From contig JABSRG010000040.1 in NCBI GenBank assembly GCA_013215165.1, positions 1 through 36,017 on the forward strand: a stretch of DNA of 36,017 nt. The letters run 5' to 3'. Each line of letters starts with the position of its first letter. Positions within the stretch are counted from its first letter, which is position 1. The DNA is from Opitutales bacterium (GTDB lineage: Bacteria > Verrucomicrobiota > Verrucomicrobiia > Opitutales > JABSRG01). The position numbers were made by a program, and so were the translations under genes. Below are positions 1-36,017 of the stretch, piece by piece. Below the pieces are notes generated by a model that did not search any database, was not told the origin of the DNA, and worked only from the letters and a program-made list of their open reading frames with translations.

Positions 1-33
1 TAGACACGATCAACCGCTACAGCCCATCAATAC

Positions 34-513
34 TCAGGTTTGATCTCCGCCATCAGGTCTTATGGGATGGCTGTGATCTGCATGTATTAAGTGCTGGGTA
101 TATCGTTTATAACGGTCGAGTAACTTTTTTTGAAGGTCTAGAGGGCTCTTAGCGTCATGAAGATCGGATAGATTTTCATAAGTGCTATTTCGCAGAAGAC
201 TTGGTGTTAAATTGTATTGTGTCGATCGCTCTCCCCTGAAATAGAATCGACCGCGAAGTGAGGAGTGATCGGATTTCTTCCCAATAGCGTCCATCCAATC
301 AAAGAATACTTCACTCGAAATTATATACCTTTGTCCTATTGGTATTTCCTGACTGTCGTCTGTGATAAGCTTTTTCGCAGATCTTAGACTGAGCCGCTTA
401 GCTTTTCGAAAAAGCTTATTGTCATCGGGACTCTCAAGGTAAGCATAGGGATTTGGTTTTCGAGACTTCATTAATGGCATATGATTTTTGATAACAGTTC
501 CCGTTATACACAC
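34..513 (-). CDS. FRG-domain protein (hypothetical). True start may be an internal Met.
   Basis: The motif FYFRGERSTQYNLTPSLLR fits the FRG-domain consensus ([FY]RG...L.PS..R). The gene lies in a lower-GC segment (1–660) than the rest of the window. Confidence 0.45.
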   Translation of the reverse strand: MCITGTVIKNHMPLMKSRKPNPYAYLESPDDNKLFRKAKRLSLRSAKKLITDDSQEIPIGQRYIISSEVFFDWMDAIGKKSDHSSLRGRFYFRGERSTQYNLTPSLLRNSTYENLSDLHDAKSPLDLQKKLLDRYKRYTQHLIHADHSHPIRPDGGDQT

Positions 514-889
514 ACAAACCGTCGTGATAACACGGAATATTCGCCGTGCTGTATCTTTCGATTTTATGGCGTAACATGTTGAATACGAAAAATTTCAGTG
601 TTGCTGGCAGCATGATATTGAAAATTTCTAAAACGATGCTGCCGTAGGTCGAGGCTTTTATGGCTCATAGGTTCGATCTTATCGGGCAGCTTTGGGATTT
701 CGTATTCTGCCTCTTGGTGGATTGTATCTCAAATGTCGGGTGGCTGGGCAATCCGCCCTCAGTTATGAAGCGTGCGCTTTTAGGACTGTTCCGTCTCCAA
801 TTCTTGAATGAGTTGCCCGGTGGGAATCAAGGGTTTGCTTGCTGGATTCAAGCCTTTCGTTCTGAGGGCGACTATGCATCTTCAAGCTT

Positions 890-2065
890 ATGACAATCGA
901 TTCTTGCGTGCGCGAAATTTTGGATGAAATTGTGGCGATCCGCCGCGATTTGCATGCGCATCCAGAAACGGCTTATGAGGAAGAGCGTACGGCCGGAATT
1001 ATTGCGGCAGAGCTACGTCAGATTCCCTTGATGGAAGTGGAAGAGGGCGTCGGGGACACGCCGGGCGTGGTGGGCGTGTTGAGGCGTGATCTGCCGGGGC
1101 CTTGTGTGGGCTTGCGTGCCGACATGGATGCCTTGGCTATGGAGGATGCCTGCGGTCAGGAGTGGGCATCCACGATCACGGGGAAGGCGCACACTTGTGG
1201 GCATGATGGACACACTGCGGCCTTGATTGGCGCCGCCCGTGTGCTGGGTGTGTTGCAAGAGCGACTCATGCATCCGGTAAAATTTATCTTTCAGCCTGCC
1301 GAAGAGGGCGGCGCTGGGGCAGAACGCTTATGCAAGGCGGGCGTGCTTAAAGATCCAGATGTGGCGGTAATTTACGGAATGCATGGTTGGCCTTGGTTAC
1401 CGAAGGGCACGGTCGGCGTGGCGAGTGGGCCGATCTTGGCCGCTTCCACGAGTATGGAAATTACCATAACTGGGCGCGGCGGTCATGCGGCTATGCCTCA
1501 CCAAACGGTGGACCCGGTGTATGTGTCTGCTCAAGTGATTACCGCTCTCCAAAGTATTATATCCCGCAACTTGAACCCGTGGGAGCCTGGAGTCATTTCC
1601 GTCTGCAAAGTCGACGCAGGTTCAGCTTTCAATGTCATTCCTGATTCGGTGCACATGCTCGGGACCGTCCGGGCATTATCGAATGAAACGAGCGACTTCC
1701 TATTTGATCGCATTCGCGAGACGGTTGGACAGGTGGCAGCAGCCTTCGGAGCTTATGGCGAGGTGACGTTTGACGATCCTTATCCGGCGACGGTGAACCA
1801 CCCGAGTGCGCTCAAGGCTTTCAAGCAGTCTATCAAGCCAGAGAAAGTCAAAGTGCAGAAAGTAGAGCCGGTGATGGGCGGCGAGGATTTTTCGTTCTAC
1901 GGTCAACAGATCCCGGCAAATTTCTGGTTTCTCGGCGTGCAAGATCCTGAGGCTGCCGAGACCCCACTGCTCCACCAGCCTGCTTACGATTTTCCCGATG
2001 ATCAACTCGGTCTCGCCATTAAGCTCCATGCGCGCTCGGCCCTGGGAAAAGTGGACGGGGTTTAG
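890..2065 (+). CDS. M20D-family amidohydrolase / peptidase (hippurate hydrolase, N-acyl-amino-acid amidohydrolase type)
   Basis: 391 aa. The metal-binding HTCGHDGH motif and N-terminal RRDLHAHPE are typical of the M20D amidohydrolase family. Confidence 0.8.
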   Translation: MTIDSCVREILDEIVAIRRDLHAHPETAYEEERTAGIIAAELRQIPLMEVEEGVGDTPGVVGVLRRDLPGPCVGLRADMDALAMEDACGQEWASTITGKAHTCGHDGHTAALIGAARVLGVLQERLMHPVKFIFQPAEEGGAGAERLCKAGVLKDPDVAVIYGMHGWPWLPKGTVGVASGPILAASTSMEITITGRGGHAAMPHQTVDPVYVSAQVITALQSIISRNLNPWEPGVISVCKVDAGSAFNVIPDSVHMLGTVRALSNETSDFLFDRIRETVGQVAAAFGAYGEVTFDDPYPATVNHPSALKAFKQSIKPEKVKVQKVEPVMGGEDFSFYGQQIPANFWFLGVQDPEAAETPLLHQPAYDFPDDQLGLAIKLHARSALGKVDGV

Positions 2066-2125
2066 GGCGGTTATTTCAATCGGAGCTGTGGCCAAAAGCC
2101 GACGGAGCGGCTTCCCTACAGCTGG
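2050..2125 (+). repeat. REP-like intergenic repeat, copy 3 (box TTTCAATCGGAG + hairpin AAGCCG-acggag-CGGCTT)
   Basis: It shares a 5' box and a 3' hairpin with the copies at 3709–3772 and 5078–5133. It sits at the convergent junction of the M20 gene and hipA. Confidence 0.5.
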
Positions 2126-2140
2126 ATGCAAGCGCTCTTA

Positions 2141-3358
2141 TTATTCGCCTAACCGAGGCATGGATCGGGCGATAGCCGCTGCATACCCATCGGGCAGCCC
2201 ATGTCTATCGGCGATTGATGGCCAGAGACCGACAGCCGCTTTTACGCTATCTAGGATCTCATCAATGCGTTTCGCTGATATGGAAAAGATGCGTCCGATG
2301 TCTTGAAAATGAGCGCGGTCGATACGATGGCCTCTTCCCCCAATCAGCATCCAATTACGACCCAAGGTATTGTCACAGAACACCAGGTCGTATGCAGGAG
2401 AAATGCGCCAGCTGTCATCGTAGAGAAATGAGAAGTTCTTGGCATGATCGTCACGGTTGTGGGCGAGGAAGTTAAACACCATGCGCCGAAACTGTTCTTC
2501 CACATCGCGTTGGTTCTTTGTCAGGGCGTAGGTGGTCCTGAGTAGATGGGCATAATCGTTTTCGGGGCTTTTGAAATCGAGGTGTTGCATTGATGCATAG
2601 GTGTGTAGGTGGATCCTTGAGTTGGGGTTTGTTGGCCTGCGATCGAAGCGGCGTATGGCAAAGTGGTGGCCGCCCTGCTCGTCCTGAATAAGTCGAGTTT
2701 CCGGAACTAGGATCCCTGCTTCTTCGGCTATTTCAAAATAGGCATGTTCCAGTTTTCCTTGGTTGTCATCAGGTCCAGCTGCGAACTTCAAAATCCAGGG
2801 TTCAAATCCGGGCGGGATCTCATCGCTTCCAGTGCACACACATTTTCCATCATCGCTAATCGCGACGAGCATCTTCGGCTGCGCACCTCCCGCTGTTGCT
2901 CCGGAGATCATAAGGCTGCTGTCTAACCGTTCATTATTATCCTGATGAGATAGGATGTGGTGTGCGGACCGAGCGGCTGACGCAATATTCACTGGGTCTG
3001 ATTTATCGATCGGTCCCTCGCTCGGTTCGAAAGTGAGTGCGCCCATCGTCTTATTACCCAAATGAGCCAGCAATCTCACGAGTGACGGGCGTTTGTGTCC
3101 TGCTTCTTCGAAGCGCCGCATAAGCACCGACATGCCAAACTTATCTGGTAGCGCGTCTTCAAACAGACCGGGTAGGACTCGGCCCGTCCCCCAGTGCTTC
3201 GGGCCGAAAACCCCTGGCTTGAGTGACAGATGAAAGGGCGAGAGATCGATGCCGTTGCGCAGCCAGAGCACATCATACTCGAAAAAATTTCCAGAGTCAG
3301 TCTCGAGGATCTGTCCTACGCGTTGATCTCCCAGAAATACATTGAGTCTAAAGGCCAT
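2141..3358 (-). CDS. hipA: HipA-family Ser/Thr kinase toxin
   Basis: 405 aa with a HipA N-terminal domain. P-loop-like GATAGGAQPKM, catalytic NRDDHAKNFSF and SPAYDLV motifs are present. It overlaps the upstream HTH gene by 11 nt. Confidence 0.8.
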   Translation of the reverse strand: MAFRLNVFLGDQRVGQILETDSGNFFEYDVLWLRNGIDLSPFHLSLKPGVFGPKHWGTGRVLPGLFEDALPDKFGMSVLMRRFEEAGHKRPSLVRLLAHLGNKTMGALTFEPSEGPIDKSDPVNIASAARSAHHILSHQDNNERLDSSLMISGATAGGAQPKMLVAISDDGKCVCTGSDEIPPGFEPWILKFAAGPDDNQGKLEHAYFEIAEEAGILVPETRLIQDEQGGHHFAIRRFDRRPTNPNSRIHLHTYASMQHLDFKSPENDYAHLLRTTYALTKNQRDVEEQFRRMVFNFLAHNRDDHAKNFSFLYDDSWRISPAYDLVFCDNTLGRNWMLIGGRGHRIDRAHFQDIGRIFSISAKRIDEILDSVKAAVGLWPSIADRHGLPDGYAAAIARSMPRLGE

Positions 3359-3611
3359 CGATATCGTCTAGGCTTTCGTATTCTGGGTCAGGAAAAAGCT
3401 CTTGGAGTGGCGCAAAGCTTCCCAAGACGCCAACAATCTTCAAGAAGTTCTCAAGTGAGGTTTGGCCGGTCGATTCGAAGAGGCGGTAGGTGGAATAGGG
3501 TATGCCGGTACGTTCGGACATGTCCTGTTGGGTCCAGCGGGCGTGCTTGCGCGCGCGTTTTACATCCGCAGATAATCGGGCTTGGACTTCTGTTGGAGTG
3601 AAGAGGTTCAT
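3348..3611 (-). CDS. hipB: XRE-family HTH antitoxin HipB
   Basis: 87 aa. The HTH (ARWTQQDMSERTGIPYSTYRLFE) sits immediately upstream of hipA and overlaps it. Operator-like palindromes lie upstream. Confidence 0.75.
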   Translation of the reverse strand: MNLFTPTEVQARLSADVKRARKHARWTQQDMSERTGIPYSTYRLFESTGQTSLENFLKIVGVLGSFAPLQELFPDPEYESLDDIDGL

Positions 3612-3680
3612 GCTATTATATTAGCAATAATGGAATGATGTCGGACCTTTAAAACAATATATTAGCATAATATAGAGATT
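3612..3680. promoter_or_regulatory. Putative hipBA promoter/operator: AT-rich region with inverted repeat TATATTAgcaTAATATA (about 3659–3675) and weaker copy ATATTAGCAATAAT (about 3616–3630)
   Basis: The palindromes lie directly upstream of the hipB start on the minus strand. HipB dimers are known to bind palindromic operators and autoregulate. Confidence 0.4.
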
Positions 3681-3708
3681 TGGTGTTGTTTATATCTGCC
3701 GGTACGGT

Positions 3709-3772
3709 GAGGCGTGGGCGTTTGTTCCAATCGGAGGCGAAGGCTGAAAGCCGCCAAAGCGGCTTTGCTATA
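3709..3772 (+). repeat. REP-like intergenic repeat, copy 1 (GAGGCGTGGGCG..TTCCAATCGGAG..hairpin AAAGCCGC-caaa-GCGGCTTT..GCTATA)
   Basis: Aligns with copy 2 over about 60 nt by eye. The hairpin stem is extended to 8 bp in this copy. Confidence 0.55.
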
Positions 3773-3944
3773 ATTTGGATTAACGTAGGGTGTCTTGGTC
3801 TAATCCCAGTGGTGGCGAAGCACCGCCCTCCGGCGATTTTTTAGTGGAGGGGCACGCTTTGCCGTGCCCTATTGCCTTAACCATGGGGTAGGGCCGGTTC
3901 GTCGAAGCGGGCCGCTTAAGGGGATATGGTTTCACCTGCGGGCA

Positions 3945-4862
3945 TCAATTTACTCCGCGAGTTGGAATCCAACACTTCACTTGATCTGTGTAGGTCTTAA
4001 ATTCTTCCCCGAATCTACTTTCGAGTTCTCTCTCCTCTATGGGGCGGATGAAGAAATTCCAGACAATCAACCCTAGGATGACGTAGATCGTCACCCAGAT
4101 GGATTCGAGAAAGAGTGAGGTTGCGAAGCCTTGCCCCAGTCCGGCTATTGCCATTGGGTTGCGCACCACAGCATAGGGTCCACTCACAACCAGCTTCTTT
4201 GGCGTGTCCATGGGGATGGGTGTGCCAAGCCCAGTGAAGGCCATGATGTAACTGCAATATAGGCCCAGGATGCCAAAAGCAGTAAAGAAGATTATGGCGA
4301 GGCCTTGAGGCCAATTAAACTCATCAGTCAGGATGTGTCCTCTGAGCTCTTGGGTGATAATTGCCGGTATGATAACGAGTGTGATTACCCATGCTATCGT
4401 GCTCTGGAATACAGCTTTGGCGAAAATGAATTTCCTATTGGAACGCCGATTTACACTCACCACTCCTTCTTCAAAACAGAGGTGTATGTTAAAGGCAGCG
4501 CCGACTACCATCGCTGCGGTGCCCAAGTAACCTCCTTCAAGCAGTAAAGAAGACGATAGGCAGAATAGCGCAGCATACCAAAAACCACCGAAGACTATGA
4601 AACGTGCCACCTTTGAATCCTGAAATGCAGCGCACAAAGAACCGAGAATAAGAATGCCTATATCTGGAAGTGCAAAGCTCATAAAGGCTGCTTGAGTCAT
4701 CCCAGGTAACTCGAACAAAGTGTAGAACGAATCGCTGGTTAGAATTCCGATCCACCAGACTAGTATTGCTATCGCCTGAAAAAGATAAGCGCTACGGATT
4801 GGGTCGTGGATCATACTCCAATGAATTACTTGCTTAGCCAGTGTTCTGCAAAGGAATATCAA
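3945..4862 (-). CDS. Isoprenylcysteine carboxyl methyltransferase (ICMT/PEMT) family membrane methyltransferase
   Basis: 305 aa and multi-TM. The C-terminal SGPYAVVRNPMAIAGL...FIRPIEERELESRFGEEFKTY segment is the ICMT-family signature. Confidence 0.7.
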   Translation of the reverse strand: MIFLCRTLAKQVIHWSMIHDPIRSAYLFQAIAILVWWIGILTSDSFYTLFELPGMTQAAFMSFALPDIGILILGSLCAAFQDSKVARFIVFGGFWYAALFCLSSSLLLEGGYLGTAAMVVGAAFNIHLCFEEGVVSVNRRSNRKFIFAKAVFQSTIAWVITLVIIPAIITQELRGHILTDEFNWPQGLAIIFFTAFGILGLYCSYIMAFTGLGTPIPMDTPKKLVVSGPYAVVRNPMAIAGLGQGFATSLFLESIWVTIYVILGLIVWNFFIRPIEERELESRFGEEFKTYTDQVKCWIPTRGVN

Positions 4863-5077
4863 TTCCCTTTTGGGGTAGGTTGACCATTAAAAACTAATCA
4901 TCAGTTTGCGTTTATTCCGGAACTTTTCCTCATTACTTGCAGAGCTGCCCAAGGCGGTCTGGGGCCCCCAAGGATGATGGAGTCGGTTCGCCGATCTGGA
5001 TCGATCAAGAGGCATCGATTTTTAGATTAAGATAGGGCGCGGGATCCTAGCGATTGTTGTAGTCGCCTCACTCTGTT

Positions 5078-5133
5078 GAGGCGTGGGCTGTGGTTTCAAT
5101 CGGAGCGGAAGTCGACTGAGCGGCTTTGCTACA
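5078..5133 (+). repeat. REP-like intergenic repeat, copy 2 (GAGGCGTGGGCTGTGGTTTCAATCGGAG..hairpin AAGTCG-actgag-CGGCTT..TGCTACA)
   Basis: Same box and hairpin as the other copies. A T:G wobble keeps the stem intact, which counts as covariation. It lies immediately downstream of the tlyA stop. Confidence 0.55.
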
Positions 5134-5878
5134 CCTTTCCCGTGGATTGCTTCGTCCAGCCGGCTAGGAATTCGCGGTTGCCGTCGCCGCCGGTGATGGG
5201 GGAGTCCATGGTGCCGATGAGTTGGGCGTCGGGGAGTTCCGCATGAGCGAAAGCGAGGATTTGCTGGAGGGTGCGGTCTTGGATTTTGGGGTCTTTGATG
5301 ACGCCGCGGAATTTATCTACCTCGGCTTTTTCCGCTTCGAACTGAGGTTTGATCAATGCGATTAATCTACCGCCTTCGGCTAAGCAGCTCCAAACCGCGG
5401 GGAGCACCTTGGTCAGCGAGATAAAAGACAAATCCATCACGATGATGGGGTAGTTCAGGAAGGGGAGATCTTCGGCTTTGAGGTTGCGGGCATTTATTTT
5501 CTCAAAGTTGCGCACGCGCGCGTCGCGGAGGAGCTTTCCGTTGAGTTGAGCGCGTCCGACGTCGATGCAGGTGGCGTCGATGACACCGCGTTGGAGGAGG
5601 CAGTCGGTGAATCCTCCGGTGGATGCCCCGACATCCAGGCTGCGAAGTCCAGATACATCGATAGAGAATTGATCTAAGAAGCCCTCCAGTTTCTCACCCC
5701 CGCGGCTGACAAAGCGTGGCGGTTGTTCGAGTTCGATCGCTGCGTCCGCAGGAAGCGCCTTGCCCGGTTTATCTATGACCTCGGTGCCCAAGCGCACCTT
5801 GCCGGCCATGATGAGCGCTTTTGCCCGCGAGCGCGTTTCGCTGAGTCCGCGGGCAACGAGCAATTCGTCTAGGCGCAT
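5129..5878 (-). CDS. tlyA: TlyA-family rRNA 2'-O-methyltransferase (hemolysin A-like). Start taken at the MRLDELL Met; the ORF extends to 5947.
   Basis: An S4 domain ([16 protein letters not shown]) is followed by an FtsJ-like methyltransferase fold ([12 protein letters not shown]). Confidence 0.75.
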
Positions 5879-6019
5879 TTTCTTCGATTTGGGAGTCGGT
5901 GGCACGGATTGATTCACTCCAGATTCTCCTGAGATTTCAAACTGCAAATACCTGCTGTTTCCCGCTGATCTTCAAAGATTTGTGAATAACTTTGTTAATA
6001 ACGAATAGCCTTAATGATC

Positions 6020-6065
6020 TTGACTGTGGGACGAATTGTGGTGTTATGGGAGGAAATGGTGAGAT
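6020..6065 (+). promoter_or_regulatory. Putative dcw promoter (TTGACT at 6020–6025, TGTTAT at 6042–6047) with four direct TGGGA/TGGTG repeats at about 10-nt spacing (MraZ-box-like)
   Basis: The direct repeats TGGGA(6027), TGGTG(6039), TGGGA(6047), TGGTG(6057) lie just upstream of mraZ. MraZ is known to bind spaced TGGGN direct repeats in its own promoter. Confidence 0.45.
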
Positions 6066-6085
6066 TGGCCTCTCGCCTTTAATCC

Positions 6086-6556
6086 ATGGATTCACTCGGC
6101 ACAGGCACGTATATCGGGGAGCATAAGCGGACCTTAGATGATAAGGGACGGTTGACTGTTCCGGCTGCTTGGCGTCCGAAAAAACCGAAGGATCCCGCTG
6201 AATCAGCGCCTGCAGGCACCTTCCTCGCGATTCCGAACCAGAGTGGTTATATCTCGGTGTATCCTCCTGAACGGGTCGACGATCTGAAGGCCAAGCTCTC
6301 CAAGGTTGGGCTCAAGGACCGGGCCGTCCGGGTCAAGCTCACGCGGTTTTTGTCCAAGCTCCACGAATTCGAGTTCGATAAGCAGGGGCGGATCAACATC
6401 AGCGACAAGCTCCTCAGCGGCGCTGGTATCACGAAGGATGTGGTCCTTCTGGGGGAGCTTGCTTCCTTCGCTATCTACAATCCCGAGACCTACGCCAGCC
6501 ATGTCGACGGTACTGACGATGAGCTTGATGACGCCTTTGAGGAGTTCGACCTGTGA
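6086..6556 (+). CDS. mraZ: Transcriptional regulator MraZ
   Basis: 156 aa at the first position of the dcw cluster, with a duplicated DxxxR-type fold (DDKGRLTVP / DKQGRINISDKLL). Confidence 0.85.
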   Translation: MDSLGTGTYIGEHKRTLDDKGRLTVPAAWRPKKPKDPAESAPAGTFLAIPNQSGYISVYPPERVDDLKAKLSKVGLKDRAVRVKLTRFLSKLHEFEFDKQGRINISDKLLSGAGITKDVVLLGELASFAIYNPETYASHVDGTDDELDDAFEEFDL

Positions 6557-6727
6557 TCCATCGCGAAGCTATTCAAATTAATGCTAGCCCGATCGACCTG
6601 GTGCGTCGACGCCTCCGCGCTGATCGACTCCGGCGCTTCCAGCAAGCTCATGCACCTTCCGACATCTTACCTTTCACGCACCGCCCGTCTATAACCGTCG
6701 AAGCAGGAGGGCGACACATTCGCCATA

Positions 6728-7708
6728 ATGACCCACACCGCATCTAGTTTCTCAGCAAACCAGGAAGGGGAGCACCTGCCTGTGCTTTTCGATGAAGTCC
6801 TGTCGGTGTTTGAGGAGATGGATCGCAAGAACCTTTTGATTTGTGATGCGACCTTTGGCGGTGGGGGGCATACTTCCGGGTTTTTGGATCGTCTGCCTCA
6901 TTCGCGTGTGGTTGCCTTCGATCAAGATCCTTCGGCGGCGCCGCGGGCGGAGGCTGTGGAGGCAAGCTACGGTGAACGCTTCCGATTTATACCTGAAAAT
7001 TTTGAATCTATTCCAGAGGATGAGGAGTTGGGGAAGGGGTTTGATGGCGCTCTTTTTGACCTTGGGGTGAGTTCATTTCAACTGGACGAGGGGAATCGCG
7101 GGTTCTCCTTTCGCGAGGACGCAGCAGTGGATATGCGCATGGATCCCCGTGTCGGCATCAGTGCTGCAGAATTTCTTGAGACAGCCGATGAATCTGAACT
7201 TGTTGAAGCAGTCCGTGATTTTGGTGAGGAGAAGCGTTGGCGGACTGTGGTGGCAGCGATCATTCAGGCGCGGGGCACCGGTGCGCTGCAGACAACACAT
7301 CGTCTCGCTCAGCTCATCGAGGATACGCTCGGCCGGGCTCCAGCGTATCTGAAAGGGCGAAAAACCCTACGACGGCACCCAGCTACGCTCACCTTTCAAG
7401 GTATCCGCATCGCGGTGAATCGAGAGCTGGAGGTGATGGAGCGAGCGGTGCCGGCTACATTTAAACTCCTCAAAGCTGGAGGCCGGCTTGCGGTGATCAG
7501 TTTTCACTCCCTGGAAGATCGCTTCATCAAACGCATTTTTCGTCAGTTTGCTGGCCGTCCCGAGCACAAAAACGATTCGCGCCCTGCCGAAGAGCGCCAG
7601 ATCCAGGGCAAGTTGCTTACCACCAAAGCGATACAGGCCAGCGATGCCGAGCTGGCCCGCAACCCACGCAGTCGATCAGCCCGCCTCCGCCTCATTGAAA
7701 AACTCTAA
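6728..7708 (+). CDS. rsmH: 16S rRNA (cytosine1402-N4)-methyltransferase RsmH (MraW)
   Basis: 326 aa with N-terminal HLPVLFDEVL and a GGGGHT SAM motif. It follows mraZ in conserved order. Confidence 0.9.
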   Translation: MTHTASSFSANQEGEHLPVLFDEVLSVFEEMDRKNLLICDATFGGGGHTSGFLDRLPHSRVVAFDQDPSAAPRAEAVEASYGERFRFIPENFESIPEDEELGKGFDGALFDLGVSSFQLDEGNRGFSFREDAAVDMRMDPRVGISAAEFLETADESELVEAVRDFGEEKRWRTVVAAIIQARGTGALQTTHRLAQLIEDTLGRAPAYLKGRKTLRRHPATLTFQGIRIAVNRELEVMERAVPATFKLLKAGGRLAVISFHSLEDRFIKRIFRQFAGRPEHKNDSRPAEERQIQGKLLTTKAIQASDAELARNPRSRSARLRLIEKL

Positions 7709-7719
7709 TCACCTGTCCT

Positions 7720-8127
7720 ATGAATCCGCATTTTAAACTTAACATACTCACCTGTATCATCTTGTTGTCAGCCTTCAGCGGTGCTCTGGGGATCGTCTGG
7801 CAGAAAGTAGAGATCGCTGAGCAGGCCAAAGAAAATTTAAGAACCGAACGGCATATTCGTGACCTGGAGACGGAGCTGAGCGACGTCGTAAGACTTGTAG
7901 CGCAAACTGAGCGACGGGATAACCTCATTCAGCTGTTAGCCCAGCACGGCAGCACCTTGGCTCCGTATTCGCGCCAGCAAACCGTTCATCCGGGCGAAAA
8001 CTCAGGGCCGCTCTACCTAGATGGGGATGTCTCCATGGCCAGCCTTGAAAATCTCTCTATTCCCCCAGCAGTGCAGCAGCCCGTTGTCGCGCCTGACCTG
8101 CGCGTGCCCGTCTATTTGAGCCGCTGA
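7720..8127 (+). CDS. ftsL: Cell division protein FtsL-like (small bitopic membrane protein)
   Basis: 135 aa with a single N-terminal TM followed by a coiled-coil-like segment. It sits in the conserved slot between rsmH and ftsI. Confidence 0.6.
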   Translation: MNPHFKLNILTCIILLSAFSGALGIVWQKVEIAEQAKENLRTERHIRDLETELSDVVRLVAQTERRDNLIQLLAQHGSTLAPYSRQQTVHPGENSGPLYLDGDVSMASLENLSIPPAVQQPVVAPDLRVPVYLSR

Positions 8128-8137
8128 CCCCACTAAG

Positions 8138-9919
8138 ATGAGCCACGCATTCGCAACAAACATCCGTCATCTCAGTCTCTTTGGGGCTGTGCTGTTGGCT
8201 TTTGTTGTCTTGGCGGTGCGTCTGTTATTTCTGCAAGTCCTCAGTCGGGATGAGCTCCTGGTCTATGTCGATCAGGTGCGTGATTCTGTCCGTATATTAC
8301 ATGCGCAACGTGGAGATATCTTGGATAGCCAAGGAAACCTCCAGGCTACCAGCCAACCCGTTTACGAAGTGGGCGTTGATCCGCAGGATCTGAAACCGAT
8401 GGATTGGGACGCCCTTAAGCAGGTTGCAGATCTCTTGGACGTTCCAGGATCTGAGCTGGTGTCGGCCTTCTCCAATACCGAAACACCGAGTGGGAACAAG
8501 CGTCGTTGGGTGCGCTTGGCGGAGGCCGTTGATCGGGATACATTTCTTCAGATCCAGCGCATCACATCGCGCGCGGTTTATGGGAATTTGGTCCACCGTC
8601 GGCACTATCCTGGCGATAAGGCTGGAGCGCACTTTATCGGAATGTTGAATAAAGAGGGTATTCCCCTTGCAGGCGTAGAGCAGTCATTCGATTTTTTTCT
8701 ACGTGGCCAAGATGGCTGGCTGGAGACGGAGACGGATAGCCGCCGTCGTGAGTTAGCTCAGTTCCGCCGCCGTGAGGTAGCGCCGCAGGATGGGCTCCAT
8801 ATCGAACTGACTTTGAATCAGGTGATACAAGATATGACCGAGCACGCGGTAGCGAGCATTGTGGAAGAAATGGGGCCTGATTCGGTGAGCATTCTTGTCA
8901 GTGAGGTAGATACCGGATCCCTTCTAGCCGCGGCAATTTATCCGAACTTCGATCCGAATGAATATTGGGAGTATCCTGTCGATTCGCACCGAAATCGTGC
9001 CATCGCAGATGTCTTTGAGCCTGGTTCTACCTTCAAGGTCGTGACTGCCGCTGCTGCGTTACAGGAAGGTATTGTGATCCCTTCAGATGTCCTTAAGACG
9101 GGAGACCGTATCGTTGAATACATGGGGCGGCGTATTCGTATGCCCGATGAGTATAACGGAAAGGTGTTTCCTCAGCTGACTGTTAGGAAAACTGTCGTCA
9201 AATCGAGTAACCGTGGCTCGGCAGTTCTTGGGATGATGCTTGGCGAGATGCCTATGTATCAGTATGCACGCAGCTTTGGCTACGGGCACCGCACGGGGAT
9301 TGCTGTATACGGTGAAGCGTCTGGCATTTTGGACCATCCCGATCGCTGGGACGGTATAACCATTTCTCGCTTGCCAATGGGGCATGCCATTGCGGCGACA
9401 CCGCTCCAGGTGCACACCGCGATGGGTGCTGTGGCCAATGGTGGGGTGCTGATGCGTCCGAGGATTGTAAGTCGGATCATTGATCGTGATGGGCGCACCG
9501 TGAGCCGTGTTGCTCCTGAGGAAGTAGGACGTGCCATCAGTGAGTCCACAGCGCTCGTCGTATCCGATATGTTGGCCGAAGTGGTGTCGCCCGAAGGAAC
9601 GGCCCGTTCAGCTCAAATAAAAGGTTATCGTGCCGGTGGTAAAACGGGAACGACTGAAAAGATCGATCCCAATACGAAACTGTATCTGAAGAACGCTAAC
9701 GTCGCCTCATTCTCTGGTTTCCTACCTGTTGAGCGCCCTGAGATTGTGATTACCATCGTGGTCGACAATCCGAAGAAGGCCGCGAGTCAGACGGGTGGTT
9801 TTGTGACGGGTCCCACCTTTAAGTTGTTGGGCACCCAGATCACCCAATACCTGGGAATCGAACCTGTTGAACAACCGGTCTTCCCTCTGGCACTTGTTGA
9901 GACAGGAGGTGTCCAATGA
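8138..9919 (+). CDS. ftsI: Peptidoglycan D,D-transpeptidase FtsI (class B PBP)
   Basis: 593 aa with an N-terminal TM. The transpeptidase motifs STFK (EPGSTFKVV), SSN (KSSN) and KTGT are all present. Confidence 0.9.
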   Translation: MSHAFATNIRHLSLFGAVLLAFVVLAVRLLFLQVLSRDELLVYVDQVRDSVRILHAQRGDILDSQGNLQATSQPVYEVGVDPQDLKPMDWDALKQVADLLDVPGSELVSAFSNTETPSGNKRRWVRLAEAVDRDTFLQIQRITSRAVYGNLVHRRHYPGDKAGAHFIGMLNKEGIPLAGVEQSFDFFLRGQDGWLETETDSRRRELAQFRRREVAPQDGLHIELTLNQVIQDMTEHAVASIVEEMGPDSVSILVSEVDTGSLLAAAIYPNFDPNEYWEYPVDSHRNRAIADVFEPGSTFKVVTAAAALQEGIVIPSDVLKTGDRIVEYMGRRIRMPDEYNGKVFPQLTVRKTVVKSSNRGSAVLGMMLGEMPMYQYARSFGYGHRTGIAVYGEASGILDHPDRWDGITISRLPMGHAIAATPLQVHTAMGAVANGGVLMRPRIVSRIIDRDGRTVSRVAPEEVGRAISESTALVVSDMLAEVVSPEGTARSAQIKGYRAGGKTGTTEKIDPNTKLYLKNANVASFSGFLPVERPEIVITIVVDNPKKAASQTGGFVTGPTFKLLGTQITQYLGIEPVEQPVFPLALVETGGVQ

Positions 9920-11517
9920 TCCGGATGGCACCGTTGTCGATGGCATTGCTTTTAGGAAGCCAGGTCGATTCTCGTCCTCTAGCCATGACGATGGAAGATG
10001 CTCATGGAAACAGACTTCCGCGCCGCTTTTCACAAATCGATCTTCTTAAAGGTTTGGTCGATAAGAAGCCCAAGGGAGAGCTGAAGGCAACCGTTACTGG
10101 TTTGGCTACCGACAGTCGGAGAGTGGTGCCGGGCTCATTGTTTTTTGCGATCAGTGGGTATCGGACGGATGGTAACGATTATATTGGCGAAGCTATCAGT
10201 CGTGGAGCAATCGGGATCGTTTCCGAGCGGCCGCACCCGCGTATCTGCCCGGTTCCTTTTTGGACTGTGGGCGATGCACGCACGGCTTTAGCCGATGTGG
10301 CGGCGCGTTTCTATGGTCATCCAGAAAACGACCTTAAAATCGCGGCCGTGACAGGAACGAATGGTAAAACAACCGTCGCGATGCTGACACAGCATCTTAT
10401 GGAAGGCGATGACCCAGTCGGCCTGCTTTCCACCGTTCGCTACGACGTCGGGAAGCGTACGTTTCCTGCTTTTCGCACAACTCCAGAATCGGTCGATATC
10501 TATGCTTTGCTCGATCAGATGCGCACCGGGGGGTGCTCATCCATGATGATGGAGGCGAGTTCTCATGGCATTCATCAGAAACGAGTCTGGGGCGTGCAGC
10601 TCGAAGTCGCGGTCTTTACAAATCTGACCCAAGATCACCTCGATTATCATGGCGACCTCAACGATTATTTTGAGACGAAAGCCAAACTTTTTGCAGGAGT
10701 CGGGGCCGCTGCGCCGCGTGTCGGAGTGATCAATATCTCAGATGCCCATGGGGCGGAGCTGGCTCGGCGTGTGGCGGGTAGGATGAAGCTCGTTACCTTT
10801 GGAAAGGAAAATGTAGCGACACATCGGATCGTTATAAAATCCATGCGAGCCGATGGTGTCAGCTTCGATCTGGTGGGTTCCGAAGATACACTAAGCATCG
10901 AGAGCGCACTGCCTGGGGAATATAATATCTATAACCTCGCCGCTGCTATTCTATGTGCCCAGGAGATGGGTGTTACACGTGAGGCGATTCTTGATCGTTT
11001 AGCGTCATTTAGGGGTATACCTGGTCGTATGCAACGGGTAGAGCACTTTGATGGTGTCCACGTCTTTGTCGATTACGCACACACCCATGATGCCATTCAC
11101 AATGCTCTGAATATGTTGGGCGAGGTCATCGACGGGCAGATACACATCGTCTTTGGCTGTGGTGGAGATCGCGATCGAAGCAAGCGTCCGAAGATGATGC
11201 AGGCCGCGCTCGATGGTGCGGATCACGTCTATTTAACTGCTGATAATCCGCGTCTCGAGGCGCTCGATCAGATCTTTGGTGACACAATGGCCGCTGTTGA
11301 GGAAAGCGACCGGATGCGGGTGCAGGTCATTCGTGATCGCCGCGAGGCAATTGCGGTAGCTCTACGCTCAGCAAAGCCTGAGGATTGTGTGCTGATCGCA
11401 GGAAAGGGGCATGAGAATTTCCAAGAGATCGCGGATGCGCTGATTCCTTTTGATGACGTCCAGACAGCTCAGGAGCTCATCGCTGCGCTTGAATTAAAAG
11501 GAGGGGTGCATGCCTGA
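9916..11517 (+). CDS. murE: UDP-N-acetylmuramoyl-L-alanyl-D-glutamate--2,6-diaminopimelate ligase MurE (start possibly the internal Met at about 9991)
   Basis: Mur ligase domains are present: DSRRVVPGSLFFAISG, GTNGKTT, DYAHTHDA. Its start overlaps the ftsI stop (ATGA). Confidence 0.9.
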   Translation: MIRMAPLSMALLLGSQVDSRPLAMTMEDAHGNRLPRRFSQIDLLKGLVDKKPKGELKATVTGLATDSRRVVPGSLFFAISGYRTDGNDYIGEAISRGAIGIVSERPHPRICPVPFWTVGDARTALADVAARFYGHPENDLKIAAVTGTNGKTTVAMLTQHLMEGDDPVGLLSTVRYDVGKRTFPAFRTTPESVDIYALLDQMRTGGCSSMMMEASSHGIHQKRVWGVQLEVAVFTNLTQDHLDYHGDLNDYFETKAKLFAGVGAAAPRVGVINISDAHGAELARRVAGRMKLVTFGKENVATHRIVIKSMRADGVSFDLVGSEDTLSIESALPGEYNIYNLAAAILCAQEMGVTREAILDRLASFRGIPGRMQRVEHFDGVHVFVDYAHTHDAIHNALNMLGEVIDGQIHIVFGCGGDRDRSKRPKMMQAALDGADHVYLTADNPRLEALDQIFGDTMAAVEESDRMRVQVIRDRREAIAVALRSAKPEDCVLIAGKGHENFQEIADALIPFDDVQTAQELIAALELKGGVHA

Positions 11518-12919
11518 GTTTGATGCTGGTTTTTTCCAGGAAAACCTAGGACTGGGAAAATGGGGTAAGCGGCCACTCTCCGGATGTGTCAGCGGCTTTT
11601 CTAATGACACGCGGAAAATCGACCATGGTGATTGCTTCATTGCCATCAAGACAGAGAAGCGCGACGGGCATGATTACCTGGAGCAGGCGGCGAATGCAGG
11701 AGCAGCCATGGCCTTAGTATCGGAATGTCGACCGGGAGTGACGCTCTCCCAATTCGTTGTTCCAGATTCCGTTGCTGCCTTGCAAGAACTTGGACGGTCC
11801 CATCGTTTGGTTGCCGAATGCCCGGTTGTTGGGATCACGGGCACAGCCGGAAAGACGTCGACGAAGGATTTGCTTGCTCTGTTACTCGGTGACAGTGCGT
11901 GGAAGACCCAGGGCAATCTCAACAATACCTTGGGTGTTCCCTTGACGCTGTTGGAGATCGAACCTGATACGCATACCGAAGTGGTGATCGAAGCAGGCAT
12001 TAGTGAGGGCCGCGAAATGGATGTCCTTGCCGATATGATCCGTCCCGATGTCGGTATCGTAACCAGTGTCGGTCCGGGCCATCTCGATCATCTCAAAACG
12101 GTCGAAGGCGTGGCCCAGGAGAAGGTGAAGTTACTCCACGCAGTCGAAGATGGGGGCTTAGCGATTTTTCCCCACACCTGTTTGAAATTTGAGTCATTCA
12201 GAAAACTCGATGGCCGAGTTTGGGTGACAGCGCCGATGGACGTAGAAGTCGACCTGCCAAGTAATTACGAGCTCATTTGCTACACGACTGAAACTAGAAG
12301 CAAACTGCACTGCGGGGCCCGCCTAAGAGTCGCGGGCCCCGCTAATTTTATTTTCGAATACATACTGCCCGAAATGTCTGATGGGATGGTGAGCAACGCC
12401 GTTTTAGCGATTTTGGCTGCACAGGAGTGTGGCGTAAGCCAGGCAGATATCGTCGAACGCTTAGAGTCTTGGCAGCCGTCGACTCATCGTGGCCAGTGGG
12501 TAAAGATGGGAAAAAAGCGCGTCTATGCAGACTGCTACAACGCGAACCCGCTTTCGATGTTGGACGCATTCAGGCATTTCGATCAGAACAGCCACCTTAC
12601 GGCAGAGCGCCTGTTTATTGTGGGGACGATGAATGAATTGGGCGAAGAGACTGAGCGCATTCATAATGAAGTGGGATCTAAAATCCCGGTGGGTCCTAAA
12701 GATCGAGTCGTGCTGATCGGGCCTCAGGCTGGTGCGATGGCTCAAGGTTTAGCGCAACGGCTGACGCAGCCGGGACAAATTATAGAGGTGGATGAGGTCG
12801 GTGAGATTATGGCGTCATTCCATGGTTTCTCAGGAGAGGTATTTTTGAAGGCCAGTCGTAGCTATCATCTTGAAATCTTGTTGAATACGCCGGTTGGGGA
12901 GGCGGTTGGGGCATGTTGA
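11510..12919 (+). CDS. murF: UDP-N-acetylmuramoyl-tripeptide--D-alanyl-D-alanine ligase MurF
   Basis: Mur ligase fold with GITGTAGKTSTK. It overlaps murE by 8 nt and sits in the conserved position. Confidence 0.9.
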   Translation: MPEFDAGFFQENLGLGKWGKRPLSGCVSGFSNDTRKIDHGDCFIAIKTEKRDGHDYLEQAANAGAAMALVSECRPGVTLSQFVVPDSVAALQELGRSHRLVAECPVVGITGTAGKTSTKDLLALLLGDSAWKTQGNLNNTLGVPLTLLEIEPDTHTEVVIEAGISEGREMDVLADMIRPDVGIVTSVGPGHLDHLKTVEGVAQEKVKLLHAVEDGGLAIFPHTCLKFESFRKLDGRVWVTAPMDVEVDLPSNYELICYTTETRSKLHCGARLRVAGPANFIFEYILPEMSDGMVSNAVLAILAAQECGVSQADIVERLESWQPSTHRGQWVKMGKKRVYADCYNANPLSMLDAFRHFDQNSHLTAERLFIVGTMNELGEETERIHNEVGSKIPVGPKDRVVLIGPQAGAMAQGLAQRLTQPGQIIEVDEVGEIMASFHGFSGEVFLKASRSYHLEILLNTPVGEAVGAC

Positions 12920-14013
12920 GTTGGTTGGCACACTATGAGGATGTTTTCGGGCCGATGCGCTTGTTCCGCTTCATCACGTTGCGGGCCATGATGGCGGGAA
13001 TCACCGCGCTAGGGATCGGCTTCGTCGTCGGACCGTGGCTCATCGGTCGCCTCCGAAAATTTAAGATAGAGCAGTCTTTTCGCACCGCCGATGAGGTGGG
13101 CAAGCTCGCCGAACTCCATGCCTCCAAGAAGGCGACACCGACGATGGGCGGGTTGATGATCTTCATCTCTATCACTGTGAGTGCCCTGCTTTGGGCTGCG
13201 CCGAATGTTTACGTTTATGTCGCCCTGATCGTTTATGCTGCTCTCACTGCCATCGGATTCGCTGATGATTTTTTAAAGGTGACGAAGAAAGACAGCGGTG
13301 GGCTTCCAGGTCGTTATAAGCTTCTCGGCCAAGGGGTCATATGCGTGTTGGCTCTTCTCTTTCTCTATAATGATTCGGCTGCTGGGCCCCGGGTTGCTGA
13401 GCTGTGGCTTCCCTTCATTAAAGATGTCGTTTGGGCCACGATGCCGTTCTGGGTGGTCGGGGGCTTTTTCTTCCTGGTGATGGCTGGATCGAGTAACGCC
13501 ATCAACCTGACTGATGGCATCGATGGCTTGGCGATCGGTTGCACGGTTACTGTCGCTCTAGCCTACGGGATCATGGCGTATGCCGCTGGAAACAGCGTGA
13601 TCTCTGACTACCTTTTCATCAGCTACCTTCCTGGTACCGGAGAGCTCGCGGTGGTGTGCTCAGCTTTGTTAGGGGGCAGTTTGGCTTTCCTTTGGTTTAA
13701 TGCGCACCCCGCACAAGTATTCATGGGCGATACGGGCTCGTTAGCCCTGGGTGGACTGATAGGAACTATTGCCTTCATGATCCACCAGCCAGTGACACTC
13801 GTCATCGTCGGCGGGATTTTTGTGTGTGAGGCGCTGTCAGTTATTATCCAAGTCGGAGTCTATAAATCCCGCAAAACGCGTTTTTTTCGTATGGCCCCCA
13901 TCCATCATCACTTTGAGCTAGGAGGCTGGCATGAAATGCAGGTGGTGATTCGTTTTTGGATTCTTTCCCTCATCTTTGCCATTCTTGGCCTAGCAACCCT
14001 GAAACTGCGTTAG
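12913..14013 (+). CDS. mraY: Phospho-N-acetylmuramoyl-pentapeptide transferase MraY
   Basis: 366 aa polytopic membrane protein carrying the MraY motifs NAINLTDGIDGLA and HHHFE. Confidence 0.95.
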   Translation: MLSWLAHYEDVFGPMRLFRFITLRAMMAGITALGIGFVVGPWLIGRLRKFKIEQSFRTADEVGKLAELHASKKATPTMGGLMIFISITVSALLWAAPNVYVYVALIVYAALTAIGFADDFLKVTKKDSGGLPGRYKLLGQGVICVLALLFLYNDSAAGPRVAELWLPFIKDVVWATMPFWVVGGFFFLVMAGSSNAINLTDGIDGLAIGCTVTVALAYGIMAYAAGNSVISDYLFISYLPGTGELAVVCSALLGGSLAFLWFNAHPAQVFMGDTGSLALGGLIGTIAFMIHQPVTLVIVGGIFVCEALSVIIQVGVYKSRKTRFFRMAPIHHHFELGGWHEMQVVIRFWILSLIFAILGLATLKLR

Positions 14014-14014
14014 G

Positions 14015-15331
14015 ATGACTCACCGCTCACCAGTTTTTGAAGATCTGCTTGAACAGCCTGTGGCTGTCCTAGGTGCTGGGCTGAGTGGGCGCGCTGCTGC
14101 TGAGGCCTTAGAGCGACGTGGCTATGCGGTTGTCATCTATGATCGTGATTCTGGCCGGGGCACGGTGGATGATTTCTCGCCTAAAGCTGCGGCTGAGCAC
14201 CGTTTATGCATCGTGAGCCCTGGTTTTGCTGAGGATCATCCATGGTTAGTTACCGCTCGAAAACAGGGGTGCGTGATCCGCTCAGAGCTTTGGCTCGGGC
14301 GCCAGTTCTGGAAGGGTAAAATTATTGGCGTCACTGGCACCAATGGTAAGACGACGCTGACTCGATTGCTGGCGCATGCATTCAGTGTAGCTGGCTTTGA
14401 TGCCCAGGCGGTGGGTAATGTGGGCTTGCCTCTCTGCGCCATAGTCGACGATTCAAAGAATCACGCCGATAGCATCGCGGTGTGTGAGATCAGTTCGTTC
14501 CAGGCAGAATCGAGCCAAGAGCTACACCTCAATGGACTGATCTGGACCAACTTTGCAGAGGATCATCTTGATCGCTACGCTAGCATGGAGGCCTACTTTG
14601 CGGCTAAAGCGTGGTTGTTTGAGTCTCTGGTCTTTGAAGCTCCGGTAATTGCTGGGGAGTCGGTGTTTGCCTTCGCCGATGAGGCGAAAATCAACCTGCC
14701 GATCAGCGTCGAGAGAGCTCCAAAAATCGCCCGCGCTTGCCTGCCGCCCGCCTTTCGGCTGGGGCCACGTGGTGAGACCTTTCACCAAGGTGCGGCACTC
14801 TGGCAGGCCTTAGGACTCTCTTTGGAGCACTGGCGCGAAGCAGCCTCGAGTTTTCAGTTTGATCGTCATCGCCTCGAGTTCTGCGGAGAGCAGGAGGGAG
14901 TGCGTTTCTGGAATGATTCGAAGGCGACTAATTTTCATGCCTGCTTGGCAGCCGTCGATGGCATAGAAGGCCCGATTTTCTGGATCGGTGGTGGACGGAG
15001 CAAAGGTGGGGACCTGGATGGCTTCGCCGAGCAGCTTTCTAGCGATATCTCCGCGGCCTACATCGTGTGTGCCGATCCCGAGGCGATTAGCCGTTCCTTC
15101 ACTCCGTTTATGACAACCAAGGATTACGATCAGCTGGATTCTGCTGTGAATGATGCCTATCTAGATGCGATGCACTGTGGGGGCGGGGATGTGCTCTTTA
15201 GTCCGGCTTTTTCCAGCCTTGATCAGTATGATAGCTTTGCGGATCGCGGCGATGCCTTTGTCGACGCAGTTCGGCGTCTCGATTTTGAACCTACTCACCG
15301 GTTTTTCACTCAAACCCTTCATCTAATTTAA
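14015..15331 (+). CDS. murD: UDP-N-acetylmuramoylalanine--D-glutamate ligase MurD
   Basis: 438 aa with a Rossmann N-terminus (VAVLGAGLSGRAAA) and GVTGTNGKTT. Confidence 0.9.
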   Translation: MTHRSPVFEDLLEQPVAVLGAGLSGRAAAEALERRGYAVVIYDRDSGRGTVDDFSPKAAAEHRLCIVSPGFAEDHPWLVTARKQGCVIRSELWLGRQFWKGKIIGVTGTNGKTTLTRLLAHAFSVAGFDAQAVGNVGLPLCAIVDDSKNHADSIAVCEISSFQAESSQELHLNGLIWTNFAEDHLDRYASMEAYFAAKAWLFESLVFEAPVIAGESVFAFADEAKINLPISVERAPKIARACLPPAFRLGPRGETFHQGAALWQALGLSLEHWREAASSFQFDRHRLEFCGEQEGVRFWNDSKATNFHACLAAVDGIEGPIFWIGGGRSKGGDLDGFAEQLSSDISAAYIVCADPEAISRSFTPFMTTKDYDQLDSAVNDAYLDAMHCGGGDVLFSPAFSSLDQYDSFADRGDAFVDAVRRLDFEPTHRFFTQTLHLI

Positions 15332-15332
15332 C

Positions 15333-16565
15333 ATGAAATATATTGGCATAGCTCTGGTCGTCTTTGTGCATTTGGCTGCCGGTCTGTTCCTGATCACCCA
15401 GCCCGGTTGTCAGACTACGGATAGCGCCGACGCAGAGTCTCCGATGATACCCACAGCAATGTATGGGGAAGATACGGCTCCCATCCCTGTTGATCCTCAG
15501 TCGTCTTCCAGCGAAGATCTGTTTGAGCCGATTGATCCGGCATTCAATACAGGAGCGCCGCGGCCCGTTGTGGTAAGTCGTGACAGTAGTATTTCTGTAC
15601 CGCAGCGTTCTGCGCCTACGCGCCCGACGCCATCTACCCGCCCGTCGGACAGCGGTGAAGTCATCGGTGTGCTATCCAACGTTCCAGACCCTGTGACCCT
15701 ACCAGCCGAATCATCCGATGATGAGGGCATATCTATCGTGACGTCGGGGCCAGCTTGGGTTGATTACACTGTTGTTTCCGGAGATAGCCTTTGGAAAATT
15801 TCGCGGAGCTTTGAGGTTTCTATCCAATCGATTCGTGAGGCCAGTCGTCTCACGTCTGATACGCTGCGAGTCGGCCAGGTGATTCAAATTCCCAAGGATG
15901 ATAATACCGTGCGTGTCGCAGCACCGCCTTCGGAGCTTGTCAGCGAGGCTGTGCCTGTCGAAGGCAGTCTAGGTCGTGAGTATATCGTCATGCCTGGGGA
16001 CACGCTATCACGCATCGCAGCACGCAATGGAACGTCTGTGGGTGCCATACGTTCGGCAAATAATCTAACGAGCGATGTGATACGCGTGGGCGAGCTCCTA
16101 ATCCTTCCTGATAATGTCGAGTCGGCTCCGGCCATAAGAGAGCGTTCTGCACCTGCGCCTGCGCGCGGCGTCTACCACGAAGTAAAATCGGGTGAAAACC
16201 CCACAATCATCGCGCGGCGTTATGGTATATCGGTGGGACAGCTCATGGCTTGGAACAATAACTTTGATCCCCGATTGCTTAAGGTCGGGCAGCGTCTCCA
16301 GGTCGGCGAGATCAGCAATGCAGGAGCCCAGGAGGTCACTATCGAGCCTCGAGATCAGGCAAATTTCCGCGAAGTAACGAGCGAAAACCAGGAGGTTGAA
16401 GTGGACCTACCACAGACCCCTGAATCCAACTCAGTTCGTCAGCCTCAACCTGCTTCGGTTTCAGAGCTCAACACGGCACCTGCGCCCACCGAGGCCGATT
16501 TGGAAGCCCTTTTAGAAGATTTGGAGAATGCGCCGGTCGTTTCTCCCGTGCGTGTAGAAGAATAA
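15333..16565 (+). CDS. Secreted or membrane-anchored protein with three LysM domains embedded in the dcw cluster
   Basis: It has an N-terminal hydrophobic signal/anchor and Pro/Ser-rich linkers. The three LysM repeats are YTVVSGDSLWKIS, YIVMPGDTLSRIA and YHEVKSGENPTIIARRYG. Its ends are translationally coupled to murD and ftsW. Confidence 0.75.
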   Translation: MKYIGIALVVFVHLAAGLFLITQPGCQTTDSADAESPMIPTAMYGEDTAPIPVDPQSSSSEDLFEPIDPAFNTGAPRPVVVSRDSSISVPQRSAPTRPTPSTRPSDSGEVIGVLSNVPDPVTLPAESSDDEGISIVTSGPAWVDYTVVSGDSLWKISRSFEVSIQSIREASRLTSDTLRVGQVIQIPKDDNTVRVAAPPSELVSEAVPVEGSLGREYIVMPGDTLSRIAARNGTSVGAIRSANNLTSDVIRVGELLILPDNVESAPAIRERSAPAPARGVYHEVKSGENPTIIARRYGISVGQLMAWNNNFDPRLLKVGQRLQVGEISNAGAQEVTIEPRDQANFREVTSENQEVEVDLPQTPESNSVRQPQPASVSELNTAPAPTEADLEALLEDLENAPVVSPVRVEE

Positions 16566-17734
16566 TGCATCTTGAAAGCGTAGATACTCCCGTCGCCCAG
16601 AAACCCGCATGGACTGCCCTGCGGTGGGACGACTACGCGCTTTTGCTCATAGTTCTGGCACTGACTTCTTTGGGTATTGTGGTCTTGTTGAGCAGTACCT
16701 ACGTCCTCGATAGCGCGGATGCATTCGCCATGCTTAAGAAGCAGGCGGTCTGGCTAGTCGTTGCTTCCTTGGCTGGTTTAATTGCTTGGCGAATCGATGT
16801 CCACGAACTACGCGACCTGGTGTGGTGGCTGGCCGTTCCAGCGATACTGCTGTGCGCTCTTGTCTTTATCCCCCCGTTTGGGCGTGAGATCAATGGGGCG
16901 AATCGTTGGTTAATATTGGGTCCGTTTCGTTTTCAAGTGGCTGAAGCAGTTAAGGTCGCGCTGGTATTCATCCTCGCTCATTATCTCGCTGAGAATAAGC
17001 GCAAACTTAACGAGAAAATACGCGGGGTTATTTTCCCGGGTTTAATTATTGGAGTGGCCTTTGGTATGATTCTTTTGCAGCCCGACTATGGGACTGCGTT
17101 CCTCTGTGCCCTAGTCGGCGGGTGCATGTTATACCTCGCCGGTGGTGCGCTGAAGTATTGGGTGCCTCTGGGGATCTTAGGATTGGCTGGTTTTGCAACT
17201 CTTATCTACCACAACCCTGAACGTCTAAGTCGGGTGACCTCATTTCTAAGTTTAAATTCCGAGGTAGTACGCGGCGACGAGGGCTACCAGCTGTGGCAAG
17301 GCATTTTGGGTTTTGCATCTGGGGGTATGAGCGGTGTGGGTTTGGGCGATGGACGTCAGCAGATTACCTATCTACCCGAAGCGCATACCGACTTTATCTT
17401 TTCGATTGTGGGCGAGGAGCTTGGTTTAATTTTTACGCTGCTGATTGTTATCCTTTTCCTGGCACTATTTTTTCTTGTGGCCCTAAGGATTCGTCGCGCG
17501 ACGAGCCTGTATGAGTGCCTACTCGTTCAGGGTAGCCTGCTATTTATTGTGTTCCAGGCCCTGATTAATATGGGCGTGGTGACGGGTGTGCTACCTACAA
17601 AGGGAATGTCGCTCCCCTTTATCAGCTATGGCGGATCAAACCTAATTCTGATGTTTTTCTTCATTGGTTTGATTATCAATGTCAGCTCACGCTGGTCCGC
17701 TGTCCCCAAACGGGAAAGGGTACGGAGTGAGTAA
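16565..17734 (+). CDS. ftsW: SEDS-family peptidoglycan glycosyltransferase FtsW
   Basis: 389 aa with about 10 TM segments and conserved PDYGTA / PEAHTDFIFS motifs. Confidence 0.9.
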   Translation: MHLESVDTPVAQKPAWTALRWDDYALLLIVLALTSLGIVVLLSSTYVLDSADAFAMLKKQAVWLVVASLAGLIAWRIDVHELRDLVWWLAVPAILLCALVFIPPFGREINGANRWLILGPFRFQVAEAVKVALVFILAHYLAENKRKLNEKIRGVIFPGLIIGVAFGMILLQPDYGTAFLCALVGGCMLYLAGGALKYWVPLGILGLAGFATLIYHNPERLSRVTSFLSLNSEVVRGDEGYQLWQGILGFASGGMSGVGLGDGRQQITYLPEAHTDFIFSIVGEELGLIFTLLIVILFLALFFLVALRIRRATSLYECLLVQGSLLFIVFQALINMGVVTGVLPTKGMSLPFISYGGSNLILMFFFIGLIINVSSRWSAVPKRERVRSE

Positions 17735-18869
17735 GTTTATCATTTCTTGTGGAGGCACTGGCGGGCACCTCTCACCGGGTATTGCCTTGGCAGAGTCACT
17801 TATTTCGCAGGGGCATATTTGCATGCTCTTGGTGAGCGAAAAGCAGGTCGATTCTCGATTGATCCGTAAATATCCTGCCTTGCAAACACGACCTTTAGCC
17901 GGTGCTTTCTTTTCCCTTTCGCCCCTGCGTTTTGTTAAGTTTGTTGTGAAAACGATCCGGGGCATCAAGGGGATGAGTAAGATTTTGAAAGACTTTGAGC
18001 CCCAGGCTGTCATCGCTTTCGGTGGATTTCTTTCTTTGCCTGTTCTCAGTGTCGCGCGGTGGAAGAAGACAACGATCATACTCCACGAGGCCAATCGTGT
18101 GCCGGGTAAGGCGACCCGAATGTTCCGGAAGGCTGCTTCGAGGGTTTATCTACCGCGGGGTCTTAGACTGCGCGGTGTGAAGCCGGATGTTATCCGTGAC
18201 TTTGGGTTCCCGGTGCGAAAAGAGTTTCGAAAGATCGGCAAGGACCGAGCTCGACAGAACATCGGTATGCCCAAGAACGGAAAGCTCCTGGTTATCCTTG
18301 GGGGAAGCCAGGGAGCCCAAGCACTCAATGAGTGGGCGCGCGATCATTTCGAGCAGCTCGCTGGCTTGGGCGTTCATATTTATTGTGTCACGGGAATGGG
18401 TCAGGGCATTACAGGGCGCTATGAACGCGAATTTGAAAATGGGCCCAACATCGTCGCAGAGTTCGTGAATTTCACCGACCAAATGGCAGATGTGATGAGC
18501 GCTGCGGATCTTATCGTAACGCGTGCTGGTGCGGGGACTCTAGCGGAACTCGTGCGCTGTCGGACTCCTGGAATCCTGGTCCCTTATCCCTTTGCGGCCG
18601 ATAACCATCAAGATGCTAATGCGCGCTTCTTCGAGCAGCAGGGTGGAGGGATTGTTCTTGGTCAAGAGTCAATCGGTCAACTGTTCGCCGAGGTGGAGGA
18701 GTTACTATTCAACGATTGGTTATTGTCGCAACTGCAACGTAATCTTTCACGCATGGATGACGCACAAGTCCTGCAAAATACGGTCGATGATCTAGAGAAA
18801 CTCGTACTGCCTCTTGAAGAGCAGGCGGGGTATCTCGAAAAGTCTCTGGGAAGGAGTCAAGAGCTCTGA
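17727..18869 (+). CDS. murG: Undecaprenyl-PP-MurNAc-pentapeptide GlcNAc transferase MurG (GTG start at 17727; the ORF extends to 17679)
   Basis: The N-terminal ISCGGTGGHLSPGIA glycine-rich loop is present. A GGAG ribosome-binding site lies upstream of the GTG start, which overlaps the ftsW stop by 8 nt. Confidence 0.85.
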   Translation: MSKFIISCGGTGGHLSPGIALAESLISQGHICMLLVSEKQVDSRLIRKYPALQTRPLAGAFFSLSPLRFVKFVVKTIRGIKGMSKILKDFEPQAVIAFGGFLSLPVLSVARWKKTTIILHEANRVPGKATRMFRKAASRVYLPRGLRLRGVKPDVIRDFGFPVRKEFRKIGKDRARQNIGMPKNGKLLVILGGSQGAQALNEWARDHFEQLAGLGVHIYCVTGMGQGITGRYEREFENGPNIVAEFVNFTDQMADVMSAADLIVTRAGAGTLAELVRCRTPGILVPYPFAADNHQDANARFFEQQGGGIVLGQESIGQLFAEVEELLFNDWLLSQLQRNLSRMDDAQVLQNTVDDLEKLVLPLEEQAGYLEKSLGRSQEL

Positions 18870-20923
18870 TGGCTGTACGTGAGCAGATTCATTTTTTGGG
18901 CGTTGGGGGTATGGGTATGCTCCCGCTTGCTCTTCTTGTGGCTCAGGCAGGATACCGCGTGACAGGTGAAGACGATAATCTAGATGCCGGGGCTTCGAGT
19001 CTTTTGGAATCCGCATCTGTCGAAGTCGCTGTTTCTGGATTTTGGGAGCATGGAGCCTTGCCGCAGCGCTTTGTTTATTCTCCGGCATTTGATGTGGCTC
19101 ATCCTTCACGGAAGCGTCTTTCAGATGCCGGAGTAGAAGGCTTGAGTCGCGGTGAGCTTTTAGCAGAGCTGGCGGGAGAAAAGCGTTTGTTGGCTATCTC
19201 TGGTTCTCATGGGAAGTCTTCCACGACCGCCGCATTGATTCGTGCGCTGGGTGATGTCGGTTTTGAATGCAGTTATTACCTTGGGGCGCGTTTTCAGGGA
19301 GATGACTTATTGCCTGCAGTTTGGAACGATGCTGACTGGTTGATCGCCGAGGTCGACGAGAGCGACGGATCGATTGATTTATTTGAGCCAGAGCTAAGTG
19401 TCATCACTCAGATCGATTTTGATCATCCCAGCCAATACGCTGACGCGAAGGCTTATGCGTTAGTGTTTGATTCACTGCGCTGTCGTACGCGGGGGACCAT
19501 TATTGAGGGGCGCCCCTTGGAGGGTGCAGGACTGCGTTTAGAACGCGAACGCCTTGTCCGCGAGACTTTGGCTGCACTCGGAGTTGAGGCTAACGCAGAT
19601 TTTTTACCTGAATTGAAGCGCCGGCAAGAGGTTTTGCACGATGATGGATCGTTAAAGGTTATTCATGATTATGCTCACCATCCGGCTGAAATTGAGGCTT
19701 TGTTGTCAGAGCCCGATTTCGCGGGTTCGACAGTAGTCTTTGAGCCCCATCGTTACGGGCGCACTGCTGTGTTTGCGGAAGCGTTTGGTCGTGTGCTGAG
19801 AGATGCTCGCACGGAGTCCGTGCATTTGCTTCCGATTTATGCTGCTTTCGAGAAAAACGATGGGACGCGTGCTGAGTCGATTGCACAAAGCCTGCCGAGA
19901 GCGATTGTGCACACCAATGAACCTGAAGCCTTTGAAGTTCTGCTGAAGCAGTCTTCGGATGGAGGACGTTTCCTTTTCGTTGGTGCTGGGACGGTAGATC
20001 GCTTCGCCGAAGCATTTGTGGCAGACAAGGTATGTATCCAGCGTAATGTTAGACTTTCTGGAAAAACTACCATGCGTGTGGGTGGAGCGGCTGAATACTA
20101 CGCCGAGCCAGCCAATTTAGCAGAGCTGAGAGCTGTGCTCACTTGGGCTAAACTTAAAACGGTCCCGGTCTTTCCCCTGGGGCGAGGTTCCAATGTGATC
20201 ATTCCAGACGAGGGGATCTCAGGCCTGGTCATCCGCTTGAGTGAGGATGCATGGAAGGGTATAGAACTCTTACCTGATGGGCGTCTGCGTGTGGGCGGTG
20301 GGGTGCGCCTGCGGGATATCTGTGTGAAGGCGGCTCAAGTATCCATGGACGGGCTCGAATTTATGGAGGGTATCCCGGCATCACTCGGTGGAGCGTTACG
20401 CATGAATGCTGGTGCAATGGGAAAATGGATGTCTGATGTGGTGGAGTCAGTCAGGCTCATGAAGTGGGATGGCAGTGTGGCAGTCTATCCGCGCGAGGCA
20501 TTAACTTTTGCTTACCGCTCAACCGTGGAACTCGCCCAAGGATTTGTCTTAGACGCGGTGTTGAGGGGCGGTAGCGGTGATCACGACACCGACGCAATTC
20601 GCGGGAGGATGCATACATATATGAAATCGCGCAAAGAATCTCAGCCGCGCGAAGCGAGCGCGGGCTGTATCTTCAAGAACCCCGAAGGCGATCATGCGGG
20701 CCGCCTCATTGATGTATGCGGGCTAAAAGGGCACAGTCGCGGTGGTGCGATGGTATCTACGATACATGCAAATTTCATCGTTAATACCGGCGCTGCTACG
20801 GCGGCAGATGTTTTAGGTCTCATCAATGAAGTCCGTGCCTCTGTTAAAGCGGAAACGGGAGTCCTACTGGAGCCTGAAGCTGTGTTGCTTGGAAATGAAT
20901 GGAAGGAGGTCTTGGCGGGATGA
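18869..20923 (+). CDS. murC-murB: Bifunctional MurC (UDP-MurNAc--L-Ala ligase) – MurB (UDP-GlcNAc-enolpyruvate reductase) fusion protein
   Basis: 684 aa. The N-terminal 390 aa or so carry Mur ligase motifs (GSHGKSSTT, DYAHHP, FEPHRYGRT). The C-terminal 290 aa or so carry the MurB FAD-binding fold (RVGGAAEYYAEP..GRGSNVI...CIFKNP). Confidence 0.8.
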   Translation: MAVREQIHFLGVGGMGMLPLALLVAQAGYRVTGEDDNLDAGASSLLESASVEVAVSGFWEHGALPQRFVYSPAFDVAHPSRKRLSDAGVEGLSRGELLAELAGEKRLLAISGSHGKSSTTAALIRALGDVGFECSYYLGARFQGDDLLPAVWNDADWLIAEVDESDGSIDLFEPELSVITQIDFDHPSQYADAKAYALVFDSLRCRTRGTIIEGRPLEGAGLRLERERLVRETLAALGVEANADFLPELKRRQEVLHDDGSLKVIHDYAHHPAEIEALLSEPDFAGSTVVFEPHRYGRTAVFAEAFGRVLRDARTESVHLLPIYAAFEKNDGTRAESIAQSLPRAIVHTNEPEAFEVLLKQSSDGGRFLFVGAGTVDRFAEAFVADKVCIQRNVRLSGKTTMRVGGAAEYYAEPANLAELRAVLTWAKLKTVPVFPLGRGSNVIIPDEGISGLVIRLSEDAWKGIELLPDGRLRVGGGVRLRDICVKAAQVSMDGLEFMEGIPASLGGALRMNAGAMGKWMSDVVESVRLMKWDGSVAVYPREALTFAYRSTVELAQGFVLDAVLRGGSGDHDTDAIRGRMHTYMKSRKESQPREASAGCIFKNPEGDHAGRLIDVCGLKGHSRGGAMVSTIHANFIVNTGAATAADVLGLINEVRASVKAETGVLLEPEAVLLGNEWKEVLAG

Positions 20924-21843
20924 AGCAGCCGGACTTATGTGTGCTCTACGGCGGAGTGGGCGGTGAGCGTGCTGTATCGCTTGCCTCGGGCAAAGCGGTC
21001 ATTGCGGCGTTGGAACAAAGTCATGCCGTACACGCCTATGATATTCAAAGAGCGGAAGTGCCGGCTTTTATCGATCCGAGCCGTATGATCGTGTTGCCAG
21101 TGCTGCACGGTCAATTTGGTGAGAATGGGGTGCTGCAAGATGCTCTTGATGATGCTGAGGTGGTGTATGCCGGTTGTGCGGGAGAAGCCAGCGCTCAGTG
21201 TATGGATAAGGTCCAAACCAAGCAGGTTGCTTCGCGGTCAAATCTAGTCGTTGCTGAGTCTGTAGTTTTTGATGGGTCCCTACATCCATCTTGGTTCGAA
21301 CTCGTGTCGCTGCTGGGTGACAGTTTCGTAATAAAGCCGGCAGACGCGGGCAGCAGCGTAGGGCTTCACTTTGTCGATGACGAATCCGGTCTACTTACTG
21401 CGATCGAAGACATCCAATCTGGAAAATGGATGGCGGAGAGTCGTGTTCGAGGTTACGAGGTGAGTGTTGGCGTGTTGGATGGCAAGGCTCTGGGTGTGGT
21501 GGGAATCCGACCGCAAGGCGGCGCCTATGACTACAAGCACAAATATACGCCGGGCTATTCGGAATATGATGTGCCTGCGTGTCTCGTGGAAAAAGTGCGG
21601 GAAGAGGTAAGCCAAGCTGCAGAGACGATTTTCGAAGCGTGTGGTTGCCGAGATTTTGCTCGGGTGGATTTTATTATAAATGGACGGAGTGAGCCGGTGC
21701 TTTTGGAGGTTAATACCTTGCCAGGACTTACCCCAACGAGTCTGTTACCCAAAAGTGCTTCGTGTGAAGGAATTGATTTTAATGACCTACTGGACCGGAT
21801 GCTCGCTGGTGCAGTAGAACGATGGAAGCAACGCTATGGGTAA
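20920..21843 (+). CDS. ddl: D-alanine--D-alanine ligase Ddl
   Basis: ATP-grasp fold (VLYGG..ERAVSL.. ; EVNTLPGLT). A GGAAGGAGG ribosome-binding site lies upstream, and the start overlaps the murC-B stop (ATGA). Confidence 0.85.
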   Translation: MKQPDLCVLYGGVGGERAVSLASGKAVIAALEQSHAVHAYDIQRAEVPAFIDPSRMIVLPVLHGQFGENGVLQDALDDAEVVYAGCAGEASAQCMDKVQTKQVASRSNLVVAESVVFDGSLHPSWFELVSLLGDSFVIKPADAGSSVGLHFVDDESGLLTAIEDIQSGKWMAESRVRGYEVSVGVLDGKALGVVGIRPQGGAYDYKHKYTPGYSEYDVPACLVEKVREEVSQAAETIFEACGCRDFARVDFIINGRSEPVLLEVNTLPGLTPTSLLPKSASCEGIDFNDLLDRMLAGAVERWKQRYG

Positions 21844-22816
21844 GGCTAAGAAAAAACATTCAGATACCCACCAACAGGCTCAGACTTGGAAAGAAGCTAT
21901 TCGACAAAATACGCGCGAACGGCCCCAGACTGTAATTGCTCTTCGTCGGCGTTGGGCTCCTTATTTTTCAGGATTTTGTATATTCACTATTTTGTTATGC
22001 ATTGGGTTGTTGGGCTGGAATAGCCGCGATGTTCTCGCAGACTTGCAGAAGCGCGTTCTACTCGATCAAGCAGAAGGAGATGTTGTCCGTGAGATCGAGT
22101 TTTCCTCTGACGGTGTGCTTACCGAAGGTTGGGTAAAGCGTGAGCTTAATTTGTTTGAAGATGCGTTTCCTCTAGACGCGGACATTTTTGCTTTGCAACG
22201 AGATTTGGAAACGGTTGATCAGATCAAATCGGCGACTGTAAAGCGTAGTTTCGCCGAGGCTTCATTGAGTATCCGTGTGGAAGAGCGTGACCCGGTCTTC
22301 AAGATGATGATCGCCACTGACGGCGGGCGGGTGGCGCGTCTGGTGGATAACGAGGGCGTCTTGTTTAGCCCCCACGGATTTTCCCGTGCCCAGCTGCGTC
22401 GATTGCCCTGGCTTGGTGGGGTGAATTTGGTTGAGGTCAGCCAAGGATTTGCCCCGATTTCTGAGATCGATAGATTGCTCGATGTCCTGGAACGGACCGA
22501 GGTATTGGCCCCACAATTGTTCAGTGACATCCAAGTGGTTCAGATTGAGCCGCGCTCAAAGTTATCCCCTCTGCTTGGAGAGAATATCGTATTCCGGACG
22601 TCATGGTGTGAGCGCTTGGTGTTGTCTGAAGGGGATCTAGACGAGCAACTGATCGACCTTGATACCGTGGTTGCAGAGTTTCCAGGCGATTGGGCGTCGG
22701 TTGGATCGATGCCGATGGCCTTGATCGATTTAACGATGGAGGGATACGCTGTAGTCAAAGCTTCCCCGCGAAGAGCGGATCGAGCTCGTTCCCCCGCACC
22801 TTATTCGATTCTATAG
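21836..22816 (+). CDS. ftsQ: Cell division protein FtsQ/DivIB (POTRA domain)
   Basis: 326 aa with a basic N-terminus, a single TM and a periplasmic domain. It sits in the conserved slot between ddl and ftsA. Confidence 0.7.
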   Translation: MGKAKKKHSDTHQQAQTWKEAIRQNTRERPQTVIALRRRWAPYFSGFCIFTILLCIGLLGWNSRDVLADLQKRVLLDQAEGDVVREIEFSSDGVLTEGWVKRELNLFEDAFPLDADIFALQRDLETVDQIKSATVKRSFAEASLSIRVEERDPVFKMMIATDGGRVARLVDNEGVLFSPHGFSRAQLRRLPWLGGVNLVEVSQGFAPISEIDRLLDVLERTEVLAPQLFSDIQVVQIEPRSKLSPLLGENIVFRTSWCERLVLSEGDLDEQLIDLDTVVAEFPGDWASVGSMPMALIDLTMEGYAVVKASPRRADRARSPAPYSIL

Positions 22817-22827
22817 TGGGTAGCCGC

Positions 22828-24045
22828 ATGTCCGAGAATCCGATCATAGGGGCTATTGAATTAGGAACTTCCAAGGTGGTCGCCCTGGTGGGCGAGATTC
22901 TGGATGATGGTTCGCTGGCTGTTCTGGGGCATGCCGACTGTTCGACCCAAGGTGTGGTGAAGGGTGAAATCGTCGATTTTAAGTCAGTTTGTGCCTGTGC
23001 GCATACTGCCATTGAATCGATCGAAGATGAAGCTGGTGTGCCGCTTGATACAGTTTATCTGGCATTGACGGGAAAGCATTTTAAGGGGCGGCAGAACACG
23101 GGCATCACACCAGTGCAGTCTGCAGATGGTTGTGTGCAGCAGGAAGATATTGATCGCGTGAGCGAAGAGGCCAAGCGGCGTCCGTTGGACCCAGGCAGCA
23201 TCTACATCCAGCACATGCGCAATGGGTTCAGTCTCGATGGGCGCTCTATCTCGGATCCTCTGGGGCAGCCTGGAGAGCGTTTAGAAGCCCATTATTGGTC
23301 GGTGTTTGGGGACCAGGCAAAAGTCGAGGAGCTGATGCGGGTTGTAAACGGTTTTGGCCTGGAGCTCGAAAGTATCGTTCTCTCAAGCAGCGCGGCAGCT
23401 TCCATGCTCCTGACTGAGGAGGAAAAAAAGGCGGGGGCTCTGGTGGTCGATATCGGATGCGGCACCACGGATTATGCAGTGTATAAAGATGGTTGCGTTC
23501 GACGTACAGGGGTGCTCGCAGTAGGAGGTGAGCATATAACGAATGATCTTGCGATGGGGCTGCGTATCAGTCGCAAACGCGCTGAATTTTTGAAGTTAAC
23601 CCATGGTAAAGCGACTCTATCGAAAGAGGACCGCAACCAGTCTATCTGGACGCATGGAGATTACACGATCGGCGATAGTATGATTACTCAATATGCTATC
23701 AGCCAGATCATAAGTGCACGTGTCGAAGAGATATTCCAGATTGTCCGCAAGGAGCTGGGAGAGGCGGGGGAGTCTGATTATATCCCTTCTGGTGTTTTTA
23801 TTACGGGTGGCTCGGCGCATATAAAAGAACTCGCTCAGGCGGCTGCCAAAGTCTTCGGGGTGTCCGCTCGTGTTGCCAGGTTACCGCGTTGGGCCAGCGA
23901 AACCCTGGCGCAGCCAGAGTATGCCACCGTCATGGGGTTACTCCATTTTGCTCTTCAGGCCCGTCAGGGAGGCGGCACGGGTGGACGTGTCGCGGAAGGA
24001 AATATCCTGCGTAAAGTCGCGCGCATTTTGAATTTCAATGTCTGA
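22828..24045 (+). CDS. ftsA: Cell division protein FtsA (actin-like ATPase). Start at MSENPIIGAIELGTSK.
   Basis: Actin/Hsp70 fold motifs are present: IGAIELGTSKV, VVDIGCGTTD, GVFITGGSA. Confidence 0.9.
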   Translation: MSENPIIGAIELGTSKVVALVGEILDDGSLAVLGHADCSTQGVVKGEIVDFKSVCACAHTAIESIEDEAGVPLDTVYLALTGKHFKGRQNTGITPVQSADGCVQQEDIDRVSEEAKRRPLDPGSIYIQHMRNGFSLDGRSISDPLGQPGERLEAHYWSVFGDQAKVEELMRVVNGFGLELESIVLSSSAAASMLLTEEEKKAGALVVDIGCGTTDYAVYKDGCVRRTGVLAVGGEHITNDLAMGLRISRKRAEFLKLTHGKATLSKEDRNQSIWTHGDYTIGDSMITQYAISQIISARVEEIFQIVRKELGEAGESDYIPSGVFITGGSAHIKELAQAAAKVFGVSARVARLPRWASETLAQPEYATVMGLLHFALQARQGGGTGGRVAEGNILRKVARILNFNV

Positions 24046-25324
24046 AAATCTTCCAGAGCAGATCGGAATAAAGATCGCCGTGGTAGCGGTGGGTGGTGCG
24101 GGTCTTCGGGTTTTAGATCGCATGCAATTGGAAGACGCGGAACAGTTGCGTCTGATCGCGATCGATGCCCATGCTCAGACGCTGAACAACAGTCAGGTAG
24201 CACGAAAAGTCTTGGTCGGTCGTAAATTGACCCGGGGCATGGGCACCGGTGGTGATATCGAGCGAGGCCGGGATGCGGCCATGCAAGACCGCCAAGCTTT
24301 AGAAGAAACCTTGGAGGGCTTTGACTTGGTTTTTCTATTGGTGGGCCTGGGGGGAGGCAGCGGCAGCGGGGTAGCTCCTGTCGTGGCGGAGATCGCGAGC
24401 GACCAGGGTTCTGTGGTCATTGTATTTGGGACACAGCCCTTCGCTTTCGAAGGAAAGAAACGCAACGATGACGCTGCGGCTGCTGCAGGACGCTTGCGCG
24501 ATGTCAGCCATGCAGTAATCTCTTTACCTAACGATTTGTTGGTGCAGCCGGATTGTGATGAACAGTCGGTACTCAATGCACTGGGAATGGCTGATGCATG
24601 GATGGAGCGTGGCGTCCGGGCTATCAGTGCCATGGTGACGCGGCCTGGGTTAATCAGTCAGGATTTTGCGGCACTCCAAAGTGTGCTTTCAACTTTGAGC
24701 AACAAGAGTTTATTTGGCCTAGGGGTTGGCGAAGGCAGCGATGCAGTGGATCAAGCTCTCAGGCAGCTGCGTCAATGTCCGTTGCTACAGACACCGGAAG
24801 GTATGCATCGCGCTGAGAAGCTGATAGTGAATATCACCGGAGGTAGTGATCTAACCATGGCTGATGTGCATCGTATCGTGAATGCGGTGAATGAAGTGTT
24901 CATCAGCCGCGAAGATACTGTCTTTGGAGCAAATATTGATGAATCTGTCCGCGAGATGGTCGAAATCTGTGTGCTGGGTGTCAGTAATATGGGTCACGAA
25001 GCGGTAGCACTCGATGTTCAGCGCACGTCTGCTGCTGTTATGCCGCCGCGCGCACCGTCGAAACCGAAGCAGCCACTGGATCCAGTTATCCCGGTCGAGC
25101 AGCCGCGCGAAAAGCGGGCGAAAAAGAGCAAGCCTGTGGTGCGTGTGCATCGTTCTAAGCTCGGCCCCAAGCAGGCAGATTTACTCGAACAGGAAGAGTT
25201 TCTATTTCTCGCGAATGACGAGCAGCGGGGAATCTTTGAGGATACTGAGCCTAATGAATACGCTGGTGAAGATCTGGATGTACCCACATTTTTGCGTCGC
25301 GGGGTAAAGGTAGCTTTGAAGTGA
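24038..25324 (+). CDS. ftsZ: Cell division GTPase FtsZ
   Basis: N-terminal IKIAVVAVGGAGLRV. The tubulin signature appears as the variant GLGGGSGSG. A long Pro/Arg/Lys-rich C-terminal linker is present. Confidence 0.85.
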   Translation: MSENLPEQIGIKIAVVAVGGAGLRVLDRMQLEDAEQLRLIAIDAHAQTLNNSQVARKVLVGRKLTRGMGTGGDIERGRDAAMQDRQALEETLEGFDLVFLLVGLGGGSGSGVAPVVAEIASDQGSVVIVFGTQPFAFEGKKRNDDAAAAAGRLRDVSHAVISLPNDLLVQPDCDEQSVLNALGMADAWMERGVRAISAMVTRPGLISQDFAALQSVLSTLSNKSLFGLGVGEGSDAVDQALRQLRQCPLLQTPEGMHRAEKLIVNITGGSDLTMADVHRIVNAVNEVFISREDTVFGANIDESVREMVEICVLGVSNMGHEAVALDVQRTSAAVMPPRAPSKPKQPLDPVIPVEQPREKRAKKSKPVVRVHRSKLGPKQADLLEQEEFLFLANDEQRGIFEDTEPNEYAGEDLDVPTFLRRGVKVALK

Positions 25325-25471
25325 TCTAGTTTAATTCAAATTGCATTTCATGCACCAGACTGATGCATCCAATGTCAGGGTTCGTAAAAGTGTTATCTAT
25401 GTCCTGATCTTACTGAACTTTGGGTGTCATTCATCCTTCAAACTTCCATACCCATCCTTCAATATCACTCT

Positions 25472-27058
25472 ATGGGACCCCTAGACTGGATTATCATCGT
25501 GGGTTATATGCTAGGGATGATCGCCCTGAGTTATGGGCTGAGCCGGGGCCAGAAGGATGGGCGCGACTATTATCTCGGTGGTAACAAAGTGGGGCCCTTG
25601 CCGATCGCACTATCGACGATGGCGACGCAATGTTCGACCAACAGTCTCCTGGGTGCACCGGCATTTGTTGCGCTTTCAGGTGGTTTGCTCTGGCTACAAT
25701 ACGAACTCGCAGTGCCCTTGGCTATGATCGTCATCATGGTCGTGATCATCCCCATACTCCGCGGACTGAACTTGGTCTCTGTGTATGATTATGTGGAACG
25801 ACGCTATGATGTCCAGACCCGCGTATTACTCAGCATTTTGTTCCAGTTTTTGCGCGCATTTTCTACGGGCGTTACGGTCTACGCTCTGGCTTTGGTATTG
25901 GAGTTTTTCATGGGCATTCCGTTCTGGGTAGCGGTGCTACTCCTGGGAGTCGTGACCGTGATCTACGACGTGCTGGGGGGGATCAAAGCGGTGATTGTTT
26001 CGGATGTGATTCAACTATTCATCCTGGTTGCCGGCATCGTTGCTGCGATTTGGATGGCTTTAGAACTCAACGGAGGATGGGCGGCAACTTGGCAGCACTT
26101 TGATTCTGCGAAGGCACAAACCCTTGATTTCGCCGGGCACGGATGGGGTGATGGAGCGACTTTCGCCTTTTGGCCGATGCTCTTTGGTGGTCTTTTTCTC
26201 TATGTCTCTTACTACGGCTGCGATCAAACTCAGATCCAGCGTGAGCTCTCCTCGCGTTCGGTCGCGCATTCGCAGATATCGCTGTTCATTGGTGGCATCC
26301 TGCGTTTTCCGTTGGTGGCACTATATTGTTTTTTGGGTGTTTGCCTGGGTGCCTATCTAACCCTGAATCCCGAATTGCTGGACAGTCTGAAGCAGGTTGA
26401 CTCGGGTGAGATTAATAAAAACTTGGTGATGCCGGCTTTCATGCAAGCACATTTCCCCAGTGGTTTGTTAGGGTTAGTGTTGGCAGGGTTTTTTGCGGCG
26501 GCAATGTCGTCGCTGGATTCTACGATCAATTCGCTCAGCACGCTGACAATGCATGATATCGTACTACGTTTCTTTAAGGATAAAGTTCCCGCATCGAAAG
26601 AACTCCTCTATTCCAAGATGCTGACGGTGTTTTGGGGAGTCATTTGTATCGTATTCGCTTTTTTTGTAGGGAATGTTTCGGGGACAGTGATCGAAGCGGT
26701 GAACAAAATTGGTTCGCTCGTTAATGGCCCCCTCTTGGCGGTTTTTCTATTGGGCATGCTATCTAAGCGCGTCGGGAGTCTGGGTATCCAGTGTGGCTTG
26801 ATTTTAGGATTTTCGACTAACGTTTTGTTATGGAATTTCGCGCCAGACATTTCTTGGCTTTGGTGGAACGTTGTAGGCTTCTTCGTGGCTTCGGGGTCTG
26901 CTATCTCAGTGAGTCTGTTCAAGCCAGCACGTAACGTTGCAAAAGAGTTAATGGCGCCAGGCAAGGTAATACCCAAGGCAAGCAATCTGCGCACCCTCGC
27001 TGTGCTGCTTGCAGTCTATTTTTGCCTTATTCTTCTTGCCTTGGAGTGGGTGAGCTAG
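25472..27058 (+). CDS. Sodium:solute symporter (SSF) family transporter (start taken at MGPLDWIII; the ORF extends to 25424)
   Basis: About 13 TM segments with the typical SSF N-terminus and a GG..LY.SYYGCDQ region. Confidence 0.7.
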   Translation: MGPLDWIIIVGYMLGMIALSYGLSRGQKDGRDYYLGGNKVGPLPIALSTMATQCSTNSLLGAPAFVALSGGLLWLQYELAVPLAMIVIMVVIIPILRGLNLVSVYDYVERRYDVQTRVLLSILFQFLRAFSTGVTVYALALVLEFFMGIPFWVAVLLLGVVTVIYDVLGGIKAVIVSDVIQLFILVAGIVAAIWMALELNGGWAATWQHFDSAKAQTLDFAGHGWGDGATFAFWPMLFGGLFLYVSYYGCDQTQIQRELSSRSVAHSQISLFIGGILRFPLVALYCFLGVCLGAYLTLNPELLDSLKQVDSGEINKNLVMPAFMQAHFPSGLLGLVLAGFFAAAMSSLDSTINSLSTLTMHDIVLRFFKDKVPASKELLYSKMLTVFWGVICIVFAFFVGNVSGTVIEAVNKIGSLVNGPLLAVFLLGMLSKRVGSLGIQCGLILGFSTNVLLWNFAPDISWLWWNVVGFFVASGSAISVSLFKPARNVAKELMAPGKVIPKASNLRTLAVLLAVYFCLILLALEWVS

Positions 27059-27647
27059 ACTCAAGTTTAGCTTTTAGCCAAATGGTGCTAGCGGGTACGA
27101 CTTGGAGAGCGAGGATCGCAATTCCAAACCAGAAGAGGTTCACACGGTAGGGTCCAGCAAGCAGCGGGATGGCCACGGCCCACCATCCAATCGCAGCGAT
27201 TGCAAAGATGCGTTTATGGATCATCGAGCTCTGGATAAAGAAACCGATACCGAGCATAACTGAGAAGAGACCGGGGAGCAGCAGTGACGGAAAAATTCCA
27301 AAAGTTTTCGATGCGACGGCGAAGATAAGGGCAGAGATGAAGACTGCTATCCAGACGCGCTTGATCAGCCTGGGCGTCGTTGCCTGAAGGGATAGGGGAT
27401 TAAAATTGCGGGCTCTGATGTGAATGAAGGTGACGACCGTCGCCATGGTGAGCGATAGAGTCCATACGTAGATCACAGAGTTGATGGGGACAGCGTAAAG
27501 CTGCACGGCGTATTCGAGCACGAAGCATTTTGCGAAGACCATGCCCCAGAAGACGGTCAGCAAGGTGCGAAAACGCGCGGTATCTGCCCCGGTTTCCAGG
27601 GCAATTTGCATCTCTGTTAAAGTGTTTTCTGTTGAGCCTCTATACAC
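27027..27647 (-). CDS. Hypothetical polytopic membrane protein
   Basis: 206 aa with 5–6 hydrophobic segments. It overlaps the SSF 3' end convergently by 32 nt. Confidence 0.45.
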   Translation of the reverse strand: MYRGSTENTLTEMQIALETGADTARFRTLLTVFWGMVFAKCFVLEYAVQLYAVPINSVIYVWTLSLTMATVVTFIHIRARNFNPLSLQATTPRLIKRVWIAVFISALIFAVASKTFGIFPSLLLPGLFSVMLGIGFFIQSSMIHKRIFAIAAIGWWAVAIPLLAGPYRVNLFWFGIAILALQVVPASTIWLKAKLESSSPTPRQEE

Positions 27648-27847
27648 AGTGTCAAAAGAAGCCAGAACGCTGAGAACTTCAAAGCGGAAGGCTACTCATC
27701 CTGTGACTAGAGGAACTATCCGCTAATCCACGCGAATGAACGCGAATTCTACATCGGCTCGGCTAGGTGCGACCGCATTCTGTAGGGTGAGCGCGACAGC
27801 GATTACCTCGTCGCCCAGATGATGCCCCGCTGTTCCGTAATTTGGAT

Positions 27848-28828
27848 TCAGCACACTGTGAACTTCCACCAATCATGTTCGGCGCTTTTTGGCCGTTTGC
27901 CGTGCTTTCGCTGAACGCGTGCGTTGTGAACGATGAACGGTGGACCCATGCTCACGCGATTAAAGCCGAAACGTCGGGGTAAGTCTTCATACAGGGACTT
28001 TGGAGGACCATGGTTTCTGGATATTTTCTTGTAAAATACACCGGATGCCCAGGTGTGGTAGAAGATATTCTTGATACCGATCTCGTTGATGAGGAACTGC
28101 ATCGCTGCTAGGAGTGTGGCTTCGGCCCAGAGCTTGGTGAGGGGAGCGATGTGTTGCTCATAGTAGTCCAATTGACGTTGGATTGTTGATTCATGCCACA
28201 GGTCTTTCGTGGATACCTCACCTGCTTCGAGTTTGTTCCTCAGTCTGAGATGGCTGCGGTAGGCTTTGCGCAACCAGTCATTCTGGACTTCTTCAATGAG
28301 GGCGCAGCCATGATCTAATTCTAAGTCAATGCGTGCCCACGACATCGTATTTTCATTGCCGACTCTTACGGGATGTCCGTTGTATGCATAACGCCATATT
28401 GACCGTTCTTCCGTGGATAGATTTCGGAACGAACGGTTGTGGTGATCGGGGAAATTTAACTGAAGCACTAGATTCATTCCTGATCGGGACGTCTGAGCCC
28501 AATCCCGCTGCCAGGTGTTGGGGGATTCCATGCCCCACTGATCGAGGGTGAGCCGAAAGGGAAAGATTCGCCGACTTAACTGCCAATGCGTTTCAAGTGA
28601 CAGGGTGGTGACTGTATCGTTCGAGTGATTGCCGATGAATTCCCGTATGGTCGGCTGCTGCATATAGCGTTTGAGATCGGGGCTTTTTTTGAGCTCATGC
28701 ACGCGCAATGCCCTGGCACCCAGTTTCCAGGCTAGTGTCTGAAACAGATAGTGATGTTGATGCGTGTAGAACTTCGTGCGTCCGGTGGGCAAGCAGTCCT
28801 TTATGAAGTCTATTTCGTTTTGCTTCAT
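27848..28828 (-). CDS. Hypothetical protein, Trp/His-rich, no recognisable family
   Basis: 326 aa long ORF with coding-like composition. It lies immediately downstream of the SPFH gene on the same strand. Confidence 0.5.
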   Translation of the reverse strand: MKQNEIDFIKDCLPTGRTKFYTHQHHYLFQTLAWKLGARALRVHELKKSPDLKRYMQQPTIREFIGNHSNDTVTTLSLETHWQLSRRIFPFRLTLDQWGMESPNTWQRDWAQTSRSGMNLVLQLNFPDHHNRSFRNLSTEERSIWRYAYNGHPVRVGNENTMSWARIDLELDHGCALIEEVQNDWLRKAYRSHLRLRNKLEAGEVSTKDLWHESTIQRQLDYYEQHIAPLTKLWAEATLLAAMQFLINEIGIKNIFYHTWASGVFYKKISRNHGPPKSLYEDLPRRFGFNRVSMGPPFIVHNARVQRKHGKRPKSAEHDWWKFTVC

Positions 28829-28877
28829 AGCCTTACGGGATAAAAAGCCCCGGAGTTCGTTGGCCTCCGGGGCTGGT

Positions 28878-29999
28878 TTAGATCATTTTGATCAAGTTTT
28901 TGCTGAGACCTTGTCCGTCTCCAACGAAGATTTGGAGGTCTGCTTTGTCTGTGATCTTTTCAACAGCTTCGAGCTCGCGGAGCCGCATCAAGATGGGGTT
29001 CTGCTCAATCAACTTTGCCGTATTGAGTTGGCTGCGCATGGCTGCGGTTTCTTCACGACGTTTGATGCCGTTGGCTTGGGCAGCCTTTTCGGCTTCGATG
29101 ACTTGATTGAGGATGTTCTTCATATCACCGGGAAGGATGATGTCGCGGATGCCGAGACCGTTGATCTCCAAGCCGTAGTCGGCAGCTTTACTCGCGAGAG
29201 CGAGCTGAGCCTCGTAAGTGACTGCGGCTTTGTCGGAGAGCACCGTGTCGAGTGTGCGTCCACCGATCTGAGCTCGGATGATGAGCTGGAGTTCTCGGTA
29301 GAGGGCTTGTTCAGCATCGGCAGTGGCCTCGGCAAGCAGGCGGACGTCTGTGATCCGGTAGGTTACCACAGCGTTTAACCGGAGTGTTACCTTATCGGCG
29401 GTCATGATATCCTGACCGGTGACGTCCAAGACTTTTTCCCTGAGGTCATGCGTGTAGATCTTTACCACTCCCACGTTCTTCCAGAAGACATGCCGTCCTG
29501 CAGGGAGCACTTCATGGAAGGCTCCATCGAGGTAGAGCACGCCCACCATGCCATCGACGATGTCATGTTGGTTCAATTGTGTAGCAGCAGAGGCTGCGCG
29601 GGTGATCACATTGAGATCTGAGTGAACAAACCGAGGACTAGTGATGTCGATCACCTCGACTGCCACTTGCATGACATTGCGTGCAAAGGCATAGAGTCCA
29701 GGCCCGAGGATGCTTTGGAATCGTCCATCTATCTGCACCAAAGCTCGCTGATCATCCTTCAAGTCGATGAAGTCAATTTTTTCAGCGGCTCCAGAGAGCT
29801 TCTGAAGCTGGCTCAGAATGGATGTGGATTCGTGAATCCAAGGATCACGTTCGGAGTGGATGCGGATGCCAACCAAGCCCTCGATATCAAGTCGGAGGTG
29901 ACGGCCGGTGCCGAGCAAGCCGACGACCTGTCCATCCCGTGTCTCGATACCGATGTGCTCGAAAGGAATCCGTGCGTATTGGATGAGCTTGATGTTCAT
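28878..29999 (-). CDS. SPFH/band-7 (stomatin/prohibitin-like) domain protein with atypical soluble N-terminal extension (start at MNIKLIQ; the ORF extends to 30056)
   Basis: The C-terminal half matches SPFH (TADKVTLRLNAVVTYRITD...IRAQIGGRTLDTVLSDKA...GLEINGLGIRDIILP...AEKAAQ..). No N-terminal TM is present. Confidence 0.65.
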   Translation of the reverse strand: MNIKLIQYARIPFEHIGIETRDGQVVGLLGTGRHLRLDIEGLVGIRIHSERDPWIHESTSILSQLQKLSGAAEKIDFIDLKDDQRALVQIDGRFQSILGPGLYAFARNVMQVAVEVIDITSPRFVHSDLNVITRAASAATQLNQHDIVDGMVGVLYLDGAFHEVLPAGRHVFWKNVGVVKIYTHDLREKVLDVTGQDIMTADKVTLRLNAVVTYRITDVRLLAEATADAEQALYRELQLIIRAQIGGRTLDTVLSDKAAVTYEAQLALASKAADYGLEINGLGIRDIILPGDMKNILNQVIEAEKAAQANGIKRREETAAMRSQLNTAKLIEQNPILMRLRELEAVEKITDKADLQIFVGDGQGLSKNLIKMI

Positions 30000-30387
30000 G
30001 GTTTTTATTTTGGGTTTGTGTTTCCCAGCCCTTGGGGCTGGAGGGCGGCGCTTCACCGCCGCCGCGGGATCTTAGAAATGAGAGGGACCCGAGAGAGGAG
30101 GACTCAATCCGCCCATCCCAGCTACTGATCGCGGAGTCTGGTTTGAGTGTGGGCGCGGAGTCCTTGTTACTTGCGATTCACGCCGAAGTAACTGACCACA
30201 GCGCAGAACGATTTGTAGCAAACGACGCCGCTTCCGCACGGTATCCACCGGACTGCTGGCGAGGTCGACTGTTGAGAGCGATTGGCATCGTTAGATGACT
30301 TATCGGTCTCAGATGTTGGGAGAGCATCCTCCCCTCATCGGGTGTTATTTTGGCTTTCTATGCCGGAGCCATTTTTAGTGGCGTGCG

Positions 30388-30459
30388 TGCGATAGGGCGG
30401 ATTCGAACCACCACTACAGGAGCCGTATTCCTGCGAGCTATCCATTACTCGACTATCTG
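30388..30459 (-). tRNA. tRNA-Arg (anticodon ACG) candidate
   Basis: Hand-folded cloverleaf. T arm GGTGG-TTCGAAT-CCGCC, D arm with GG, anticodon loop AU-ACG-GC. Acceptor pairs 1:72 and 2:71 are mismatched in my fold. Confidence 0.5.
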
Positions 30460-30460
30460 G

Positions 30461-30534
30461 TGTACTGTCCGGGATTTGAACCCGAGACGAATAGCTTATA
30501 AGGCTACTGCTCTACCGAACTGAGCTAACAGTGT
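30461..30534 (-). tRNA. tRNA candidate with anticodon UAU (Ile-like), CCA encoded
   Basis: D arm TAGCTCAGTTCGGTAGAGC, anticodon arm GTAGC-CTTATAA-GCTAT, T arm TCGGG-TTCAAAT-CCCGG. The top two acceptor pairs are again mismatched. Confidence 0.45.
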
Positions 30535-30606
30535 GGGCCCAGGCCGGATTTGAACCGGCGTCTTCCTCTCGATAGAGGCTACTCTACCTGACTGAGTTAC
30601 ACGAGC
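30535..30606 (-). tRNA. tRNA-like sequence, possibly a pseudogene (aberrant anticodon arm)
   Basis: Canonical T arm (GCCGG-TTCAAAT-CCGGC) and D arm (ACTC-AGTCAGGTA-GAGT). The anticodon region folds as a 5-bp stem with a 4-nt loop (CCTCT-atcg-AGAGG), and the acceptor pairs poorly. Confidence 0.3.
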
Positions 30607-31172
30607 CCGGTTTCAGATGGTGTTTCGAATGCCTCGCGGGACCCAGAGGGTCGACGGTCGTGCCGGATCTCTGCGCCGCAGGCCCACCATCGGAAAGTGA
30701 AAAGTGCTGTCGTCGGGTGATCGCGAGAGCGATTGCCACGAAGCGGAGAACTGCTGGCGCGGGCTAAAAAGTCAAAATGATGGGAAAGAACAGGGCATAA
30801 AAAAATCCAGGAGCTTTGGGCCGCCTGGACTGCTTTATCTGCTACGCGCTGAGTGTTATTTAATGCCATATCACTCGCATTTGCCTATGGCGTCGTCGCG
30901 TTTTAGATGAAGCAGTCCTGGGCCTTATTTCGCCTGTATGGTCCTGAGAGAACGAGTTGATCTCATTCGGGACACACAGGAGCCATGTGCGGCTGTAGGA
31001 TCTGTATATGTTTGTTTTCATGTGAAGGTGTGAAAATGAGTGAGGTTATTTGAGGACGCAACAATAAAATTACATAAAATATTGAATAATAAATACTTAA
31101 GAAATATTTAATGCACAGCCATGTTCGCATTTCGTCTCTTTCGAGAAAATGAAGCGAAATTTCGGTAGGCAC

Positions 31173-31207
31173 AAAAAAGGCCCGAAAGCTGGGGTGCTTT
31201 TCGGGCC
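31173..31207 (-). terminator. Rho-independent terminator on minus strand (GGCCCGAAA-loop-TTTCGGGCC followed by T6 in minus orientation)
   Basis: A 9-bp GC-rich stem is followed by TTTTTT when read on the minus strand. No annotated minus-strand gene lies upstream. Confidence 0.55.
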
Positions 31208-31462
31208 GGGTTTGGATGAATTGGGTTTATTGAGAAGTCCTACAGTAGGGTTCTTAATTTATCACGTTCACCACCCGGCCAGATGCACTCGACGCGCGTG
31301 TTCATTCCCGTGTGGAATGAGCCAGCGCTCCGTATGAGCTTTTGGTCTAGAGTTCGTGGATTCATGTTATGTGAAAAGGGGAATTGAGATTCTTTGCAGA
31401 TTGAGATGCGTCAAATGAAAAACAGATTGGCGCATCGATAAGCTTTAGAGATAATGGCGGGG

Positions 31463-31615
31463 ATGAAGCTCAGTATTTTAATTATAAGTCTTGTCGCGCT
31501 AGGTATGAGCGGCTGCGGTCCACGCGTTGAGAACGGCGTGACCATAGAAAAGAATGGTTGGTTTGGACTGGACGAGCAATCACGGCAGGTCCCTGAGATG
31601 GGTAATCCGGGGTAG
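31463..31615 (+). CDS. Small putative lipoprotein (about 50 aa; MKLSILIISLVALGMSGC...). Absent from the ORF track because it is under 60 aa.
   Basis: A signal peptide with a lipobox-like LGMSGC and a clean ORF to TAG at 31613. It sits at the left boundary of the 200-bp repeat. Confidence 0.35.
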   Translation: MKLSILIISLVALGMSGCGPRVENGVTIEKNGWFGLDEQSRQVPEMGNPG

Positions 31616-31678
31616 GCACTCTGGCATCGTCCGTCTGCTTTATCCGACAGTCGCCGCCGGAGACTTCGAAAGGAATAG

Positions 31679-31878
31679 ATCGGAAAGTCACCTGCCTCGT
31701 CTCAATCGAAGAGCGGCGCTCGGAACAGTATTGTTTGAAAATCCTGACCACAGCCAGCGCTTCGACGAAGAGAGAAGAGATCCCCCCAAAAATCTGTGCC
31801 CATCTGAGAAATCCATGGTTAAAAGAGTTTCAACCTCGCGCCCGCTTCGCTCGAGGTGCAGAGGCCGCAGAGAAAGTA
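31679..31878 (+). repeat. About 200-bp noncoding direct repeat, copy A (homology extends upstream into the lipoprotein gene 3' end)
   Basis: About 80% identical by eye to 34825–35022. Indels break every reading frame. A perfectly conserved core reads CTGTGCCCATCTGAGAAATCC(A/G)TGGTTAAAAGAG. Confidence 0.6.
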
Positions 31879-32087
31879 TACAATAAGCATTTACTGAAAA
31901 ATCATCCCCATCGCACAGTTTCTCCTGATAGCCACGGAGTAAAAAACATGCTGTTTCAACCCCAACAGCGAACCCATACCACCGGCAGGCCATCTCCAGC
32001 CGGTGCCCCAATGTTGGCTAACGCCGCCATCGGGGCACTTCAGCGTTCAGGAAAGCGTTTGACTTACACGTAAGATGGTTTGTCGTT

Positions 32088-32342
32088 GTGAGGATGACAA
32101 TAACTCTATCGACGAAAGGCCAGATCGTTGTTCCAAGCGAAATTCGTGCTAAACTCGGCTTGGTACCTGGCTGTTGCCTTTCGTGCGAAATCGATGCTGC
32201 AGGTAGGATTGTCTTAGATCCGCTGCTTGAAGACCGGAAGGCTGAGGTTGTGGGCTCCGGGGAAGATATCGCGCTTGTTGCTCCTGTAGGTTCACCGGAT
32301 ATGTCGCCGAAATTGGTGAAAGACATACTTTCGGAAATATGA
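32088..32342 (+). CDS. vapB: AbrB/MazE (SpoVT-AbrB) fold antitoxin VapB-like
   Basis: 84 aa (MRMTITLSTKGQIVVPSEIRAKLGL), with a 4-nt ATGA overlap with the downstream PIN gene. Confidence 0.7.
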   Translation: MRMTITLSTKGQIVVPSEIRAKLGLVPGCCLSCEIDAAGRIVLDPLLEDRKAEVVGSGEDIALVAPVGSPDMSPKLVKDILSEI

Positions 32343-32746
32343 GTCGCAAATCAGTATTGATCGACGTCAACCTGCTACTGGCAGTGGGTTGGAAGAGTCA
32401 TACTTTTCATCCCGAGGTGAAGGCTTGGCTTGATACGGGTGTCAAGGTTTCGACGTGTGCGATTACTGAGCTCGGCTTTTTGCGCGTGAGTATGAGTCCC
32501 GCCTTTCGCGCAGATTTTGCGAGTGCATCATCGGTTTGTTCTGCAATTACTTCCAGATACGCATTCGATTTTCTGCCTTGTGATTTGAGTCCATTAAGTA
32601 TGGCGAGTGTCAGTCGGCACCAAGACACCACAGATTCTTATTTGGTATCACTCGCCAGTTCTCATGAATTAAAGTTGGCGACATTAGACGATAAGCTGCT
32701 ATCTGCTGAGTGGGGGAAGGGCATGGCCTACAATCCGATTGCCTAG
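32339..32746 (+). CDS. vapC: PIN-domain ribonuclease toxin VapC-like
   Basis: 135 aa with conserved acidic positions (LIDVNLLLA, ITELGF, ATLDDKLL). Confidence 0.7.
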   Translation: MSRKSVLIDVNLLLAVGWKSHTFHPEVKAWLDTGVKVSTCAITELGFLRVSMSPAFRADFASASSVCSAITSRYAFDFLPCDLSPLSMASVSRHQDTTDSYLVSLASSHELKLATLDDKLLSAEWGKGMAYNPIA

Positions 32747-33309
32747 GGTCTGAACGGGCCGGTGCACTGAACGCTCTCAATGTCACTAAGTTCAGTGCTC
32801 ATTAGCTCGAAATAGGGTTAAAATTTCCTTTCTGATTTCCAGATGTTTCTGGGAATCGTTGGCCACTCTTTTCCGCGGTTGCGGTGTTCGCGGTTCGTGA
32901 CGGCCAGGGCGAATCGGGATTTTGTCTTTGAAGATCAGCTCCAAAAGCGCTTGGGTCGACTGGTCCCGTTTCGGTCGGTTCTGATGGATTAAGCTCCTGA
33001 ACTGTTTGAGCGTATCTATGCTGCCTGTGAAACTGAGCCAGCTCAGTGGGCGCGTTGAGGAGACTATGTGGCGTAGGCGCAAAGTGAATATTAGTTTGGA
33101 TGGCTGCTGCGCCTCATGAGCTAACGGGGTTTTGATTTATTCAATGAACACAGCCACGTCGATTATACTGCAAATCATTGTAATTCGGATGATGATCGAA
33201 GAAGCTCTTAAATCGTTTCATTATCGTTTCAATTTATCCTTTACGTTATCTTCGACCTCAATATATAAAAGAATTGGATCCAGGATTAATTGTTTCAACG
33301 AACTCTCTT

Positions 33310-34704
33310 ATGGGTAGCAAAAATTTGCTTAATTTCCTCAAAATCAACGGTCCTACTTTGTCGAGTGAGCTTGTGGACCGGTTGGGGATCAGTCGTGCAT
33401 CATTGTCTCGCCGCGTGCGAGAAGAGGGGAGTCGCATCGTGAGCATAGGGAAAGCTCGAGCCACTCGGCTTGCTGCTAGAGATGAAGGCTTGTCAGAGGC
33501 TGTGGCGCTTTATCAAGTCCAAACAAACGGTGAGGTTCTCTTTGTCGGGGCACTCCATGCTCTTGCAGACGGTGAGCACACGCAGTGGTATTTTGAATCC
33601 GAAGGGGGGCAGGAAAGCCTTATGGGAGGCGAGTTTAAACATGGATTATTTCCTGGGTGGCCTTGGTTTCTAGACGATATGCGACCGCAAGGGTTTCTAG
33701 GTCGCGCTTTTGGTAAGCGAATGGCAAAGCTTTTTCAGTATCAAGATAGCCCTGATACCTGGAGTGATCTACAGCTTTTGAATGCCCTCAAAGGGTTTGG
33801 ATGGAACTCGCATGGTAATTTTATTCTTGGCGATGCGAATGCATTGCAGGCGTTTCAAGCACATAAGTTGCGTGTGGCTGATGGCTTTTATAATAAAATT
33901 TCTCCTACAACATATCCTCAGCAAGCTCGCAAGGCTCTTGAGGAAGATGAAGCTTACGGCTCTTCTGCTGGAGGTGAACAGCCGAAGTTTACATCGATGG
34001 TGTGTGACGAAGAGCACTCTATGCCTCGTTCTGTGATTGTGAAATTCAGTCCAAAAATCGATACACCCGTGGGTAAGCGCTGGGCGGATTTGCTACATTC
34101 GGAAGATGTATCTAATCAGGTCCTACGAGAGATTGGATTTTCGGTAGCTGAAACGCGTATTTTTGTATTTGAATCACGCGTATTTTTGGAGTCATTACGT
34201 TTTGACCGAGCCGGTGCTTTGGGACGACGCGGCCTTGTGTCGTTACGCTCCTTGGATGCGGCCTACATTGGGACGGGGCAGGGCTCGTGGGCAAAGGTAG
34301 CTCGAGTATTACACACAGATGGCTGGATCAGCTCGGGCGACTGCCGACGCATCATTCAGTTACAGTGTTTTGGGGAACTTATCGGAAACTCCGACATGCA
34401 TTGGGGGAATCTAAGTTTCTTTCTCCCTAAAAATGGTTCATTCCCCCTAGCGCCTGTCTACGATATGTTGCCTATGTTCTTTCGCCCCACAAACACTGGA
34501 GAACTCCTAGAGCGCGTCTTCAAGCTTCGTTTGCCGAATCCAGAAGATCAAAATGAATGGTTGGAAATGCACTCACACGCGATGACTTTTTGGCGACGTA
34601 TTATAGATCATTCAGGAATCAGTAGGGATTTTAAAGCCATCGCAAAAGATGCCCTCGCTGCTGTGAATCGTCTTCCAGGTGTGGTGATGAGTAATAAAGC
34701 ATAA
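33310..34704 (+). CDS. YjjJ/HipH-like kinase: N-terminal HTH fused to a HipA-family Ser/Thr kinase domain (alternative start 33274)
   Basis: The HTH LLNFLKINGPTLSSELVDRLGISRASLSRRV mirrors the E. coli YjjJ N-terminus. HipA-like motifs are GSSAGGEQPKFT, NSDMHWGNLSF and APVYDMLP. Confidence 0.7.
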   Translation: MGSKNLLNFLKINGPTLSSELVDRLGISRASLSRRVREEGSRIVSIGKARATRLAARDEGLSEAVALYQVQTNGEVLFVGALHALADGEHTQWYFESEGGQESLMGGEFKHGLFPGWPWFLDDMRPQGFLGRAFGKRMAKLFQYQDSPDTWSDLQLLNALKGFGWNSHGNFILGDANALQAFQAHKLRVADGFYNKISPTTYPQQARKALEEDEAYGSSAGGEQPKFTSMVCDEEHSMPRSVIVKFSPKIDTPVGKRWADLLHSEDVSNQVLREIGFSVAETRIFVFESRVFLESLRFDRAGALGRRGLVSLRSLDAAYIGTGQGSWAKVARVLHTDGWISSGDCRRIIQLQCFGELIGNSDMHWGNLSFFLPKNGSFPLAPVYDMLPMFFRPTNTGELLERVFKLRLPNPEDQNEWLEMHSHAMTFWRRIIDHSGISRDFKAIAKDALAAVNRLPGVVMSNKA

Positions 34705-34824
34705 ACTAAGGCCTAAAATGATGGTAACACAGTGCTCAGAAACAATCGGAAGGCAGCTATCAATCAGTGGCTCATACTTGACGATATGGAAATGGATTTT
34801 TTTGGACTCGGACCACGTGAAACT

Positions 34825-35022
34825 GATCGGAAAGTGACCTGCCTCATCTCAATCAAAGACTGCCTCTCGAAAGTGCATTCTTTGAAACCCTGATCACAGA
34901 AAGCACTCCGACGAAGAGAAAAAAGGTCCCCTTAAAAAGATCTGTGCCCATCTGAGAAATCCGTGGTTAAAAGAGTCTTTACCTCGCGCCCGCTTCGCTC
35001 GAGACGCGGAGGCCGCAGAGAA
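34825..35022 (+). repeat. About 200-bp noncoding direct repeat, copy B (with degenerate remnant of the lipoprotein 3' end upstream, about 34790–34824)
   Basis: Aligns with 31679–31878. Relative to copy A it carries an upstream deletion of about 85 nt. Confidence 0.6.
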
Positions 35023-35148
35023 AATGTCACATGAAAATTGGGAAATAGGCAGTTCAATCGCGATAGAGTTTAGCCGTCAACAGACCGGTCATTGGCGAAT
35101 CGGGAATGCAGTCGAAAATATGGATGATTTGAGCTGAATCTTCAGGGC

Positions 35149-35574
35149 ATGAAGATATCAGGACGATTTGTTGATATAATATTAACTGTTCCGCAAAAGA
35201 TAATGAGATATTTTGTCTATACGCTAATGTATTTCGGAATTACAGTCTTGGTTTTTGCAGAGACTCCAGATGAGGCCGCAAAAAGAATAATTAAGAGCGA
35301 GTCTAGTTTTGGCTACAATCCAGTTGATGAAAGCAGTCAGGAGATGGTAAAGGCCACCGCTATTAATTCTAGGATGCGCTTGAATTGGTTGATGGTCCAT
35401 AGTGATAGTGTCACAGAAGAGCTTAGAATTTGCTATGCGCTCACCCTTATTCAAAAGAATCTGGAGTTTATGGAAAGCTCAAGGAGTGGTGTGCAAGCGC
35501 TACCTAAGGAGATCCAGCTACTTGAAGCCCAGAAACTGTTGGCAGACAGGTTACTTGTTATTCGGTCTCGGTGA
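35149..35574 (+). CDS. Hypothetical small secreted protein
   Basis: 141 aa with an N-terminal hydrophobic signal-like segment (MRYFVYTLMYFGITVLVFAETPDEA). AT-rich. Confidence 0.35.
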   Translation: MKISGRFVDIILTVPQKIMRYFVYTLMYFGITVLVFAETPDEAAKRIIKSESSFGYNPVDESSQEMVKATAINSRMRLNWLMVHSDSVTEELRICYALTLIQKNLEFMESSRSGVQALPKEIQLLEAQKLLADRLLVIRSR

Positions 35575-35619
35575 GACGAGGGGAGGGCCATTTACGTTGT
35601 TGCAGCCCTCGGGTCACAT

Positions 35620-35913
35620 AAAAAGGCGTTATAATACTGGGATGGGGCTGGTTGATATCGCGCGCGTGCCGCAGGGATCAGTAAGCAGCATCTGATGCGA
35701 CTGTATCGGCACCATTTTGGTTTTTCACCGATGAGCGATCTCTGGAGAGTTAGAATAGAGGCGAGTAAGCGCCTTCTTGCAGAAACAGGCCTCACTTCAG
35801 AAAAGATTGCATATCGCTGTGGCTTTCAGTCACCCTATCATTTTTCGAGAAAATTCAAAGAGTTGGTCCGAGTCGGTCCTAGAGAATTCAGAGTTCAGTG
35901 TTGGGAGGATTGA
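35620..35913 (+). pseudogene. AraC/XylS-family HTH domain remnant, frameshifted (only the C-terminal DNA-binding domain, split across two frames near 35690)
   Basis: The segments GLVDIARV (one frame) and AGISKQHLMRLYRHHFGFSPM...IAYRCGFQSPYHFSRKFKELVRVGPREF (another frame) together make a canonical AraC double HTH. A 1-nt indel sits in a GCGCGCGTG run. Confidence 0.5.
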
Positions 35914-36017
35914 ATTTCGGTTTTTAGCCAATTCCTAGCTGGGTATGACCAGAAGTGCGGGGAGAAAAATTTCGAATAATCGCATTTTATGGTGTACAAG
36001 CGTTCACAAGTTTGAAA

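What the first reader, a model, noticed from the sequence alone, without database searches (positions are those of the whole stretch)
31450..35150. Toxin–antitoxin island bracketed by divergent 200-bp direct repeats next to a tRNA array
Repeat A (31679–31878) is followed by vapBC, a minus-strand ORF remnant and an HTH–HipA (HipH-like) kinase, and the cluster ends in repeat B (34825–35022). The whole lies about 1 kb from three abutting tRNA-like genes in AT-rich DNA. It looks like a horizontally acquired or duplicated defence/TA island, but no integrase is visible inside the window. The repeats (about 80% identical, not exact) argue for duplication or homologous capture rather than site-specific att sites.
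Basis: partly seen in the sequence, partly recalled or inferred. Interest (0 to 1): 0.7.

Follow-up and report, generated by a model that had tools for sequence, protein, structure and literature searches.

The report
Toxin genes between two diverged repeats
Two known kinds of toxin module (vapBC and a HipH/YjjJ-type kinase) sit in a decayed, insertion-sequence-scarred accessory patch of an Opitutales genome, flanked by two old 199-base noncoding repeats that are not integration sites, so the locus is largely ordinary.

Summary
Two direct repeats (31678-31876 and 34825-35023; 83% identical, E=2e-47) bracket vapBC, a transposase remnant and an HTH-HipA kinase. They lie 1.07 kb from three abutting tRNA-like genes.

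The window is a whole contig of an Opitutales MAG.
- The genes are ordinary: an AbrB-type VapB with a PIN VapC, and a YjjJ/HipH equivalog with its own conserved operator boxes.
- The minus-strand "remnant" is the C-terminal tail of an IS4-family transposase. vapBC and hipH are therefore separate modules joined by IS decay.
- Low GC/GC3 runs from about 31.1 kb past repeat B to the contig end (AraC fragment), and a frameshifted ISKra4 transposase follows in conspecific contigs. The repeats therefore do not delimit the compositional island.
- No integrase is present.
- About 25 conspecific contigs all carry the block. None shows a deletion junction, and SNP density matches the core.
- The tRNA-likes are the vestige of a tRNA array conserved upstream of a slipin gene in relatives. 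They face the wrong way to be an integration target.
- The repeats are noncoding, show no conserved fold, and have no TIR or TSD. Apart from a 29-nt three-heptad motif also seen in other Verrucomicrobiota and their phages, they match nothing else.

Verdict: a mosaic accessory patch; low interest.

The parts
30387..30606 (-). Three abutting tRNA-like genes: a weak one at 30536-30606, tRNA-Ile(TAT) at 30458-30534 and tRNA-Arg(ACG) at 30387-30459. They are the vestige of a tRNA array that sits upstream of the slipin gene in relatives.
   Evidence: ARAGORN. Rfam gives 30.2, 55.6 and 36.7 bits, with the top two acceptor pairs mismatched in two of them. The stretch is 77% identical over 177 nt to the last three tRNAs of the array in L013. 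Arrays of 7-11 tRNAs lie upstream of slipin in L011, L013 and L015. Alignment.
31059..31105 (.). AT-rich 47-mer conserved upstream of the tRNA array. It is the last point of synteny with relatives and marks the left limit of the variable region.
   Evidence: 87.5% identity over 48 aligned columns to L013 7246-7292, about 450 nt upstream of that array's first tRNA.
31454..31615 (+). 53-aa ORF with a signal peptide and a lipobox-like MSGC. Its composition is core-like.
   Evidence: ORF list. It is called as a gene in many conspecific contigs. GC3 is 0.57. No family hit.
31678..31876 (+). Repeat A: a 199-nt noncoding unit.
   Evidence: No Rfam hit. Fold z-scores are near 0 on both strands. Substitutions break predicted pairs as often as random relocations do.
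31792..31820 (+). 29-nt motif of three phased heptads inside repeat A (ATCTGTG-CCC-ATCTGAG-AA-ATCCATG-GTT).
   Evidence: The same motif family occurs in other Verrucomicrobiota MAGs and in IMG/VR viral contigs.
32094..32342 (+). vapB: an AbrB/SpoVT-type antitoxin of 82 aa (84 aa from the GTG at 32088).
   Evidence: TIGR01439 33.6 bits against a cutoff of 28.3. PF04014 E=0.0018. Its stop overlaps the vapC start as ATGA.
32339..32746 (+). vapC: a PIN-domain toxin of 135 aa. Acidic residues D9, E44, D99 and D117/D118 are present.
   Evidence: TIGR00028 E=2.2e-18, covering 3-129 of 143 profile positions, 66.8 bits (below the 73.6 cutoff). PF01850 E=5e-4. Residues were read from the translation.
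32794..33094 (-). Remnant of the C-terminal tail of an IS4-family transposase. The N-terminal 375 aa or so are missing.
   Evidence: 23 hits at E<=1e-3 among 1.84 billion representatives, best 6e-8. The hits are IS4-family transposases, NF033592 at 181-218 bits. 49% identity over 77 aa to residues 313-389 of P0242. tblastn limits the homology to 32794-33094.
33212..33297 (+). hipH upstream region with three conserved boxes: ATCGTTTCA at 33212-33220 and 33223-33231, and ATTGTTTCA at 33289-33297. It is inferred to be the operator for the HTH domain of HipH.
   Evidence: The boxes are invariant in an alignment with the hipH upstream regions of L032 and L034, whose proteins are only 59-60% identical (BLAST).
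33310..34704 (+). hipH (yjjJ-type): an N-terminal winged-HTH fused to a HipA-family Ser/Thr kinase, 464 aa, monocistronic.
   Evidence: NF007297 439.7 bits against a cutoff of 401. PF07804 E=7.8e-25 and MarR_2 E=1.4e-4. The motifs GSSAGGEQPKFT, GNSDMHWGNLS and YDMLPM are invariant or nearly so among homologues. PDB relatives are HipT and HipA.
34825..35023 (+). Repeat B: the second copy of the 199-nt unit.
34940..34968 (+). 29-nt three-heptad motif inside repeat B. It is identical to the copy in the Opitutales MAG locus L002.
35149..35574 (+). ORF of 141 aa (123 aa from the internal start at 35203) with a signal-peptide-like N-terminus. It has very low GC (0.41) and no family hit.
35695..35913 (+). 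C-terminal fragment of an AraC-family regulator (HTH_18 only, 72 aa), i.e. a gene remnant.
   Evidence: PF12833 E=2.3e-15, covering profile positions 14-78 only.

Best explanation
The block lies in the variable, slowly decaying accessory patch of an Opitutales chromosome. The patch runs from about 31.1 kb to the contig end. It continues in conspecific contigs and lies beside a conserved tRNA-array/slipin module.

The block holds two self-contained toxin modules.
1. vapBC is a type II toxin-antitoxin pair. An AbrB-fold VapB would neutralise and co-repress a PIN-domain RNase, VapC.
2. hipH is a monocistronic YjjJ-type gene: a HipA-family Ser/Thr kinase fused to an N-terminal HTH. The HTH most likely autoregulates through three ATCGTTTCA boxes just upstream.

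The two modules were juxtaposed by IS activity followed by deletion. An IS4 transposase tail survives between them. Further right lie an AraC fragment and a frameshifted ISKra4 transposase.

The two flanking 199-nt repeats are old paralogous copies (17% diverged) of a discrete noncoding unit. That unit is built around a REP-like 29-nt three-heptad motif that is scattered in Verrucomicrobiota and their phages. The repeats are not att sites of a site-specific integrase, not tRNA-derived, not a MITE pair and not a detectably structured RNA.

Their bracketing of the toxin genes is most likely incidental (intergenic repeat units on either side of accreted genes) or the product of homologous recombination between such units. 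It does not mark a mobile cassette.

Shown: the anatomy, the family assignments, the IS remnants, the composition, the fixation in the sampled population, and the synteny of the tRNA array. Inferred: the toxin activities, the operator role of the boxes, the order of events, and the role of the repeats.
For: - Repeats and their properties.
- No Rfam family and no fold signal. In an unbiased test, substitutions break pairs as often as random relocations (P=0.48-1.0).
- No inverted termini.
- Only the 29-nt core matches anything else.
- The motif occurs in other Verrucomicrobiota MAGs and in at least 8 distinct viral contigs, singly or as inverted pairs.
- Family assignments.
- IS4 remnant.
- ISKra4 transposase, split into 104-aa and 317-aa ORFs, just beyond the contig end.
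- hipH boxes conserved in loci with 59-60% protein identity.
- hipH homologues in relatives are monocistronic, in unrelated contexts, without vapBC or repeats.
- Composition.
- About 25 conspecific contigs at 99.7-100% identity are all colinear. Coverage is 15x at repeat A and 10x at repeat B. There is no deletion junction, and SNP density is similar in the block and the core.
- tRNA array and slipin synteny.
Against: - The rest of this genome is not available, so the copy number of the 199-nt unit is unknown. Only two copies are seen in 37.7 kb.
- A protein search with the repeat-derived ORF found only itself. This argues against a high-copy family and leaves a two-copy local origin open, for example capture by recombination.
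- The same sharp boundaries at both ends of both copies are exactly what a Campbell-type integration through a shared unit would give.
- The 3' part is better conserved (90.6% against 77.6%, p=0.02). This hints at constraint, so the unit may have a function I could not identify.
- No activity of VapC, HipH or the boxes was tested.
Confidence: 0.55

Rival explanations
1. Homologous capture. A circular DNA (a plasmid fragment, an excised element or an IS-generated circle) carrying one copy of the 199-nt unit plus vapBC and hipH integrated by RecA-dependent single crossover into a resident copy between the lipoprotein ORF and orf141. This left hybrid direct repeats around the insert.
For: - The repeats are direct, have identical sharp boundaries, and all four flanks are unrelated.
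- The insert has lower GC3 than the left flank: lipoprotein ORF 0.57 against 0.44-0.49.
- IS remnants inside the insert show it has a mobile past.
- Only two copies are detectable anywhere.
Against: - The right flank (orf141, AraC fragment) is even lower in GC than the insert, so the pre-insertion site is not core-like.
- 17% divergence means the event was either very old or used a very diverged donor. That is a poor substrate for RecA: the longest exact run is 23 nt.
- No empty site or deletion variant occurs among about 25 conspecific contigs.
- No similar cassette is found in plasmids, phages, metagenomes or relatives.
Confidence: 0.22
2. Decayed integrative island. The repeats are degenerate attL/attR sites of a site-specific element whose integrase has been lost. 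Alternatively they mark one unit of a tandem accretion at a hotspot, with further units beyond the contig end.
For: - The location is a variable region next to a tRNA array, where relatives carry unrelated cargo, including restriction- and defence-like genes in L013.
- Composition is atypical.
- Direct repeats flank toxin genes, which are typical island cargo.
Against: - No integrase, excisionase or recombinase is found in the window or in the 1.7 kb beyond it. Only DDE transposases are seen.
- The repeats are 199 nt at 83% identity with indels. This is unlike att cores.
- The repeats are not derived from a tRNA or tmRNA.
- The tRNA genes' 3' ends face away from the block.
- The compositional anomaly is not bounded by the repeats.
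Confidence: 0.08
3. Functional cis-element. Each 199-nt unit is a regulatory module, either a protein-binding site built on the three phased heptads or a small transcript. It would control or insulate the neighbouring genes and is retained by selection.
For: - The 3' 85 nt are significantly better conserved than the 5' part.
- The 29-nt core is almost identical in a different Opitutales MAG, close in a Spartobacteria MAG, and recurs in the intergenic DNA of Verrucomicrobiota phage contigs.
- The 10/9-nt phasing of the heptads suits a protein binding on one face of the helix.
- Both copies lie 125-210 nt upstream of a + strand gene.
Against: - No promoter or terminator signal above the shuffled expectation.
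- No conserved RNA fold and no Rfam family.
- The motif's orientation relative to flanking genes is not constant in other loci.
- The motif is absent from 108 kb of the closest Opitutales relatives.
- The two downstream genes are unrelated.
Confidence: 0.15

Closest known systems
VapBC type II toxin-antitoxin modules (AbrB/SpoVT-type VapB with a PIN-domain VapC; TIGR00028 'Mtu_PIN_fam')
   Same: Two small genes with the antitoxin first and an ATGA overlap. An AbrB-type DNA-binding domain in the antitoxin. A PIN domain with the conserved acidic residues in the toxin.
   Different: VapC scores just below the curated cutoffs (66.8 against 73.6 bits; PF01850 21 against 23.6). It has no close solved relative by sequence. 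Activity and RNA target are untested.
E. coli YjjJ/HipH (HipA-family clade X; Gerdes et al. 2021, PMC8262856; Gratani et al. 2022, PMC9948734)
   Same: An N-terminal HTH of about 100 aa fused to the HipA-like kinase core with all the kinase motifs. The gene is monocistronic with no hipB or hipS neighbour. It scores above the NCBIfam equivalog cutoff.
   Different: It comes from a Verrucomicrobiota lineage. Three conserved ATCGTTTCA boxes lie upstream; I did not find them mentioned for E. coli in the passages read. Substrates are unknown here (CsrA and L31 in E. coli, PMC9948734).
tRNA-linked genomic islands with flanking direct repeats (attL/attR) and an integrase
   Same: Accessory cargo with lower GC lies near tRNA genes and is flanked by direct repeats.
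   Different: There is no integrase. The repeats are 199 nt, only 83% identical and not tRNA-derived. The tRNA 3' ends face away from the block. The repeats do not bound the low-GC region.
REP/BIME-type short interspersed intergenic repeats, and MITE-flanked composite units
   Same: A short conserved motif recurs in intergenic DNA of many genomes of one phylum and their phages. It is sometimes found as inverted pairs that form a hairpin followed by a T-run (L052). Discrete units flank a gene block.
   Different: The motif is three direct heptads, not a palindrome. The 199-nt unit has no TIR or TSD, and only two copies are known. No RAYT or cognate transposase was identified.
[quoted passage not shown] 2021, PMC8421152)
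   Same: Relatives carry 7-11 closely packed tRNA genes with redundant or unusual anticodons. An rtcB gene lies nearby in L013. The paper reports L-arrays in Verrucomicrobia, and rtcB and VapC links in cyanobacteria.
   Different: Here only three abutting, partly degenerate tRNA-like genes remain. The association with a slipin gene did not turn up in my single literature search.

Membership tests
Type II TA, VapBC | Two adjacent small co-directional genes, antitoxin upstream, overlapping or abutting | tested here: met
   vapB 32094-32342 and vapC 32339-32746 share ATGA.
Type II TA, VapBC | Antitoxin with an N-terminal DNA-binding domain (AbrB/SpoVT type here) | tested here: met
   TIGR01439 33.6 bits against a cutoff of 28.3.
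Type II TA, VapBC | Toxin is a PIN domain that reaches the curated family thresholds | tested here: inconclusive
   TIGR00028 E=2.2e-18 over 3-129/143, but 66.8 bits is below the 73.6 cutoff. PF01850 21 bits is below 23.6.
Type II TA, VapBC | Conserved acidic active-site residues of the PIN domain | tested here: met
   D9, E44, D99 and D117/D118, read from the translation at the expected motif positions. This was not checked on a structure.
Type II TA, VapBC | Toxicity of VapC and its neutralisation by VapB | not testable with these tools
   Needs expression assays.
HipH/YjjJ kinase | Scores as a YjjJ equivalog over its full length | tested here: met
   NF007297 439.7 bits against a cutoff of 401; residues 6-455 against profile positions 6-438/446.
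HipH/YjjJ kinase | N-terminal HTH domain fused to the kinase core | tested here: met
   MarR_2 wHTH E=1.4e-4 at residues 18-49 of the 476-aa ORF. Several homologues carry precomputed HTH Pfam hits.
HipH/YjjJ kinase | Gly-rich loop, catalytic and Mg-binding motifs intact | tested here: met
   GSSAGGEQPKFT, GNSDMHWGNLS and YDMLPM are invariant or nearly invariant in the alignment.
HipH/YjjJ kinase | Monocistronic, with no adjacent hipB or hipS | tested here: met
   An IS4 remnant lies upstream and repeat B downstream. The same holds in relatives.
HipH/YjjJ kinase | Ser/Thr kinase activity and growth inhibition | not testable with these tools
   Needs biochemistry.
Integrative genomic island | Integrase or recombinase gene | tested here: not met
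   None in 30.3-36.0 kb or in the 1.7 kb beyond it. Only DDE transposase remnants are found.
Integrative genomic island | Short, near-exact att direct repeats, typically a tRNA 3' segment | tested here: not met
   199 nt, 83% identical, longest exact run 23 nt. No tRNA or tmRNA signal in the repeats.
Integrative genomic island | Atypical composition confined to the repeat-bounded segment | tested here: not met
   GC is 0.479 between the repeats, 0.486 to their left and 0.442 to their right, against 0.527 for the core.
Integrative genomic island | Presence/absence polymorphism at the repeats | tested here: not met
   No empty site or deletion junction in about 25 conspecific contigs. Close sister species are not available.
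MITE / composite transposon | Terminal inverted repeats and target-site duplications | tested here: not met
   No inverted termini. The flanks GGAATA|...|GTATAC and GAAACT|...|ATGTCA show no duplication.
MITE / interspersed repeat family | Many dispersed copies in the genome | tested here: inconclusive
   Only 2 copies in the 37.7 kb available. None is found among 5.8 billion protein clusters via the repeat ORF or in the public collections.
Structured noncoding RNA | Known family, or a fold that is more stable or more conserved than chance | tested here: not met
   No Rfam hit at E<=5. z-scores range from -0.6 to +0.12. The substitution test gives P=0.48-1.0.

The most novel reading that the evidence does not exclude
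The 199-nt units are lineage-specific elaborations of an undescribed REP-like element of Verrucomicrobiota and their phages. That element is a 29-nt motif of three heptads phased at one helical turn. The units would serve as protein-binding 'punctuation' that also provides portable homology, letting gene blocks such as this toxin pair be captured or lost by recombination.
Probability: 0.15. Interest if true: 0.45.

Novelty: new member of a known kind. Interest (0 to 1): 0.25.

Why it matters
It matters little for toxin-antitoxin or island biology. vapBC and hipH are known kinds, and the locus is a typical IS-scarred accessory patch. The case does show that a pair of flanking repeats near tRNA genes is not enough to call an island.

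Two by-products may deserve follow-up:
- A phylum-wide three-heptad motif shared by Verrucomicrobiota and their phages.
- A tRNA array conserved upstream of a slipin gene in Opitutales, in which one tRNA body carries different anticodons in different lineages.

Tried and rejected
1. Structured RNA. There are no Rfam hits and single-sequence folds have z-scores near 0. RNAalifold suggested a minus-strand hairpin with every pair kept. An unbiased test showed this was a selection artefact: taking the structure from one copy and relocating the substitutions at random gives P=0.48-1.0.

2. Coding remnant. The indels break every frame that spans the unit. The only shared minus-strand frame found nothing but itself. 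A 23/24-aa Arg-rich ORF in the 3' part has as many non-synonymous as synonymous changes. Other motif instances have no common peptide. IS4 transposases do not match the repeats.

3. DGR template/variable repeat pair. The mismatches are not adenine-specific and there is no reverse transcriptase.

4. MITE, or IS ends of the neighbouring ISKra4 or IS4. There is no TIR or TSD and no similarity to the IS sequences.

5. CsrA-binding sites on the reverse strand of the motif (CACGGAU three times in the generic form). In this species two of the three GGA are lost, and GGA counts in the unit are at chance level. Rejected.

6. Mobile cassette. There are no DNA matches in plasmids or phages, and no other copy in GTDB species genomes, JGI metagenomes or IMG/VR. 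The one metagenome hit (L003) is a chance match inside a coding gene of a high-GC organism.

7. Repeat-mediated deletion variants and gene conversion among conspecific contigs. None was seen.

8. Contig L031's first 368 nt and the L004 gap looked like structural variants. They are, respectively, a very AT-rich and probably chimeric end and a run of N.

Full report
**Source and context**

The window is an entire 36,017-bp contig of an Opitutales (Verrucomicrobiota) MAG. The HipA-like protein is 100% identical to an NCBI protein annotated from an "Opitutales bacterium", and that protein's longest contig is 36,017 bp.

The same species occurs in GCA_022446765.1 and in about 25 ENA/Logan metagenome contigs at 99.7-100% identity.

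Positions 6.7-25 kb hold a cell-division/cell-wall cluster; FtsA and FtsZ were confirmed by precomputed Pfam hits. An SSF transporter, two unknown genes and a slipin (SPFH/Band_7) gene at 28878-30056 (-) follow.

**Check of the observation**

The two repeats are real.
- Copy A is 31678-31876 and copy B is 34825-35023, in direct orientation.
- Identity is 83.7% over 202 columns, E=2e-47.
- I count 30 substitutions (20 transitions, 10 transversions) and three small indels.
- The 5' 116 columns are 77.6% identical and the 3' 85 columns 90.6% (Fisher p=0.02).
- The longest exact runs are 23, 23, 15 and 13 nt.
- Homology starts and stops sharply at both ends, and all four flanks are unrelated.
- There is no third copy in the window or in any fetched sequence.

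- vapB (32094-32342) has an AbrB domain above the curated cutoff.
- vapC (32339-32746) overlaps vapB by ATGA. It is a PIN protein at E=2e-18, slightly below the curated cutoffs, and carries the expected acidic residues D9, E44, D99 and D117/D118.
- The 464-aa protein at 33310-34704 scores as an equivalog of YjjJ/HipH (439.7 bits against 401). It has an N-terminal winged HTH and intact kinase motifs.
- Three abutting tRNA-like genes lie on the minus strand at 30387-30606, 1,072 nt to the left of repeat A.

**What the minus-strand remnant is**

The 96-aa ORF at 32792-33082 (-) has no Pfam or NCBIfam hit. An exhaustive HMMER scan of 1.84 billion representatives gave 23 hits at E<=1e-3, the best at 6e-8.

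The full-length hits are IS4-family transposases of about 480-497 aa (NF033592, 181-218 bits). The ORF aligns to their extreme C-terminal tail, at 49% identity over 77 aa to P0242.

tblastn confines the homology to 32794-33094, so the N-terminal 375 residues or so are gone. vapBC and hipH are therefore separated by a truncated insertion sequence.

**hipH is a self-contained module**

Immediately upstream of hipH are two tandem ATCGTTTCA boxes (33212-33220 and 33223-33231) and a third, ATTGTTTCA (33289-33297). These boxes are invariant in the upstream regions of hipH homologues from two other Opitutales-like genomes, whose proteins are only 59-60% identical. I infer they are the operator for the HTH domain of HipH.

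In those relatives hipH is monocistronic. It sits in unrelated contexts, with no vapBC and no repeat. This matches the published definition of HipH: a monocistronic operon, an N-terminal HTH of about 100 aa and four kinase motifs (PMC8262856).

The closest HipH homologues are at most 61% identical, and the named ones are Opitutales. Nothing points to a recent import from a distant phylum.

**Is the repeat-bounded segment an island?**

Composition is mildly atypical.
- GC is 0.476 for 30607-36017, against 0.527 for 1-30300.
- GC3 is 0.41-0.49 for vapB, vapC, hipH, orf141 and the AraC fragment, against 0.49-0.68 for the core genes.

The anomaly is not bounded by the repeats.
- GC is 0.486 to the left of repeat A, 0.479 between the repeats and 0.442 to the right of repeat B.
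- The only clear tetranucleotide outlier is 33-36 kb.

To the right of repeat B lie a low-GC ORF with a signal peptide and a 72-aa C-terminal fragment of an AraC regulator. Just past the contig end, an ISKra4-family transposase is split into 104-aa and 317-aa ORFs, followed by an Xre-like HTH gene (L018 and L059). In one sample an IS5-family transposase is joined to position 35176. This is either a variant or a scaffold chimera.

No integrase or other site-specific recombinase is present anywhere. PADLOC gives no convincing defence-system hit, only one weak partial match for HipH at E=0.002.

Among conspecific contigs from many samples the block is always present and colinear. Fifteen contigs cover repeat A and ten cover repeat B. 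None shows a left-of-A/right-of-B junction. SNP density is similar inside and outside the block, and SNPs in repeat A do not copy the state of repeat B.

The repeats differ by 17%, while the population differs by 0.3% or less. The duplication or capture is therefore far older than the sampled diversity.

The nearest other genomes share only 65% or less slipin identity.

**The tRNA-like genes are not an integration target**

In three distant relatives (L011, L013, and L015 = Puniceicoccus vermicola) the slipin gene is preceded on the same strand by an array of 7-11 tRNA genes.

The window's three tRNA-likes are 77% identical over 177 nt to the last three tRNAs of the L013 array. An AT-rich 47-mer (31059-31105) matches a site about 450 nt upstream of that array.

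The tRNA-likes are therefore the vestige of a conserved array/slipin module. Their 3' ends face the slipin gene, away from the toxin block. Synteny ends at about 31.1 kb, and the DNA on the far side of the array differs in every relative. This marks a variable region rather than a discrete insertion.

**What the repeats are**

They are noncoding.
- The indels break every long frame.
- The only shared frame, on the minus strand, retrieves only itself from 5.8 billion protein clusters.

They are not a known RNA, and they fold no better than shuffles on either strand. RNAalifold's all-pairs-kept hairpin fails an unbiased test. With a structure predicted from one copy alone, the real substitutions break as many pairs as randomly relocated ones (P=0.48-1.0).

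They have no terminal inverted repeats or target duplications. They show no similarity to the IS remnants. They have no match in plasmids, phages, GTDB species genomes, JGI metagenomes or IMG/VR beyond a 29-nt core.

That core is ATCYGTG-NN-CATCYGNG-N-AATCCRTGGTT: three heptads starting 10 and 9 nt apart.
- It is identical in another Opitutales MAG and close in a Spartobacteria MAG.
- A degenerate pattern carrying about 47 bits of information finds it in 7 IMG/VR loci, against about 0.001 expected (my rough estimate, assuming about 1e11 bases in IMG/VR). A shorter pattern finds 19 loci.
- There it lies in intergenic DNA between phage structural genes. It occurs singly or as inverted pairs; in L052 the pair forms a perfect 19-bp hairpin followed by a T-run.
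- It is absent from 108 kb of the closest Opitutales relatives.

The best-conserved part of the repeats is thus an instance of a REP-like short motif of the phylum. The remaining 170 nt or so are private to this species.

**Most likely explanation**

The locus is a mosaic accessory patch assembled stepwise with IS involvement and then eroded. It contains two independent, apparently intact toxin modules. The 199-nt units are old paralogous noncoding elements. Their position on either side of the toxin genes is either incidental or the trace of homologous recombination between such units. They are not att sites.

| Reading | Weight |
|---|---|
| Mosaic accessory patch; repeats incidental or recombination traces | about 0.55 |
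| Campbell-type capture of a circle through the shared unit | about 0.22 |
| Selected cis-regulatory or protein-binding role | about 0.15 |
| Decayed site-specific island | about 0.08 |

Campbell-type capture would explain the sharp boundaries. It fits poorly with the 17% divergence, the 23-nt maximum exact match and the even lower GC of the supposed original right flank.

**Novelty**

VapBC, HipH and IS-scarred accessory regions are all known kinds, and nothing here departs from them. The two items that are possibly undescribed are side observations: the three-heptad motif, and the tRNA-array/slipin association with anticodon changes in a conserved tRNA body.

Noticed in passing
window 30387-30606 (-); L013 7737-9550; L015 8806-9601; L011 8404-9432: A tRNA gene array lies directly upstream of a slipin (SPFH) gene in several distant Opitutales genomes, with 7-11 tRNAs and odd anticodons such as Asn-ATT, Asp-ATC and Leu-AAG. 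The window keeps only the last three, abutting or overlapping by 2 nt. The middle tRNA body is highly conserved but carries different anticodons: TAT (Ile) here, GAA (Phe) in L013 and L011, and ACG (Arg) in L015. The top of the acceptor stem is mismatched. An rtcB RNA ligase lies 2.6 kb downstream of slipin in L013.
   Followed up: partly
window 31792-31820 and 34940-34968; L001 2232 and 2455; L002 2021; L039-L057: The 29-nt motif ATCYGTGNNCATCYGNGNAATCCRTGGTT (three phased heptads) recurs in Verrucomicrobiota MAGs and in IMG/VR viral contigs. It is intergenic, and occurs singly or as inverted pairs; in L052 the pair forms a perfect 19-bp hairpin followed by a T-run. There is no Rfam family, and an exact-word literature search found nothing relevant.
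   Followed up: partly
window 33212-33297: Three ATCGTTTCA-type boxes upstream of hipH are invariant in hipH loci whose proteins are only about 60% identical. In the relatives the third box overlaps the start codon. They are a likely HipH autoregulatory operator.
   Followed up: partly
window 31059-31105; L013 7246-7292: An AT-rich 47-mer is conserved (87.5%) about 450 nt upstream of the first tRNA of the array in two genomes whose slipins are only 61% identical. It is a candidate promoter or regulatory site of the array.
   Followed up: no
window 31178-31206: A strong hairpin (GGCCCGAAAGC...GCTTTTCGGGCC) is followed on the minus strand by TTTTTT. It looks like an intrinsic terminator for a minus-strand transcript starting to its right, where a 41-aa ORF lies at 31240-31365 (-). 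The consensus scan missed it because of a bulge.
   Followed up: no
beyond the window end: L018 1037-2361; L059 1224-2842: An ISKra4-family transposase, split into 104-aa and 317-aa ORFs (a frameshift or pseudogene), starts 11 nt past the contig end and is followed by an Xre-like HTH gene. This probably explains why many assemblies break near 36.0 kb.
   Followed up: yes
L058 2233-3437, joined to window 35176: In one sample an IS5-family (DUF772/DDE_Tnp_1) transposase preceded by mutL is joined to position 35176, inside the 5' end of the 141-aa ORF. This is either an IS insertion or rearrangement variant, or a scaffold chimera through a multicopy IS.
   Followed up: partly
window 35041-35059: Four independent assemblies have contig ends within 35041-35059 (L019, L020 and L022 start there; L024 ends there), 18-36 nt to the right of repeat B. 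This is unexplained. It may reflect a strain-variable junction or low coverage.
   Followed up: no
L013 1-9900: In one relative the DNA on the far side of the tRNA array carries HATPase_c_3, HNH, Vsr, AAA-ATPase and PD-(D/E)XK genes, a defence- or restriction-like cluster. This side of the array appears to be a hotspot for variable cargo across the order.
   Followed up: no

Follow-up and report, generated by a model that had tools for sequence, protein, structure and literature searches.

The closest described system is HipH (YjjJ) of Escherichia coli, the only such protein known to act as a Ser/Thr kinase and to inhibit growth when overproduced (PMC9948734). It phosphorylates RpmE/L31 and CsrA and is autophosphorylated at S200/S201, and its overproduction does not raise antibiotic tolerance (PMC9948734). 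By contrast, another study tied HipH to persisters in biofilms by way of a DNase activity that it claims for the protein (PMC11452175). HipB supplied in trans is reported to rescue from E. coli HipH, at least in the statement of PMC9948734 that cites Maeda 2017, and c-di-GMP has been put forward as its small-molecule antitoxin (PMC11452175). The dinucleotide binds HipH with a Kd of 7.6 uM and its regulation of hipH acts at the promoter region of the gene (PMC11452175). Gerdes et al. 2021 stated that the control of YjjJ activity was unknown, and the HipH HTH has been suggested to restrain the kinase as well (PMC8262856).

A gene of this type lies near one end of the 36-kb stretch of Opitutales DNA analyzed here (36,017 nt, hereafter the window; table 1). 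The original prediction described a 476-aa fusion of an HTH to a HipA-like kinase at 33274-34704 and placed it in the YjjJ/HipH class by its domain order. The frame from TTG 33274 to 34704 on the plus strand is open and intact, with a fused HTH and a Pfam HipA_C match (E 7.8e-25, residues 230-462 in the 476-aa numbering). The end of the gene stands, but its start most likely has to be moved to the in-frame ATG 33310, because the resulting 464-aa product is identical to GenBank P0001, "HipA family toxin YjjJ [Opitutales bacterium]", from an Opitutales MAG, and the N-termini of relatives, themselves 464-467 aa long, align there. An initiation at TTG 33274 appears less likely.

The class assignment holds. 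The product scores 439.6 bits against the YjjJ equivalog model NF007297 of NCBIfam (curated cut-off 401; protein 17-467 aligned to model positions 5-438 of 446), compared with 675.7 bits for E. coli HipH and 35.5 bits for the canonical HipA of the window. BLASTP gives 223 bits with E. coli HipH, 43 with E. coli HipA and 35 with the window HipA, and the identity to E. coli HipH is 36% over 444 collinear residues. No match to the Couple_hipA profile was found in the product (Pfam, E up to 1), and no HTH gene adjoins hipH. Profile and pairwise scores put the protein clearly apart from HipA and HipT. Judged by these scores and by collinearity, the gene is an ortholog of E. coli HipH. As a gene call it is ordinary, being a member of a known family; it changes nothing by itself, as the protein is already entered under the name YjjJ in the record. 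Its value lies in the comparative result to which it led.

Table 1. Features of the hipH locus and of the other modules in the window. Residues are numbered on the 464-aa product, and motif residues were confirmed by translation and alignment.
Feature	Position	Strand	Remarks
hipA, canonical	2141-3358	-	HipA_C 3.4e-49, Couple_hipA 1.4e-17
hipB	3348-3611	-	HTH_3 2.5e-6; 11-nt overlap with hipA
vapB-like, AbrB/SpoVT-type antitoxin	32088-32342	+	TIGR01439 33.5 bits, above cut-off 28.3
vapC-like, PIN	32339-32746	+	TIGR00028 66.8 bits, below cut-off 73.6; overlaps vapB-like gene
Tandem boxes 1 and 2, TCGTTTCA-N3-TCGTTTCA, 11-bp period	33213..33231	+	Predicted HipH operator; boxes start at 33213 and 33224, just 5' of the -35-like hexamer
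Sigma-70-like promoter candidate TTTACG-16-TATATA	33240..33267	+	Between the boxes; read from sequence
Box 3, TTGTTTCA, one mismatch	33290..33297	+	13 nt 5' of ATG, 66 bp from box 2
hipH/yjjJ CDS	33310..34704	+	464 aa plus stop; matches GenBank protein, NF007297 and E. coli HipH alignment
Winged-helix DNA-binding domain, N-terminal, residues 1-58	33310..33483	+	
Recognition helix, residues 29-42 (RASLSRRVREEGSR)	33394..33435	+	Residue 29 and the next residues co-vary with the upstream box
HipA-like N-subdomain region, residues 62-215	33493..33954	+	Opens with a three-strand sheet at 65-97
Gly-rich (P-) loop GSSAGGEQPKF, residues 217-227	33958..33990	+	Alignment, translation
Lys245, ATP-binding lysine (HipA K181)	34042..34044	+	Invariant alignment column
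Catalytic motif DMHWGN, D362/H364/N367 (HipA D309/H311/N314)	34393..34410	+	Alignment, translation
Mg2+-binding motif Y384-D385-M386, D385 (HipA D332)	34459..34467	+	Alignment, translation

The chain consists of a winged helix, a HipA-type N-subdomain and a Ser/Thr kinase core (residues ~216-464). A fold search returned BirA and RbkR among the structural matches to the winged helix. The N-subdomain is reflected in structure comparisons, where 220-228 residues align to HipT versus about 330, some 100 more, to HipA. A sequence search found no solved HipH structure, the best match being HipT(Lp) (E 3.9e-5). As predicted from the letters of the sequence, the P-loop and the catalytic motifs are intact and the catalytic Asp is kept: the Gly-rich loop, K245, D362, H364, N367 and D385 all align to HipA. 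Among 50 diverse homologs, K245, D362, H364, N367 and D385 show no or almost no variation, a conservation that implies selection for kinase activity. The Gly-rich loop is the same in E. coli HipH, and its Ser218 and Ser219, each conserved in at least 90% of the 50 homologs, align with the autophosphorylated S200 and S201; Ser217 of the E. coli protein is not conserved. This loop is the sole low-confidence segment of the structure model (pLDDT < 50 at 215-221). With its landmarks complete, the kinase is predicted to be catalytically competent.

Like its relatives, the gene is solitary. No conserved partner gene or hidden antitoxin was found beside hipH in ~73 loci, and the most frequent flanking family is common to at most 7 of them. 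The upstream regions cannot be aligned outside the boxes described below, and thus contain no hidden conserved small ORF. In the window, hipH is separated from the vapC-like gene by 564 nt that include a promoter-like region of its own. A 96-aa minus-strand ORF lies at 32792-33082. By its gene layout hipH is probably monocistronic, and it is free of a linked antitoxin gene; the adjacent protein-antitoxin gene that defines a strict type II toxin-antitoxin system is absent, as is any conserved partner. Rfam searches of the whole window at gathering thresholds and of 30.5-36 kb at E up to 1 recovered only tRNAs, that is, no known riboswitch or leader 5' of hipH, apart from one YrlA-like match far below threshold over the tRNA cluster. 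The earlier statement that no separate antitoxin is known is accurate for linked genes across these ~73 loci, but has to be qualified by the HipB rescue and the c-di-GMP effect reported for E. coli HipH.

The analysis of the upstream regions revealed a feature common to the family. About 80 hipH relatives were compared, and each carries about three 8-bp boxes on the same strand, placed around a sigma-70-like promoter. When 13 upstream regions from the clade of the window gene are aligned, invariant columns are confined to the three boxes and to promoter-like positions. Cognate boxes number 3.0 on average per 215-nt upstream region, versus 0.02-0.15 in controls consisting of the opposite strand, the coding region, shuffles and a non-cognate box. 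Their spacings concentrate at 11-12 bp and 65-67 bp. In most relatives the third box directly adjoins the start codon (TCGTTTCATG). The promoter candidate of the window falls below the threshold of a consensus scan, and its hexamers are therefore weak. Its tandem boxes are the sole such site in the 36-kb window; as no second one was found there, no local regulon is evident. Descriptions of operators at hipH were not found in the accessible literature, which did not extend to Maeda 2017, EcoCyc and RegulonDB, and a literature search with the box sequence returned unrelated primer matches only.

The sequence of the boxes varies in step with the residues that open the HipH recognition helix. Arg-type helices, SR[PA][TS]L, carry TCGTTTCA in 17/17 loci. 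Gln29-type helices carry TCTATTCA in 45/46 loci; E. coli K-12 is one of these and has four boxes. Each of five less common helix variants has a repeated box of its own, giving at least seven helix/box classes. The position correlated with specificity is Arg29 in the window protein and Gln in E. coli. On a neighbor-joining tree of the kinase domain only, restricted to HipH members, the Arg/TCGTTTCA pairing occurs at 3-4 or more separate positions; the tree carries no support values, so this count of independent switches is approximate. That the box changes together with the helix that reads DNA suggests that the kinase controls its own gene. From this co-variation and from the position of the boxes, we infer binding of HipH to the promoter of its own gene via the fused winged-helix domain.

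We therefore favor, with a probability of roughly 0.75, a HipH ortholog whose fused winged helix would read boxes in its own promoter and so regulate its own synthesis. The gene would be transcribed from its own sigma-70-like promoter, with the winged helix bound to the three same-strand boxes around it (spacings 11 bp and 66 bp). Repression would be the most likely sign of this regulation, and HipH would then do for itself the job that HipB does in hipBA. If it behaves like E. coli HipH, the kinase would phosphorylate cellular proteins and inhibit growth when in excess, and autophosphorylation of Ser218/Ser219 would tune it. In E. coli, the yjjJ promoter was scored with two repressor sites by Reg-Seq (PMC7567609). 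Whether HipH kinases across bacteria are self-contained one-protein autoregulatory circuits, with same-strand 8-bp operators and the Arg29/TC-GT-TTCA and Gln29/TC-TA-TTCA pairing, is a broader proposal that we hold to be evenly balanced. Counting against autoregulation, winged helices of the ArsR/MarR type mostly bind palindromes as dimers, and same-strand direct repeats are unusual for them.

If true, autoregulation would supply an "orphan" toxin kinase with the control point that has long been missing. The action of c-di-GMP at the E. coli hipH promoter would be explained as well, as HipH itself binds c-di-GMP: the co-variation offers a way to reconcile the two observations. For the expression side of YjjJ control, it provides a concrete and cheaply testable answer, with exact candidate operators in E. 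coli K-12, where ATCTATTCA occurs four times 5' of b4385, and with a predicted single-residue specificity switch in the recognition helix.

The boxes could instead be genuine regulatory elements of hipH read by another factor, either a host transcription factor or RNA polymerase through UP-like or promoter elements, with the winged helix used otherwise, for instance for nucleoid targeting. We consider this unlikely. Two observations that count against autoregulation speak for it: tagged YjjJ gave zero binding peaks by ChIP-exo in E. coli under the conditions used (bioRxiv 10.1101/2021.06.10.447994), and one yjjJ site was attributed to MarA by Reg-Seq (PMC7567609). The general nucleoid localization of HipH (PMC11452175) points the same way. 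However, the boxes always accompany hipH through unrelated contexts across phyla, and in at least seven classes their sequence follows that of the recognition helix of HipH, which neither a host factor nor the polymerase would predict.

It is likewise doubtful that the main effect of the window HipH is an HTH-dependent DNA cleavage, held back by c-di-GMP, with the kinase motifs secondary, as claimed for E. coli HipH. The E. coli protein is reported to have remained toxic without residues 340-372 and to have lost toxicity without the HTH, to cleave plasmid DNA in vitro and to bind c-di-GMP (PMC11452175); this independence of toxicity from the catalytic motif, found in one study, counts against the favored reading. 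Against cleavage as the main effect, no nuclease-type domain or motif was found in Pfam, NCBIfam or fold searches, the kinase residues are conserved as described above, and kinase activity and substrates were demonstrated by phosphoproteomics and in vitro (PMC9948734). DNA cleavage and the proposed autoregulation are not mutually exclusive.

The other modules of the window were correctly located by the original prediction: vapBC adjoins hipH, and a canonical hipBA, whose HipB is 31% identical to that of E. coli, lies 29.7 kb away. Its further claim of two persistence-type kinases of different architecture is right as to the presence of both hipH and hipBA, but a role in persistence is not established for HipH (PMC9948734 vs PMC11452175). 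In the autoregulation model, vapBC and the distant hipBA would be modules separate from hipH, and this Opitutales genome would hold, inside 36 kb, two Hip kinases that differ in their control logic (in trans for hipBA, in cis for hipH) in addition to vapBC.

That vapBC and hipH instead belong together as a functional or mobile unit, an islet of three toxin-antitoxin genes between 200-nt direct repeats, seems very improbable. The three genes share one strand, the repeats (31676-31876 and 34823-35024) enclose exactly vapBC plus hipH, the segment has a GC content of 0.476 versus 0.527, and tRNA genes adjoin it. However, the vapC-hipH gap contains a promoter-like region and boxes of its own, the segment is without an integrase or transposase, and vapBC was found beside hipH in none of the relatives' loci examined (~73 loci). 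VapBC is a neighbor and not a conserved partner of hipH. Folding of the repeat on both strands gave z-scores of about 0, hence no sign of a structured RNA. Its 23-mer had one match in a collection of genome contigs, in another Opitutales MAG with a core of ~33 nt in common, so the 200-nt unit is not widespread in that collection.

The segment around hipH is gene-poor and holds an AraC fragment, the sole hint that the ORF might be a degenerate or catalytically dead remnant of a HipA gene, a reading we reject in view of the uninterrupted full-length frame, the presence of every catalytic landmark, the high-confidence model and the 439.6-bit score above the equivalog cut-off.

Among known systems, enzyme-regulator fusions whose winged helix is N-terminal, such as BirA and RbkR, and toxins that have a cis-acting antitoxin domain, such as EzeT, resemble the window HipH in joining an enzyme and a DNA-binding domain in one chain that could set its own expression. 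They share no homology with it past a generic winged helix, and this is an analogy, not a membership. HipT of the HipBST systems resembles it in the kinase core, where two serines likewise adjoin the Gly-rich loop. However, HipT lacks the N-subdomain, which HipS gives in trans, whereas HipH holds this region in the same chain; HipBST comprises three genes and hipH one, with neither hipS nor hipB 5' of it in the window. HipA of the HipBA systems of E. coli and Shewanella is about 25% identical to the window HipH in the core. In contrast to these systems, HipH carries its HTH in cis as part of the chain, and this HTH is a winged helix where HipB has an XRE-type domain. The adjacent antitoxin gene and the Couple_hipA match, both present in the hipBA of the window, are missing from hipH. 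Finally, HipBA operators are HipB palindromes, whereas the predicted HipH operators are direct repeats.

The closest relative remains HipH of E. coli K-12 (clade X of Gerdes et al. 2021, PMC8262856). The hosts are distant, the window belonging to the Verrucomicrobiota (Opitutales). The helices and boxes differ, with a Gln helix start and TCTATTCA in E. coli and Arg29 and TCGTTTCA in the window, as does their arrangement around the promoter: two boxes upstream and one downstream in the window, versus a single upstream box and three downstream ones in E. coli. Nevertheless, both proteins begin with an HTH and continue as a HipA-like kinase, they have the identical Ser-Ser-containing loop and agree in their catalytic and Mg motifs, both are encoded by solitary genes, and both promoters share the same-strand box layout, the E. 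coli boxes standing at -100, -35, -23 and -11.

The original prediction had drawn hipH as a 476-aa open frame starting at a TTG. That frame exists, but its start codon was probably misplaced. Related proteins are 464-467 aa long and their N-termini align with the form initiated at the in-frame ATG at 33310; we therefore took this ATG, rather than the TTG at 33274, as the hipH start. The 464-aa protein encoded from there already has an identical entry in GenBank, under the name 'type II toxin-antitoxin system HipA family toxin YjjJ [Opitutales bacterium]'. Sequence comparisons make the gene an already annotated member of the known YjjJ/HipH family, defined as clade X by Gerdes et al. (PMC8262856), bearing out the predicted class. 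The YjjJ equivalog NF007297 is the single NCBIfam family matched (439.6 bits, curated cut-off 401; as controls, E. coli HipH scores 675.7 bits and the canonical HipA of the window 35.5). By BLASTP, the protein is 36% identical to E. coli K-12 HipH (b4385) over 444 collinear residues (223 bits), and it matches E. coli HipA (43 bits) and the window's own HipA (35 bits) in the kinase core only. Among Pfam profiles, the expected HipA_C match is present (E 7.8e-25), HTH models are sub-threshold (MarR_2, E 1.4e-4) and Couple_hipA gives no match.

The catalytic Asp residues are kept. Seven aligned sequences all share the HipA landmarks K245 (HipA K181), D362/H364/N367 (D309/H311/N314) and D385 (D332). 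The Gly-rich loop GSSAGGEQPKF is the same in E. coli HipH, and Ser218-Ser219 corresponds to S200/S201 of E. coli YjjJ, which are autophosphorylated there (PMC9948734). Among 50 homologues of 40-60% identity, the landmarks, the loop and the Ser pair either never vary or are conserved in 90% or more. A sequence search found no solved HipH structure. An AlphaFold2 model built on the alignment of these 50 sequences was confident (pLDDT 92.1, pTM 0.90), residues 215-221 in the Gly-rich loop being its only low-confidence stretch. Residues 1-58 form a winged helix of three helices and two strands, with unchanged secondary structure when the N-terminal domain is modelled alone. According to this model, the HipA-like N-subdomain region is kept C-terminal to the HTH; a strand triplet at residues 65-97 holds the family-invariant G80-x-L82, aligned with the 'VGEL' of HipA.

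Features of the window around and beyond hipH
Feature	Position	Strand	Remarks
159-aa ORF	34-513	-	weak sub-threshold FRG-domain match (E 1.4e-4, 23.2 bits, cut-off 25)
Canonical hipBA	2141-3611	-	Couple_hipA and HipA_C; overlapping HTH_3 gene
Co-directional run	6086-25324	+	tightly packed ORFs; first product MraZ-like, 156 aa
tRNA cluster	30387-30606	-	Arg(ACG), Ile(TAT); third (30536-30606) by Rfam only, weak (30.2 bits, barely over cut-off 29)
Low-GC segment	30601-36017		few genes; GC 0.476 vs 0.527 elsewhere
53-aa ORF	31454-31615	+	lipoprotein-like signal LVALGMSGC
Direct repeat, first copy	31676-31876	+
AbrB-type antitoxin-like gene (vapB)	32088-32342	+	Pfam/NCBIfam profiles; upstream of hipH
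PIN/VapC-like gene	32339-32746	+	Pfam/NCBIfam profiles; overlaps vapB-like gene
96-aa ORF	32792-33082	-	inside vapC-hipH gap
Box 1	33213-33220	+	TCGTTTCA of tandem
Box 2	33224-33231	+	TCGTTTCA of tandem
Promoter-like pair	between boxes	+	TTTACG-16-TATATA, read from sequence
TTG open frame	33274-34704	+	476 aa
Box 3	33290-33297	+	TTGTTTCA
hipH	33310-34704	+	464 aa, from ATG
Direct repeat, second copy	34823-35024	+
141-aa ORF	35149-35574	+	hydrophobic N-terminus; no Pfam match
72-aa ORF	35695-35913	+	matches only C-terminal HTH_18/AraC DNA-binding part (E 2.3e-15)

The predicted layout, with vapBC beside hipH and a separate canonical hipBA, was right. The window HipB shares 31% identity with its E. 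coli counterpart, and 564 nt separate vapC from the hipH ATG. The 96-aa ORF in this gap is probably spurious, since relatives show no conservation there. In relatives on long contigs vapBC is absent and the hipH neighbours are unrelated. We clustered all ORFs within 1.5 kb of hipH at 80 metagenome loci, in the window, in E. coli and at one further locus (L007): no neighbour family recurs at more than 7 of about 73 loci, and where one does recur this is synteny within a lineage (deoD in enterics, for example). The upstream regions contain no hidden conserved small ORF. The statement that no separate antitoxin is known for HipH thus holds as regards a conserved neighbour, but for E. coli YjjJ rescue by HipB supplied in trans is reported (Gratani et al., PMC9948734).

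The two direct-repeat copies, each about 200 nt long, share 80-91% identity at a distance of 3147 bp and enclose precisely the vapBC and hipH block. Folding gave no signal (z about 0) and Rfam no match; in another Opitutales MAG only a core of about 33 nt (AATCTGTGCCCATCTGAGAAATCCGTGGTT) occurs again, on the minus strand at L003:2027-2049. The pair may have arisen by local duplication, be a scar of recombination or represent a short motif that is dispersed. The low-GC segment following the tRNA cluster holds vapBC, hipH and the repeats. It resembles a variable islet adjoining tRNA genes; no integrase was seen in it. The 72-aa ORF probably represents a truncated gene of the AraC family or an ORF called from the wrong start. 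Farther away, the co-directional run resembles a dcw (division and cell-wall) cluster, judged by eye from gene sizes and order.

Upstream regions of hipH are unalignable except for short boxes and promoter-like elements. Unexpectedly, in a first alignment of the window with three relatives (proteins 47-60% identical), the sole conserved DNA was a TCGTTTCA-N3-TCGTTTCA tandem and a third copy near the start codon. Across 13 aligned regions of the window's clade, invariant columns are confined to the three boxes and the -35/-10-like positions. Most relatives of this clade have the third box directly against the start codon (TCGTTTCATG; loci L010, L011, L014, L018, L019, L021, L024, L033, L016 and L013, in each about 20 nt ahead of the match start). 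The window's third box carries one mismatch and lies 13 nt upstream of the ATG; the start region is therefore shifted. No second tandem-box site occurs within the window. E. coli K-12 carries four same-strand ATCTATTCA boxes upstream of b4385 (NC_000913.3; L001:5670-5766), at -100, -35, -23 and -11 from the ATG, flanking TTGAAT-17-TATACT; the part of the literature covered does not describe them. Box spacings cluster at 11-12 bp for tandem copies and at 65-67 bp for copies on either side of the promoter.

The box sequence varies in step with the residues that open the recognition helix of HipH, which in the window begin with Arg29. Rarer helix variants each have their own repeated box in the same layout.

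Recognition-helix starts and their promoter boxes (up to 1 mismatch allowed in counts for the two main types; means per 215 nt)
Helix	Loci	Box	At least 2 boxes	Mean	Opposite strand	Coding	Shuffled	Non-cognate box
SR[PA][TS]L	17	TCGTTTCA	17/17	3.06	0.06	0.06	0.10	0.06
SQ... (Gln29, including E. coli K-12)	46	TCTATTCA	45/46	3.00	0.11	0.02	0.13	0.15
SRQTLSRR		TCGTC[CA]CA, repeated
SRPV[LF]ARL		ATCGTAAAGAAAC, repeated
NRMALSRL		[AC]GTAACA, paired
DRSTITRAV		TTCGCTGCA, repeated
DRSTVSRGL		TNTGTGCA, repeated

A cruder first typing, with any Arg29 set against Gln29 and the rarer Arg-type helices still pooled, gave at least two TCGTTTCA boxes at 18/27 Arg29 loci versus 1/43 Gln29 loci (Fisher p = 3e-9, inflated by relatedness). 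The Arg/TCGTTTCA pairing occupies three to four or more separate positions in a neighbour-joining tree of the kinase domain only, and the boxes accompany hipH through unrelated genomic contexts.

Because the boxes travel with hipH and change with the start of its recognition helix, the most economical interpretation is that they would be bound by the fused winged helix and that HipH would regulate its own promoter. The main evidence against autoregulation is a ChIP-exo screen in which YjjJ peaks were not found (bioRxiv 10.1101/2021.06.10.447994). Reg-Seq placed two repressor sites at the yjjJ promoter, one ascribed to MarA (PMC7567609). Shimada et al. (PMC3946193) located an RpoD-binding site in the deoD-yjjJ spacer, and the -10 proposed there (TCTATT) overlaps a hipH box. 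Liao et al. (PMC11452175) claimed an HTH-dependent DNase activity and c-di-GMP binding for HipH, and regulation of hipH by c-di-GMP 'at the promoter region'. Neither operators nor autoregulation of hipH are mentioned in PMC8262856, PMC9948734 or PMC11452175. More speculatively, same-strand direct repeats with an 11-12-bp period might be occupied head to tail on one DNA face, and the separation of about 66 bp across the promoter might allow bridging.

E. coli YjjJ is a kinase that autophosphorylates and has RpmE and CsrA as substrates; it leaves antibiotic tolerance unaffected (Gratani et al., PMC9948734). Apart from the label 'persistence-type', the start codon and the antitoxin statement, which needed correction, the original prediction was real and correctly interpreted. 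What comparison adds is the prediction of an autoregulatory operator system throughout the family, in which helix and box are related in specificity; standard E. coli assays could test it. The self-regulation proposed for HipH would be the role that HipB plays for hipBA.
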